Source: Pecten maximus (Eukaryota). Taken from it: a DNA stretch of 64,000 nt. The notes below the pieces were generated by a model. The model made no database searches and had not been told where the DNA came from. It worked only from the letters and a program-made list of their open reading frames with translations. Location: the NCBI RefSeq assembly GCF_902652985.1, contig NC_047023.1, positions 24,614,001-24,678,000 on the forward strand, given 5' to 3'. Positions 1 through 64,000 of the stretch are shown piece after piece. Position 1 is the stretch's first letter. Each line of letters opens with the position of its first letter. A program made the position numbers and the translations under genes.

Positions 1-70
1 AATAACGTTCTCTTTCAATGATTACATCAACATATAGTTATCATAGATTGTTAAAAGCATGCTTCTTTAC

Positions 71-103
71 CTTTTCGCCTTTCTTGTGTTTCTTTGGGGG
101 CAT
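71..103 (-). CDS. First coding exon (MPPKKHKKGEK) of a minus-strand gene that continues off the left edge; product unknown
   Basis: ATG at 103 followed by 11 codons and an AAG|GTAAAG donor at 70-69; lies head-to-head with NR2C2AP ~345 bp away. Confidence 0.55.
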
Positions 104-448
104 ATTACATGTGTTCGTTGAGGACAGGTTTCTGAATATTGAAACACAGGCGGATCCGGATTCTGTCTTATTCCGATTTGGCACTCTCTTGCAAATATTC
201 TGAGCTAATCTGATGAGAAATAAATCGCTCATTTCATTGGTCACATTAAAAGCGCTTTTTTTTGTAAATAATTATTTAACTGACAAAAGCATGTGATCAC
301 AAACGTTCCCTAGAACAAGTTAAACGTGACATACTCTATCCGTTGTCTGATTCATATGTTAGTAAACATTAAGCTTTCCGGTAACGCCGACTTCTGTAAT
401 CTTTGCATTCAAGTGCTTGTAAGGCACGTACCGTGTTTTGTTGACAAT
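104..448. promoter_or_regulatory. Putative bidirectional promoter
   Basis: Short, relatively CpG-rich interval between two divergent ATGs (103 on minus, 449 on plus). Confidence 0.5.
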
Positions 449-483
449 ATGACAGCAGTTGTGGACGGGAACGCACGTGTACG
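449..483 (+). CDS. NR2C2AP: Nuclear receptor 2C2-associated protein (TRA16), exon 1
   Basis: ATG ACA GCA...GTA CG|GTAAGC; MTAVVDGNARV(R); the phase-2 donor joins exon 2 in frame. Confidence 0.85.
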
Positions 484-1012
484 GTAAGCTTATTTCCTGA
501 CATATAAACAGAATTTGCGTTATCTTTCCATGAAAGCGATATGAAAACTTAAATGTTTAACATGTGATGTACATCATAACATCCACTAACAATACCTTGA
601 AACCACAAGTTACATAGGCGAACACACGTTAACTGTCAGCCGACTGTTACATGATCTTGTCAGCTGTTATTGGATTACTTTTTATGCCTGATCATGTGAC
701 CTAATACTAAGGTTATTTGCACCAGACACCTGTTGTACATTTCAAGTAAAATGGTGTTACATTAATTAACTGCCACACATTTAGGTATATACAGCTACAG
801 TGTATATCAGCATTGTGCAACTATATGTAGTCCTACTGGGAATCTGTGACGTACATACATTGTATATACTAAATACATGACTCATACAAATAAAGAGGTA
901 AATAAATCCTCACCCCAAAGACTCACATCTCCTATGAGGTTAAGTGTAAAAGTAATGTAATAATTAACCGTACATTTAACAGCTTGTGACATTTTCAATT
1001 ATTGTGTTGCAG

Positions 1013-1103
1013 TGTGAGTTCTGTCCTTAATCGGGATACCAGGCAGTTTGGTAAGAAATATTTATTTGATGGAGAAGAAGACACCTGTTGGAATTCAGAC
1101 CAG
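1013..1103 (+). CDS. NR2C2AP: NR2C2AP exon 2
   Basis: TTGCAG acceptor; VSSVLNRDTRQFGKKYLFDGEEDTCWNSDQ matches the NR2C2AP N-terminal signature; CAG|GTAC donor. Confidence 0.95.
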
Positions 1104-1530
1104 GTACATGTATGCCCATCCATATGATATTTACAACATATATCATGTGACTTATATTGTTTCCTATACATTTATGTCATAAATACTTGAGCTAACAGGG
1201 TATTGTAAAATACACTATATGTACATACATGTACTCCAAAATCCTACCGTCAGTATAAGTATAATTTGATCATTTTAAGTTCTACTGATCATTTCAATTT
1301 CATATAATTCGATCACTTTAATTTCATATAATCTGATCTTATTAATTTAGTTTACACAATTGTGAGATTCTGATTTATCTTGATTTCCCAGAAACACTTC
1401 AACTTTACCTCGCTATCAAGAACATTAAATCAAACAGAAATCCTAACAGAAGTTCAACCAAGATTTATAATTACTTTGTGATATTCATGTTAAAATGTAT
1501 ATGTTCCATCACATTTTACAATTTTTGAAG

Positions 1531-1701
1531 GGTTTGCCACAATGGATTCATGTGAACTTAGATACAGGGTGCGATATAGCAGAGATCCAGATAAAATTCC
1601 AGGGAGGATTTGCTGGAAAAGACTGCTGTTTGGAGGCCCATACTGATGAAGAAATTAAAAAGATAATGGATTTCTACCCAGAGGATGTCAACTCATTACA
1701 A
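1531..1701 (+). CDS. NR2C2AP: NR2C2AP exon 3
   Basis: GLPQWIHV...IQIKFQGGFAGK...DFYPEDVNSLQ; followed by the U12 donor ATATCCTT. Confidence 0.95.
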
Positions 1702-2785
1702 ATATCCTTTCAGAGTTTACATCTTTAGAAATTCATAATGACTTTTTAATCATTACATAGTTCAAATTAAACACTTATTACTGGAATATATCAAAATGGT
1801 CACCTCAGCTGATTTTATTGAAATAGTTAGTCAGTCGTTAAAAAGACTTATACTCAATAGCCAAGAGACTCGGGTTCAGGACATTTGCATGAAGGTATGA
1901 AGAGCTAAAAAGCTTCATTAAAGCTTGTTTTCCTATCCTATTTATGGACAACATATTTTCTTAGTAAGAGTTGTCCTTCTTTCTATTGGTAAAAATGCCT
2001 GTACCAGGATGAGAACTCAAAACTTGCATCTATCTGGGCTAGACTGGCCACCAGACCCTAAGTTTTTTTTGTGAAGAATTGGCAAGCTAAATTCTAATAC
2101 TAGATAATTACCTGCTTCTAGTTTGAAACGCTAGACTCGGACATATCCTAGGGAAAATCATGCAGCTAAATTTTATTTATAATCTTAATATTCTAGAGAG
2201 AGGGGGCCTGTCTACAATCTGGGCCTGTCTGATTGGCAACTGGACAACTGAATTTTTTTTTCATACTGTAATGGTCTGAGGATAGTTCTGCAATGGCGAT
2301 GTTTTAAAGGAGCTGAAAAGAAGATATCTTCCTCGAGTCTCCCAAGCTTAAGGTTACAGTGATGCTTTCACAAGAAGTGCTAAGTATAATTCCCATGTCC
2401 CATGCGCATGATTAATTAAATTCAAACCGCTGCCTTCGCTAGGGATCAAACCTGGGACCTCTAGCTTACTAGTCTAACACTCAACTGATCGAGCTAAAGA
2501 GAAGATCTCTCAAGCCATGTGCCATATTGGGCCAGTATTTTAGCTGGGTTACATACACATACACAAGGTAACCCTAAAAACTCATCAAGTTTCTCAAGTT
2601 ACTCTGGTTTCAATCAACATTGTGATTGACCCTATTTGTACTTTCATCTGGGCCAACTAGAGGGATTAATTTGAGCTATACATTTGTTACTTTTTTCTTT
2701 TAAGAAAAATTCAATCTGGTTAAAGAGTTCCATGTGTTTAATAATCTTCATTCATCATTTGAAAAAGTTTCCTTGACAATATCAC
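1702..2785 (+). other. U12-type (minor spliceosome) AT-AC intron of NR2C2AP
   Basis: 5' ATATCCTTT, branch site TTCCTTGAC at 2769-2777, 3' end TCAC; this junction preserves the reading frame. Confidence 0.93.
2425..2510 (-). mobile_element. tRNA-derived SINE head (degenerate) inside the U12 intron
   Basis: Reverse complement TAGCTCGATCAGTTGAGTGTTAGACTAGTAAGCTAGAGGTCCCAGGTTTGATCCCT has A-box/B-box-like motifs but an imperfect cloverleaf. Confidence 0.6.
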
Positions 2786-2905
2786 AGTTTCAAACTTCCA
2801 GAGCCTCTGAAGATGTCCAGTTTCAGGATTGTGTTCAACAGTAGTACAGACTTTTTTGGACGGATTACTATATACCAGCTTTCAGTATTAGGATCGAAAA
2901 GTTGA
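2786..2905 (+). CDS. NR2C2AP: NR2C2AP exon 4 (last); whole protein 138 aa
   Basis: SFKLPEPLKMSSFRIVFNSSTDFFGRITIYQLSVLGSKS*; contains the conserved TDFFGR motif. Confidence 0.95.
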   Translation, partial: SFKLPEPLKMSSFRIVFNSSTDFFGRITIYQLSVLGSKS

Positions 2906-3047
2906 TAAGTTATGATCATAATTCAAATTGAATATACCATGAAATGAAACAGGCTTGATCTGAAGTCTTCTAACTACATGTACATCATACGAAAGCGAGT
3001 GAAGAACCAAGTCTTGCTGTGGTACTGGAGATGTTATCATTCACATT

Positions 3048-3443
3048 TAAGCATTGAACTGCTTTCAGTTGGAAGTTATGGGCTGATGAATGCCAACTGG
3101 ACAAAGGCAAATTTAATGAAGCGCGGTTGAATTTGCCTTTGTCCAGTTGGCATTCATCAGCCTATAACTTCCAACTAAAAGCAGTTCAATGCTTATATTT
3201 ACATTTGACAATAATTTTTAAAGACTATATCCAGGAATTTTGCTCTGACGATGAATAAACAAATTATTATCGTCGAAGACGGAACAGCCTTTTCAACAGC
3301 CATCTTTCGTTATCGCCGACGTGACAATTATGACGCCACTATATTAATGACGTCATTATAAACATTTGGAAGTTATGGACTCATAACTTCCAAGTGAGCT
3401 TGGTAAAGTTATATAGTGGGGCTGCAGTGTAAATGTAAATATA
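3048..3443. mobile_element. Non-autonomous palindromic/hairpin element just downstream of the NR2C2AP stop
   Basis: ~69-bp arm inverted repeat at 3048-3195, a second small palindrome GGAAGTTATG..CATAACTTCC (~3368-3391), and inverted TATATTTACATTT / AAATGTAAATATA motifs. Confidence 0.55.
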
Positions 3444-4284
3444 CAGTGGTGAAATAAGAGGAAGAAAAACTGTTTTTCTCAGCTCATCATTTCTACAAGT
3501 GTGAAAAATACAGTAGACTGGAATGATGATTTTTATCTGCCAACCTGATAATGAAGTTCATGCATATGATGGTCAAGTAAGCCAGTTGTACCTAAGATTA
3601 CATACATTACATACAAATTAAACTGAATGTGTTGTATTAATGGCCTGAATGGAAATTTTGACTGTTGACAGTATGTAGTGAAAAATGTTTAACATTTATA
3701 AGTCGTCCTGTTAATATTTTATTAAAAGTGAAAATATTGATTATTTGTCCAAAATCTGTTACATACAGTATGTTTCAGAAATTGTGATTAGGATTATATG
3801 ATTGTCAGTTCTATCAATTAATGTTGACAGGTTTTCGACTTCTGTGAGTTCTTGTTTGTAAATTTAGATATGAATATGTCGTAATTTCAGTATCCAGCAT
3901 TCATACTAGTTCCTTTTAAAAACATTCAACTTTCCTCACAAATTTAAATGTAATGTAAAAGAAGCATGCTTTATCTGTAGCTAGTCAAGAGAAATGTCTT
4001 TGTGCTCTGCTGTGGAGAGTAAATGTATACCAATACTTTACAGAATGCCTGTTGCATGTACATACATGTACATCTGTGTCTCATTGGATAAAGTAATAAG
4101 ATATGTGATGTAATGATTTCTTTCATTCTTCATTTAGTCAAAATTGATAAACATACTATTGTTTAGGAAATGGAAGCCATTTCTTTTGTTATCTGTAGTT
4201 GGATGCCTCTAAAAGCTACAGGTACACCTATATCTCATTTGTATAGAATAATAAAATATTTTAATGATTTTATTTATTCATATT

Positions 4285-5250
4285 GGAGTTTGGTAGCACT
4301 ATAAAACGCCTGTGAGTGGCTTTCCTGGCACTATAAAACAGACACCCTTGGGTAGTTTTGATGACAACATAAAACACCCGTAGGTGGCTTTGTTGGGACT
4401 ATCAAGGCCTTTATGTGGCTTTGTCGATGCAATAAAATGCCTTTTGGTGACTTGTCGTAGTTCAAAACACTTTTAGGTGGCTTTGGTTGCAATATCAAAC
4501 AGTTACATGACTTTGGTGGCGCTAGGTGCTATCAAGCACCTTTATGTGGCTTTGGTAGCGCTATAAAGCGCCTTTAAGTGACTTTTGTGGTACTATCAAG
4601 CACCATTATGTGGCCTTGGTAGCGCTTTAAATCGTAATTAGGTGACTTTGGTAGTGCAAAAAAGGCTTTTAAGTGATTTTGTGGCACTATCAATTGCCTT
4701 TATGTGGCTTTGGTGGCACTAACAAGCGCCTTAAGGTGACTTGTACTCCGGAACGCTTTTAGGTGGCTTTGGTGGCAATATTAAACAGTTACATGACATT
4801 GGTGGCGCTAGGCGCTACAAAAACGCATTAAACAGGCTTTGGTAGCGTTATAAAGCGTCTTTAAGTGACTTGGTGGTACTATCAAGCGCCTTTATGTGGC
4901 TTTGGTGACGCAATAAAACGCCTTTTGGTGACTTGTCGTAGTTCAAAATACTTTTAGGTGGCTTTGGTTAAGATATCAGACAGTTACATGACATTGGTGG
5001 CGCTAGGCGCTACAAAAACGTATTAAGATGCATGGCTTTGGTAGCGTTATAAAGCGCCTTTAAGTGACTTGGTGGTACTATCAAGCACCATTATGTGGCT
5101 TTGGTAGCGCTATAAAGCGCCTTTAAGTGACTTGTTGGTACTATCAAGCACAATTATGTGGCTTTGGTGACGCTATAAAAACGCATTTGGGTGACTTTGA
5201 TAGTGCTAAAAAAGGTTTTTAAGTGATTTGGCGACATTATAAAACATCCT
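4285..5250. repeat. Degenerate ~30-33 bp tandem repeat (GTGGCTTTGGTAGCGCTATAAAGCGCCTTTAA-like)
   Basis: About 30 diverged units, with recurring higher-order variants such as CAGTTACATGAC...GGCGCTAGG. Confidence 0.8.
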
Positions 5251-5767
5251 ATAGTGTAATAATTATCCTCGGTCAGCGCTTTATAAATATGTCTTTAGCA
5301 GTTGTGATGACGTCAAGCCCTATACAAATTAGTTTTATTTCGGTACATTCATGTCAGTAAAACGTTTGTTAGATTTTGATTTTAAACCTCCATCTTCCAT
5401 GTACATTATATGTAAATCATGCAATCATATACGTCTCAGATAATGAACAAAACACGAAAAACTTTAATATTTTATTATTGAAAATAAAAATCTTGAACAA
5501 TAATATTTTATTATTGAAAATAAAAATCGTGAACAATAACGATGGATATATTTACAACATTGCCGTACAATTCTGTCGATATATGTCTGATTGCCAATTT
5601 GTCTGAAGAAGTTACAGCGTATTTATAGTTCTTTACGAGACAATACCATATTACAACAGTCAATTGTGTCATGCTCAACTGATACATGATATTTCAAGAT
5701 AAAGTTTGATGAAATAGATAATAACGAGGGGAATATAATCCTGAACATGCACACTCGTGTCGACTCG

Positions 5768-6307
5768 TCACAGAATAGTGCAACAGCAGTCATCAGCGGC
5801 TTCCTGCCTTTGGTGACTTGCCACGATTTCTTCTGCTATCTGCATTTTCAGTTCGAGTCTACTCTTCAGTATCAGTATCGGTATGAAGTAATTCTCCACC
5901 ATCCACTCCATTTTGAAACACATGATTCGGTTGACGCGTGTTTGCGTTCCACCAATCATAATGTTGTTTGACACCAGCAGCTGTCGATTGACTGAAGATA
6001 TTTCGAAAAACTTGTTCCTGGAATCTCCACACATTTCCTCGTTGTGAAATATACACTTGTCCGTTAAAAGGCTGGGCGACAAAAGCAAGCACATAATGGT
6101 GAGTTGGTCTATTTCTGTCTCCGTTAGAAGATAATATCTCCGGTAGTCTGTCAGTCTGTTCATATCCTCATCTCGCTCCTCCAGATTGATGAGATCACAA
6201 ATACATTTTAGGTAGAACATCAGTTTTGCTTTGACGTCATCCGGCACGTGCACGGTAGATCCCACGTCACGAACGCCCACCTCGCGTCTTGTCATCACCG
6301 CAGCCAT
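5768..6307 (-). CDS. Uncharacterised 179-aa protein with C-terminal CCC-TIL (CaaX prenylation plus palmitoylation signal)
   Basis: Single ORF with coding-like, GC-elevated composition in AT-rich flanks; globular-looking sequence; Kozak-like AAGATGG start. Confidence 0.8.
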   Translation of the reverse strand: MAAVMTRREVGVRDVGSTVHVPDDVKAKLMFYLKCICDLINLEERDEDMNRLTDYRRYYLLTETEIDQLTIMCLLLSPSLLTDKCIFHNEEMCGDSRNKFFEISSVNRQLLVSNNIMIGGTQTRVNRIMCFKMEWMVENYFIPILILKSRLELKMQIAEEIVASHQRQEAADDCCCTIL

Positions 6308-8113
6308 CTTCGTGTCCTTCAGGTGTCAATTAAATTGATTGTATTGATTTTGTAATTCCAATGCCTTCTTTCCTCATTAAAAGACTACTCGGACGTATTC
6401 AATTGTCCACCAGAAATGTGTTGATTAGCACTGGCACAACTTTCCAATGACTTTAATATGTGGTGTCCATTCTATTGCAGGTACTTTTCACCAAAAAGTC
6501 AAATGGGTGGATTTATGTTTCTTCTCTCTGCTTATTTATAGTTTTATAATATCTATTTACTTCCTGCTATAGACAAATATGCGATAACAAGTTGATACAC
6601 ATGCACTCGCGCGGATCCTTTGTGCAAGGTTCTCCACGGTATAGACGCCATGGTGTAATTACCATATTAGACAAACCATTGGTTTACTTACTGCAGATAC
6701 ATGAACTATGTATAACATGAACTGCTATAACAATGAAGTCTCGAGCGCTCTGATTTTCTTTAATTCGAAAACAAATACAACAAATACAAACCACCTAATG
6801 TTTACATAATGCGTGTCTATAAAATGTTATCGTACACACATGTACGTTACAGGTGACAGGTGTAGGATATTTATATAGACTTGGCGGTGTTTAAACCAAC
6901 TGATAGGCTATCGATTATTGGTGACTGGTATATATATAGCCAACGGTCACATAGCACTACGTTTGTATTGTACCAGGGCAAGCTGTGGTGTGCCTATATT
7001 AATTCTTCCGAATTTGAAACTTTTTATGAAAAACTGATAAGAATGATATATACCCATGTATTTCATAAATACACAGTACCAGTTAGTTGGTTAGATGTGT
7101 ATAGAGTACTTACTGTCTTTAATATTGTTAACAAATCGCATAGAACCCTCAGCACTGTTCGTCTATTGACAGACATAACTCGGTTGTTTACATATTAATT
7201 TCGATGCAGTATATATTCAGCTTAAGCCTGATATAGGGGAGAGTAGCGAGACTATAAAAGTTTATTAAGTGTATGACATTTACTTACGTTCAGTATCATA
7301 GTGGTCAAATTGTTGAAATCTTTAATCGACTTCTATATGTACATGTAGCCGATATGAATGGGGTCGTGATATTATGAGCATGCTGTGATGAAGGACTACC
7401 GAATTTAGTCAAATGTAGCTATTTTCGAGGTCACAACAATCTAATGTTGAAATCTTTAACATCTTGTTCTCAATAACCTTCAGTTCTAGGGTCATGATAC
7501 TGGGATAACGGCATGTTGAAATGAATGACTGCAATATTTGTTCAAGTGAATGACCTTGACCTATTTCACATAGGTCAAAGAATTACTGGAGTCAATTGTG
7601 CTACAATGATCAAATATTTGTTTCGGCATAGAAAACTTCCAGGGTAATAATGATAGAAGGTAATGATTACTGATAAGAATGAGTGAGAATTTTAGTTCAA
7701 TATATATGCCAAAAACGAACTTTGAGAGCACATGAATTAAATCTTCCAAAAAAACTTTTCTGTACAATTCACAGAACAGGTGAGTGGTACAGACCTGTAG
7801 ACTTTATCCTACACATTTAAAATGAAATATTTATTTAAATATTGTTTTCGAAGTTTGACACTCACATTGCCAGATGTCTCCTAATCAATATTTTTTCCTT
7901 GATTGAAATTCATTGGCGAATATACTGGTACGGTCAGTTCTCGGCAATGAAAGGTGATGACACCCACCTGATCCACGATATTAAGTACTTCAATTCAGTG
8001 ACAATTATTGGCTAGTTACCTCAGCGTAGGATGATAGTATCAACTTAAGTGGCGAATTGAATGTATATGACTTATATCTCTTGGGTGGAGATTGTACGCA
8101 AGACACACCAGAT

Positions 8114-11100
8114 TTAAGCACATTTCAATACAGTTTCTGAGTTATAGTAGACATGGTGATACCGTAGTGACAGGTCAGAAAAATTATCAAATAATTTTAA
8201 TGCCGAATGTTTGTGAGCGATGTACGTCGCGAGGGCCCTACTTGAAACAAAGAGTTTGTGATAGGGATGGTTGTCATCCATCAATATACTGGGTTGGTTG
8301 ACACGTGGCGGACGATTAGATCCTCTGTCACTTGCAAATGAAGATATATCATCCCAATCGAATTCTTCCGAGCGTTTTTTTCGTCGTTTAGTTGGTAATT
8401 CTACAGAAAATATGTCATTATCGTTTTCAAAAAGTGTGTTCAAGCTCTTACTCTTACGCATTCGTGTATTTGGAGTAACTTCCTCTGTTTGGAGGTACTT
8501 CGGTTTTCCTTCCAACAGGTCCCAAGCAGGCTCGTTCTTGCGGGTCTCTCTTGTCTTGACGAAGTGTGCTTTCGCCATTGCGGCGGAAACGCTTGCTGCA
8601 AATTTAGATGTATGTTTATTGTTATCTTTTTCTTTGTTCGAGCTACCTCCCATTACGTCCCAATCTGTTTTCATGTTTGGAATTGTATGTTCCCTAGCTA
8701 CGGCCAGCGCAGCAGCTGCTTTCCAGTCTTTACGACCTCTCGGCTTAATGGCAATACCAAGGGGAGGTTTTCCATCGCTGTTTGTCGAAATTATGGGAGA
8801 CTTCGATCTAGGTTGGTTGATGTTTGCACCATCGTCATTGGTCACTCCTGATCTATTCTGGCCTATGTTCCCTGCCATGTTTTGATTCGCTACTGTTGCT
8901 GCAGACATAGTCGTAACTGTACTGACACTATCAGGTCTATAAGAGACATTTTGATCATTTCTGATCGTTGGATTATCGCCCTGTGGATTGTAGTTTGACT
9001 TTGAGATGTGTTCGGGGTTACTGTCGATAGGCCCCAGTTTCAAACCGTTTTCAGACCTACTTGATTGGTAGGTATTTGGTTGATTGTTAGCATTGTTATT
9101 TGAACTTTGCTGATTTACCGAACGGCCAGCATTATTTGAACTTAACTGGTTCACCGGCTGGCTAGCATTGTTATTTGAACTTTGCTGGTTCCCCGACTGG
9201 CCAGCATTGTTGATTGTCAGATCTGAACTCGAATTACCTTTCTTTGGGTAAATGTTTCCCGACAATAAAGCCATCACCGCTATATTCTTTTCGTTCTTTT
9301 TTGCCTTTCGTTCTGCTTTTCTTTCTTCTCTTGTTTTCTCCGGTGATGCAGGAGCATCGCTGATAGAGTCATTAGAAGGCGCATCATTTAAACTTAGGGC
9401 GCTTTGTTTTACGCTTTTATTCGATGATCCGTTGTTACTTGTTATTTTGTTTGTTTCTGCTGCGGTATTGTTAGATGAAAACAAGGCAGAAATAGCCGCG
9501 TTCCTTTTCTCCGCAGTCTTAACTGTCAAAAGAACAGGTTCTGGAGTTTTTGCCTTTTTGTTGGTGCTCGGACCATTGTTATCTTGATAGAAGTCGCTTT
9601 TGTCTGTTGAAGCCACATGTTCATTACTAGAGCTTTTGACATCTTCAGCAAAAACAACTTTGCGTGTAGATGAGCCGTATTTTGTTTCCATATACGACGC
9701 CACTGCTTCTTTTTTCGTCAATGGGTTTTTCTCTGTTTCATTACCTCGCGATGCTTGTTCTTTATTTTTTCCTGTTTGAGTGTTATCATTTCTTCTCTTC
9801 TCATCACTTATCCGATCATTGGTTGATTCAGGTACATTGTTCACCTGTCTATCAGTACGATCCTTGGATTGTTCTGGCGTTTCATTTAAAGCAGCTACAA
9901 CCAGTACCGGTGGCATTGTCGGTTTCTTTTCAGGCACTTTCGTGTTCACATTTGGTTTTGGCAGTGATTCGTTTTTCTGATGATTAGTAACTGTTTCTTT
10001 CATTTTGTTCTTTCTAGATTTTTTCGTCGATCTTTTGGTAGGTTGTTTACTTATTTTTTCTGTTCGTTTTATTACAAAGCAGCACACCTTTTTCTTCTTT
10101 ACCTTGTTTTTTGACTCCTTTGATTTTGCCTTGTTTTTCCTGCTTTTTGTTTTAGATTTGGATGTGTGTGCTCCTGTCGCTGATACAGTGGCTCCTCCTG
10201 CTGCTATAACGGTTATGTCATCTATGATAGTGGCATTGTCTTCTTCTTCGGCGTTATCGGTATAGTAATCGTCAGAATAATCAGAATCGTCATACTCGTC
10301 AGACCTGTTGCCACACACACAAGATATGGTGCTTGTTGATTTTTGTCTTGAGTCTCTTATTCTAGGTTCGTCTGGTTGATGACCATCACTGTCACTATCG
10401 TAGTAATCATCGTCGTCAGAATCGTCGCTATATTCTTCCTCCTCATGTGATTTCTTGTTGCAACAATTTGTACAACCAACACATTTAATCTTGCACAGAA
10501 AACAACCCCTGCACTTTTTGTTGCCTTTTGATTTCTTCGTTTTCTCCGATCGAGGACGCGATGACTTTGCAGATTTGGATTTCCTGCTCTGCTTCTTTCC
10601 TGCTTTATCTGTAGCATGCGCTCCTGACATTGGTAATGCTCCTTTATTATCTTGGGTTTGGAGCGAATCAGAGTCATAGCTTTCTTCTTCACTAAACTCG
10701 TCATCAGAATCGTCGTAATACTCATCATCACTTTCATAACCAAAACAGCAGCATACTGCCTTATTGTTACCAGTGTCATTTTCAATCGATTTCTTATCAG
10801 TTTGTTGCTGTTTGTCTTTGATCTTTTTGTTACTTGAAGGACGACCTAATGATGATTTTCCTCTCCTTTGTTTACTCGCAGTTGCTGCAACTACTCCGTT
10901 TGCATTGCCCGGGTTATTTAGAGATCTTCGAAGACCCTCCTCATCCTCATCGAATTCGCTCTCCTCGAAATCTGAATCTTCGTACTCTGAGCTATCCGAC
11001 GGAATGAAACAACCAACACAACACGAATGCCCGCCATTTGCCTTGTCCTCTTCTTTCTTTTTTGCCTTATCACCCGTCTTCTTTGAATTTTCTTCTTTCT

Positions 11101-11653
11101 TTTTTAGGTTTTCCTTTCCTTTTTGTTCTTTTATATTTTTTATACTTTGAACGCGTTGTTTCTGTTTGTCGTTGGATGTCTTGGATGTCTTGGATGTCGC
11201 CGTATTTTTGTCATTGGATGTATTTCCATCAGAACTAGACAAATTCTGGGTTGCAGCCGCCGCAACATGTATGCTTTTCGGTGAAGTACCTCTTTCGTTT
11301 GGATGATCATCGTACTCACTTTCCTCATCATCAGAGTCGTAGTAATAATCATCATCCAGTGAGTCACAACAACAGCAACAGTAGGTGCAACACAATGCAC
11401 ATCCTTTCTTTTCCTCATTTTCATCGTTGAAGTGTTTAGGGGTGTGGCGTCTGACACATGTAGACCTACCCGCAGCGTTCGTATCGCCAACAGCTTGTCG
11501 AGTTGTACTTCTGGTTGGTCCGCGCTCATCTTCAATGTGATATGTATCGTTGTTGCGTGAAGGGGAAACAACTACAGCGTCTGTAGGACTACTCTTTGGT
11601 ACACGATTTGCCATTGGCCTAGAATTCTGTTGTCGCGCGTAGCCACTGATATT
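8114..11653 (-). CDS. Exon 2 of a ~1260-aa signal-anchored, intrinsically disordered protein with repeated Cys-cluster/acidic/basic modules
   Basis: 3.5-kb open frame; CTTTCAG acceptor at 11655-11654 adds 13 in-frame codons (NISGYARQQNSRP) before the ORF-track Met. Confidence 0.85.
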   Translation of the reverse strand, partial: NISGYARQQNSRPMANRVPKSSPTDAVVVSPSRNNDTYHIEDERGPTRSTTRQAVGDTNAAGRSTCVRRHTPKHFNDENEEKKGCALCCTYCCCCCDSLDDDYYYDSDDEESEYDDHPNERGTSPKSIHVAAAATQNLSSSDGNTSNDKNTATSKTSKTSNDKQKQRVQSIKNIKEQKGKENLKKKEENSKKTGDKAKKKEEDKANGGHSCCVGCFIPSDSSEYEDSDFEESEFDEDEEGLRRSLNNPGNANGVVAATASKQRRGKSSLGRPSSNKKIKDKQQQTDKKSIENDTGNNKAVCCCFGYESDDEYYDDSDDEFSEEESYDSDSLQTQDNKGALPMSGAHATDKAGKKQSRKSKSAKSSRPRSEKTKKSKGNKKCRGCFLCKIKCVGCTNCCNKKSHEEEEYSDDSDDDDYYDSDSDGHQPDEPRIRDSRQKSTSTISCVCGNRSDEYDDSDYSDDYYTDNAEEEDNATIIDDITVIAAGGATVSATGAHTSKSKTKSRKNKAKSKESKNKVKKKKVCCFVIKRTEKISKQPTKRSTKKSRKNKMKETVTNHQKNESLPKPNVNTKVPEKKPTMPPVLVVAALNETPEQSKDRTDRQVNNVPESTNDRISDEKRRNDNTQTGKNKEQASRGNETEKNPLTKKEAVASYMETKYGSSTRKVVFAEDVKSSSNEHVASTDKSDFYQDNNGPSTNKKAKTPEPVLLTVKTAEKRNAAISALFSSNNTAAETNKITSNNGSSNKSVKQSALSLNDAPSNDSISDAPASPEKTREERKAERKAKKNEKNIAVMALLSGNIYPKKGNSSSDLTINNAGQSGNQQSSNNNASQPVNQLSSNNAGRSVNQQSSNNNANNQPNTYQSSRSENGLKLGPIDSNPEHISKSNYNPQGDNPTIRNDQNVSYRPDSVSTVTTMSAATVANQNMAGNIGQNRSGVTNDDGANINQPRSKSPIISTNSDGKPPLGIAIKPRGRKDWKAAAALAVAREHTIPNMKTDWDVMGGSSNKEKDNNKHTSKFAASVSAAMAKAHFVKTRETRKNEPAWDLLEGKPKYLQTEEVTPNTRMRKSKSLNTLFENDNDIFSVELPTKRRKKRSEEFDWDDISSFASDRGSNRPPRVNQPSILMDDNHPYHKLFVSSRALATYIAHKHSALKLFDNFSDLSLRYHHVYYNSETVLKCA

Positions 11654-11792
11654 CTGAAAGAATAAGAAAGGGGTGTGGTAAATACATGAATATTTCCCCA
11701 GATAGATACGAAAAGTGGAAACTATTATACATAATAGACCTTAATATTGACGATTATTTAAAGAACAAATTATAAACATGAGCAAATATTAC

Positions 11793-12035
11793 CTGTTGGG
11801 AATGGTAGATGTCGTCATCAAAAACATCATCGTCGTCGTCGTCGTCATACCGGTTGTGATTACGTCGCTGTCTACGTTGACGCCGCTGTCGTCGTTGTCT
11901 AGCTTCCTTTTTCTTTTCGTAGCAGAGATAACACTGCTTACACATCCAACACGAACAGAAACCAACCACAACGCCTGCCACTATTAACCCAGCGATGATT
12001 GCGATGATGAAGTACAGAGGAATGGTTCCGAACAT
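11793..12035 (-). CDS. Exon 1 of the ~1260-aa protein: N-terminal TM anchor, juxtamembrane Cys cluster, (RQR)n and poly-D
   Basis: MFGTIPLYFIIAIIAGLIVAGVVVGFCSCWMCKQCYLC...; 81 codons then CAG|GTAAT phase-0 donor, in frame with exon 2. Confidence 0.8.
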
Positions 12036-13849
12036 GACTCAACTGAAACGTAGCATTTTGTAGATTCAAGAACTAGCGGAGATCTAGTTATCATTTCAGA
12101 ATTACAATATTAACTATGCAAAGTGTAGATAATATTGGTTGGTCATTTTGTATCCTTATAAGTGTAAATAGTATATATATATATATAAAGAGAGCAAACT
12201 ATTAACAGATTATAAAATTACACTTAAAAAAGTACTAGATCAATAAGACAAAGTGTCTTCTGCCTTATAGAAAACACCTGTCATGCAAATTTAGGTAAAA
12301 GTCAGGATATCCACGTCAAATAACGAGAACCAAGTTAGTGATAAATATCTCGTATGTCTTGGTGTGTTAGTGTGTTGATGCATCACGCAGGAATAAATGC
12401 CCTTACGGATAATTTTCAAAGGGCAATTCAGTTTGTTTACAATTTAAATAAAACATTATGTTAACATGAGACAGATGCATTATCATATAGTACATGTATA
12501 TATAATTATACCGTTTTGTCAAGAATATTAACTTATCTTTTAATGCTTGGGCTTATCAATCCCAAACTGGGAACTACTTAACAACTCTTACTTATTTATT
12601 TATCTATTTATTCATGTTTGCAAACATAAAGTTCACATATATTTCAAGGTGTTGTATCGAAGGTACAGTTATAAGGCTTAATGGTGTTAACCATACTGAC
12701 ATCTGTTATATACTATATTACCGTAGAGGGAAAAAGTTCATAATATACAACTTAACGTTCTTTTGAAATATTGTACATTATGCAAATCTAATATCAAAGA
12801 TTTTCAAATGTATTGAATAATGGGTCTTCTGCACCTCCTATCTAGGTTTTTGGGCATTTCTTCCTGTTTGTGTAGCGTTTTGGTCGCCTTCTTTAGCATC
12901 ACTGACGAGTCATAGATGGACAAAACTGCGGTAAAGTGCAGTTTAATTCATTTTCGCTCTACTGTATTTAAATGTATCTTGGGTGTCCTTTGTACAATCC
13001 ATACAGTTACAATAATACACATGTTTTAGGTAGCTTTAAGTCGGTAAGTTGAGGTCACGGTTATAAACCCGTCTACACTGTGAGGATTATTATCAAACTT
13101 TAACCGAGTACTGACATCAGCTTGTATAGCAGGAGGGCTTAATGAGGTCAAGTGTTAATCGTGTTAATCCACTTTTATATTATACTACATATACACGTAT
13201 TTAGAATCTCCCCATAGCATATCAGTAAAGACGTGTATACTTTATGATAAGTGATGCTGATGTAATGCTTTTGTTACATCGAATACGTCATTATTACTCT
13301 AATTTGAAACGCAATATTGAAATTTATTGAAAATAATATTCTTTTGTAGAAGAGTTTGGCATTTGATATATTTCTAGTATTTAATCCGTTTTGGCTCTTT
13401 ATCTCACTCTCAATTTGTTCTGAAAGATGTTAATATTTTGTGTCTTTTGTACTATTCTCTGACTTAATGAAAACTTAATGTAAGTTTAACTAATGTCAAA
13501 TGTTGTAAACGGATGAATTATTCCTATCAAAAACAGAAGAATAAGTTTAATAATTGTGATTCAATGTCGTTCCCGAAACGGCAAGATGCTGTGAACAATA
13601 AATATAATTGAGGTAAGAGAGTTCATGTGATATTCGACAGACAAATGCCTAACTAATAACTATAGACCCCGATATAACAGGAGTAATCACTAACCGGTAA
13701 CACGGGAGATTATCTAAAGTAGTCGTCTCTGGCTGATTTTATTATAATTATGATAATTCACTTACCTTTAAGTTCTATATTTTGCCAAAATATTAATCCA
13801 TTTTATAATAATGATGACGGGAATACTGTGGTTGTCGTGTGTCGTGTGT

Positions 13850-14010
13850 CATGTGACATCATCCTAGCTTGTTGAATAACGTCATGTGATATCCTTCTAG
13901 GTGTTGAGTAACGTCATGTGATATCCTTCTAGGTGTTGAGTAACGTCATGTGGTATCCTGCATAGCTGTTGACTTACGTCATACGATATCATCCTAGCTG
14001 TTGAGTAACT
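13850..14010. repeat. Short ~33-bp tandem repeat (GTCATGTGATATCCTTCTAGGTGTTGAGTAAC-like), ~5 copies
   Basis: Direct repeats visible in the sequence. Confidence 0.75.
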
Positions 14011-14588
14011 TGTTTTGCCATTACGGATATTGTTATCGGTCAGTGTGTTAACATCAAATAAATAATCCAGTAATCCAAATTATCCAGTATCACTAATCCT
14101 CCGATAATGTTATTATTAGTTTAGCGCTTATATAGCGGGTGTATTAAAATGGTCAGCATAAAAAGCATAACCTAAATACTTCTATAACACATCTGGATTA
14201 TAAAAAAATTTTATACACCTCCTACAATATTGACTAACGTCCATACCACCAAACAAGGAATCATCATATGAATATTCTGTCCTTATTCCATCTGACATTA
14301 ATAAATAACATATCAGTTATCACGGAAGAGTTGTTGTTTTCAATGGGCTCTACTTTTGCCAATTAGACATAAAACAAATCGAAAATTCTGATATTTTAAA
14401 AATATCATCAACAGAGAAATTATAGCCCGTTTCGTAATTTCTGCGAAGAATACCGCGTCCATTTCGTTTTCAAGCCTTTGATAAAAATACTAAACAGTCA
14501 ACCTTCCTGGTCATCTCTAGGCGTTTGATTTATATATGTATATACAACATAGCAAAGCAACACAACTGACGAAGGAAGATAACTTTAT

Positions 14589-14683
14589 GACTCGTACCCT
14601 GACCGGGCCTCGAACTCACGATCTACGGCACCCAATCGCCTAGCCAGAAATACCCGCAGCTAATACCGCTGCTCCACATCGGC
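14589..14683 (-). mobile_element. tRNA-derived SINE head
   Basis: Reverse complement GCCGATGTGGAGCAGCGG (A box) ... GAGTTCGAGGCCCGG (B box), with non-tRNA spacing. Confidence 0.65.
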
Positions 14684-15184
14684 GTTCTTAACAAGAACTT
14701 TTTAATGGTGCAGCGATGGCCGGCCCGATATCCTGATATGATCATTGTGGAAGTCATCTATTCGATGATATGCATACCTGGATCGCAAAGTATATACAGT
14801 ATTGTATCTGTTATCTTCTCTCCCTATTTGTTGATGCTGTTTCAAGACTCCATATTTCATTTCCCTGTATCTGTTTTGTTCATCGTTATAAACAATACAT
14901 AGCTCAGCTCAGATATGTGGAGACAAAAGTTATAATTTGTGAAGAGTTTTACTGATTTTACTGACAAGGTAACAATAAACAGTGAACTAACACAAATAAT
15001 ACAATGCATTATAATGCATCTGATCACATTAATGAGATAAATCTTATAATCATGAGGATTGTATATAAATAAGCGAAGGAAACATAAGTTAATAAACACA
15101 GAATAAGTAAAAATGACTTAATAACATTTACTGAGGTAATCAATGTTTCATTTCATTTAACACAGCTTAACATAACATCTTAAT

Positions 15185-15575
15185 CAACTTGAACGAACTG
15201 TCATACAAACATCTTATTGAACACGAACAGATTATCATATAAAAATACATATATTATTGAACATGGACGGACTATTATATAAACATCTTAGTGAACATGG
15301 ACGGACTATTATATAAACATCTTATTGAACATAGACGAACATTCATATAAACATCTTATTGAACATAGACGAACTATCATGTAAACATTTTATTGAACAT
15401 GGATGAACTACTGTAAAATAAAAATTTATGTACCAATGAACATGAACAGACTATCATATAAACATCATACTGGGCATGGACAGATAATCATATACAGTGT
15501 AAACATCTTATTGAACATGGACGGGCTATTATATAAAAAAAATCTTATTGAACTAGGACAGACTATCACATATAA
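15185..15575. repeat. Degenerate ~34-bp tandem repeat (TTATTGAACATGGACGGACTATTATATAAACATC)
   Basis: About 10 diverged units. Confidence 0.75.
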
Positions 15576-17599
15576 ATAACATTGATTGTTGAAAAAATAA
15601 ATAACACTAAAAATGCCCTATTCTTTGAGTGTATTATATGATTTAGTCTATCAATTTTTTAATCGATGCTAATGAAATAGACAGAGGGTCCCCAGCAGAA
15701 GTCGAATGTTTATAAACAACCGCTACGCGTTGGGAAACCTGTTTTTCTTACACTTTTTATCTACATATGTGTCGTGTTCAAATTCTATCAACGTATCGAT
15801 TAAATTCAAATCACTAGGCGACAAAAAGTAAGTCGTTGTGAAGGAAAGTTTATATTTTTTGTATGAAGACTATTGCTTATGGTAATATATTTGCAAAATA
15901 TGTTTGTGTTTTTATTAATAGAACTCTTGTTTAAATGACTCCGAGCAATTATTCAAAGATGACACTGCGAAGTCGAGCGTCACAGCTGAATATAAGATTA
16001 ATAATTGTCAGATTCAATCATCGATACTTTCTTAGACTCAGTAGGTATGCTAAAATAAAGCGATGTTCAAAGTTCATCCTAAGATTTGTTTATTCAAGAC
16101 AGCACGTATTTCAATAAATATTTCGGAAACCGAGCTGGATTGCTCAGCAGTGTATTTCACACTTTTCAGTGTATTTACATGAAATCTCTTTATCCGTTTG
16201 TTTGTATTTGTTTGTTTGTTTTCTTCTGTTAGTGACAAGATTCGTACCGAGTGACACCGACCTAGCCCAGTATCAGGGAAAGGGAAGCTCGAGACTTAGT
16301 GACTACTTGATAAACTACTACAAACGATATGATATCTCACTTCCTTGAATAGTCTATTCTATATACGACTCAAACCCCAGATTAATTGACTTTTCGATGA
16401 GGCACCCCTCTCTCTCATTCATGACAATGCTGACCCACAGCATATCCACACAAAAAAATGTTGATGTTTTGAATGATGACAACAAAAAGAATCAAAGGGC
16501 CAAAGGCCCTGAGAAACGTCAGGGTCCGAGGTCATGAAATAAGAGCTTTAAAATTGGAATTTATAGTCAGACCGCTACATTTGTATCAGATGAAATGTCT
16601 TAATATGGTTATTCCTATTTTATATATATTCAAGAAAACATGTATTTATCTGCTGAAAACTTTCCAATAGCTGAGGATAGATCTTTCCCTGATGTAATTA
16701 TTTAATGTTTGTGGAAGATTATTGAAATACTTCTGAATCAGTAAAGCTGCTTATAAACTTTGGGGGAAAAATCAACTTAAAGACAAATCGGTCTATTAAC
16801 AGTTTCATATACAATCAGAGATAAAATCCAAGATGTACACAGCTTAGTTTTTTTTATTTATATTATAAGATGTTAATTAGGCTCAGCCAAAATCTATTTT
16901 ATGACCCCTAGTGACATCGAAAATGCAAATATTTTACCTCCGATAGAAAACTGCGGTCGCGTTGTCGGTCACTCTGTCCGACGAGACAATATTAAATAGG
17001 TCTAGTTTTGACAAACAAAACGCCAGTACATCAGTCACGGATCATAACCATTAGATTATTTTCAAATTAACAAATAATAATCTTATTTAATCAAATCCTC
17101 ATGAAAAACGGCAAAGTAGTTTGTTACAACTTGCCTTCAATTCCCGTTGTTATTTCTGCTGTATTTTAGCGACATACAAATAAATTTGGAACTGTGAACG
17201 ATCGCTGGTTTAGTTACATTAGACATAACCGCCATTTTGGCTGATGATCACGTGATTAGTCATGTGACAGCTGAAGTTATCCCTGTTCCGCTGCAAAGCT
17301 ATTTATAGAATTGTAAACATTTTACTACGTAAACACGGTTGGTTTTAGGCTTATATGAAATGTTCATGCATATGAACTCAGGACAAACATATGAGTCTAA
17401 GACATGTGAATAGTTTTTTCTGGGGATGCATGTAAATTTCCACGACGATCAAAGTGATTTTTTTACTTTCGTTTTCAAGGCAGGATTGAGACAGAACTAC
17501 GTAATCCTACGCCATCATCTAATTGCATATACTGGTGAGGAATTGTTTATGTTTACAATCTAAAATAGTCTAGAACACCAAACATTCATATTTCATTTT

Positions 17600-19727
17600 A
17601 AACAAGAGGCCCATGGGGCCTGTATCGCTCACCTGGTTGGATTTGACCAAATGTCAAAATAATGTTCATATTCAATTTGTTAATACACATACTCTCTAAG
17701 GGACTGAAAGACCCTATGGATTATTTTTACAACCTATTTGTGTTTGAAGAAACTAAGTCCCTTAGGGTGGGGAAAGACCCTTGGGCCTATTTTTACATCA
17801 GAATTGTGTTTATCCCTTAATGTCCAGCGATGTTATACATAGTTATGGGATGGAGGGTCACAGTAACCATTTATGCAAAATCTGTTCCCCTTTCACCAAG
17901 GATGTTTCTGACCAAATTCGGTTCAAATCCATTTAAAACTTTATGACTAGGAGCGATATAAAGACAGATCTCTATTTCCCCTATTTGGCCCCACCCTTCA
18001 GGCCCCTTGGGGTTCAGAGTCAATATTTACATAAACTTTCTTTCCCCTCTTCCCCCAAGGATATTCCAGACCAAATGTGGTTCAAATCCATACATAACTT
18101 TATGATAAATAGCGATTCATAGGATAAACCCCTATTTTCCCTATTGAGCCCCGCCCCTAATGCCCCTGGGGGTTCAGAGTAAAAATTTATACAAACACGA
18201 TTCCCCTTCTCCCAAGGATGTTCCTGACCAAATTTGGTTCAAATGCATTCATAACTTTACGACTAGTAGCAATTTAAAGGATTAACCCCTATTTCCCCTC
18301 TTAGACTCCGCCCCTCAGGCCCCTGGGGGTTCAGAGTAAAATTTATACAAACTCTGTTTCCCTCCCCCCCCCCCCCCCCCCCCCCAGAATGTTCCTGGCC
18401 AAATTTGGTTCTAATTCATTCATAACTTTATGACTTGTAGCGATTTAAAGACTAATCTCTATTTCCCCTATTTGGCTCCGATCCTCAGGCCCCTGGGGGT
18501 TCAGAGTAAAAATGTATTAAAACTCTGTTCCCCTTCTCCCAAGGATGTTCCTGACCAAATTTGGTTCTAATTCATTCATAACTTTATGACTAGTAGTGAT
18601 TTAAAAGATTAACCCTATTTCCCCTATTTGGCCCGGCCCCTCAGGCCCCTAGGGGTTCAGAGTAAAAAATTATACAAACTCTGTTCCCCTTCCCCCAAGA
18701 TTGTTCCTGACCAAATCTAGTTAAAATCCATTAAAACTTTATGACTAGTAGCGATTTAAAGACTAATCTCTATTTCCCCTATTTGGCCCCGCCCCCAGGT
18801 CCCTGGGAGGCCAGATCCATTGTTTATACAAAATTGGTTCCCCTTCACCCAAGGATGCTTCAAACCAAATATGAATCAAATCCCTTCATTTCTACAGAAG
18901 AAGAAGGATTTTAAAGAATTCGCTATATTTCCCCTATTGGGCCCCACCCCTTAGGCCACTGGGAGGGCAGACCCACCGTTTATACAAAATTGGTTCCCCT
19001 TCACCCAAGGATATTTCAGACCAAACATGGATCAAACCCCTTTATTCCTACAGAAGAAGAAGGATTTCAAAGAATTTGCTATATCTCCCCTATTGGGCCC
19101 CGCCCCTCAGACCCCTGGGAGGCCAGATCCACCGTTTATACAAAATTGGTTCCCCTTCACCCAAGGATGCTTCAGACCAAACATGGATCAAATCCCTTTA
19201 TTCCTGCAGAAGAAGAAGGATTTCAAAGAATTTGCTATATTTCCCCTATTGGGCCCCGCCCCTAAGGCCCCTGGGAGGGCCAGACCCATCGTTTAAACAA
19301 AATTGATTCCCCTTCACCCAAGGATGCTTCAGACCAAATATGAATCAAATCCCTTCATTTCTAGAGTAGAAGAAGGATTTTAAAGAATTTGCTATATTTC
19401 CCCTATTGGGCCCCGCCCCTCAGGCCCCTGGGGGGAGGGCCAGACCCACAGTTTATACAAAATTGGTTCCCCTTCACCCCAGGATGCTTCAGACCAAATA
19501 TGAATCAAATCCCTTCATTTCTACAGAAGAAGAAGGATTTTAAAGAATTTGCAATATTTCCCCTATTGGGCCCCGCCCCTAAGGCCCCTGGGGGGCCAGA
19601 CCCACCGTTTATACAAAATTGGTTCCCCTTCACCCAAGGATGCTTCAGACCAAATTTGGTCAAAATCCACTGAGTAATTTAGGACTTTAGCGATTTAAAG
19701 GAAAGGTTTGCGGACGGACGACGGACG
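17600..19727 (+). mobile_element. Non-autonomous Helitron/Helentron-like (HINE-type) element with an internal ~157-bp tandem array
   Basis: Begins AAACAAGAGGCCCATGGGGCCTGTATCGCTCACCTG, has ~12 internal monomers and ends in a (CGGA)/GGACGACGGACG microsatellite; this architecture is common in bivalves. Family assignment is from recall, not a database search. Confidence 0.7.
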
Positions 19728-19896
19728 AGTAGTAAAAGTAATCCGTGGTCAAGGCCTGTGGTCAGAAATGATCAATCCTAGGCTTTGAAAGTGGTAACAC
19801 ACCACGGTGGGTAAACAAAAACAATAACACACTTAAACGAATTTTATCACGTGACATATCAGTTTCGAAACAGGCAAAGTTACGGGATAATTAAGT

Positions 19897-21249
19897 CTAA
19901 CAATCCGTTGAATCCTTCCTATGATGAGGTTCATACAAAATGGCTCGAACTTCTGGACCTTTCACAGCAGGAATATTATTAAATGTCGTCTGTTTTTCAA
20001 GTCCAGGTTTTATAATGTCATGCGCATCGCTTTTCTCCGGGAATGGATCATACATACCTACAGGAGATTCCACATTGCCCGGTATTGCAGCAAGTCTCGG
20101 CGGTCGCGAGACTTTGGGTTTTCGCGCCATTTTCTTGGCATCCTCAAGAAAGTTGTGGATGTAGGTATTGTCTGTGTTGTTTACACGATTGTCATATATC
20201 ATGTTGTACTCGATACGATTTATCGGAGGAGTGACATCGCCCGAGCTATCTTTGCTGGGGTACGTTATGCTATCCGGGTAACTTTTCAGTGGAATGTCCC
20301 AAAGTGTGATTGGGTGACTGGCAGCTTTAGATGGATATCGTAGATAGGAGTGATCACGAGTCCGTGGAATGTCTTGTGGTCGGAGAGGGACAGCTGTGGG
20401 ACAACTAGCGATGTCACTAAAAGGCACCCTGTGGTCACTTGCTGCTGTTGGAGGAATATTTACACTGTTGACATCTACCGATTTAGCAGTCGAAGTTAAG
20501 GAACGCTGTGGAAATATGTCTATTTCAGCTTCAACATCATTGGGTAAAATTGTCGACGGATGTCCAATAGATTTTGACTGAGTAGAGTAACTTTTTGGAA
20601 GTGGACTTGGCGGCTTTAACACACTTAAATCCGTTTGAACATTTGCCGATTTAAATCTTCGCTCTGGACTACTCATAGCGGAAGTGGATGCATCCTTTGT
20701 TGTCATAACTATCGGAGTCAATACTTCTGGATTTATTTGCATCGGCGCAACGGCTCTGAGTGTGCGTGGCGTTCTTGCAGACGACATTTTTGACGAAAAT
20801 TGGGACACACTAGGTGTTAGTGAGCCGCGCCTGTCCGTTATGGTTCCAATGTCTTTAGTTGGCATTTCCTCCTCGATACATTCATACTGTGTACCGAAGG
20901 TCTTGGACTTGGGCGAGGGGTAGATGACACGCTCCGCTACGTCCTCGTACTGTGTCCCAGCATTCCTAGCCATCGGTGTGGTATGGATTCGTTCATACTG
21001 AGTTCCGGTGACCTTAGCCATTGGCGTGGTATGACGTGTTGAATGTCTCCCTGCAGACGACGGTATCAGTATCGGGACTGCGTCCAAAGAATGATGGCTG
21101 TCAACACTGACCAGGCGCATCGCACGAGGTTTGACCTCATTAACTCTATATCCATCCAAGGACTCCATGGATACCACGCTCTTTGTTCTTTGTTTTCTAC
21201 TGACATCGTCTTTCCTTCCATCCCTTTCCATAAAAACACCGTCCATTTT
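19897..21249 (-). CDS. FN3/mucin type I membrane protein, last exon (disordered S/T/P-rich cytoplasmic tail)
   Basis: TTTCAG acceptor, phase 0, 450 codons to TAG; repeated GTQYE motifs. Confidence 0.85.
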   Translation of the reverse strand, partial: KMDGVFMERDGRKDDVSRKQRTKSVVSMESLDGYRVNEVKPRAMRLVSVDSHHSLDAVPILIPSSAGRHSTRHTTPMAKVTGTQYERIHTTPMARNAGTQYEDVAERVIYPSPKSKTFGTQYECIEEEMPTKDIGTITDRRGSLTPSVSQFSSKMSSARTPRTLRAVAPMQINPEVLTPIVMTTKDASTSAMSSPERRFKSANVQTDLSVLKPPSPLPKSYSTQSKSIGHPSTILPNDVEAEIDIFPQRSLTSTAKSVDVNSVNIPPTAASDHRVPFSDIASCPTAVPLRPQDIPRTRDHSYLRYPSKAASHPITLWDIPLKSYPDSITYPSKDSSGDVTPPINRIEYNMIYDNRVNNTDNTYIHNFLEDAKKMARKPKVSRPPRLAAIPGNVESPVGMYDPFPEKSDAHDIIKPGLEKQTTFNNIPAVKGPEVRAILYEPHHRKDSTDC

Positions 21250-21621
21250 CTGAAATAAAGTTGCGTTTTAAAATAGTAAAGAGTAATAAATCAATGGAAT
21301 GCAACATCCTTATTCTAATCATTATTTGGATATTTCAACAATAAGACAATTACGTGTTTATATATCATATCTTTGAACAGACTTCTATGTAGTGTAAAGA
21401 TATCGGCAAATTCTACATGAAAAGGTATTTTCGTAAAAGACGAGCTTATTCAGACGAATATACGATTAAGAAAACTCAAAATAACTCTGTTATCTGAATA
21501 TGACAAATATTATTATAAGGTTAACCCATGCTTCATATACGATAGTTACACGGTGCATTAGTCGCCATTGATTAACCAGTGTTTAGCAATGTTTTCTATA
21601 TATTATAAATGTAATCGGTAC

Positions 21622-21803
21622 CCTTTTGTCGAAAACTCTCTCCTCGCCTCTCGTCTTAGCCCCAACAGCTGCTTCCTCGAAACAACACCACCGGCAACAA
21701 CAACAAATTAACAACGACAGCAACAGCAGTAGCAGTAAGGCGCCAACAGCTATGGCCACTAACATCCAAAGGTCAAGGCCAAGGATCTTGTCGTCAGCCG
21801 AGT
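21622..21803 (-). CDS. FN3/mucin membrane protein, TM exon with juxtamembrane CCCCRWCC
   Basis: CCAACAG acceptor; LWMLVAIAVGALLLLLLLSLLICCCCRWCC; AGG|GTACC phase-0 donor. Confidence 0.88.
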
Positions 21804-22450
21804 CTGTTGGAAAGAAGAGTTGAAGACATTTTGTAAAAGCATGCCAAAACCCACACAGACAAAAATGGATATAAAGTCACAGTGCTTCAATAGTTCAGGA
21901 GAGGAAATATAAACCCAACCAACTTTGACACTGCTTATTCGATCTGAAAGATGTTTACATGCATGCCGGCATCATATCCCACTGCTTCGAAAGACTTTGC
22001 AGACATAACAGTAAACTGGATAAACCATCTACCAATTACAGACACCACATTTCCTCCAAACATGTTATCAGTAAATTCAAAATCGACACCATTGAAGTGC
22101 CCCCCTTTGCTAAAGTACGAGACAAGGCAGAATTTATCAGTATTATCTCGTGTAATGTATATAATTCTATCGCAGGAACCTCTCTCCGCTGGTACTGCCA
22201 AACTGATAAGGCTGAAACGTTGGACAAACACGATAAATGACTGAATACGAAAGTCTTTTGAAAGTTTAATCTTTTATCTGACACCATTGCGGTATAAAGC
22301 ATTATCCACAACGTAAGGGGCAACAGGTTAATCTTACAATGTCCGCGTGTGTGTGGTAAAGGAGTCTCTAACTAAACACAACATAACTGAGAAGCAGTCA
22401 ACATGCTATCTAGCACATGTCTTAATCAGGGTACTTAGATGGATGCTTGC

Positions 22451-22879
22451 CTTTGCGTGTAGTTTCTGATGGCCTCGTCATTGCTATGGGCGTGGTCGTA
22501 TGTATTAAGTAGGACGAAGGAAACTTTTTGGTAAAGATTGACGTCATATCACTGCTGCTTGTGGACATAAGCGCTATTGTTGCACCTGAAGTTACCAGTG
22601 GAGCAGTGACTTTAGGAGATAGTTGATTTATCGTAACGGATGATGACGATAATTTCGGGTTTGACACCACATGTGTCGTAGAAATACCGACTGGCAGCGT
22701 TTTCGTGGTTTGTACTATTTTCGTTGTGGCAGGAGTTACAATTCTTGGCGAAGTAATGCTTGTTGACTTGGACGTTATCGGAGCGGTGGTGGTAGTGGTG
22801 CTGGTAGTGGTGGTGCTGGTAGTGGCAGTAGTAGTAGTGGTGGTGACGAGGGTGGTTGATGTAGTGGGAGCTGTAGTAG
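22451..22879 (-). CDS. FN3/mucin membrane protein, Thr/Ser-rich stalk exon
   Basis: TTGTAG acceptor; poly-Thr/Ser/Pro; probable AAG|GCAAGC (GC) donor giving the required phase 1. Confidence 0.8.
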
Positions 22880-23144
22880 CTACAATGAAATAAAGATATT
22901 TATGTTACATCTTCCATATGATCAATGAATTTGAAGTGTAAATTAACAATAGATATATTGGTATTAAATAAAATGTCATGCCTCATGAAGTTCATATTGG
23001 AGAATTAAGTAATAATGAATGTAAAATGATTATGTATCCACTGTATTTCCAGTTGTCTATTTTGTTTACATGTGAGACAATTATTTATCTTTACATAAAA
23101 CGACAGAGGATATGAAAAGAATGATATCTTTATAAGTTACTGAC

Positions 23145-23332
23145 GTAGAGGATTGGTGGTGACGGTGAGAAAGGGTCTGCTCGCTGGACCTAGACCTACG
23201 TCGTTGATACATTGGACTAATATCTGATAGACTGTGGAGGGCTGCAGACCCCGGATGACTCCGGTTAGAGTGCTCTCCCCTGACACATTAGTAGACATTA
23301 CTTTACCACTTACTGCATCTCTATACGTCAAT
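23145..23332 (-). CDS. FN3/mucin membrane protein, C-terminal half of FN3 domain 2
   Basis: LTYRD...IRGLQPSTVYQILVQCINDVGLGPAS: FN3 L-x-P-x-T-x-Y and GxGPxS motifs; AG/GT boundaries in phase. Confidence 0.9.
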
Positions 23333-23492
23333 CTGTATGGTAAAAAGAAACCTTTTGTAAGACATAAGAAATGTTTCTCATACCAAATATAATTGAGATT
23401 TCTCAATTTATTGTTAAGATACTGCTGATATGTAAGCAAATAATTAGATATTATAATACATCTACGATACATACCTATTACACGTAGACGTA

Positions 23493-24865
23493 CAGTGCCA
23501 TGCAAAAAGTGAGTAGCCACTTTCAACGTCAAAAACGACGTTTTCGCCGTTACGTCGTATTTTAATAAAATGAAAGAAATATATTTTCAAGTAATATTGT
23601 TATATCATACATCATTTTAATCGTGATCATCGTGTCCTTAATCCGGAACGCGGAATACGGTATTTGGTTTCATTTTAAGCACCGTTGTCGGTGTAAACAA
23701 TATGGCGCCACACGGTAGTGAGATGTCACAGTGCCAGAAGCAGACGATCACAGCAATGCACGAAAGTGGAATTTCTGGACGAAAAATTGCTGAAATATTG
23801 AACATATCCCGTTCAACAATTCAGAAGTTTCTCCAACGTTTTCACGAGAGAGGAAGTTTAGAAAACAAGCCCCGAAGGGGTAGGAGCAAAATTACCACCG
23901 TCAGAAGTGACACTCGGCTTTCGCGGCTGATAAAACAGAACAGACGTCAAAGTTTTCCGGATTTATTGGCATCATTTAATGAGTTAAACCCCACTGAAGT
24001 ATCTGAGAGAACTTTAAAGAGAAGACTCAGTGATTTTGATTATAAAAGATGCGCTGTTAGGAAGCGTACTACCATTTCAAAGGTGAACCGTGAACGGCGT
24101 GTAAAATGGTGTCGAGATCATCGGACATGGACAGTTGAACAAAATTGGAAAAATATCATTTTTACGGATAAAACAAAGATTGTCTTAGGTCATGATAGAA
24201 AAGTATATGTCTGGAGAAAACGCGACGAGACATGGAAACCGGAATGCCTTGGTCAGTATAGTGCTCATTCGCCACGATTAAATATCTCGGTCATGTTTTG
24301 GGGTTGTATAACTTTTCGAGGAGTGGGGGTATTGACCCCAGTGGAGGGTAATATTAATTCTGAGAAATACATAAATGTTTTAGATACACATTTGTGGCCA
24401 GTTGTTGCGAAAATGTTTGGAAATTCTTATTGGATATTACAAGAGGACAACTGTCCCGTCCATGTGTCAAGACAGACCTGCCGGTGGAAAACGGAACATA
24501 ATATTGAAACAATTCCTTGGCCAGCACAGACCCCAGACATCAACATAATAGAAAATCTATGGAGATTACTAAAAATTAAACTAACAAACAGACTGAATGA
24601 CATTAGGTCAAAGGCAGATCTGGTGAGTGTCGTTTCTGAAATTTGGAATCAGCTGGACCAGACAAGAATACAGGCATTATATGAATCAATTCCAAAGAAA
24701 ATACAGGCAGTTATTAAAGCAAAGGGGTGTATTACCAAATATTAACAAGTAAGTTACATTATTTTTGCTATTATATTGAAAAAACGTCGAAAATACAAAG
24801 CCATCTACTTGACATTGCAAAATGACGTCGCGTAGAAGTGGCTACTCACTTTTGGCACTGCACTG
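23493..24865 (+). mobile_element. Full-length Tc1-family (DD34E) DNA transposon in an intron
   Basis: TA flanks; ~30-bp TIRs CAGTGCCATGCAAAAAGTGAGTAGCCACTT / CAGTGCAGTGCCAAAAGTGAGTAGCCACTT; intact ORF. Confidence 0.95.
23702..24745 (+). CDS. Tc1-like transposase, 347 aa
   Basis: Paired HTH, RGR linker, FTD...QEDN-x-PDINIIE with 34 residues between the second D and E. Confidence 0.95.
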   Translation: MAPHGSEMSQCQKQTITAMHESGISGRKIAEILNISRSTIQKFLQRFHERGSLENKPRRGRSKITTVRSDTRLSRLIKQNRRQSFPDLLASFNELNPTEVSERTLKRRLSDFDYKRCAVRKRTTISKVNRERRVKWCRDHRTWTVEQNWKNIIFTDKTKIVLGHDRKVYVWRKRDETWKPECLGQYSAHSPRLNISVMFWGCITFRGVGVLTPVEGNINSEKYINVLDTHLWPVVAKMFGNSYWILQEDNCPVHVSRQTCRWKTEHNIETIPWPAQTPDINIIENLWRLLKIKLTNRLNDIRSKADLVSVVSEIWNQLDQTRIQALYESIPKKIQAVIKAKGCITKY

Positions 24866-25024
24866 TATATTATATCTAGTACAGTAAAAGAGGTATAGAG
24901 CTCGATCCCAATTAAAAGAATTAATACATTGATATCTTAAAATGAAAACATAGATGTACACGTTAATGAAATAGACACAGTATGGTTATATGATTTTGAA
25001 TACATCTGAATATATAGCACACAT

Positions 25025-25390
25025 GCTTGCATAGAAAATGGGATATGGCAGTGGTAACGTGTACTGTGGGAATCACAAGGTTGGCAACTCCGCTACGAGC
25101 GAAACGGCACCCCACCACACCTCAATCCACTAAAAAACTCATTAATTCAAACTGACACAGCGCATACTATATACTGCCGCCATCTAGAAACATTCATCTT
25201 TAACCTACCGTGTCACTCAATACGAATTGTTACATCCAAAACACAATAATCCGTGAAAACATCGCCGAATTCCTCCTTCAGGACACCATTTTTGAAAGGT
25301 CATGCGTTTATATAATCGACTGTCACCAGGTGCACTTTTTGGGGTCATCTCGGCATGCTTTAATTTACAGGTGCATGTACAGGACGTCGT
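25025..25390 (+). repeat. Left arm of a long inverted repeat (partner ~30160-30577); fold-back-type element
   Basis: AAACTGACACAGCGCATACTATATAC...CATCCAAAACACAATAATCCGTGAAAACATCGCCG is found as its reverse complement at 30.3-30.45 kb. Confidence 0.85.
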
Positions 25391-26036
25391 TTGCGAGATC
25401 ACGAACTAATTAAGATAGCATGTTTTAATGCCAGTGATGAGATAGTCCTTTCCCTTTCTTCAACTGCATCATTTCCGTAGTTGTTGAAACTTCGTTTTGA
25501 AATCGAAAGATTGCAAACGGTGCTCAATCACTTGTTCAAGACAGGGCCTGGGCATTATACGTATACCATGAACTAGCAGTATCGGTTGATTTTTTTCGAA
25601 GTTGTTAAAATATGGACGGGGTAATAGCTGACAGTTATTTGATATTTTGGTTTTCAAATTGAACTTATGTATTTAGGGTTATGCCTATCTTTAATTAAAA
25701 AAAAAAGCAAAAACAAAAAAACATGGACCACTACATGACTATAAAAAGTATTAACAAATATATAGACCACACACAACACCGGTAAATATTGGAGGTTTAA
25801 TTTTTTAGGCAGTTCTACAACCGTCGGTTCATTTAATTTGTTCTGAGAGATTGTTTTCCTTTTTATTTAATAGCATTTGACCTCTATCGTTTAAGCGTGA
25901 TGCCTTTTTATTTTCTGGGCGGGGGCTCTGGCGTTGACACAAAATAACAACTAGAAATACTTAAGTATTATCTTTTCTTTCTCATTTCAATTCAGTTTCT
26001 TTACTCTGTAAGCCCTTCGGCCAGCTTAACCATTAT

Positions 26037-29000
26037 TACAATACAATACAATACAATATTTTATTTATTAGAATGTCACACATTTTTACAACATGGTAAA
26101 AACAAAGTCATGATAGATAAAAATACCAATTAGAGTAAAAATGTCCAGCCATATTTGGCTTACGAGACACTTAAAAATTATATCTATTAAGAATATCAAG
26201 TATCTTGTTAAAATTATTTAGGATTTAAGAACACAACTTCGACTTATCTAAAATTGCAAGATTAGAAAAACTACCAGTGTAGTAACATAACCTCCATATT
26301 TGGGTAAAGATACATAATAATGTACAAATTAAACAAAATTAAAACATAATCTTCGTCTGTACATGTTGTATAATGTCGATGCTAACGTGGATTGTAAGTT
26401 GGCATTTTGCATAAGAAATAGTAATTTGATTGAAGAATCAAGATTTGTGATTTGGTAAATAAAATAATGCTTTGTTGTATAAAGAAAGTTTCAAATCTGA
26501 GTAAAAGTCACAATCTATGAGAAAATGAGTTTCATCTGCCAAAGAGCCTGAATGACATAAAGTACACTTTCTCTCCTGTAAAGGCGTAACAGCATGAGAA
26601 TACCGACCCGTCTCTACTTTAAGTTTCAAATTGCCACAACGAAATTTGGCTAAGGTTTGTCGATGTTTATAATTCATGATCAGGAGCTAGACTATATTTA
26701 TACGTTCGGTAGGTCCTAAGTTTATTACCATTGTCTTGACCAGAATCGTTCCACATTTGTCTATACCATGTAGTTTCATCCTCTTGTCGGAGCGATAGCT
26801 TTGCTTCATTGAGACATGATGTATAAGACGGGTTAGGTTCTAAAAGAGAGTTCAAGTTCCGTACATTTAACAGAGATTCCACGCGTTTGTCCCAGCTTCT
26901 TCCTCGGGAGAGAGACCAGATATGAATTGTTTTTATAAGACGCCCGGGCTCACAACACTTGATTTTTAGCCAAAGCCTACACACTTCTATTTTTTGTTTC
27001 GTTGCGCATGAGTTCCACCCGAGGTCGCCATGTTCGAAACATTTTTTCCGGAGCCCAAGAAGTAGCGCCCGGCCTTGTTTTGCACAGTTTGAACAAAACG
27101 ATAAGAATTAACTCCCCATATACCGGCACAATAGAAAAGTACGGGCTCCACTAATGATTCATAAAGGTTCTTAAACACACCAAAAGACATGCCACCTGCG
27201 AATCTAAATTTGCTGTATAGTGCGCCGAGTGCTCGACTTGCTGATTTCGCTAATTCCTTAACGGTGAGTTCCATGCCAAGTGTTCCGTAAACCAGACACT
27301 CAGGTATTTATAATGATCAGCGGTCTGGATATCAAGATCGCAATATTTGAACTGGAAATTTGATCTAGGTACAGACTTGTTTCTGAAGTGAATGACGTTA
27401 GTTTTTCCGACGTTGACCGTAAGACGCCACTTCCGACACCAGTTATGTAAACAGTTCATCATCCGTTGTAAGGACGGCTCATCGGGCGCCAATAACGCCA
27501 CATCGTCAGCATACAGAAGAATCGAGAGCATACTATCACCGATCGTGTCGTCGCATCGAAGATTGTTGATTTCTTCTACAAGATCCTTTATGTATATGGC
27601 GAATAAGCTCGGCGAAATATTACAGCCTTGTTTTACGCCGTTGTTCACGTTGAACCAGTCGGTGACGTGATTTTTCAGCCGTACCGCACATCGCGACTGT
27701 GAATAGAGAGATTTCACTGCGTCCAGGAACAATCCACATATGCCGATCCTTTTACGTTTGTACCATAGGCAATGCCTGTTGACGGTGTCGAACGCTTTTT
27801 TAGCGTCTACGTAACAAACAAACGTCGACTCCCTGGAAAGTTTTCGGTTATTTATGACACTATAAAGCGAATAGATGTGGTCGAGGCCGCTCCTCTTGGA
27901 ACGGAAACCGTTTTGTTCGTCCGCTAGTAAGTTGTGGCGTTCCAGCCAGGTGTTTAAGCGTTGTCCTAGAATATCGGTATAAATTTTACTACGTACGGAC
28001 AGGAGAGATATCCCGCGGTAACTAAGCGGATTGGTGAAGTCCTTTGTATCCGACTTGGGGATAGGATGAATTATTCCAGATGTCCAATCTTTTGGTACAG
28101 TACTGTTGTCAAAACAATATTTAAAAATCGTGACAAGTATGTTCACACACGCGTCGTTTCGGAGAACCTCATCAGGAATGTTGTCAAATCCTGGTGATTT
28201 CCTGTTCTTTGCGCGCGCGATAGCTTTCTGTACCTCCTCCCTGGTGATTGGTGTATTAAGGGACGTAATATACACCGCGTAAGGAACCTCCACACTATTT
28301 GTCTCTAGTTTCGATTTTACTTCGGTGAGACGAGCCTCGTCAAATACGTTTGGATCACTTTGACCATTATAAAGTTCTTCATATTTATTTTTCCAACATT
28401 CGAGGACTAGATTTTTTTCACGTACTATGCTACCATTGGTGTTCACGGTTTCCATGGGGATTTCCGTTTGCCGTGCGTTTACTATACCAAGCTTGCCAAT
28501 CTCTTTCCACATATCTCTGGAATTGTTCTCTATTAACAGAGAATTCAGTTTAGATTGTTCTTCTAATTGGAATCGCCGTTTATGTTTTCGGTTAAGTTGG
28601 TCGAACGTTTTCCGTTCCCGACAAAAATGCTCCTTAAGTCTGCGTTTAGCCAAACCAGACCCTTTAATTTTAAGCCATTTACGTTCTCATTCATGAGCAA
28701 TGCTCCATTGTGTTTGAAGTTCTTCGTTCCAGTAGGGTTTTAATAGATATTTGGATTTGGGTCGACCAACACTTTTCCACGTTACTTTCACCCGTCTGTC
28801 CATTTCCGTGAATATTAGATCTTTTTAATTTTGAGTACGCTTGATCAATGTTTTCACTATCATTCAGATCACGCTCAATTTTCTGGATTGTAGAGTTAAT
28901 TATTTCGATACTTTCGACATCCCTTAAAAAGTCTGACGGTAAAGTTGACAAATTATAACGTTTGCTGGAATCCGGGATAACATCATGATCACTTGTTGGT

Positions 29001-29475
29001 GTTCGTTTTGTTACCATATCAAATTCGAGTATAGAATGATCGGGGACGCTGGTGTGAGCTTCCAGGCCAAGGACGTGCACAATGTCGGACATTAAAAGTA
29101 CGTTAAAACTATCAAATAAGAATAACTGTTCGTGCGGTACTATGACGTAATCGACAACTGATCTGCCCCTACTTGAGACATGAGTAAAGTCATTAGATCC
29201 AAGTCTACCGTTTAAAACACAAGTATTGGTTTCGACGAAAAAGTCAATAAAAACATCGCCATAATGATTTATTCCGTCGTCAATTGAGTGTCTAGGGAGT
29301 ACTGTATCAACACCTTCAATGAAGTCAGCCGAATCGCCAATTCTGGCATTAAAGTCCCCTGTTATACATATGTTGCCTAAAGTTTGATAAGAGTAAATAC
29401 TTTCCAAAAGGTTATGGAAAAAGGCATCACTTTCCGCTGTTCTCGTTGAGAGTAACGTTGGATGCTTACACACTC
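26037..29475 (-). mobile_element. 5'-truncated, frameshifted LINE of the L2/CR1 group (APE endonuclease + reverse transcriptase)
   Basis: EN motifs GDFNAR, DY, PDH (28691-29473); RT motifs DAKKAFD, KQG, YADD (27250-28653); C-terminal ETGRY..C..C..DETHF..C; 3' stem-loop AGCCATATTTGGCT, AATAAA and (TTGTA)n tail. Confidence 0.92.
27250..28653 (-). pseudogene. LINE reverse transcriptase domain (frameshifted at both ends)
   Basis: YRGISLLS, EQNGFR, GVKQGC, LLYADD motifs. Confidence 0.9.
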
Positions 29476-30159
29476 AATTACACTCAAAAATTTGAATAAA
29501 AAAGGTTGAAAATAAAAAGAAACTCATTCTCAATATTTCGATAATCACATAGTGATAAATCTATATGCAAGTCCCGAGTCCTGTTTGTACTCATAGAATT
29601 TTGAGAATTTCTTGGAAATATTAATCCATCATTGTAGGACTCATGAAAATAAATTGTAGATTGATCACTGACCACACAATCGTTTGGCAGGTCTGAAGTA
29701 TGAACTTCGGATTTGACGACGACATTATATTTGTAAAATTTGTGGAAATAAATTAACAGGTCTGAAGTAAGCAATGTTGGTATATGTACCAGTGACCTGA
29801 ATGCAGTCTTATTCGTAATACACTTTTATTTTTTATCGTCCTGATTTCAGCAATCTGACAAAAGTTAATCGTATAAAAAAAGCCTTTTTGTTCTACCTTT
29901 GTGACAAAAGTATGCTAACCCATTTCCTTTTAATTGCTTTTTTTTTTTTTTTTTTAATTTTCAAGTATGAAATGTCTAGGCCTACTACGTGTATGCGATT
30001 ACAGAATGGGCATTCTTGACTTCGTTTGCTTTTCCTGTGTACCGTCATATTCGGTGCATGGGAATCTCACTTTTAAAATAATGAATAATTTATTATTATA
30101 AATCATCGTTCATTCGACAAAACTCTTCAAATAATCGTAAATTAGACGAAACTCTTGAA

Positions 30160-30577
30160 CGAGCCGAAGCGTTTTCCGGACAAAATGCATGTGGAGATGA
30201 CCCCAAAATGTGTACCTGGTGACAGTCGATTATATAACGCATGACCTTTCAACTCCGTATGTAAATGAGGAATCTGGACAGGCTGAGGGAGGAGTTTGAA
30301 AAATGGTATCCTGAAGGAGGAATCCGGCGATGTTTTCACGGATTATTGTGTTTTGGATGAAACAATTAGTATTGAGTGACACGGTAGTTAAAGATGAATG
30401 TTTCTAGATGACGGTAGTATATAGTATGCGCTGTGTCAGTTTGCATAAATGTGATTTTTAGTCGATTTAAGTGAGGTGGTGTGCCGTTTCGCTGGTGACG
30501 AAGTTTCCGGCCTTCACTTTTACACAGTACACATACCACTGATATCATTTTTTATAATTCTTATTTTCTATGCAAGC
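30160..30577 (-). repeat. Right arm of the long inverted repeat (partner ~25025-25390)
   Basis: Reverse complement of the left arm with an insertion of ~45 bp. Confidence 0.85.
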
Positions 30578-30653
30578 GTCTGTGGTCTCATTTGGTTAGT
30601 TTATATCGACGAGGTAGCACTCTAAAGTAAACAAGACAAGCGAATTTTGCAAA

Positions 30654-31262
30654 ATGGACAAAATCGGTAAAAGAGTAGTGATCCCATATTTGCATAACAA
30701 AAAAAGGTTGAACACCTAAGGATATCCATAATGATATGGTAGCAACACTAGGGAAAGATGCCCTTCATCTGTCACAGTGAAAAGGTTGGTGGCAGAATTT
30801 AAGAGCGGCTGACAGAGCCTTGAGGATGACCCCCGTCGTGGAAGGCCTGTCAATGTTGTTAACCCCAAAAATGGTCAATAAATTTCATGATATTGTTATG
30901 ACTGACAAGACGAGTCACAGAAAGATATATAGCTAGTAGATTTGTCATTTCACAGGAAAGAGTACATTCCATTTTTTTACGAGGATCTCGCAATGAGAAA
31001 GCTTTCGGGCCGATAGGTACCAAGACTTCCGTCAGTTGAGCAGAAATACACCAGGCGCACATCATCGCTTGCTAATCATAACCTTTTTTAGGAATAGCCT
31101 GCCAACTTTCTTCAGAGATTTGTATCTATGGATGAAACATGGGTCCATCATTTTACCCCCAGAGGCCAAAGAACAATCGAAACATTGGAATCACCCTGGC
31201 TCTCTCCCGCCAAAGAAGGCAAAGACTGTTACATCAGCTGGAAAGATTATGGCCTCGGTTTA
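30654..31262 (+). pseudogene. Decayed mariner transposase fragment (5' half)
   Basis: PKDIHNDMVATLGKDAP, EFK..SLEDDPRRGRP, (W)VPRL, MDETWVHHF, KKAKTVTSAGKIMASV, broken by frameshifts and stops. Confidence 0.88.
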
Positions 31263-31312
31263 CTAAGCAGATGCAGCCGCCTGTGATTTAATCGGATAAT
31301 GATTCTACTTAC

Positions 31313-31427
31313 TTGTACCCCAAGACGTCCCCATTCCTTTGAAAGAGAGTCACTTGGTCCCATCCCACTGTAACACTGTCGTGTGTCTTGGACAACATGT
31401 GTAACTTGCCCGGAGGAGAAGCCGGAA
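31313..31427 (-). CDS. FN3/mucin membrane protein, N-terminal half of FN3 domain 2
   Basis: TTCCAG acceptor; PASPPGKLHMLSKTHDSVTVGWDQVTLFQRNGDVLGY; AA|GTAAGT phase-2 donor matches the exon at 23332. Confidence 0.9.
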
Positions 31428-31907
31428 CTGGAACACAAACATCAATCAGTCTTACATCACATAGGGTTTACATGTTTTACTTGTAATATCCATATGTGGT
31501 GAAAATGTATCCTTTCTAAAACATCAGTTATTTCCTGATTGACTAGGGAAAATAATTCTCCTTAGTCCATCCATTAGAGTGTTGGTCTAGAATTCATGGT
31601 TCGAACCTAAGCAGAAGTATTGAAAACACATCACCACCACTGTTTCAAAAACAGTGAAGATGAGCGTATGGTATCGACTAGATTGTGAAATGTTTTGTTG
31701 TCAAGTAATTAATTTGAAATTATCCTATTCATAATTAGCTGATGTCTGTTACTAGTCCGTGGTGGAGCCACAATCTATACATATATGTTTTATGTTCTAG
31801 TTGTTTTGTTTGTTTGTTTTTGGGGGTTTTTTTGGTTTTTTTTATACATTTAAACAATATTTCACAGTCGGTGTCAATCATGTGTACTATTTGTTGGAAG
31901 TACTCAC

Positions 31908-32198
31908 GTGTTTTGGGAGCTTGATAGACGACCACTGGCGATTGGACCACACCTGTGTTTGTGAAAGCCTGTACAAACACGTTGTACTTGAAGTTGGGAT
32001 GAACGGGTATAAAGGACTGATTAACATAGCTTCCTGAATTGTTTCGGTTCTGGTAGATTCGAACTGGGCTCACCGAGTCGTAATGCACCATCCAGTTTAA
32101 AACGGAGCACCCAGGCGCAATACCAGATACGCTCCATGTTACTTCGGCAGCAGTTCTGTAGCGTTGCACTTTGGTACCTGTCAAACTTAGACAGACTC
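31908..32198 (-). CDS. FN3/mucin membrane protein, divergent FN3 domain 1
   Basis: TTGCAG acceptor; AEVTW...WMVHY...VHPNFKYNVFVQAFT; C|GTGAGT donor; symmetrical phase-1 exon. Confidence 0.85.
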
Positions 32199-32377
32199 CT
32201 GCAAATAAAAAAAATGATTGTAAGATAAATAATAACTATCCAAAATTCTCAAGGCAAATCATCAGCAAAAGAAGGATATTTTGTATATACGGACACCCTT
32301 GAAAATATCTTCCCTTCCTCAGCGATGTTTTTTTTTTTTTTTTTTTTTGTATTTTTCAACAGCTAAGATCATTAAAG

Positions 32378-32535
32378 AAGGTCTCCCCTGTGTGCAAGAT
32401 GCATGAGTGTTCTGGAAGGCTGTAGTTACTTCGTGTTTGTCTCCTTGTGATAGTGCGAAACTGATACCGACTTCATAGTGCTACCTCGCTGAAATATACT
32501 GCCGAAGACTCCAGCAGGACACCCCACCCGATCAT
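32378..32535 (-). mobile_element. SINE fragment (Meta-domain-like bivalve SINE)
   Basis: ATAGTGCTACCTCGCTGAAATATACTGCCGAAGACTCCAGCAGGACACCCCACCCG resembles the conserved central domain of bivalve SINEs (from recall). Confidence 0.55.
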
Positions 32536-32719
32536 CGGTGATATCTAGCATTTCAATAGATATATAGACTTTTGTATTCCTCTGCAATAATTCCTAAAAT
32601 AATCTAGGCACTCGTAAATATGTCCTCTGTAAAAGACTCCTTACGTTAATCCTAATTAAATAACGTACAATGCCACTGGTTATCACAAAGAGAATACCAA
32701 CAATATAAGCAAAAATGTA

Positions 32720-35700
32720 ATCCTTACTAAAAACACAAAACTGTATTCCTGGCTCTAAAACAAAACAGTAGTCCTAACTCAAAAAAATATATATATAATA
32801 CTCGCTCAATAACCAAACTGTATTCCTAACTCTTAAAAAAACTGTCATCCTGGCTCAAAACAAAACAGAAGTCCTCACTCAAAATACAAAATATAATCCT
32901 AACTCAATAACAAAACTGTAATCCTAACTCAATAACAAAACTGTAATCCTGACTCAATAACAAAACTGCATTCCTGACTCAATAACAAAACTGTAATCCG
33001 GACTCAATAACAAAACTGTAATTCTAACTCAAAAACAAAACTGTAATCCTGACTCAATAACAAAACTGTATTCCTGACTCAATAACAAAACTGTATTCCT
33101 GACTCAATAACAAAACTGTAATCCTAACTCAATAATAAAACTGTCATCCGAACTCAATAACAAAACTGTAATCCTAACTCAATAACAAAACTGTATTCCT
33201 GACTCAATAACAAAACTGTAATCCTGACTCAATAACAAACCGTATTCCTGACTCAATAACAAAACTGTCATCCGAACTCAATAACAAAACTGTATTCCTG
33301 ACTCAATAACAAAACTGTAATCCTGACTCAATAACAAAACTGTATTCCTGACTCAATAACAAAACTGTATTCCTGACTCAAAAACAAAACTGTAATCCTG
33401 ACTCAATAACAAACTGTAATCCGGACTCATCAACAAAATTGTAATCCTGACTCAAATCAAAACTGTAATCCGGACTCAATAACAAAACTGTATTCCTGAC
33501 TCAATAACAAAACTGTAATCCTGACTCAATAACAAAACTGTAATCCTGACTCAATAACAAAACTGTAATCCTAACTCAATAACAAAACTGTAATCCTGAC
33601 TCAATAACAAAACTGTATTCCTGACTCAATAACAAAACTGTAATCCTAACTCAATAACAAAACTGTAATCCTGACTCAATAACAAAACTGTAATCCTGAC
33701 TCAATAACAAAACTGTAATCCTGACTCAATAACAAAACTGTATTCCTAACTCAAAAAAAAAATGTATTCCTGACTCAATAACAAAACTGTAATCCTGACT
33801 CAATAACACAACTGTAACTCTAACTCAATAACAAAACTGTATTCCTGACTCAATAACAAAACTGTATTCCTGACTCAATAACAAAACTGTATTCCTGACT
33901 CAATAACAAACTCTAATTTGTACTCAATAACAAAACTGTTATTCTAACTCATAAACAAAACTCTAATCCTAACTCAATAACAAAACTGTAATCCTGACTC
34001 AATAACAAAACTGTATTCCTGACTCAATAACAAAACTGTAATCCTGACTCAATAACAAAACTGTATTCCTGACTCAATAACAAAACTGTAATCCTAACTC
34101 AATAACAAAACCGTAATTCTAACTCAAAAACAAAACTGTATTCCTGACTCAATAACAAAACTGTATTCCTGACTCAATAACAAAACTGTAATCCTGACTC
34201 AATAACAAAACTGTAATCCTGACTCAATAACAAAACTGTATTCCTGACTCAATAACAAAACTGTAATCCTAACTCAATAACAAAACTGTAATCCTGACTC
34301 AATAACAAAACTGTAATCCTGACTCCAAAACAAAACTGTAATCCTAACTCAATAACAAAACTGTAATCCTGACTCAATAACAAAACTGTAATCATGACTC
34401 AATAATAAAACTGTATTCCTGATTCAATAACAAAACTGTATTCCTGACTCAATAACAAAACTGTATTCCTGACTCAATAACAAAACTGTAATCATAACTC
34501 AATAACAAAACTGTAATCCGGACTCATAAACAAAACTGTAATCCTAACTCATAAACAAAACTGTAATCTTGTCTCATAAACAAAACTGTAATCCTGACTC
34601 AATAACAAAACTGTAATCCTAACTCAAAAACGAAACTGTAATCCTAACTCAAAAACAAAATTGTATTCCTGTGTCAATAACAAAACTGTATTCCTGACTC
34701 AATAACAAAACTGTAATCCTAACTCAATAACAAAACTGTAATCCTAACTCATAAACAAAACTGTAATCCAAACTCATAAACAAAGCTGTAATCCTGACTC
34801 AATAACAAAACTGTAATCCTAACTCAAAAACAAAACTGTAATCCTAACTCAAAAACAAAATTGTATTCCTGTCTCAATAACAAAACTGTATTCCTGACTC
34901 AATAACAAAACTGTAATCCTAACTCAATAACAAAACTGTAATCCTGACTCAATAACAAAACTGAAATCCTGACTCAATAACAAAACTGTATTCCTGATTC
35001 AATAACAAAACTGTAATCCTGGCTCAATAACAAAACTGTAATCCTGACTCAATAACAAAACTGTAATCCTGGCTCAATAACAAAACTGTAATCCTGACTC
35101 AATAACAAAACTGTAATCCTGACTCAATAACAAAACTGTAATCCTGACTCAATAACAAAACTGTATTTCTGACTCAATAACAAAACTGTAATCCTGACTC
35201 AATAACAAAACTGTAATCCTGACTCAATAACAAAACTGTATTCCTGATTCAATAACAAAACTGTAATCCTGGCTCAATAACAAAACTGTAATCCTGACTC
35301 AATAACAAACCTGTAATCCTGGCTCAATAACAAAACTGTAATCCTGACTCAATAACAAAATTGTAATCCTGACTCAATAACAAACCGTATTCCTGACTCA
35401 ATAACAAAACTGTCATCCGAACTCAATAACAAAACTGTATTCCTGACTCAATAACAAAACTGTAATCCTGACTCAATAACAAAACTGTATTCCTGACTCA
35501 ATAACAAAACTGTATTCCTGACTCAAAAACAAAACTGTAATCCTGACTCAATAACAAACTGTAATCCGGACTCATCAACAAAATTGTAATCCTGACTCAA
35601 ATCAAAACTGTAATCCGGACTCAATAACAAAACTGTATTCCTGACTCAATAACAAAACTGTAATCCTGACTCAATAACAAAACTGTAATCCTGACTCAAT

Positions 35701-38700
35701 AACAAAACTGTAATCCTAACTCAATAACAAAACTGTAATCCTGACTCAATAACAAAACTGTATTCCTGACTCAATAACAAAACTGTAATCCTAACTCAAT
35801 AACAAAACTGTAATCCTGACTCAATAACAAAACTGTAATCCTGACTCAATAACAAAACTGTATTCCTAACTCAAAAAAAAAATGTATTCCTGACTCAATA
35901 ACAAAACTGTAATCCTGACTCAATAACACAACTGTAACTCTAACTCAATAACAAAACTGTATTCCTGACTCAATAACAAAACTGTATTCCTGACTCAATA
36001 ACAAAACTGTATTCCTGACTCAATAACAAACTCTAATTTGTACTCAATAACAAAACTGTTATTCTAACTCATAAACAAAACTCTAATCCTAACTCAATAA
36101 CAAAACTGTAATCCTGACTCAATAACAAAACTGTATTCCTGACTCAATAACAAAACTGTAATCCTGACTCAATAACAAAACTGTATTCCTGACTCAATAA
36201 CAAAACTGTAATCCTAACTCAATAACAAAACTGTAATTCTAACTCAAAAACAAAACTGTATTCCTGACTCAATAACAAAACTGTATTCCTGACTCAATAA
36301 CAAAACTGTAATCCTGACTCAATAACAAAACTGTAATCCTGACTCAATAACAAAACTGTATTCCTGACTCAATAACAAAACTGTAATCCTAACTCAATAA
36401 CAAAACTGTAATCCTGACTCAATAACAAAACTGTAATCCTGACTCCAAAACAAAACTGTAATCCTAACTCAATAACAAAACTGTAATCCTGACTCAATAA
36501 CAAAACTGTAATCATGACTCAATAATAAAACTGTATTCCTGATTCAATAACAAAACTGTATTCCTGACTCAATAACAAAACTGTATTCCTGACTCAATAA
36601 CAAAACTGTAATCATAACTCAATAACAAAACTGTAATCCGGACTCATAAACAAAACTGTAATCCTAACTCATAAACAAAACTGTAATCTTGTCTCATAAA
36701 CAAAACTGTAATCCTGACTCAATAACAAAACTGTAATCCTAACTCAAAAACGAAACTGTAATCCTAACTCAAAAACAAAATTGTATTCCTGTGTCAATAA
36801 CAAAACTGTATTCCTGACTCAATAACAAAACTGTAATCCTAACTCAATAACAAAACTGTAATCCTAACTCATAAACAAAACTGTAATCCTAACTCATAAA
36901 CAAAGCTGTAATCCTGACTCAATAACAAAACTGTAATCCTAACTCAAAAACAAAACTGTAATCCTAACTCAAAAACAAAATTGTATTCCTGTCTCAATAA
37001 CAAAACTGTATTCCTGACTCAATAACAAAACTGTAATCCTAACTCAATAACAAAACTGTAATCCTGACTCAATAACAAAACTGAAATCCTGACTCAATAA
37101 CAAAACTGTATTCCTGATTCAATAACAAAACTGTAATCCTGGCTCAATAACAAAACTGTAATCCTGACTCAATAACAAAACTGTAATCCTGGCTCAATAA
37201 CAAAACTGTAATCCTGACTCAATAACAAAACTGTAATCCTGACTCAATAACAAAACTGTAATCCTGACTCAATAACAAAACTGTATTCTGACTCAATAAC
37301 AAAACTGTAATCCTGACTCAATAACAAAACTGTAATCCTGACTCAATAACAAAACTGTATTCCTGATTCAATAACAAAACTGTAATCCTGGCTCAATAAC
37401 AAAACTGTAATCCTGACTCAATAACAAACCTGTAATCCTGGCTCAATAACAAAACTGTAATCCTGACTCAATAACAAAATTGTAATCCTGACTCAATAAC
37501 AAAACTGTATTTCTGACTCAATAACAAAACTGTATTCCTGACTCAATAACAAAACTGAATTCCTGACTCAATAACAAAACTGTAATCTTAACTCAATAAC
37601 AAAACTGTAATCCTGACTCAATCACAAAACTGTAATCCTGACTCAATAACAAAGTTGTAATCCTGACTCAATAACAAAACTGTAATCTTAACTCAATAAC
37701 ACAACTGTATTCCTGACTCAATAACAAAACTGAATTCCTGACTCAATAACAAAACTGTAATCTTAACTCAATAACAAAACTGTAATCCTGACTCAATCAC
37801 AAAACTGTAATCTTAACTCAATAACAAAACTGTATTCCTGACTCAATAACAAAACTGTAATCTTAACTCAATAACAAAACTGTAATCCTGACTCAATAAC
37901 AAAACTGTAATCCTAACTCAATAACAAAACTGTAATCCTGACTCAATAACAAAACTGAATTCCTGACTCAATAACAAAACTGTAATCTTAACTCAATAAC
38001 AAAACTGTAATCCTGACTCAATAACAAAACTGTAATCCTAACTCAATAACAAAACTGTAATCCTGACTCAATAACAAAACTGTAATCATAACTCAATAAC
38101 AAAACTGTAATCCGGACTCAATAACAAAACTGTAATCCTGACTCAATAACAAAACTGTAATCCTAACTCAAAAACAAAACTGTAATCCTAACTCAAAAAC
38201 AAAATTGTATTCCTGTCTCAATAACAAAACTGTATTCCTGACTCAATAACAAAACTGTAATCCTAACTCAATAACAAAACTGTAATCCTGACTCAATAAC
38301 AAAACTGTAATCCTGACTCAATAACAAAACTGTATTCCTGATTCAATATGGCTCAATAACAAAACTGTAATCCTGACTCAATAACAAAACTGTAATCCTG
38401 GCTCAATAACAAAACTGTAATCCTGACTCAATAACAAAACTGTAATCCTGACTCAATAACAAAACTGTAATCCTGACTCAATAACAAAACTGTATTTCTG
38501 ACTCAATAACAAAACTGTAATCCTGACTCAATAACAAAACTGTAATCCTGACTCAATAACAAAACTGTAATCCTGACTCAATAACAAAACTGTAATCCTG
38601 ACTCAATAACAAAACTGTAATCCTGACTCAATAACAAAACTGTATTCCTGATTCAATAACAAAACTGTAATCCTGGCTCAATAACAAAACTGTAATCCTG

Positions 38701-40620
38701 ACTCAATAACAAAACTGTAATCCTGACTCAATAACAAAACTTGTAATCCTGACTCAATAACAAAACTGTATTTCTGACTCAATAACAAAACTGTAATCCT
38801 GACTCAATAACAAAACTGTAATCCGGACTCAATAACAAAACTGTAATCCTGACTCAATAACAAAACTGTAATCCTAACTCAAAAACAAAACTGTAATCCT
38901 AACTCAAAAACAAAATTGTATTCCTGTCTCAATAACAAAACTGTATTCCTGACTCAATAACAAAACTGTAATCCTAACTCAATAACAAAACTGTAATCCT
39001 GACTCAATAACAAAACTGTAATCCTGACTCAATAACAAAACTGTATTCCTGATTCAATATGGCTCAATAACAAAACTGTAATCCTGACTCAATAACAAAA
39101 CTGTAATCCTGGCTCAATAACAAAACTGTAATCCTGACTCAATAACAAAACTGTAATCCTGACTCAATAACAAAACTGTAATCCTGACTCAATAACAAAA
39201 CTGTATTCCTGACTCAATAACAAAACTGTAATCCTGACTCAATAACAAAACTGTAATCCTGACTCAATAACAAAACTGTAATCCTGACTCAATAACAAAA
39301 CTGTAATCCTGACTCAATAACAAAACTGTAATCCTGACTCAATAACAAAACTGTATTCCTGATTCAATAACAAAACTGTAATCCTGGCTCAATAACAAAA
39401 CTGTAATCCTGACTCAATAACAAAACTGTAATCCTGGCTCAATAACAAAACTGTAATCCTGACTCAATAACAAAATTGTAATCCTGACTCAATAACAAAA
39501 CTGTATTTCTGACTCAATAACAAAACTGTATTCCTGACTCAATAACAAAACTGTAATCCTGACTCAATAACAAAACTGTAATCTTAACTCAATAACAAAA
39601 TTGTAATCCTGACTCAATAACAAAACTGTATTTCTGACTCAATAACAAAACTGCAATCCTGACTCAATCACAAAACTGTAATCCTGACTCAATAACAAAG
39701 TTTTAATCCTGACTCAATAACAAAACTGTAATCTTAACTCAATAACACAACTGTATTCCTGACTCAATAACAAAACTGAATTCCTGTCTCAATAACAAAA
39801 CTGTAATCTTAACTCAATAACAAAACTGTAATCCTGACTCAATCACAAAACTGTAATCTTAACTCAATAACAAAACTGTATTCCTGACTCAATAACAAAA
39901 CTGTAATCCAAACTCAATAACAAAACTGTAATCCAAACTCAATAACAAAACTGTAATCCTGACTCAAAAACAAAACTGTAATCCAAACTCAATAACAAAA
40001 CTGTAATCCTAACTCAATAACAAAACTGTAATCCTGACTCAATCACAAAACTGTAATCCTGACTCAATAACAAAACTGTAATCCTGACTCAATAACAAAA
40101 CTGTAATCCTGACTCAATAACAAAACTGTAATTCCTAACTCAATAACAAAACTGTAATCCTGACTCAATAACAAAATTGTATTCCTGACTCAATAACAAA
40201 ACTGTATTCCTGACTCAAATCAAAACTGTAATCCAAACTCAATAACAAAACTGTAATCCTGACTCAATAACAAAACTGTAATTCTAACTCATAAACAAAA
40301 CTGTATTCCAAACTCAATAACAAAACTGTAATCCTGACTCAATAACAAAACTGTATTCCTGACTCAATAACAAAACTGTAATCCTGACTCAATAACAAAA
40401 CTGTAATCCGGACTCAATAACAAAACTGTAATCCTGACTAAATAACACAACTGTAATTATGACTCAATAACAAAACTGTATTCCTGACTCAATAACAAAA
40501 CTGTATTCCTGACTCAAAACCAAAACTGTCATCCTAACGCATAAACAAAACTGTCATCCTAACCCATAAACAAAACTGTAATCCTGACTCAAAACCAAAA
40601 CTGTAATCCTAACTCAAAAT
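32720..40620. repeat. 25-bp satellite (AATAACAAAACTGTAATCCTGACTC)n, ~7.9 kb, ~310 copies, in the first coding intron
   Basis: Directly visible; degenerate edges, homogeneous core, internal ~2.1-kb and ~0.7-kb duplications. Confidence 0.98.
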
Positions 40621-41227
40621 TGTTAAAACGGATATATGTATGAATATTGAAAATAAAGATATTACTTAGACTCCGTCGAAAACGTACAAGGAGAAGACGC
40701 CTTGACTATACTGTCATTTCAGATAAATTCAATTTGGTTTCATCTCCACGAACCTTGGTTATACCTCAGCAACATCCATTATATTACCACAAGTTGTGGA
40801 GGTATATATCAGTTATTGATTCATTTACATGTTTTCTAAGTTACATTTAAAGTCATGGTAACTATTTCTAAAACCTTAATAAACATCTGTAAAACATAAA
40901 CTAAAAGCTACTATATAACCCTTAATCAGAGATGTAGTAACTTATCAAAAAATCATTTTATAGGCCAGCTATGGAAAAACGCCTTACGTATACAGAAATA
41001 CTGGTATTTAATTATCTTTATCAGAAAATAATTTTATCGAGTTTCTATATTACTTGTAAACGAAAAATGAAAAAAAAAAGGATTGCATAATGTTATCCCT
41101 GACACCGTACACAGGGTATGGGAATATGATTTGTTTGAGAAGGGAGGAAATACCATTAAAACTGCGTTACAATGTCTCGAATTTAAATATAAATTACTAG
41201 TATAGTATGCTGGTGATGTATACTAAC

Positions 41228-41327
41228 CATGTATAGCAGGGATGAGGAAGATTCCGACCACTAACGTTCCGGCTACCCGAGAGAGCCAACCGACAGTAGA
41301 TAGACACCTTCTCCGCTCCGGGACCAT
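41228..41327 (-). CDS. FN3/mucin membrane protein, first coding exon (signal peptide)
   Basis: MVPERRRCLSTVGWLSRVAGTLVVGIFLIPAIH(G); G|GTTAGT phase-1 donor joins 32198 in frame; upstream acceptor near 41432. Confidence 0.7.
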
Positions 41328-43082
41328 TTCTGTCGCTGTAAGCACTGTTCCAACATTGACTACCCAATCCAATGGGCCGTAAAATCCTTGTCGTTAGTTT
41401 TCCTGATCCAACAAACACTTAACACAGACACTGTATGTATATAAGTAGCTTCACTAACTTTCTATGTAAAAATAATTATTATCGAATTGTATACCCTATC
41501 ACGTAAAATATCGTCTTATGAACCAAAAATGAGCTTTCTTGATAACTTATTCTGTAAATAAAATAGCGTAACCCAGAAACTGAAGAGACATAACTTACAC
41601 CTCTTTTTTACAAAACAGCTTAGATACCTAAAGCAGCTGGCGTTTTAAACGGTTACAATAACATCGCGTGTCAGTTACAACATTCATGTCACAGTTTTGA
41701 TATATAACTCTATAAATAACAGCTATGTATTCTTAAATATATGAGTTTGCGTTTGCATATTGTTTGACCGAGGGCGGCTTACTGATAATCGACAGTATGA
41801 AAACCTAGATAAAATCCTAATTGGTATTTGCCACTGTCCGATAAGCGGGTGGGACGCGCTCTTTGACATTTCCACAATACTGCCGCTTATATCATTGATG
41901 AGTTAAATGGAACCGCACTTAATTTGCCTGAATGCCTATGCTGGGGAGAAAAATCTTTCATTGTATGGAAAGTACACGGAGATTAAGAAAATCCAATCAG
42001 CATCATTTATATAAGGAACGTCCAAACCCTCTATCGCTAACAAGGTCAGTAGGTTGGACTAGTGATTGAAAAATGACGGAATTTAGCCGAAGACGATTTG
42101 TAATGTAGGAGATTATATGGCATGTCCGGGTATAAAGCTTTAAATATTGATTAAATTTGTCCAGAGAATGGATGGTCCTACACACCGGCCATCAGGAAGA
42201 AAAATGTCACGTCAAGTCATATGTACGTGTGTCTGGCAACAGGAACTTGACGCACGTTCCCACCTCACGATTCATACATTATAGATATTATACGTATATG
42301 AACCGTGGGCTGGGAGTTTGTTGTACCAAGTCCCTGTGTCTCTGGTCGCCGTTTTCTAAAAAGTTCTTTCTGCAGATTTGTGAAAAGTGAAATTAATAGT
42401 ATTTAAATATTTGTAAATTTTATTTCGGGCTCATCATCGGTACTCGCTATGCGATATATCAATAAAGGAGATGAATCATTACACTTATACAGTGTCGCGT
42501 GATATAAAGTTAGTTTACGTAAATAGTATGGGTTCAATATGCTTTCAAACAGTTAATGATGTTCCATTGGAATGTGCGACCATACGTGCGTGCGCGCGCG
42601 TCCGTCCGAAAGGTTTTTCGGGCTACAACTACAACAAAACAGAATCACAGAATCACAGTCTTCCTGTCGTCGAAAGCTTGCTTAAGCTTGTTCGGTGACA
42701 CTTGATTGTCATTTCTTTATAAGGAAAAAGTTCCATTTAATTCCATAAGCTTCCTGTATAAATTGGGCTAGTGCCTTAGTTAGGCCTTTTCCTAATGACG
42801 ACATTTCCTTTTTTTATATTTTATTTTCTGTTACCATGGAAACAATCAAAAACACAAAATTACTTTTTACTTTTCTTTCCGGGCTAAAACTTTAAGCTCG
42901 TTCCACTCAACTCCAAAAAAACATTCCGTATAAGTTGGGTTAGTGCCGTACATATAGTTGTGCCTTTTCCTAATGACGACATTTCATTTTCTATATTTAT
43001 TTTGTTACCATGAAAACATTGTCCAAAACACGCAACTTTCCTTTCCGGACTACGACATCAAAACCGTTCCACTCAAGTTCAC

Positions 43083-44640
43083 CCGATCACATCCCTCACT
43101 TGATCACATTCCCTCCCCCAATCACATTCTCTCCCTCGATCACATTCCCTCCCCCACTCACATTCCCTCCCCCAATCACATTCTCTCCCTCGATCACATT
43201 CCCTCCCCCACTCACATTCCCTCCCCCGATCACATTCCCTCCCTCACTCACATTCCCTCCCCCACTCACATTCCCTCCCCCACTCACATTCTCTCCCTCG
43301 ATCACATTCCCTCCCCCACTCACATTCCCTCCCCGATCACATTCCCTCCCCGATCACATTCCCTCCCCCACTCACATTCCCTCCCTCGATCACATTCCCT
43401 CCCCCACTCACATTCCCTTCCCCACTCACATTCTCTCCCTCGATCACATTCCCTCCCCCACTCACATTCCCTCCCCGATCACATTCCCTCTCCGATCACA
43501 TTCCCTCCCCCACTCACATTCCCTCCCTCGATCACATTCCCTCCCCACTCACATTCCCTCCCCACTCACATTCCCTCCCCACTCACATTTTCCTCCCCCA
43601 CTCACATTCCCTCCCCGATCACATTCCCTCCCCCACTCACATTCCCTCCCCCACTCACATTCCCTCCCCCACTCACATTCCCTCCCTCGATCACATTCCC
43701 TCCCCCACTCACATTCCCTCCCCGATCACATTCCCTCCCCGATCACACTCCCTCTCCCGATCACATTCCCTCCCCCACTCACATTCCCTCCCCCGATCAC
43801 ATTCCCTCCCCCGATCACATTCCCTCCCCCACCACATTCCCTCCCCCACCCACATTCCCTCCCCCATTCACATTCCCTCCCCCACTCACATTCCCTCACC
43901 AACTCACATTCCCCCCGATCACATTCCCTCCCCCGATCACATTCCCTCCCCCACTCACATTCTCTCCCTCGATCACATTCCCTCCCCCACTCACATTCCC
44001 TCCCTCGATCACATTCCCTCCCCCACTCACATTCCCTCCCCCGATCACATTCCCTCCCCGATCACACTCCCTCTCCCGATCACATTCCCTCCCCCACTCA
44101 CATTCCCTCCCCCGATCACATTCCCTCCCCCGATCACATTCCCTCCCCCGATCACATTCCCTCCCCCACTCACATTCCCTCCCCCACCCACATTCCCTCC
44201 CCCATTCACATTCCCTCCCCCACTCACATTCCCTCACCAACTCACATTCCCTCCCCCGATCACATTCCCTCCCCCGATCACATTCCCTCCCCCACTCACA
44301 TTCTCTCCCTCGATCACATTCCCTCCCCCACTCACATTCTCTCCCCCGATCACATTCCCTCCCCCACTCACATTCCCTCCCCCGATCACATTCCCTCCCC
44401 GATCACATTCCCTCCCCCACTCACATTCCCTCCCTCGATCACATTCCCTCCCCCACTCACATTATCTCCCCCACTCACATTCCCTCCCCCACTCACATTC
44501 CCTCTCCCACTCACATTCCCTCCCCCACTCACATTCCCTCACCAACTCACATTCCCTCTCCCACTCACTCCCTCGATCATATTTCCTCACCGATCGTATT
44601 CCCTTACCCGATCATATGTCCTCTTTGACCACATTCCCTC
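43083..44640. repeat. 17-18 bp C-rich minisatellite (CACATTCCCTCCCCCACT / ...CGAT)
   Basis: About 85 units; decays toward ~44800. Confidence 0.95.
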
Positions 44641-45192
44641 GTTAGATCGCATTCCTTCATTAGATCACATTCCTTCACTAAATTGCATTCCTCCATTAGA
44701 TTGCATTTCTCACTCGATCACACTATCTCACTAAATAACATTCCCTCACTCAATCACACTCCTTCTCTCGATCAAATTACCTCACCCGATCACATTTCCT
44801 CACTCGAATTTTGTTACACTGTCTGGAGACAAAGGTGACTTCCGGCTTCATATGGTCTATTGTGATTTACTTTACTTTTTACTTTAGATTAAACATTGTT
44901 CTGAACAGATATTAAGCGAGTATGATATAAAGATCACTTTTCTCCACATGATGCTTCATATCTTAAATATGACGATTACATGAGCAAGCCTACAATTGAA
45001 TAGTATTCGTTATTTTGACAACTGAGATACGTTCACAAGCGATTATTCAAATACGTCAACTACATTTGACAAAGTCAACAGGAACTACCTATAATCGTCA
45101 AAAACAAACCCCAAACCAAGCCTCTTTATGGCAGTGTACCGAATGACCTGTATACTCAGATAAGCACATCAATGAGGAGATAAGTATGTCTA

Positions 45193-46963
45193 ATGACCAC
45201 TACTTAGTAATGTATACGATACATACCACGTATCTGTCCTGGGGAGGGATGACCACTACTTAGTAATGTATACGATACATACCACGTATCTGTCCTGGGG
45301 AGGGATGACCACTACTTAGTAATGTATACAATACATACCACGTATCTGTCCTAGGGAGGGATGACCACTACTTAGTAATGTATACGATACATACCACGTA
45401 TCTGTCCTAGGGAGGGATGACCACTACCTAGTAATGTATACGATACATACCACGTATCTGTCCTAGGGAGGGATGACCAGTACTTAATAATGTATACGAT
45501 ACATACCACGTATCTGTCCTGGGGAGGGATGACCACTACTTAGTAATGTATACGATACATACCACGTATCTGTCCTAGAGAGGGATGACCACTACTTAGT
45601 CATGTATACGATATATACCACGTATCTGTCCTGGGGAGGGATGACCACTACTTAGTAATGTATACGATACATACCACGTATCTGTCCTGGGGAGGGATGA
45701 CCACTACTTAGTAATGTATACGATACATACCACGTATCTGTCCTGGGGAGGGATGACCACTACTTAGTAATGTATACGATACATACCACGTATCTGTCCT
45801 GGGGAGGGATGACCAGTACTTAGTAATGTATACGATACATACCACGTATCTGTCCTAGGGAGGGATGACCAGTACTTAGTAATGTATACGATACATACCA
45901 CGTATCTGTCCTGGGGAGGGATGACCACTACTTAGTAATGTATACGATACATACCACTTATCTGTCCTGGGGAGGGATGACCACTACTTAGTAATGTATA
46001 CGATACATACCACGTGTCTGTCCTGGGGAGGGATGACCACTACTTAGTAATGTATACGATACATACCACGTATCTGTCCTGGGGAGGGATGACCACTACT
46101 TAGTAATGTATACGATACATACCACGTATCTGTCCTGGGGAGGGATGACCACTACTTAGCAATGTATACGATACATACCACGTATCTGTCCTGAGGAGGG
46201 ATGACCAGTACTTAGTAATGTATACGATACATACCACGTATCTGTCCTGGGGAGGGATGACCACTACTTAGTAATATATACGATACATACCACGTATCTC
46301 TCCTGGGGAGGGATGACCACTACTTAGCAATGTATACGATACATACCACGTATCTGTCCTGAGGAGGGATGACCAGTACTTAGTAATGTATACGATACAT
46401 ACCACGTATCTGTCCTGGGGAGGGATGACCACTACTTAGTAATATATACGATACATACCACGTATCTCTCCTGAGGAGGGATGACCACTACTTAGTAATG
46501 TATACGATACATACCACGTATCTGTCCTGGGGAGGGATGACCACTACTTAGTAATGTATACGATACATACCACGTATCTGTCCTGGGGAGGGATGTATAC
46601 GATACATACCACGTGTCTGTCCTGGGGAGGGATGACCACTACTTAGTAATGTATACGATACATACCACGTATCTGTCCTGGGGAGGGATGACCACTACTT
46701 AGTAATGTATACGATACATACCACGTATCTGTCCTGGGGAGGGATGTATACGATACATACCACGTGTCTGTCCTGGGGAGGGATGACCACTACTTAGTAA
46801 TGTATACGATACATACCACGTATCTGTCCTGGGGAGGGATGACCACTACTTAGTAATGTATACGATACATACCACGTATCTGTCCTGGGGAGGGATGACC
46901 ACTACTTAGTAATGTATACGATACATACCACGTATCTGTCCTGGGAAGGGATGACCAGTACTT
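45193..46963. repeat. 56-bp minisatellite, ~32 copies
   Basis: ATGACCACTACTTAGTAATGTATACGATACATACCACGTATCTGTCCTGGGGAGGG repeated head to tail. Confidence 0.97.
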
Positions 46964-47852
46964 CGTTTAGCCGGTATAGAGAGGATACAAATCAAGTTAC
47001 TGACCTCTACATACTCAGCTAGGAATAAAACTAAAATGAAACAAAAAGCAATGAAATGAATTCAAACTAAATTCAGTTGTAGGTAATAGTTTACCAAATG
47101 ACATAAGTCCAGCTTGAATTAAATGTTTTCAGTTAAAATTGTGAAAAAAAATTAAACCTGATGTAGTGCTATGCAAAATGTTATATGTGAAATGGTCAGT
47201 ACAGTCCACATAATAAGGTATATAGATTGTAGGAACAATAAGTGTACCCTGGTGACAATAACATATATCTAGGGGTGATATAATGGGCTTAAATTTTCAT
47301 TCTGGGTCATAGAAACGTGCCGAGCTCCTGTGCTTCCATCTACATCTGAGATTGTCCATGTGATTGGATTCCTCTGGTTTACCTGTGATTCGATGTTGGT
47401 AGTTGCGCTTTCATTGGGAACCAAGCCAATAAAGAGAGTAAGTGTCGTAGAGTAGAACCATATACACACAATGTTTATAAGACAGACCGATGGACATACA
47501 GACATTTTCTCTTTTACAAGACATTATGTCTATCAAACAACATCAACATTTAAGTAATGAGCAAAATTCTCTCATCATTTCCTGGAGATTCACTGACATA
47601 ATATTTACCATTAAATTTTCCGATTTATGATCCCCAAATTGCACAATAGATTCTGTGAATGTTAATATCCTACAAATAAATGAAAGGGAAATACTGAGCT
47701 GAGTACACCGTTAACGGGAGCTAGTACCGAGTGTTAACATTGTTGTCAGGTAAGTGGGTTTCCTATATACGGGTAACGTTACAGATAACGAAAATGGTTT
47801 CTTATTTCGTATCCCCGATCATAACATTCATATCTTAATGTGTTTACGCGTG

Positions 47853-48527
47853 ACCGCTGGTCAATATCCGTCTATAAAGACACGACCAGCGCTGGTCAAT
47901 GTCCGTCTATAAAGACACGACCACCGCTGGTCAATATCCGTCTGTAAAGACACGACCACCGCTGGTCAATATCCGTCGATAAAGACACGGACACCGCTGG
48001 TCAATATCCGTCTATAAAGAAACGGACACCGCTGGTCAATATCCGTCTGTAAAGACACGACCACCGCTGGTCAATATCCGTCTGTAAAGACACGGACACC
48101 GCTGGTCAATATCCGTCTATAAAGACACCACCACCGCTGGTCAATATCCGTCTGTAAAGACACGACCACCGCTGGTCAATATCCGTCTAAAAAGACACGA
48201 CCACCGCTGGTCAATATCTGTCTATAAAGACACGACCACCGCTGGTCAACCGTCTATAAAGACACGACCACCGCTGGTCAATATCCGTCTAAAAAGACAC
48301 GACCACCGCTGGTCAATATCCGTCTATAAAGACACGACCACCGCTGGTCAATATCCGTCTATAAAGACACGACCACCGCTGGCCAATATCCGTCTAAAAA
48401 GACACGACCACCGCTGGTCAATATCCGTCTATAAAGACACGACCACCGCTGGTCAATATCCGTCTATAAAGACACTACCACCGCTGGTCAATATCCGTCT
48501 ATAAAGACGCGGACACCGCTGGTCAAT
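47853..48527. repeat. 35-bp minisatellite, ~19 copies
   Basis: CCGCTGGTCAATATCCGTCTATAAAGACACGACCA repeated. Confidence 0.97.
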
Positions 48528-48529
48528 AT

Positions 48530-48745
48530 AAGTCATATTTCAGGTTGCAACATCGCAATTTTGCAATTAATTGTCTATATTTATAAGTCATAAAAGAGAA
48601 GACGTAGTGTTCAGTTTTCACACAGTATTCAAAACTTACGTAGACCTGTACGTGGTTTTTTTTCACGTTGACACGTCCCGAATCGTTCCACAGTTCTAGG
48701 TACCACGTTTTATTGTCTTCTGGAATTATTGCTTGTTTTGCCACA
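48530..48745 (-). pseudogene. LINE 3' fragment related to the element at 26.4-27 kb
   Basis: EDNKTWYLELWNDSG and MTYKYRQLIAKLRCCNLK parallel EDETTWYRQMWNDSG and MNYKHRQTLAKFRCGNLK. Confidence 0.8.
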
Positions 48746-48747
48746 GG

Positions 48748-48820
48748 TCCTAGCCTCGTCTGTCAATACATCCAATATATAATCATTATATATTGGATGT
48801 ATTGACAGACGAGGCTAGGA
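48748..48820. repeat. Perfect 73-bp palindrome (36-bp arms, 1-nt loop); miniature inverted-repeat element
   Basis: TCCTAGCCTCGTCTGTCAATACATCCAATATATAAT C ATTATATATTGGATGTATTGACAGACGAGGCTAGGA. Confidence 0.95.
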
Positions 48821-50595
48821 GTCCTTGAGACATCAGTGTATAACAAGAAATATCTTTAAAAAGATAAACTTCATAGTTTGAATGCTGGTGGTTATAATAT
48901 AAAACTGCTGGTGAAATAAATGAACGAACTAATGTGTTTCCGCACAGATAACAAAGTTATATCAGTTTGAATCATTTTTGGTGATAATAAGGCTGCATTT
49001 GAATTAGGAATATAATTTTATTAGTGTGTCATTTGAAAAGATACATCCACTTATTCAGATTGCATTCAATCTTAACTTTGTTTCGTTTTTAACTGCATAT
49101 CTGCATTTTGCATTGACCGCTACATTGACCAATCACATATTTCATCTTGACCAGTAACGCCACCTGTCGCGTCATATCCGGACAAAAAGAATATTATACG
49201 GGTATGCCGAAAAATAACTCGGCGCATTTATATTTATAGCGAGAATTGTCACGGAGCCGAGAACGAGGCTATACCAACGTGCACTGCACATAAACTACAC
49301 ACATGGCCATTGTTTACATATCGAGCATACGTGAACTTTGTCTAAGAATGCTTTCATTTAAACATATTAACAGAATATTCGCGTAATACCCAGGTAACTG
49401 AACAAAATAAACAAACATAGTTTACATTTAAATACTTAATTTTAAAATGTAGCAATATGCATACAACAAAACATCGATAAAATCTTAAATCGGTGAAGTT
49501 GACAATGTCCAAAAGCTAACCAGCAATCCAATAGACGTCCGGAAAAATCTGAATTCGAGTCTATTCCTTTTTTTCTTCTCTCGTTATAAGTTCCAACGAA
49601 TCATTTCCTTTCCTAAGGAAATACTCGGATTTTGCCGATTCCACACACTTTCTGGCAGAATCTGTCTGTGTTTCCGCAGTTCCACGCTTGCGCCGGCGTT
49701 CCGCCATTTTTTATGAACTGTGAAACCCGCCGTTGCATTGTGGGACTAATTTTCAGAGAAACTTGGTCCGGCAGCCACAGTTATTATTTTTGGGAATTCC
49801 CCGCATACTTTCATAAATACACATTTTCTTTCTGTTTCTGATTCACGATAATCTGTCAGGTATGTATCAAGTCCGAAAACTGTAAAAAGCTCAAAATGTA
49901 AACATTGATACATGTATATGTTTCTTCGTGAGTATGTGGCTTTAAAGATGACCAGCCCATGGTCCTGGAGTAGGCTTTTATCTGCCAATATGCTTATCAA
50001 CTTCTTGGACTGCAGGCATGTTATCATTTTTTTAATTGAACCGAAGTCATATTCGTTTATGCGGAAAACCCTATTCGTCACTTTTTGAAGTGTAACCTTT
50101 CAGGGATATACGTGGTGTGGAAGCCTTTGTCAAGGCTCGTCTGAAATAACATAAACTCACTAGGTCCCTCCTGATCTCATCAACACAAATGTAAATTCAC
50201 AAGACATCAGAAATGACCAGGACATCCTGGTCCACTGAATAAGCATAAGGATGACATAAAAACGACACGAGTTATCCTTCTTCTGCTAGCGTAGAGTTTA
50301 AATCTTTATTGAAAAGTCAACCCCAATCTAAAACATTGTCTTTTTCATCGTCACTTCAACTGTGAAAAAAAATTAAACCAACTTTGAATGTTGATTTTTT
50401 TCTATCGTTAAACAAGTTAAGAACTCCTCTAAGATCTGCAACGCTATTATATCCAACTGTATTTTAAAACATGTTGATAGTAAATTAGTTTATATTATGT
50501 AGCCACCTACATACATATTTTTATATTTTTTAGGATGCGTTCAATAGTTCAACGCAAATTACATTCCAAATCGGCGATGGGTCAATAATGGTTGC

Positions 50596-51198
50596 GTTCA
50601 TTACGAGGGCTATCTTAGTATCGTGTATGTCCTCCATCCATTACGAGGGCTGTCTTAGTATCGTGTATGTCCTCCATCCATTACGAGGGCTGTCTTAGTA
50701 TCGTGTATGTCCTCCATCCATTACGAGGGCTATCTTAGTATCGTGTATATCCTCCGTTCATTACCAGGGCTATCTTAGTATCGTGTATGTCCTCCGTCCA
50801 TTACGAGGGCTGTCTTAGTATCGTGTATGTCCTCCGTCCATTACGAGGGCTATCTTAGTATCGTGTATGTCCTCCGTTCATTACGAGGGCTATCTTAGTA
50901 TCGTGTATGTCCTCCGTCCATTACGAGGGCTATCTTAGTATCGTGTATGTCCTCCGTCCATTACGAGGGCTATCTTAGTATCGTGTATGTCCTCCGTCCA
51001 TTACGAGGGCTATCTTAGTATCGTGTATGTCCTCCGTCCATTACGAGGGCTGTCTTAGTATCGTGTATGTCCTCCGTCCATTACGAGGGCTATCTTAGTA
51101 TCGTGTATGTCCTCCGTCCATTACGAGGGCTATCTTAGTATCGTGTATGTCCTCCGTCCATTACGAGGGCTATCTTAGTATCGTGTATGTCCTCCGTT
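50596..51198. repeat. 40-bp minisatellite, 15 copies, derived from a Tc1 transposase 3' end
   Basis: Unit CATTACGAGGGCTATCTTAGTATCGTGTATGTCCTCCGTC; the minus strand encodes GGHTRY*. Confidence 0.95.
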
Positions 51199-51655
51199 CG
51201 CGTTGATCACAGCGTTGATTCTCTTCCTCATGGACCTTTTGGTCCGTTGGATGATGTTCCTTGGAATGTTCCGCCACTCATCGTGGAGAGCCCTTTCCAG
51301 TTCTGCAGGTGTTCTCGGTGGGTTTTGACGATGACGTACACGGCGGTTTAAGTTATCCCAGATGTGTTATTGGGTTTAATTTCAGGGATTTCAATGGTCA
51401 CGGCAACACATTAATGTTATTGGTTCTGAGAAAGTTCTGTGTTACTCGCGCAGTGTGTGGGGGTAGCATTGTCTTGCAGTCACGTCAAATTAAACCATGA
51501 CGTGTGAAATATGGTATAACCTCTTGGTTCAGCACCTCATCACATTACCTTGCTACAGTTAGATTTCCTCGAATTGTTATCAGACCTGTTTTGTCGTTGT
51601 GTCTGAGGCCTCCCCAAGCCATAGCATTTCCCCTTCCCCAACGGTAGAACTGCTG
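51175..51655 (-). pseudogene. Decayed Tc1 transposase, C-terminal half
   Basis: AMAWGGL..RGNLT, QDNA.PHTAR, LNPI.HL, SMRKRINAVINANGGHTRY*, with stops and frameshifts. Confidence 0.88.
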
Positions 51656-52453
51656 AAAAAAATCTAAATCATTTTCGTGGTTTTTTTGTTGATAATCATC
51701 TTATAAACGTAATACAAGTATCTTTTTTTTCATTTTGGACAAAACTACATTTTTTTCATATGTATACTTACTTTTGTACCTCCGTATATATTAAACACAA
51801 ATGCAGTTTATAAAAAGGTCCAACTAACAGGAAACTATAAACTATCTACCATATGTATGTCCGTCCGTGAACTCGTTTTCGGAGCATAGCTTGTACGTCT
51901 CGTAGATTACTGTGAACTTTTTATTCAGAGAAACTTGACCTTCATAAACTTGTCGTTTTTTTCACCTCCATCAGACGAAACTTTTCAACGTTGTGTGCAT
52001 CACATAGTTTACGACTTTAAAGATGTTTGTGTTGGAACACATTAAGAAGAGAATTTGTTACTTTAAGGGGCAAATTATAATGATCTATATTTTGACCCTT
52101 GACCTTCATTCTTCCAGAATTAAGTTAACTTTAATTCTATGGACTTTGGCGTTTGAGTCCATCCTCGTTTGGACTGAAGCTCAACAGTCGTACCAAAGCA
52201 TTGAATTACCACTTAGTAAGTAAACTGGACAGGAACCAGTAGCTTGAGAGAAGAAAAAGCAAAACTCTAAACGAGATCAGTACATGTACAAAAAATATAG
52301 CGGCCACGTATTGTCTCCAACTAGAGGTCACAGAAACATATTCTCAACTCTGCAGAGGGTCTCAAATTAGTTGCCTCCGACGTGGGTAACAACAGGGATT
52401 AACATTGTATTGTCTTGCCGTTGCCACAATCGGTATGAGTCCACCATCTGGGA

Positions 52454-52680
52454 GGGACCGCGATGGTCAAGTGGTTAAGGTGTCACCCTTTATCACTAGC
52501 CCTCCACCTCTGGGTTGCGAGTTCGAAACCCACGTGAGGCAGTTGCATAGTACTGACCGTAGGCCGGTGTTTTTTCTCCGGATACTCCGGCTTTCCTCCA
52601 CCTGCAAAACCCAACACTTCCTTAGATAACCCTGGCTGTTAATGGGACGTTAAATTTAATAAATCAAACCAAACCAAACC
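52454..52680 (+). mobile_element. Full-length tRNA-derived SINE with a V-domain-like core
   Basis: A box TGGTCAAGTGG, B box GAGTTCGAAACC, core TTTTCTCCGGATACTCCGGCTTTCCTCCACC, (AAACC)n tail. Confidence 0.85.
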
Positions 52681-55600
52681 GACATCTTGGAATTCACATT
52701 AGTCGCCTCCGACGTGGATTGCAGAAGTTATGTCCATTGTTGTGTCATTCTGGTACAATATTCGGTCTTCTGTCTTCAGTCAGTCACTGTCAACTGCGAT
52801 TAAAAATGGAGAATATCATTAAGGACAGTAATGTTTCGGATATGTCTGACGCATTTTCATCTTTTAATCGGCAAGTCTCAAAATTGCATGGAAGCTATTT
52901 TGTTCTTGTAGTTCTGCAAGTAAACAACGAACTAACCTATCAAATGTGAGAAACATACCTCTACAAATTGAATTTAAAAATGTTAAATCCAGGAGGATAA
53001 ACCAGTCTTAAATCTGAATGTGTATAAACATATTAGCATCAATAAAAAAAAGGTCGGAAAAAAAATCAAAATGTCCAAATCCAAGATGGCCAATATGAAC
53101 TAACCAGATGCAGATGCCTGTGATCCGATCAATAGGCCTTCACATACTGGTAAAAGCTGAGAGATAAGATGGAGGACTTAACGAGAAATAGCCATAACAA
53201 ACAGCCAAAATCAAACATGGCCATCTGTCGAACGAATTGTTTATCTGACCAATCTTAAAACTGAACCTTCATATAAATTTTGAGAAAGCGATAACAAGAA
53301 GGGCGATTTAAACAGCCCCACGTTTGATGCCAAATCTTTAAACTATGTATGCTTATAAAAAGTATACAGTGCAACCATTAGAAATGAGTTTTCGAAGCGA
53401 ATGTGACATCAATTCAGTTTTTTTTGTATACAATTTACTTCTCATCCAAGAAGAGCCATGCCAGTTCTTTATACATCAAGTTCCATTTGCAAATGGATTT
53501 TAGACATAACATCTCTTTACAATTTCTGGAGTGTAGAAAGGAAATCCCAAACGGATCTGGGCGCCCAACAGTATATATGTTGAATGGGTGGATGTAAGTT
53601 TAACATTTCTGTACTTTTCTCCTCTTTACTCCCAATACTTATCTAGCTGTTCTGACGTCATTTGATATGAAATATGATCTGATACATGTATTTGCAGAAA
53701 AAAAGTTTTTATCACGATAATCAACTTTAACTGTCAAAATCCAAGATGACACCCTGTTTCCCATTTTGTTTTTTCCCATCAGTCTCTAAATCGATCACGC
53801 ACAACTAGGGTACCAGGAGAATCTAGAAATGAAGTATGATAATTATTATTCCACTACTTTTTGGGAAAAAGCGATGACAACTTCAACTGTCTCAATAGTA
53901 GACGTCTCTCAGCATTTTTTTCCCATAAAAGTCTCAAAATCAAGGAATCAAGGGTTTGAGTGGATATGACATCAAAATTCTATACAAACTTTTAGTCAAA
54001 ATCGAAGATGGCCATCAATCGGCCATTTTTTAACCAGGCTATAAATGAAACGGGTGCATGTGGGGTTCGGGGAAAGCTAGATATAATGCTTGAGAAATAT
54101 TTCTCCATTACTTCTCAAGAAACAAGAGGCCTGTATTGCTCACATGGTTGTTTCAGAGATTGTGGCAAAACATTTTTCTTTAATATTTAGCTTTATGGTT
54201 CCAAAGATGATTAAATGCAATTAAGTTGAAAAGCATTCAGTATTGATAACCAATTTTGACTTCCTTTATTAGATTTAGATTAGATTTTATTACATTTAAA
54301 GATGAACCATATCCAGTTCAATGTCCTCAATTTTTTATTCTAACAGAAAAAAAAAAATTAAAGTTTCCTCTTTAGCCCCTATGGTCAGCCCCGTCATTGG
54401 ACAACTTTGAATCCCCCACAACATAGGGATGCTTCCAGTTAAATATGAGCAATACCAGTACATAGTTCTAGAGCAGTTATTAATAGTAACAAAGGCAACA
54501 GACAGCCATCTGTTGACATCCGACCAAATATCTCAGTAAATCCCTAACTCTATGACCCTGGATAAAGAGGCTATTTTTGGCCATACCCAGCAAACCATAT
54601 CACCTAATTCCCCACTCTTTTTTTAATCGCTTCGTCCATATGGAAGGATATTTAAATGAAAGAGAGACGATGGATCTTGTCCAATGGTATGATATGGCAA
54701 AATTCAAGTTCTGAACGGCTGAGAAAATGAGAGAGAAACAAGTTCTATATTCACTGAATCAATTTTGCTTCTTTATTCAATGATACATGTGTACAGTTTC
54801 ATATAAAGCATACTTTGTCAAAAGCATGCTAGCTGATATATTCTCAAGAAATCTCATATCACAGTTATGTAAAATATTTAGAATTAACGAATCAATGAAA
54901 CAAAATCAACCATATACCTAGATTGTGAACCCTTTCAGTATATTTTGTACGAGATCACACAGGCATGGCACCAATGCTTCATACCAAAATAATATTTTTG
55001 TGGCAATACTATCCAAGTTTTACTCCTGTGGGGGACACTGCTATGTCTGTGGACAGGACAGACTCGCCACTACATGCTCCTACACTGGAGTAGGAATTTG
55101 ATCAGGACAAATGGGCTAATAATCACACTGTTTAAAAACACAATGTTGAATATTTAGACAAAATGAATATTTGAGTATGTCTTGTACATACAGACTGCTT
55201 CATGGAAGTGAGGATAACAGTTTAAGGGAATGTAAGGCATAAATTAAAATATAGGGGCATGTCATGTATGTGTGTAACCTTGCATCAGGTATGTGGTTAA
55301 GGTTAAGTTTAACGTCCCATCAACATCTAAGTTCATTTAAAGATGGTAGGTATGTGGGAACTACAACATGTATATACATACGAAGACCTGACATTATTTT
55401 TCCCTATTTCTACTTGAAATCTGAAGGGTAATTTAATGTATTCAATGTATGTCAAATAAACATGCAAACACAAGAGTCTAAAGTAACTATGGGCAATCAA
55501 AACCATTCAAAGTGAAAGACCTTTCTTTATCTTGCAAAATTGTTTTGCAGGAGAAAATCATAATGAAAGCAGGAAATATTTGCATAATGTTGGAGAAATA

Positions 55601-57602
55601 GAATATTTGCCACGTTGTTCTATTAACTATTTTTCTTCTGCAACATATGTATTTCTTTTCTATTAAGCATATTTGCAGACCAGTAATCCTATTATATATA
55701 TGTACTACGTATATATATCTTGTTTCAGCTTCTTGTTGCTTTAATTTACCGGACATTCTCTGTGTGTACACATTTCCAATAGCTCAATACTTTTAAACTG
55801 ATGATTTTTTAACTACATTATAGTGTAATAAGATTTCTTGTAATAACTTCAGCAAGTCTACATATAAACGTATTTCTTTTTTTTCTGACAATGAGTCTAC
55901 ATAATTCGAAGGTCACAGCACACCAATTGCATATGGAATATGCATCATCATGCAGCTGGGCATTAAAAAGTTAACACTCAAATTATTACAGTTCAGTGTA
56001 ATTATCACTTTCCTCTAATTATTTTTGCAAAATATATATGTACTGTTTTATTTAATCAAGTATATTTTCAGACCAGTAATCTCAAAGTACTAGTAAATTA
56101 AGCATGTTTCTCTAATGATCTACTATAGTAATGACTCTGGTGATATGCTTTCGATAGCTTTGGAATGATTTTTTTAGATATGGCATATTTTGGCATTACC
56201 ATGTATATTTCAATAAACATGGTGTTCTGAAGAATACATGTTTCCAAGAATACTGCACTATAAAAATAGAACTGAGTTTTTGATAAAGGGGCGTTAACTC
56301 TTCCCTGAAACCAATAACATCGGTGGCAAGACCTATTACTACGTATAAAACACTTTCTGTCTTTTCAACATTTCAATAAGTACATGCAACAGAACTTATG
56401 AGAGAACCAAATATTCTATCATTAATATATAACTCTGGTGTACATTGATGTCCAATAATCATAAAAACAGAGGCATCTTTTCTCAGTTTAGATATCACTG
56501 AAGTAAAATATCCTACATATTGATGTCAAAACAAAATACGAATTCTACAAATACATCCGAAACGGGGATAAAATTTGGTATAATTACCAATACAAACACA
56601 ACCTGTAAGAAGACTGGCAGAAAGTTATTGCCTTTACCCTTAAAATAGCTCAAGAATCAACAAAATGTAGAAATATATGTGGTTTGTTATAGTACCATGT
56701 TTACTTATATCATTAATTACTACCAGACATGAAATATTTTCTATCAGATAAATATGTAGTATATTTCCTACACTTGTTAATGGAATCTGCTGCAGATTGG
56801 AGAAACTAGTGTCAAATAAGGGTAAATTATCATTCTTTCCAAAATCAGGCATGTAGTAATGTACTTTATGGCACAAGTCTCAAAAGAAAACAGACTGAAA
56901 ACCTTAAAACAAACCAAAACAACAAAATCTTGAAGGATATTTTTGACAACTTTACTTTATATTTTGAGATTTCAAGGAAAGATTCCTTCTTAGCTAGGTC
57001 AAGAGCTGTTGTGTGCAGCTTTGTGTGTCATACAGTACATTTATTCTAATGAAGCAAACTGAATTTGTTTACCTATCAATCAATTTCCTCCAAACAATTA
57101 TATCCGTGTATGTTTGGTTGCACTAGTGACCAACTACCTCAACTCCTATTTGATTAATGATGAAAAAATTTGTCTGTGTAATAACAAAACAAATACTTCT
57201 GTAATCTTCAGTGAGTAGTCTATACAAAAAATGTCCCAACTGAAATATTTGCTGGTTGATACTTATACTTTTATGAGATTGGACATTGAAACAGACAATA
57301 GATTTTAAGAGTAACCTGTATGCCCGGTTTTTTTTTTTATAGATTTTCAGCATATGCTGGTTCAATATATATGTGTATCATATTGTTTTTGGAAGAATAA
57401 CTTTCAATTTCTTTCAACTTAAAACACAAAACATGTTATAGTTTTAGGTGGTTTTGGTTACTTTGGTCAGAGATTGGGATCACTAGACAAATAGATAGGG
57501 CAGTACTTTTCAAGGTATGCTGGTGTCACTAGAGGGTACGTCAGTCTGTCCGATTCCAAGACAAATTTGACAATCGAAAACATTATACCATTATATAGGC
57601 CA

Positions 57603-58393
57603 TTGTGTCCTGGTTAAACAGTCACAGTATTGTGGACGGTGTATCCTGGTTACACAGTCACAGTATTGTGGACGGTGTATCCTGGTTACACAGTCACAGT
57701 ATTGTGGACGGTGTATCCTGGTTACACAGTCACAGTATTGTGGACGGTGTATCCTGGTTACACAGACACAGTATTGTGGACAATGTATCCTGGTTACACA
57801 GTCACAGTATTGTGGACAGTGTATCCTGGTTACAGTCACAGTATTGTGGACAGTGTATCCTGGTTACACAGACAAAGTATTGTGGACGGTGTATCCTGGT
57901 TACAGTCACAGTATTGTGGACAGTGTATCCTGGTTACAGTCACAGTATTGTGGACGATGTATCCTGGTTACACAGACAAAGTATTGTGGACGGTGTATCC
58001 TGGTTACACAGACACAGTATTGTGGACAATGTATCCTGGTTACACAGTCACAGTGTTGTGGACGGTGTATCCTGGTTACAGTCACAGTATTGTGGACAGT
58101 GTATCCTGGTTACAGTCACAGTATTGTGTACGGTGTATCCTGGTTAAACAGTCACAGTATTGTGAACGGTGTATCCTGGTTACAGTCACAGTATTGTGGG
58201 CGGTGTATCCTGGTTACAGTCACAGTATTGTGGACGATGTATCCTGGTTACACAGACAAAGTATTGTGGACGGTGTATCCTGGTTACAGTCACAGTATTG
58301 TGGACGGTGTATCCTGGTTACACAGTCAACAGTATTGTGGACGATGTATCCTGGTTACAGTCACAGTATTGTGGACGGTGTATCCTGGTTACA
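57603..58393. repeat. 34/36-bp minisatellite, ~22 copies
   Basis: GTATTGTGGACGGTGTATCCTGGTTA(CA)CAGTCACA repeated. Confidence 0.95.
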
Positions 58394-59138
58394 CTTTCAT
58401 AGTTTTTTTGACTGACCAATCAAATATGGTACATCCTATTTCAAATAATAAAGAAATTAAAGGTGACAGGAGAATTTCATATTGCAAAGAAAGTATATTG
58501 CTTTGGAATTAAATTCATATTAGCTCTTGAACCAGAATGGTTAACTTTTGCTCCAGTTAATTAAAGGCCCTTGTCAAACTTGTTTTCTACTGAAGTTAGT
58601 AACTAATGTATTCAAAATGACCATGCAATTGCATTTATAATTATATAATGTGTAATAATAGAATGATAGAAAAAATCACAGATAAGGTACCAATGCTCAG
58701 ATACTGTCTCCATATATAATAATAAATCTTATTTTGTTGCTTACATTGCAAAGTACAATGTACAAAGTGTATATTCTATTCAATAAATTCATAGTTTTAA
58801 GATCAAATTATTCAGTTTTAACAGAATAGACATCATGCCTTTTCCTTTATTATCAGACAGATCAGCATGTTTATTTTATTCATCAAATATATATATATAT
58901 ATCTTTAATAGTGTTCAATCTCTAATTAATGACATTGTTTTGTTTTGCAGAATACATAGAACACTGACCTATCAGTAGTACAAGAGCCTGCCCGAGTTCC
59001 CTTTATACCTCACACACATGATCATATATATAGAACCCTAATTACATTGTTAGTAACAGAAATGCATGACCTAAGGAACAGTTATTGCACATCTTTATAT
59101 CTTTGTAACAGGACATGACATCACAAATGAATTAAGTG

Positions 59139-59860
59139 TCAGACTTCCAGAAAATCTGCAGACAGTACGGAGAGACCAGAAAGACAAAAATTGTAGACTT
59201 CCAGACAATCTTCAGACACAATGGACAGACCAGGCAAAGTTCTAGACTCCCAGACAATCTCCAGACACAATGGACAGACCAGACAAAGTTCTAGACTTCC
59301 AGACAATCTCCAGACAGTATGGACAGACCAGACAAAGTTCTAGACTTCCAAAATATCTCCAGAAAATATTGACAGACAATGTTTCAGACTTTCAGATAAT
59401 CTCCAGGCAGATAAAGTTTCAGACTTTCAGGCAATCTTCACACAGTGTGGACAGACAGATAAGTTTCAGACTTTCTTCAGGCAGATAAAGTTTCAGACTT
59501 TCCTACAATCTCCATATCGTATGGTCAGACAGATAAAAGTTTCAGACTTTCTGACAATCTCCATACAGTATGGACAGATTGATAAAGTTTCAGACTTTCT
59601 GACAATCTCCATACAGTATGGACAGACAGATAAAGTTTCAGACTTTCCGACAATCTCCATATAGTATGGTCAGACAGATAAAAGTTTCAGACTTTCCTAC
59701 AATCTCCATACAGTGTTGACAGATAGATAAAGTTTCAGACTTTCAGACAATCTCTGGACAGTATGGACAGACACACAATCTCTGGACAGTGTATGGACAG
59801 ACAGATTAAGTTCAGACTTTCCGACAACCTCCAGACACAGTATGGACAGACAAACTGGAC
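59139..59860. repeat. Degenerate ~45-50 bp tandem repeat (CAGACTTTCCGACAATCTCCAGACAGTATGGACAGACAGATAAAGTTT-like)
   Basis: About 14 diverged units. Confidence 0.85.
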
Positions 59861-62051
59861 TGACAGACATTATGCAGTGATTTTCTTAACATTAAACACA
59901 AATGAATCAGCCATCGTTCCATCTTTGAAAATATTTTCCTTATAAACTGTATTGATATCACCACATATGTATACATTCATTCCAGTTGATTTCTCATCCT
60001 ATCAGTAGGACATTCAAGTGATCATCAAATAAAAACTTCCTATCAACTGAATAACTGGAAAGATTAAGAAATCATCTAACAAAACAAAGTCCTATACCAG
60101 TGTACTTAGTTATGACAATGAGCTCACAATTATTAGGGAATCCTATACAGACCGAAATGATCAAGAAAACATATAAGGGAACAGACATCTGTATTTGGTA
60201 TGTATGTGTGCAAACAGTTGTAATTCAGCTCATAATTATATCAAAAAACAAATACATACATACACACATTTTGATGTACATCAAAATGTGTATATATATG
60301 TAAACTTAAATGTGTCATTATTATACAATAATCAAGCATTCTGTGCAAATCTACAAAACATGTTTGTGTGAATCTCGTATTCTCTTGATCTGGTTAGTCG
60401 CTAGGGTAGGTTTATCATAACTTCAGCATGTCCTTTAAAACCTGGACCCAAACTAGGATTAATCCTAGAAATATTAAAATCTGTTTAGCAAGAGGGTGGA
60501 GTGTATAATCCAAGCAGTTGCATGTGAAGACAATTGTGCAAAGCTTTATTATCACCCAATCCATCATGTAGCTCAACAGAACTACTTGGTTATAACTGGT
60601 GAATATATACCTAACATATGTGTGGAGTATCCAGACACGTACATTGTATATTAACATGTCAGCTGTGTATCAATTTTTAAATGCAAGATAAAAATGTACA
60701 ATTTAAATTTGAATACCAACTTTTAGCTTTTATTCAACTCATTATCCAGTTCTATACAAAAAGCTATATCTTTAATGAGTTTGTAATTTTGCCAATAATT
60801 ACTAGTTTTCAGGTTTTTTTCTAAAGATCATTAATATCACTATATGTATAGTCTAGATATCAGTAAGTTTCAAAATCATATTACAAATATGTTAATAAGT
60901 TCACCATTATTAAACCAACATTTTCCTATCTGCATCTTAATGAAATAATTATATATAAGAGGCATATATAAATATTCATATATGGACAAGGATTTTAAGC
61001 ATGATTGCTTATCAAAAATTCACATGCATAATAGTTTGTGTAATGACTTCAAATTGATCTTTAACAAGCATGCTAACACCTTTTATAAGGTGGTACAGGT
61101 ATACTGCATTGTGACTAAATGGCAGCTGTGTTGTTTGATTTCATTCTAATACCCTGGTATATATTTATAGAGTTTTTGAGAATTAATGCAATCACTTTCA
61201 GATTTAAAACTGTCTTTGCACTTTTCATATTTGCTATATAAATTATCAAACTTCTCTGCATTAACAAACAATAATCACAGATCTCTTGACATCATGAAAC
61301 TAAGCATAAATCTGACTTAGATCTATAGGTTTTTTCTGTTAGTAAGATATGGTTTCCATGAAGTGCATGCACTCTTTAATTAAAGTTGAAAAGATATCCC
61401 AACAAGCAAATCAAAATTAACATTCACAATATAATAAAGGACTGCTTCACAAAAGAGGCACCTACAGCATACACTGTCCTGTATGTACTTTACATATAAC
61501 AAATTTATTAAATTATCAAATATTTTCCATGGACAAATTGTAAGTACAGAATGCATATCAAATGCCCAAAATCATTTAACCCAAATTATTCTGAAAAAAT
61601 TATCTATATAGATGTTATAATTTCAGGTTTTCATAATCAGTAAATTAACAAAATATCAATTACTACATTATTATTAATTTTAAGTTGTGTCATTAATTTA
61701 CATACAAGGCATTTCTAAACAAACATTTTATTTGATTCTTATATTAATTATATAAAAGCGTGAAATGTAATGATTCCATATTTAATCAGTTGTTTGCACT
61801 ATGATATTGCATTCATGTAAATAATCCTGCTTTCAAATATTAACTATATATATACGTTTGACCGGAGGTGTAGCTTATATAGTTGCATGTCCTTTATAGC
61901 ACTCGCCGCACTGGAGACAATGCAACTCAGTACCTTTTTTGTGAAACATAATCCCAAATTGGTTATCAACCATCAACATTCATAAAACATGCATAAATAA
62001 TATATATCTATATATATTTTCATAACTAAACTTAAACAACACTCCACATCA

Positions 62052-63376
62052 TCAATGCATCTCGATGAAAGACTCCAACTTAAGGGGAATATGTCCTTTG
62101 TAAGGTATGCTACATTTCACAATCTTCCGAGCAGCTAAACATTGTAAAGTCAAGAAATTGAGAGGCGAAACTATGTCATTTATAGACATGCCGCGTATCA
62201 ACTGCATAGGTGTCTTTCTGTCCAGGTTACAGGCATCCAGATGCGCTCCTTTTCTCAACAAGGTGCGGATCACTTCGGACTTACATGGCCGATTACTGGC
62301 AGCAACATGCAATGGCGAGTTTCTTTCCACGTCCACAGCATCCACATTTGCACCAACCTCAATCAGTAGCTGTGAAACGTCGGAGCTAGGGAAAGAACAC
62401 ACAGGGTATCGCCCAACATTGGTTGTCTCCCTTGAGCAGGCCAAATGAAGAGGCGTGTAGCCTTTGGAGCCTCTGGGTTCCATACGTACTAGTCTGTATA
62501 CAAGTTCCTTGAATTTGTGTTCATCTTCACGATCCATTTCCTTCTTCAATCTACACATAAGACACAGAAGATGCATGATAATGACCAGCAGTCTGTTGAA
62601 GTGACTTGTATCTCTCTCGCTGACCGCGACCTTATTGAGCTGGTCTCGTCCCTTCTCTAGTTCATTGACAGCACGCAGCAGAACAGCCATGATGTCTACA
62701 AAACTGACAGGATGAGCTGGTCTGTTTCTCCACTCGGTGGTCATGAATGAGAAAAGTTCTGCAAAAGACAAGAAACTACTCTGTGTCATTGGACTGAGAG
62801 CTTCCAAGACATTCTGTTGCATGTCAAGAGCATACATCCACAACATTATGCACCGGTCAAAATTCCCCATATCTGCGTACAAGGCCCCTCTGTATCTGAT
62901 GTAGTAGGAAGTATCAGGGTGGGCAGGACCTAATATCCGTTCACGTACCAGTAAAGCTTGCATTCTCATGTCATCTGGATCTGATATCAGATCATCCAAT
63001 TGATCTAAAGACGTAACCTCTTTTGCATTTTCATATGCTGCTATATCAAATTTCAATCTAGGTTTTGGCAACGGAGCATTGGTGTCCGAGAAACGAACTT
63101 CCATAGCTTGTCTCCAAAACTCTATGGCACCCAACATGTCTCTCTTCTTATCAACATATGTAGCTCCTAGCAGTTCTAATGCATTTATTTTTTCTTGTTT
63201 ATCACATATAGGCCTGGTTATCAAAAACTCTACAATCTTTGAAAACCCTGCCACACTCGCTGCTAGCAGAGGCGTCATCCCATAGGCATCCTTCTCCATG
63301 GTAGCATTGTACTTGAGAAGTAATTTCATGATGTCAAGACTTCCAGACTCGGCACAGTCATGCAAAGCTGTATTAC
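62052..63376 (-). CDS. FEM1C: Protein fem-1 homolog (FEM1A/C-like CRL2 substrate receptor), last coding exon; upstream exon(s) lie outside the window
   Basis: TTCCAG acceptor then GNTALHDCAESGS ankyrin repeat; ALELLGAT, RERILGPAHPDTSYYIRYRGALYAD, VGRYPVCSFP, LQCLAA; ends FIEMH*. Confidence 0.93.
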
Positions 63377-64000
63377 CTGGAAGTGTAAAGAAATATCTTT
63401 GATAGTTGACTAAATAAATGAACATAACAAATTACTATGTATCAGGTACTGTTCTACAGCTCTAGCACATGTACCATGTAGATTTCAACCTATCAATATC
63501 ACATCGTTCCTGTTAAATATCATATGATAAGCCCAGGTTTTCCTGGTTTTAATCACACAATCATGACTGTTAATACTGATAATACCAGGTACTTGGGTTG
63601 GGGTGGGGTGGTGAGAAATACAGAGAAACAACTTTTACAATATAGATTAAATTATAATATAATTAGGTAAAGGGATCGTGTTATACAGGAACTGGAGGAG
63701 GTCATGTACTGTCAAAGACATATTATAATGATCACCCTTCATATTAAATTCTTTTAATTTTACTTAAAATGGCCTTTTTAGTCATCATTTATAGTCTTAG
63801 TAATTTATGCTACATAAGTTAAGAATGTCACAACATGTACAATACATGAGTGAAGTTATAATTATAATCCAATGTAGACTTAATTTTATTAGTATCACAG
63901 ACAGAAAATATTTCTGATACAGTGGGCTGTAGGTCTTTGATACTATATAAATAAAGATTAGTATTACTATGATATAAGTCAGGCTGCAGTTGATGATTAT

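What the first reader, a model, noticed from the sequence alone, without database searches (positions are those of the whole stretch)
10070..12035. Giant type III membrane protein built from a repeating basic / Cys-cluster / acidic-Tyr / Ala-Val module
Splicing 11793-12035 to 11653 gives an N-terminal TM without a signal peptide, followed by about seven cycles. The Cys clusters are CSCWMCKQCYLC, CALCCTYCCCCC, SCCVGC, VCCCF, CRGCFLCKIKCVGCTNCC, SCVC and VCCF. Most are preceded by a K-rich tract and followed by a D/E/S/Y tract (DDDYYYDSDDEESEY, SDDEYYDDSDDE, DDSDYSDDYY) and a short VAAAT-like patch. The modules share grammar but not sequence, so the ORF track does not reveal them. Inference: the tail is stitched to the membrane at many palmitoylated points with alternating charge blocks (CK2/Tyr-kinase sites, Ca2+ binding or phase separation). 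I do not recognise this architecture.
Basis: partly seen in the sequence, partly recalled or inferred. Interest (0 to 1): 0.7.

Follow-up and report, generated by a model that had tools for sequence, protein, structure and literature searches.

The report
Scallop membrane protein with repeated anchors
This is a real, spliced gene, found so far only here and in one scallop, whose protein has one predicted membrane anchor and a long predicted-floppy tail with seven conserved cysteine clusters, five of them at a switch from positive to negative charge, which likely take fatty acids and stitch the tail to the inner face of the membrane in loops.

Summary
Transcript contigs splice 11793 to 11653 (GT-AG; 4 of 7 runs laid, 2 studies). 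An in-frame stop two codons before the ATG rules out an upstream signal peptide on this 5' exon. The assembly carries one extra base at 8267; the protein is about 1,232 aa. One homologue was found: Mizuhopecten yessoensis XP_021346142.1 (uncharacterised). All seven Cys clusters exist; 28 of 29 aligned Cys are conserved, against 59% of residues overall. Clusters sit at basic-to-acidic switches (p=0.00045). The ortholog carries a 109-aa tandem triplication of exactly one module and lacks module 6, so the module is a unit of gain and loss. Corrections: only five clusters show the full basic/Cys/acidic order; Ala/Val patches run through the whole tail and lie outside the duplicated unit; the Tyr residues form no SH2-docking motifs. 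Best reading (0.55, untested): a type III membrane protein whose cytosolic tail is S-acylated at each cluster, giving acid-then-basic loops along the membrane. Rivals: metal or disulfide clusters, or a secreted matrix protein. It works like TRAP adaptors, GluN2 tails and AKAP79, but repeats the anchor 7-8 times. Tissue and function remain unshown.

The parts
13766..13857 (-). 5' untranslated exon (at least its last 92 nt; true start unknown)
   Evidence: Joint 12042/13766 with GT-AG ends in X1 (92 nt on this side) and X3; the X4 loose end at 12044 resembles this exon
12043..13765 (-). Intron 1
   Evidence: Skipped in contigs of X1 and X3
11793..12042 (-). Exon 2: 7 nt of UTR with an in-frame TGA, ATG at 12035, residues 1-81
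11958..12029 (-). Hydrophobic segment, residues 3-26, predicted reverse signal-anchor (N out, C in)
   Evidence: Kyte-Doolittle up to 2.92 over 19 aa; no K/R before it, net +1 in 15 and +6 in 25 residues after; AlphaFold helix 5-59
11922..11957 (-). Cys cluster 1 (juxtamembrane, 5 Cys), followed by a basic then an acidic tract
   Evidence: Identical in the ortholog
11654..11792 (-). Intron 2 (139 nt, GT-AG, phase 0)
   Evidence: Skipped in X1, X2, X3, X4
8197..11653 (-). Coding part of exon 3, residues 82 to about 1232
   Evidence: ORF 8114-11740; contig cover; stop at 8199-8197 in the ortholog's frame
11366..11401 (-). Cys cluster 2 (8 Cys), then acidic Tyr tract
   Evidence: 7 of 8 Cys kept in the ortholog
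11009..11023 (-). Cys cluster 3 (3 Cys); its whole module is present three times in the ortholog
10745..10753 (-). Cys cluster 4 (3 Cys), then acidic Tyr tract
10460..10513 (-). Cys cluster 5 (7 Cys, spacing near helical periodicity)
   Evidence: p=0.02, one of three clusters tested
10214..10381 (-). Module 6 with Cys cluster 6 (10313-10321, 2 Cys); absent from the ortholog
   Evidence: Alignment gap; coordinates
10079..10084 (-). Cys cluster 7 (2 Cys), basic on both sides
9641..9664 (-). RVxF-like motif (candidate PP1 site; motif recalled)
   Evidence: A regex match at the aligned place in both orthologs
8267..8806 (-). Best-conserved region: Cys-free C-terminal segment with basic Ala/Val-rich stretches, three Trp-Asp motifs and basic Ser/Thr motifs
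   Evidence: 130 of 181 aligned residues identical; single copy in the genome; only the ortholog is hit
8265..8267 (-). Homopolymer run holding one extra base in the assembly, which shifts the last 21 codons
   Evidence: 4 of 4 runs lack one base at 8267; the other frame matches the ortholog's C-terminus

Best explanation
The gene is spliced and encodes a protein of about 1,232 aa with one N-terminal hydrophobic segment and seven conserved Cys clusters; it is predicted to insert N-out/C-in, its predicted disordered tail would face the cytosol, and each cluster is likely S-acylated, so that the first 600 residues would be stitched to the inner leaflet as a row of loops. Shown: gene structure, Cys conservation, cluster position at charge switches, module gain and loss. 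Inferred: the basic arm before a cluster brings it to anionic lipid and to a DHHC acyltransferase; acylation fixes it. Five of six loops run acidic (Tyr, Ser, CK2-type sites) first and basic second and most are near neutral, so the two arms could pair within a loop or with neighbouring molecules. Phosphorylation or Ca2+ on the acidic arm would shift the basic arm between lipid and protein. The Cys-free C-terminal half would reach into the cytosol and carry the effector-binding motifs. Overall role: a membrane-lining scaffold or domain organiser in some scallop cell type.
For: Junction use and in-frame upstream stop. No basic residue before the TM and net +6 in the 25 residues after it; in human proteins N-cytosolic anchors with long translocated tails average +2.08 on the cytosolic side and N-exoplasmic anchors average about 25 aa (PMC13220792, passages). 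Cys 28/29 conserved against 356/607 overall; none of 38 listed transcript variants changes a Cys. All clustered Cys lie in residues 27-606, none in the 551 residues after 660. Charge asymmetry at clusters p=0.00045; acid-then-basic loop dipole p=0.00085; Tyr 16 vs 0 and CK2-type sites 14 vs 1 in first vs second halves of loops 2-6. The ortholog's 109-aa triplication holds one basic arm, one cluster and one acidic arm. No globular fold predicted (mean pLDDT 33); the TM helix runs on through cluster 1. Precedents: two separately palmitoylated clusters in GluN2 tails (PMC3499554); three polybasic regions with two palmitoylated Cys in AKAP79 (PMC9521714); Cys-rich CYSTM motifs bind membrane by palmitoylation (PMC10840359 abstract).
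Against: No acylation, topology or localisation data exist for this protein. The immediate C-flank is only +1 over 15 residues. Clusters 2 and 6 lack a clear basic lead-in and cluster 7 lacks an acidic tract. Per-loop charge neutrality is not significant (p=0.10). An acidic tract right after a cluster would be repelled by anionic lipid (inference). Only two sequences are known, so the two significance tests are not independent and the AlphaFold alignments had depth 2. Listed variants give pN/pS about 0.73 (28 nonsynonymous, 10 synonymous), so constraint outside the Cys is weak.
Confidence: 0.55

Rival explanations
1. The tail is cytosolic, but clusters 2-7 bind metal (Zn, Cd, Cu or an Fe-S centre) or form redox cross-links between molecules; only cluster 1 is acylated. 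The protein would be a membrane-tethered metal buffer or a cross-linked structural coat.
For: Cluster 5 has CxxCxxCxxxC spacing like ferredoxin motifs (sequence; motif recalled). Cys conservation fits ligands as well as acyl sites. The best named ESM Atlas hit for the N-terminal part was stannin, score 0.78; its metal-binding CxC is recalled. CYSTM orthologs have been linked to metal detoxification (PMC10840359 abstract).
Against: No metal-binding Pfam hit at E up to 1; no folded knuckle predicted. Four clusters have only 2-3 Cys, mostly with Val, Phe or Ile beside them. The Atlas score is below the level that a third of shuffled proteins reach. Metal binding does not explain the charge switch at each cluster.
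Confidence: 0.17
2. The hydrophobic segment is a cleaved signal or type II anchor, and the tail is extracellular: a shell, byssus or egg-coat matrix protein in which Cys form disulfides, acidic Tyr are sulfated or oxidised, Ser are phosphorylated, and the opposite charge blocks coacervate.
For: Near-zero net charge with 38% charged residues in strong blocks (variance 11.1 against a shuffle maximum of 5.6). Acidic Tyr contexts resemble sulfation sites (recalled). Lineage restriction, fast change and module turnover are typical of matrix proteins (general knowledge).
Against: No basic residue N-terminal to the segment and +6 after it. The hydrophobic core of 20 or more residues is long for a cleaved signal (recalled). 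N-glycosylation sequons are not enriched (18 vs 21.4; 21 vs 22.5). Candidate cytosolic motifs (RVxF-like, RRxS) stand in both orthologs. SignalP could not be run.
Confidence: 0.15
3. Only the TM, cluster 1 and the C-terminal motifs matter; the modules are low-complexity spacer that expands by slippage and unequal crossover, and the grammar is a by-product.
For: pN/pS about 0.73 among listed variants; in-frame indels among runs; one module tripled and one absent between two species.
Against: 28 of 29 Cys kept while Ser (33/66), Thr (13/37) and Ala (15/34) drift. Modules with no shared sequence keep the same order.
Confidence: 0.1

Closest known systems
Mizuhopecten yessoensis XP_021346142.1, 'uncharacterized protein DDB_G0283697-like' (P0004, 1,459 aa)
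   Same: Ortholog: TM plus cluster 1 is 36/45 identical; same cluster order; C-terminal region 130/181 identical.
   Different: Module 3 present three times, module 6 absent, so 8 clusters against 7. Its name is probably an automatic low-complexity label (inference); a search for the accession found no paper.
Palmitoylated transmembrane adaptor proteins (LAT, NTAL, PAG, LIME)
   Same: Few extracellular residues, one TM, juxtamembrane Cys motif, long Tyr-containing tail (definition in PMC4861716, passages).
   Different: No SH2-docking Tyr motifs here; 6-7 further Cys clusters deep in the tail; no sequence similarity detected.
GluN2A/GluN2B cytoplasmic tails
   Same: A juxtamembrane and a mid-tail Cys cluster, each palmitoylated, with a link to Tyr phosphorylation (PMC3499554, passages).
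   Different: Two clusters, not 7-8; a channel subunit; no periodic charge blocks described in the passages read; no homology.
AKAP79/150 membrane-targeting domain
   Same: Several polybasic regions plus reversible palmitoylation holding an extended scaffold on the membrane (PMC9521714, passages).
   Different: No TM, only two Cys; no homology; no PKA-anchoring helix was established here.
CYSTM/CYSPD proteins and cysteine-string proteins
   Same: Runs of Cys that bind membrane through palmitoylation (PMC10840359, abstract; cysteine-string protein recalled).
   Different: Those have one cluster; CYSTM proteins are 60-150 aa with a C-terminal motif. No Pfam hit to either family.
Stannin/hemotin, FAM176 (EVA1), TMEM52, TMIE
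   Same: Small single-pass proteins with a similar TM-plus-flank look (Pfam E 1.4e-4 to 0.53; Atlas 0.75-0.78).
   Different: All below curated cut-offs or at shuffle level, and limited to the first 70-215 residues; treated as compositional resemblance.

Membership tests
Transmembrane adaptor proteins (TRAP/pTRAP) | Extracellular part of a few residues and a single TM | tested here: met
   One strongly hydrophobic segment starting at residue 3; start fixed by an in-frame stop. Orientation is predicted only.
Transmembrane adaptor proteins (TRAP/pTRAP) | Juxtamembrane Cys motif | tested here: met
   Five Cys at residues 27-38, identical in the ortholog
Transmembrane adaptor proteins (TRAP/pTRAP) | Motif actually palmitoylated | not testable with these tools
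   Needs acyl-RAC or metabolic labelling
Transmembrane adaptor proteins (TRAP/pTRAP) | Tyr motifs that dock SH2 domains (YxN, Yxx-hydrophobic; consensus recalled) | tested here: not met
   0 of 21 Tyr in residues 41-660 of the window protein; 2 of 24 in the ortholog, neither kept in the window protein
CYSTM/CYSPD | Small protein (60-150 aa) with one C-terminal Cys-rich motif | tested here: not met
   About 1,232 aa, clusters in the N-terminal half; no Pfam hit
FAM176/EVA1 | Pfam PF14851 above gathering score 31.5 | tested here: not met
   22.1 bits for exon 2; no hit at E 0.01 for the whole ortholog
Stannin/hemotin | Family HMM match | tested here: not met
   Hemotin 10.5 bits against 27; no stannin Pfam hit; Atlas 0.78 with 111 of 256 features
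FFAT-bearing VAP partners | FFAT score 2.5 or less, beyond composition, conserved | tested here: inconclusive
   2 hits in each protein against 1.9 and 1.3 in local shuffles; one (module 2, score 2) is conserved. Matrix from PMC7705450 Table EV4, adapted by me for position 4 = D/E
Ferredoxin-type Fe-S or metallothionein domain | Family HMM match or predicted fold | tested here: not met
   No Pfam or NCBIfam hit; no fold (alignment depth 2)
Secreted shell or adhesive matrix proteins | Cleavable signal peptide and presence in a matrix proteome | not testable with these tools
   No SignalP; charge flanks argue against; no paper names the ortholog

The most novel reading that the evidence does not exclude
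A membrane-stitched block polyampholyte: one single-pass protein carries 7-8 separately acylated anchors, each loop between them an acid arm and a basic arm that zip together or with neighbours into a two-dimensional condensate on the inner leaflet. Loop number is tuned in evolution by duplicating or deleting whole anchor-plus-loop modules, and phosphorylation of the acid arms switches the coat. No protein with this periodic design turned up in the paper searches made.
Probability: 0.25. Interest if true: 0.72.

Novelty: new variant of a known kind. Interest (0 to 1): 0.45.

Why it matters
Known disordered tails are re-anchored by S-acylation once or twice (GluN2, AKAP79). A natural protein that repeats anchor plus charged loop 7-8 times, and whose module number differs between species, would be a ready-made ladder for testing how acylation number and charge patterning control membrane binding, domain formation and surface condensation. 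It also shows a lineage-restricted design that homology search does not see. Against that, it is known from two species only, its tissue and role are unknown, and each ingredient has a precedent.

Tried and rejected
Homologues. Three searches of the 5.8-billion set: module region and C-terminal region each gave only P0004 (one search scored 7,981 candidates, 328); shorter proteins with the N-terminal 215 residues gave none among 1,026. Longer proteins were not searched. A profile of the C-terminal 200 positions against 1.84 billion representatives gave only P0004; relatives over 50% identical would be hidden behind it, and the module region was not run there. ESM Atlas: no usable hit for the modules, only sub-threshold hits for the N-terminus. 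PDB sequences: EFF-1A TM and tail at E 3.7e-4 was the best of 13, taken as compositional. Paralogs in the genome: none; 4 of the 9 weak hits were read and are simple repeats or unrelated ORFs.

Motifs. FFAT motifs are not above local shuffles. SH2-docking motifs are absent. Sequons are not enriched. Per-loop neutrality p=0.10 and 0.09. Internal homology: 4 of 21 module pairs had p 0.02-0.04 uncorrected; the strong 5-vs-6 score came from overlapping windows and fell to p=0.13 when fixed. A 65-nt, 74% match between modules 2 and 4 may be composition alone.

Expression. No RNA holder is on record as such; run types are guesses. Thirteen further runs of the same species label hold next to none of the words; this is no evidence on tissue restriction. 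No fold search was run, as the models were too poor. No complex was predicted.

Papers. Accession XP_021346142: 0 papers. 'DDB_G0283697': 2 unrelated papers by title. Searches listed nothing on such a protein. Subscription journals and supplementary tables are not searched, and scallop proteomics supplements could name this protein. PMC4293401 was not held. Earlier findings of the scan: none.
Full report
Setting. The window is AT-rich, repeat-rich animal DNA from a 918-Mb assembly. The only homologue of the gene is from the scallop Mizuhopecten yessoensis, so the organism is likely a scallop (inference).

Gene structure (shown). On the minus strand, a 243-nt coding exon 12035-11793 joins in phase 0 to 11653, with GT and AG ends. 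Contigs of X1, X2, X3 and X4 skip exactly this 139-nt intron: 4 of 7 distinct runs laid, 2 studies. X2 has only 20 nt on one side, and no joint is listed for X5, X6 or X7. The runs are only guessed to be RNA, but skipping a GT-AG intron shows that these contigs come from spliced RNA. A further joint links 12042 to an upstream exon at 13766 (X1, X3). The seven bases before the ATG hold an in-frame TGA, so nothing can be added N-terminally through this exon. All 4 runs (2 studies) lack one base at 8267. The neighbouring frame there reads 21 residues ending RRTSLTNIRH-stop, as in the ortholog, with the stop at 8199-8197. The assembly's 50-residue tail is thus an error or a rare allele, and the protein has about 1,232 aa. 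The gene is single-copy.

The modules (shown). 30 of 31 Cys lie in clusters against 13.7 in shuffles, and none lies in the 551 residues after position 660. Placing the six internal clusters at random in the same backbone rarely gives the observed basic-before, acidic-after asymmetry (p=0.00045; 5 of 6 are followed by an acidic tract, p=0.0011). Seen as loops between clusters (127, 114, 85, 77, 46, 76 aa), loops 2-6 run acidic then basic (summed dipole over all six p=0.00085). In those loops all 16 Tyr and 14 of 15 CK2-type sites are in the first half. Four loops are nearly neutral (+22/-24, +14/-17, +16/-17, +15/-15), but neutrality as such is not significant (p=0.10). Ala/Val patches occur ten times, seven of them after the last cluster.

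The ortholog (shown). P0004, XP_021346142.1, has 1,459 aa and the same start, TM and cluster 1 (36/45 identical). In residues 1-660, 28 of 29 aligned Cys are conserved against 356 of 607 residues overall. It carries three tandem copies of a 109-aa unit, 91-100 residues identical, each with one basic arm, one CCAGC cluster and one acidic arm, and no Ala/Val patch. It lacks the window's module 6. The module is therefore a real unit of gain and loss. Within the window protein, modules share no sequence beyond block composition. Among 38 transcript variants inside the coding region, taken from the rows that displayed (40 of 175 and 40 of 88, the best supported), 28 are nonsynonymous and 10 synonymous, pN/pS about 0.73; none changes a Cys. 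The protein thus changes fast but keeps its Cys. The best-conserved part is the Cys-free C-terminal segment (130 of 181 identical).

Family search. No Pfam or NCBIfam family passes its cut-off. The 5.8-billion and 1.84-billion sets give only P0004. Atlas and PDB hits are at noise level and rest on the TM and its flanks. AlphaFold, with two sequences only, predicts no folded domain in the tail (mean pLDDT 33) and one helix from the TM through cluster 1 and the basic tract.

Topology (inferred). The hydrophobic segment starts at residue 3, has no K/R before it, and has net +1 in the 15 and +6 in the 25 residues after it in both species. Human anchors that translocate a long C-terminal domain average +2.08 on their cytosolic side, and N-exoplasmic anchors average about 25 aa (PMC13220792, passages). 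This favours N-out/C-in. A cleaved signal was not tested by a predictor. Sequons are not enriched. An RVxF-like motif and a terminal RRxS motif stand in both orthologs; their meanings (PP1, PKA) are recalled, as are possible calmodulin-binding and Trp-acidic readings of the C-terminal motifs.

Mechanism (inferred, 0.55). Cytosolic Cys clusters next to a TM, or beside basic and hydrophobic residues, are typical S-acylation sites (general knowledge). Precedents for re-anchoring a tail exist: GluN2A/B have a juxtamembrane and a mid-tail cluster, both palmitoylated (PMC3499554, passages); AKAP79 uses three polybasic regions and two palmitoylated Cys (PMC9521714, passages); CYSTM motifs hold proteins on membranes by palmitoylation (PMC10840359, abstract and opening text). 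I propose that each basic arm draws its cluster to anionic lipid, acylation fixes it, and the following acidic arm leaves the surface, giving six loops. The arms of a loop could pair with each other or with neighbouring molecules, and phosphorylation or Ca2+ would shift that balance. The C-terminal half would recruit effectors. The Tyr residues are not SH2-docking sites by consensus (0 of 21), and FFAT motifs are no more frequent than composition gives, though one candidate in module 2 is conserved (matrix from PMC7705450 Table EV4, read whole and adapted by me for conventional motifs). Rivals are metal or redox clusters (0.17), an extracellular coacervating matrix protein (0.15) and neutral spacer (0.10).

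Comparison and novelty. It is built like a palmitoylated transmembrane adaptor at its N-terminus (PMC4861716, passages) but fails the SH2-motif test, so it is not filed there. It matches no family by sequence. Paper searches for the accession and for the design found nothing on it (listings only); subscription papers and supplementary tables were not searched. PMC9913408 was read in passages as a pointer only. The periodic 7-8-fold repetition with charge-polarised loops and species-specific module number goes beyond the precedents, but every ingredient is known and no biochemical step is shown. Verdict: real, lineage-restricted, a new variant of a known kind; interest 0.45.

Noticed in passing
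window 5768-6295 (-): Intronless 175-aa ORF (P0003) with no Pfam or NCBIfam match, ending in CCCTIL-stop, a CaaX-like box (motif recalled). It has 18 further matches in the genome, most clustered on contig C2; 4 of 6 read end in CCIIL, CCIIT or CAIL. This looks like an unnamed, expanded family of prenylated proteins. Contigs cover it.
   Followed up: partly
window 5459-8200 (-): Contigs of X1 and X6 cover most of the 1.9 kb between the stop of the main gene and the start of P0003, so P0003 may lie in a long 3' UTR or read-through transcript. A possible poly(A) signal stands at 7830-7835. Contigs cannot show a single transcript.
   Followed up: no
window 8265-8267: One extra base in the assembly relative to 4 of 4 runs; it would give gene models a false 50-residue C-terminus.
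   Followed up: yes
window 19897-32235 (-): Pieces of a probable single-pass receptor gene: FN3 exon at 23137-23586, FN3-like exon near 31735-32235, Thr-rich mucin-like exon at 22422-22904, and a 456-codon disordered last exon at 19897-21267. A LINE-type element (27250-29473) and a Tc1/mariner transposase (23642-24745, +) lie inside it.
   Followed up: partly
window 62052-63431 (-): Ankyrin plus TPR exon that resembles a Fem-1 homologue (recalled); a possible synteny marker.
   Followed up: no
window 32705-40617 and 43079-46963: Long tandem arrays: a 25-nt unit with 317 copies, an 18-nt C-rich unit with about 82-97 copies that yields repeat ORFs, and a 56-nt unit with 31 copies.
   Followed up: no
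window 8555-8743 (-): Two conserved basic Ala/Val-rich stretches in the C-terminal region, one with Phe at 1-14 spacing as in calmodulin-binding motifs (recalled), and three conserved Trp-Asp motifs further on. Untested leads for cytosolic partners.
   Followed up: no
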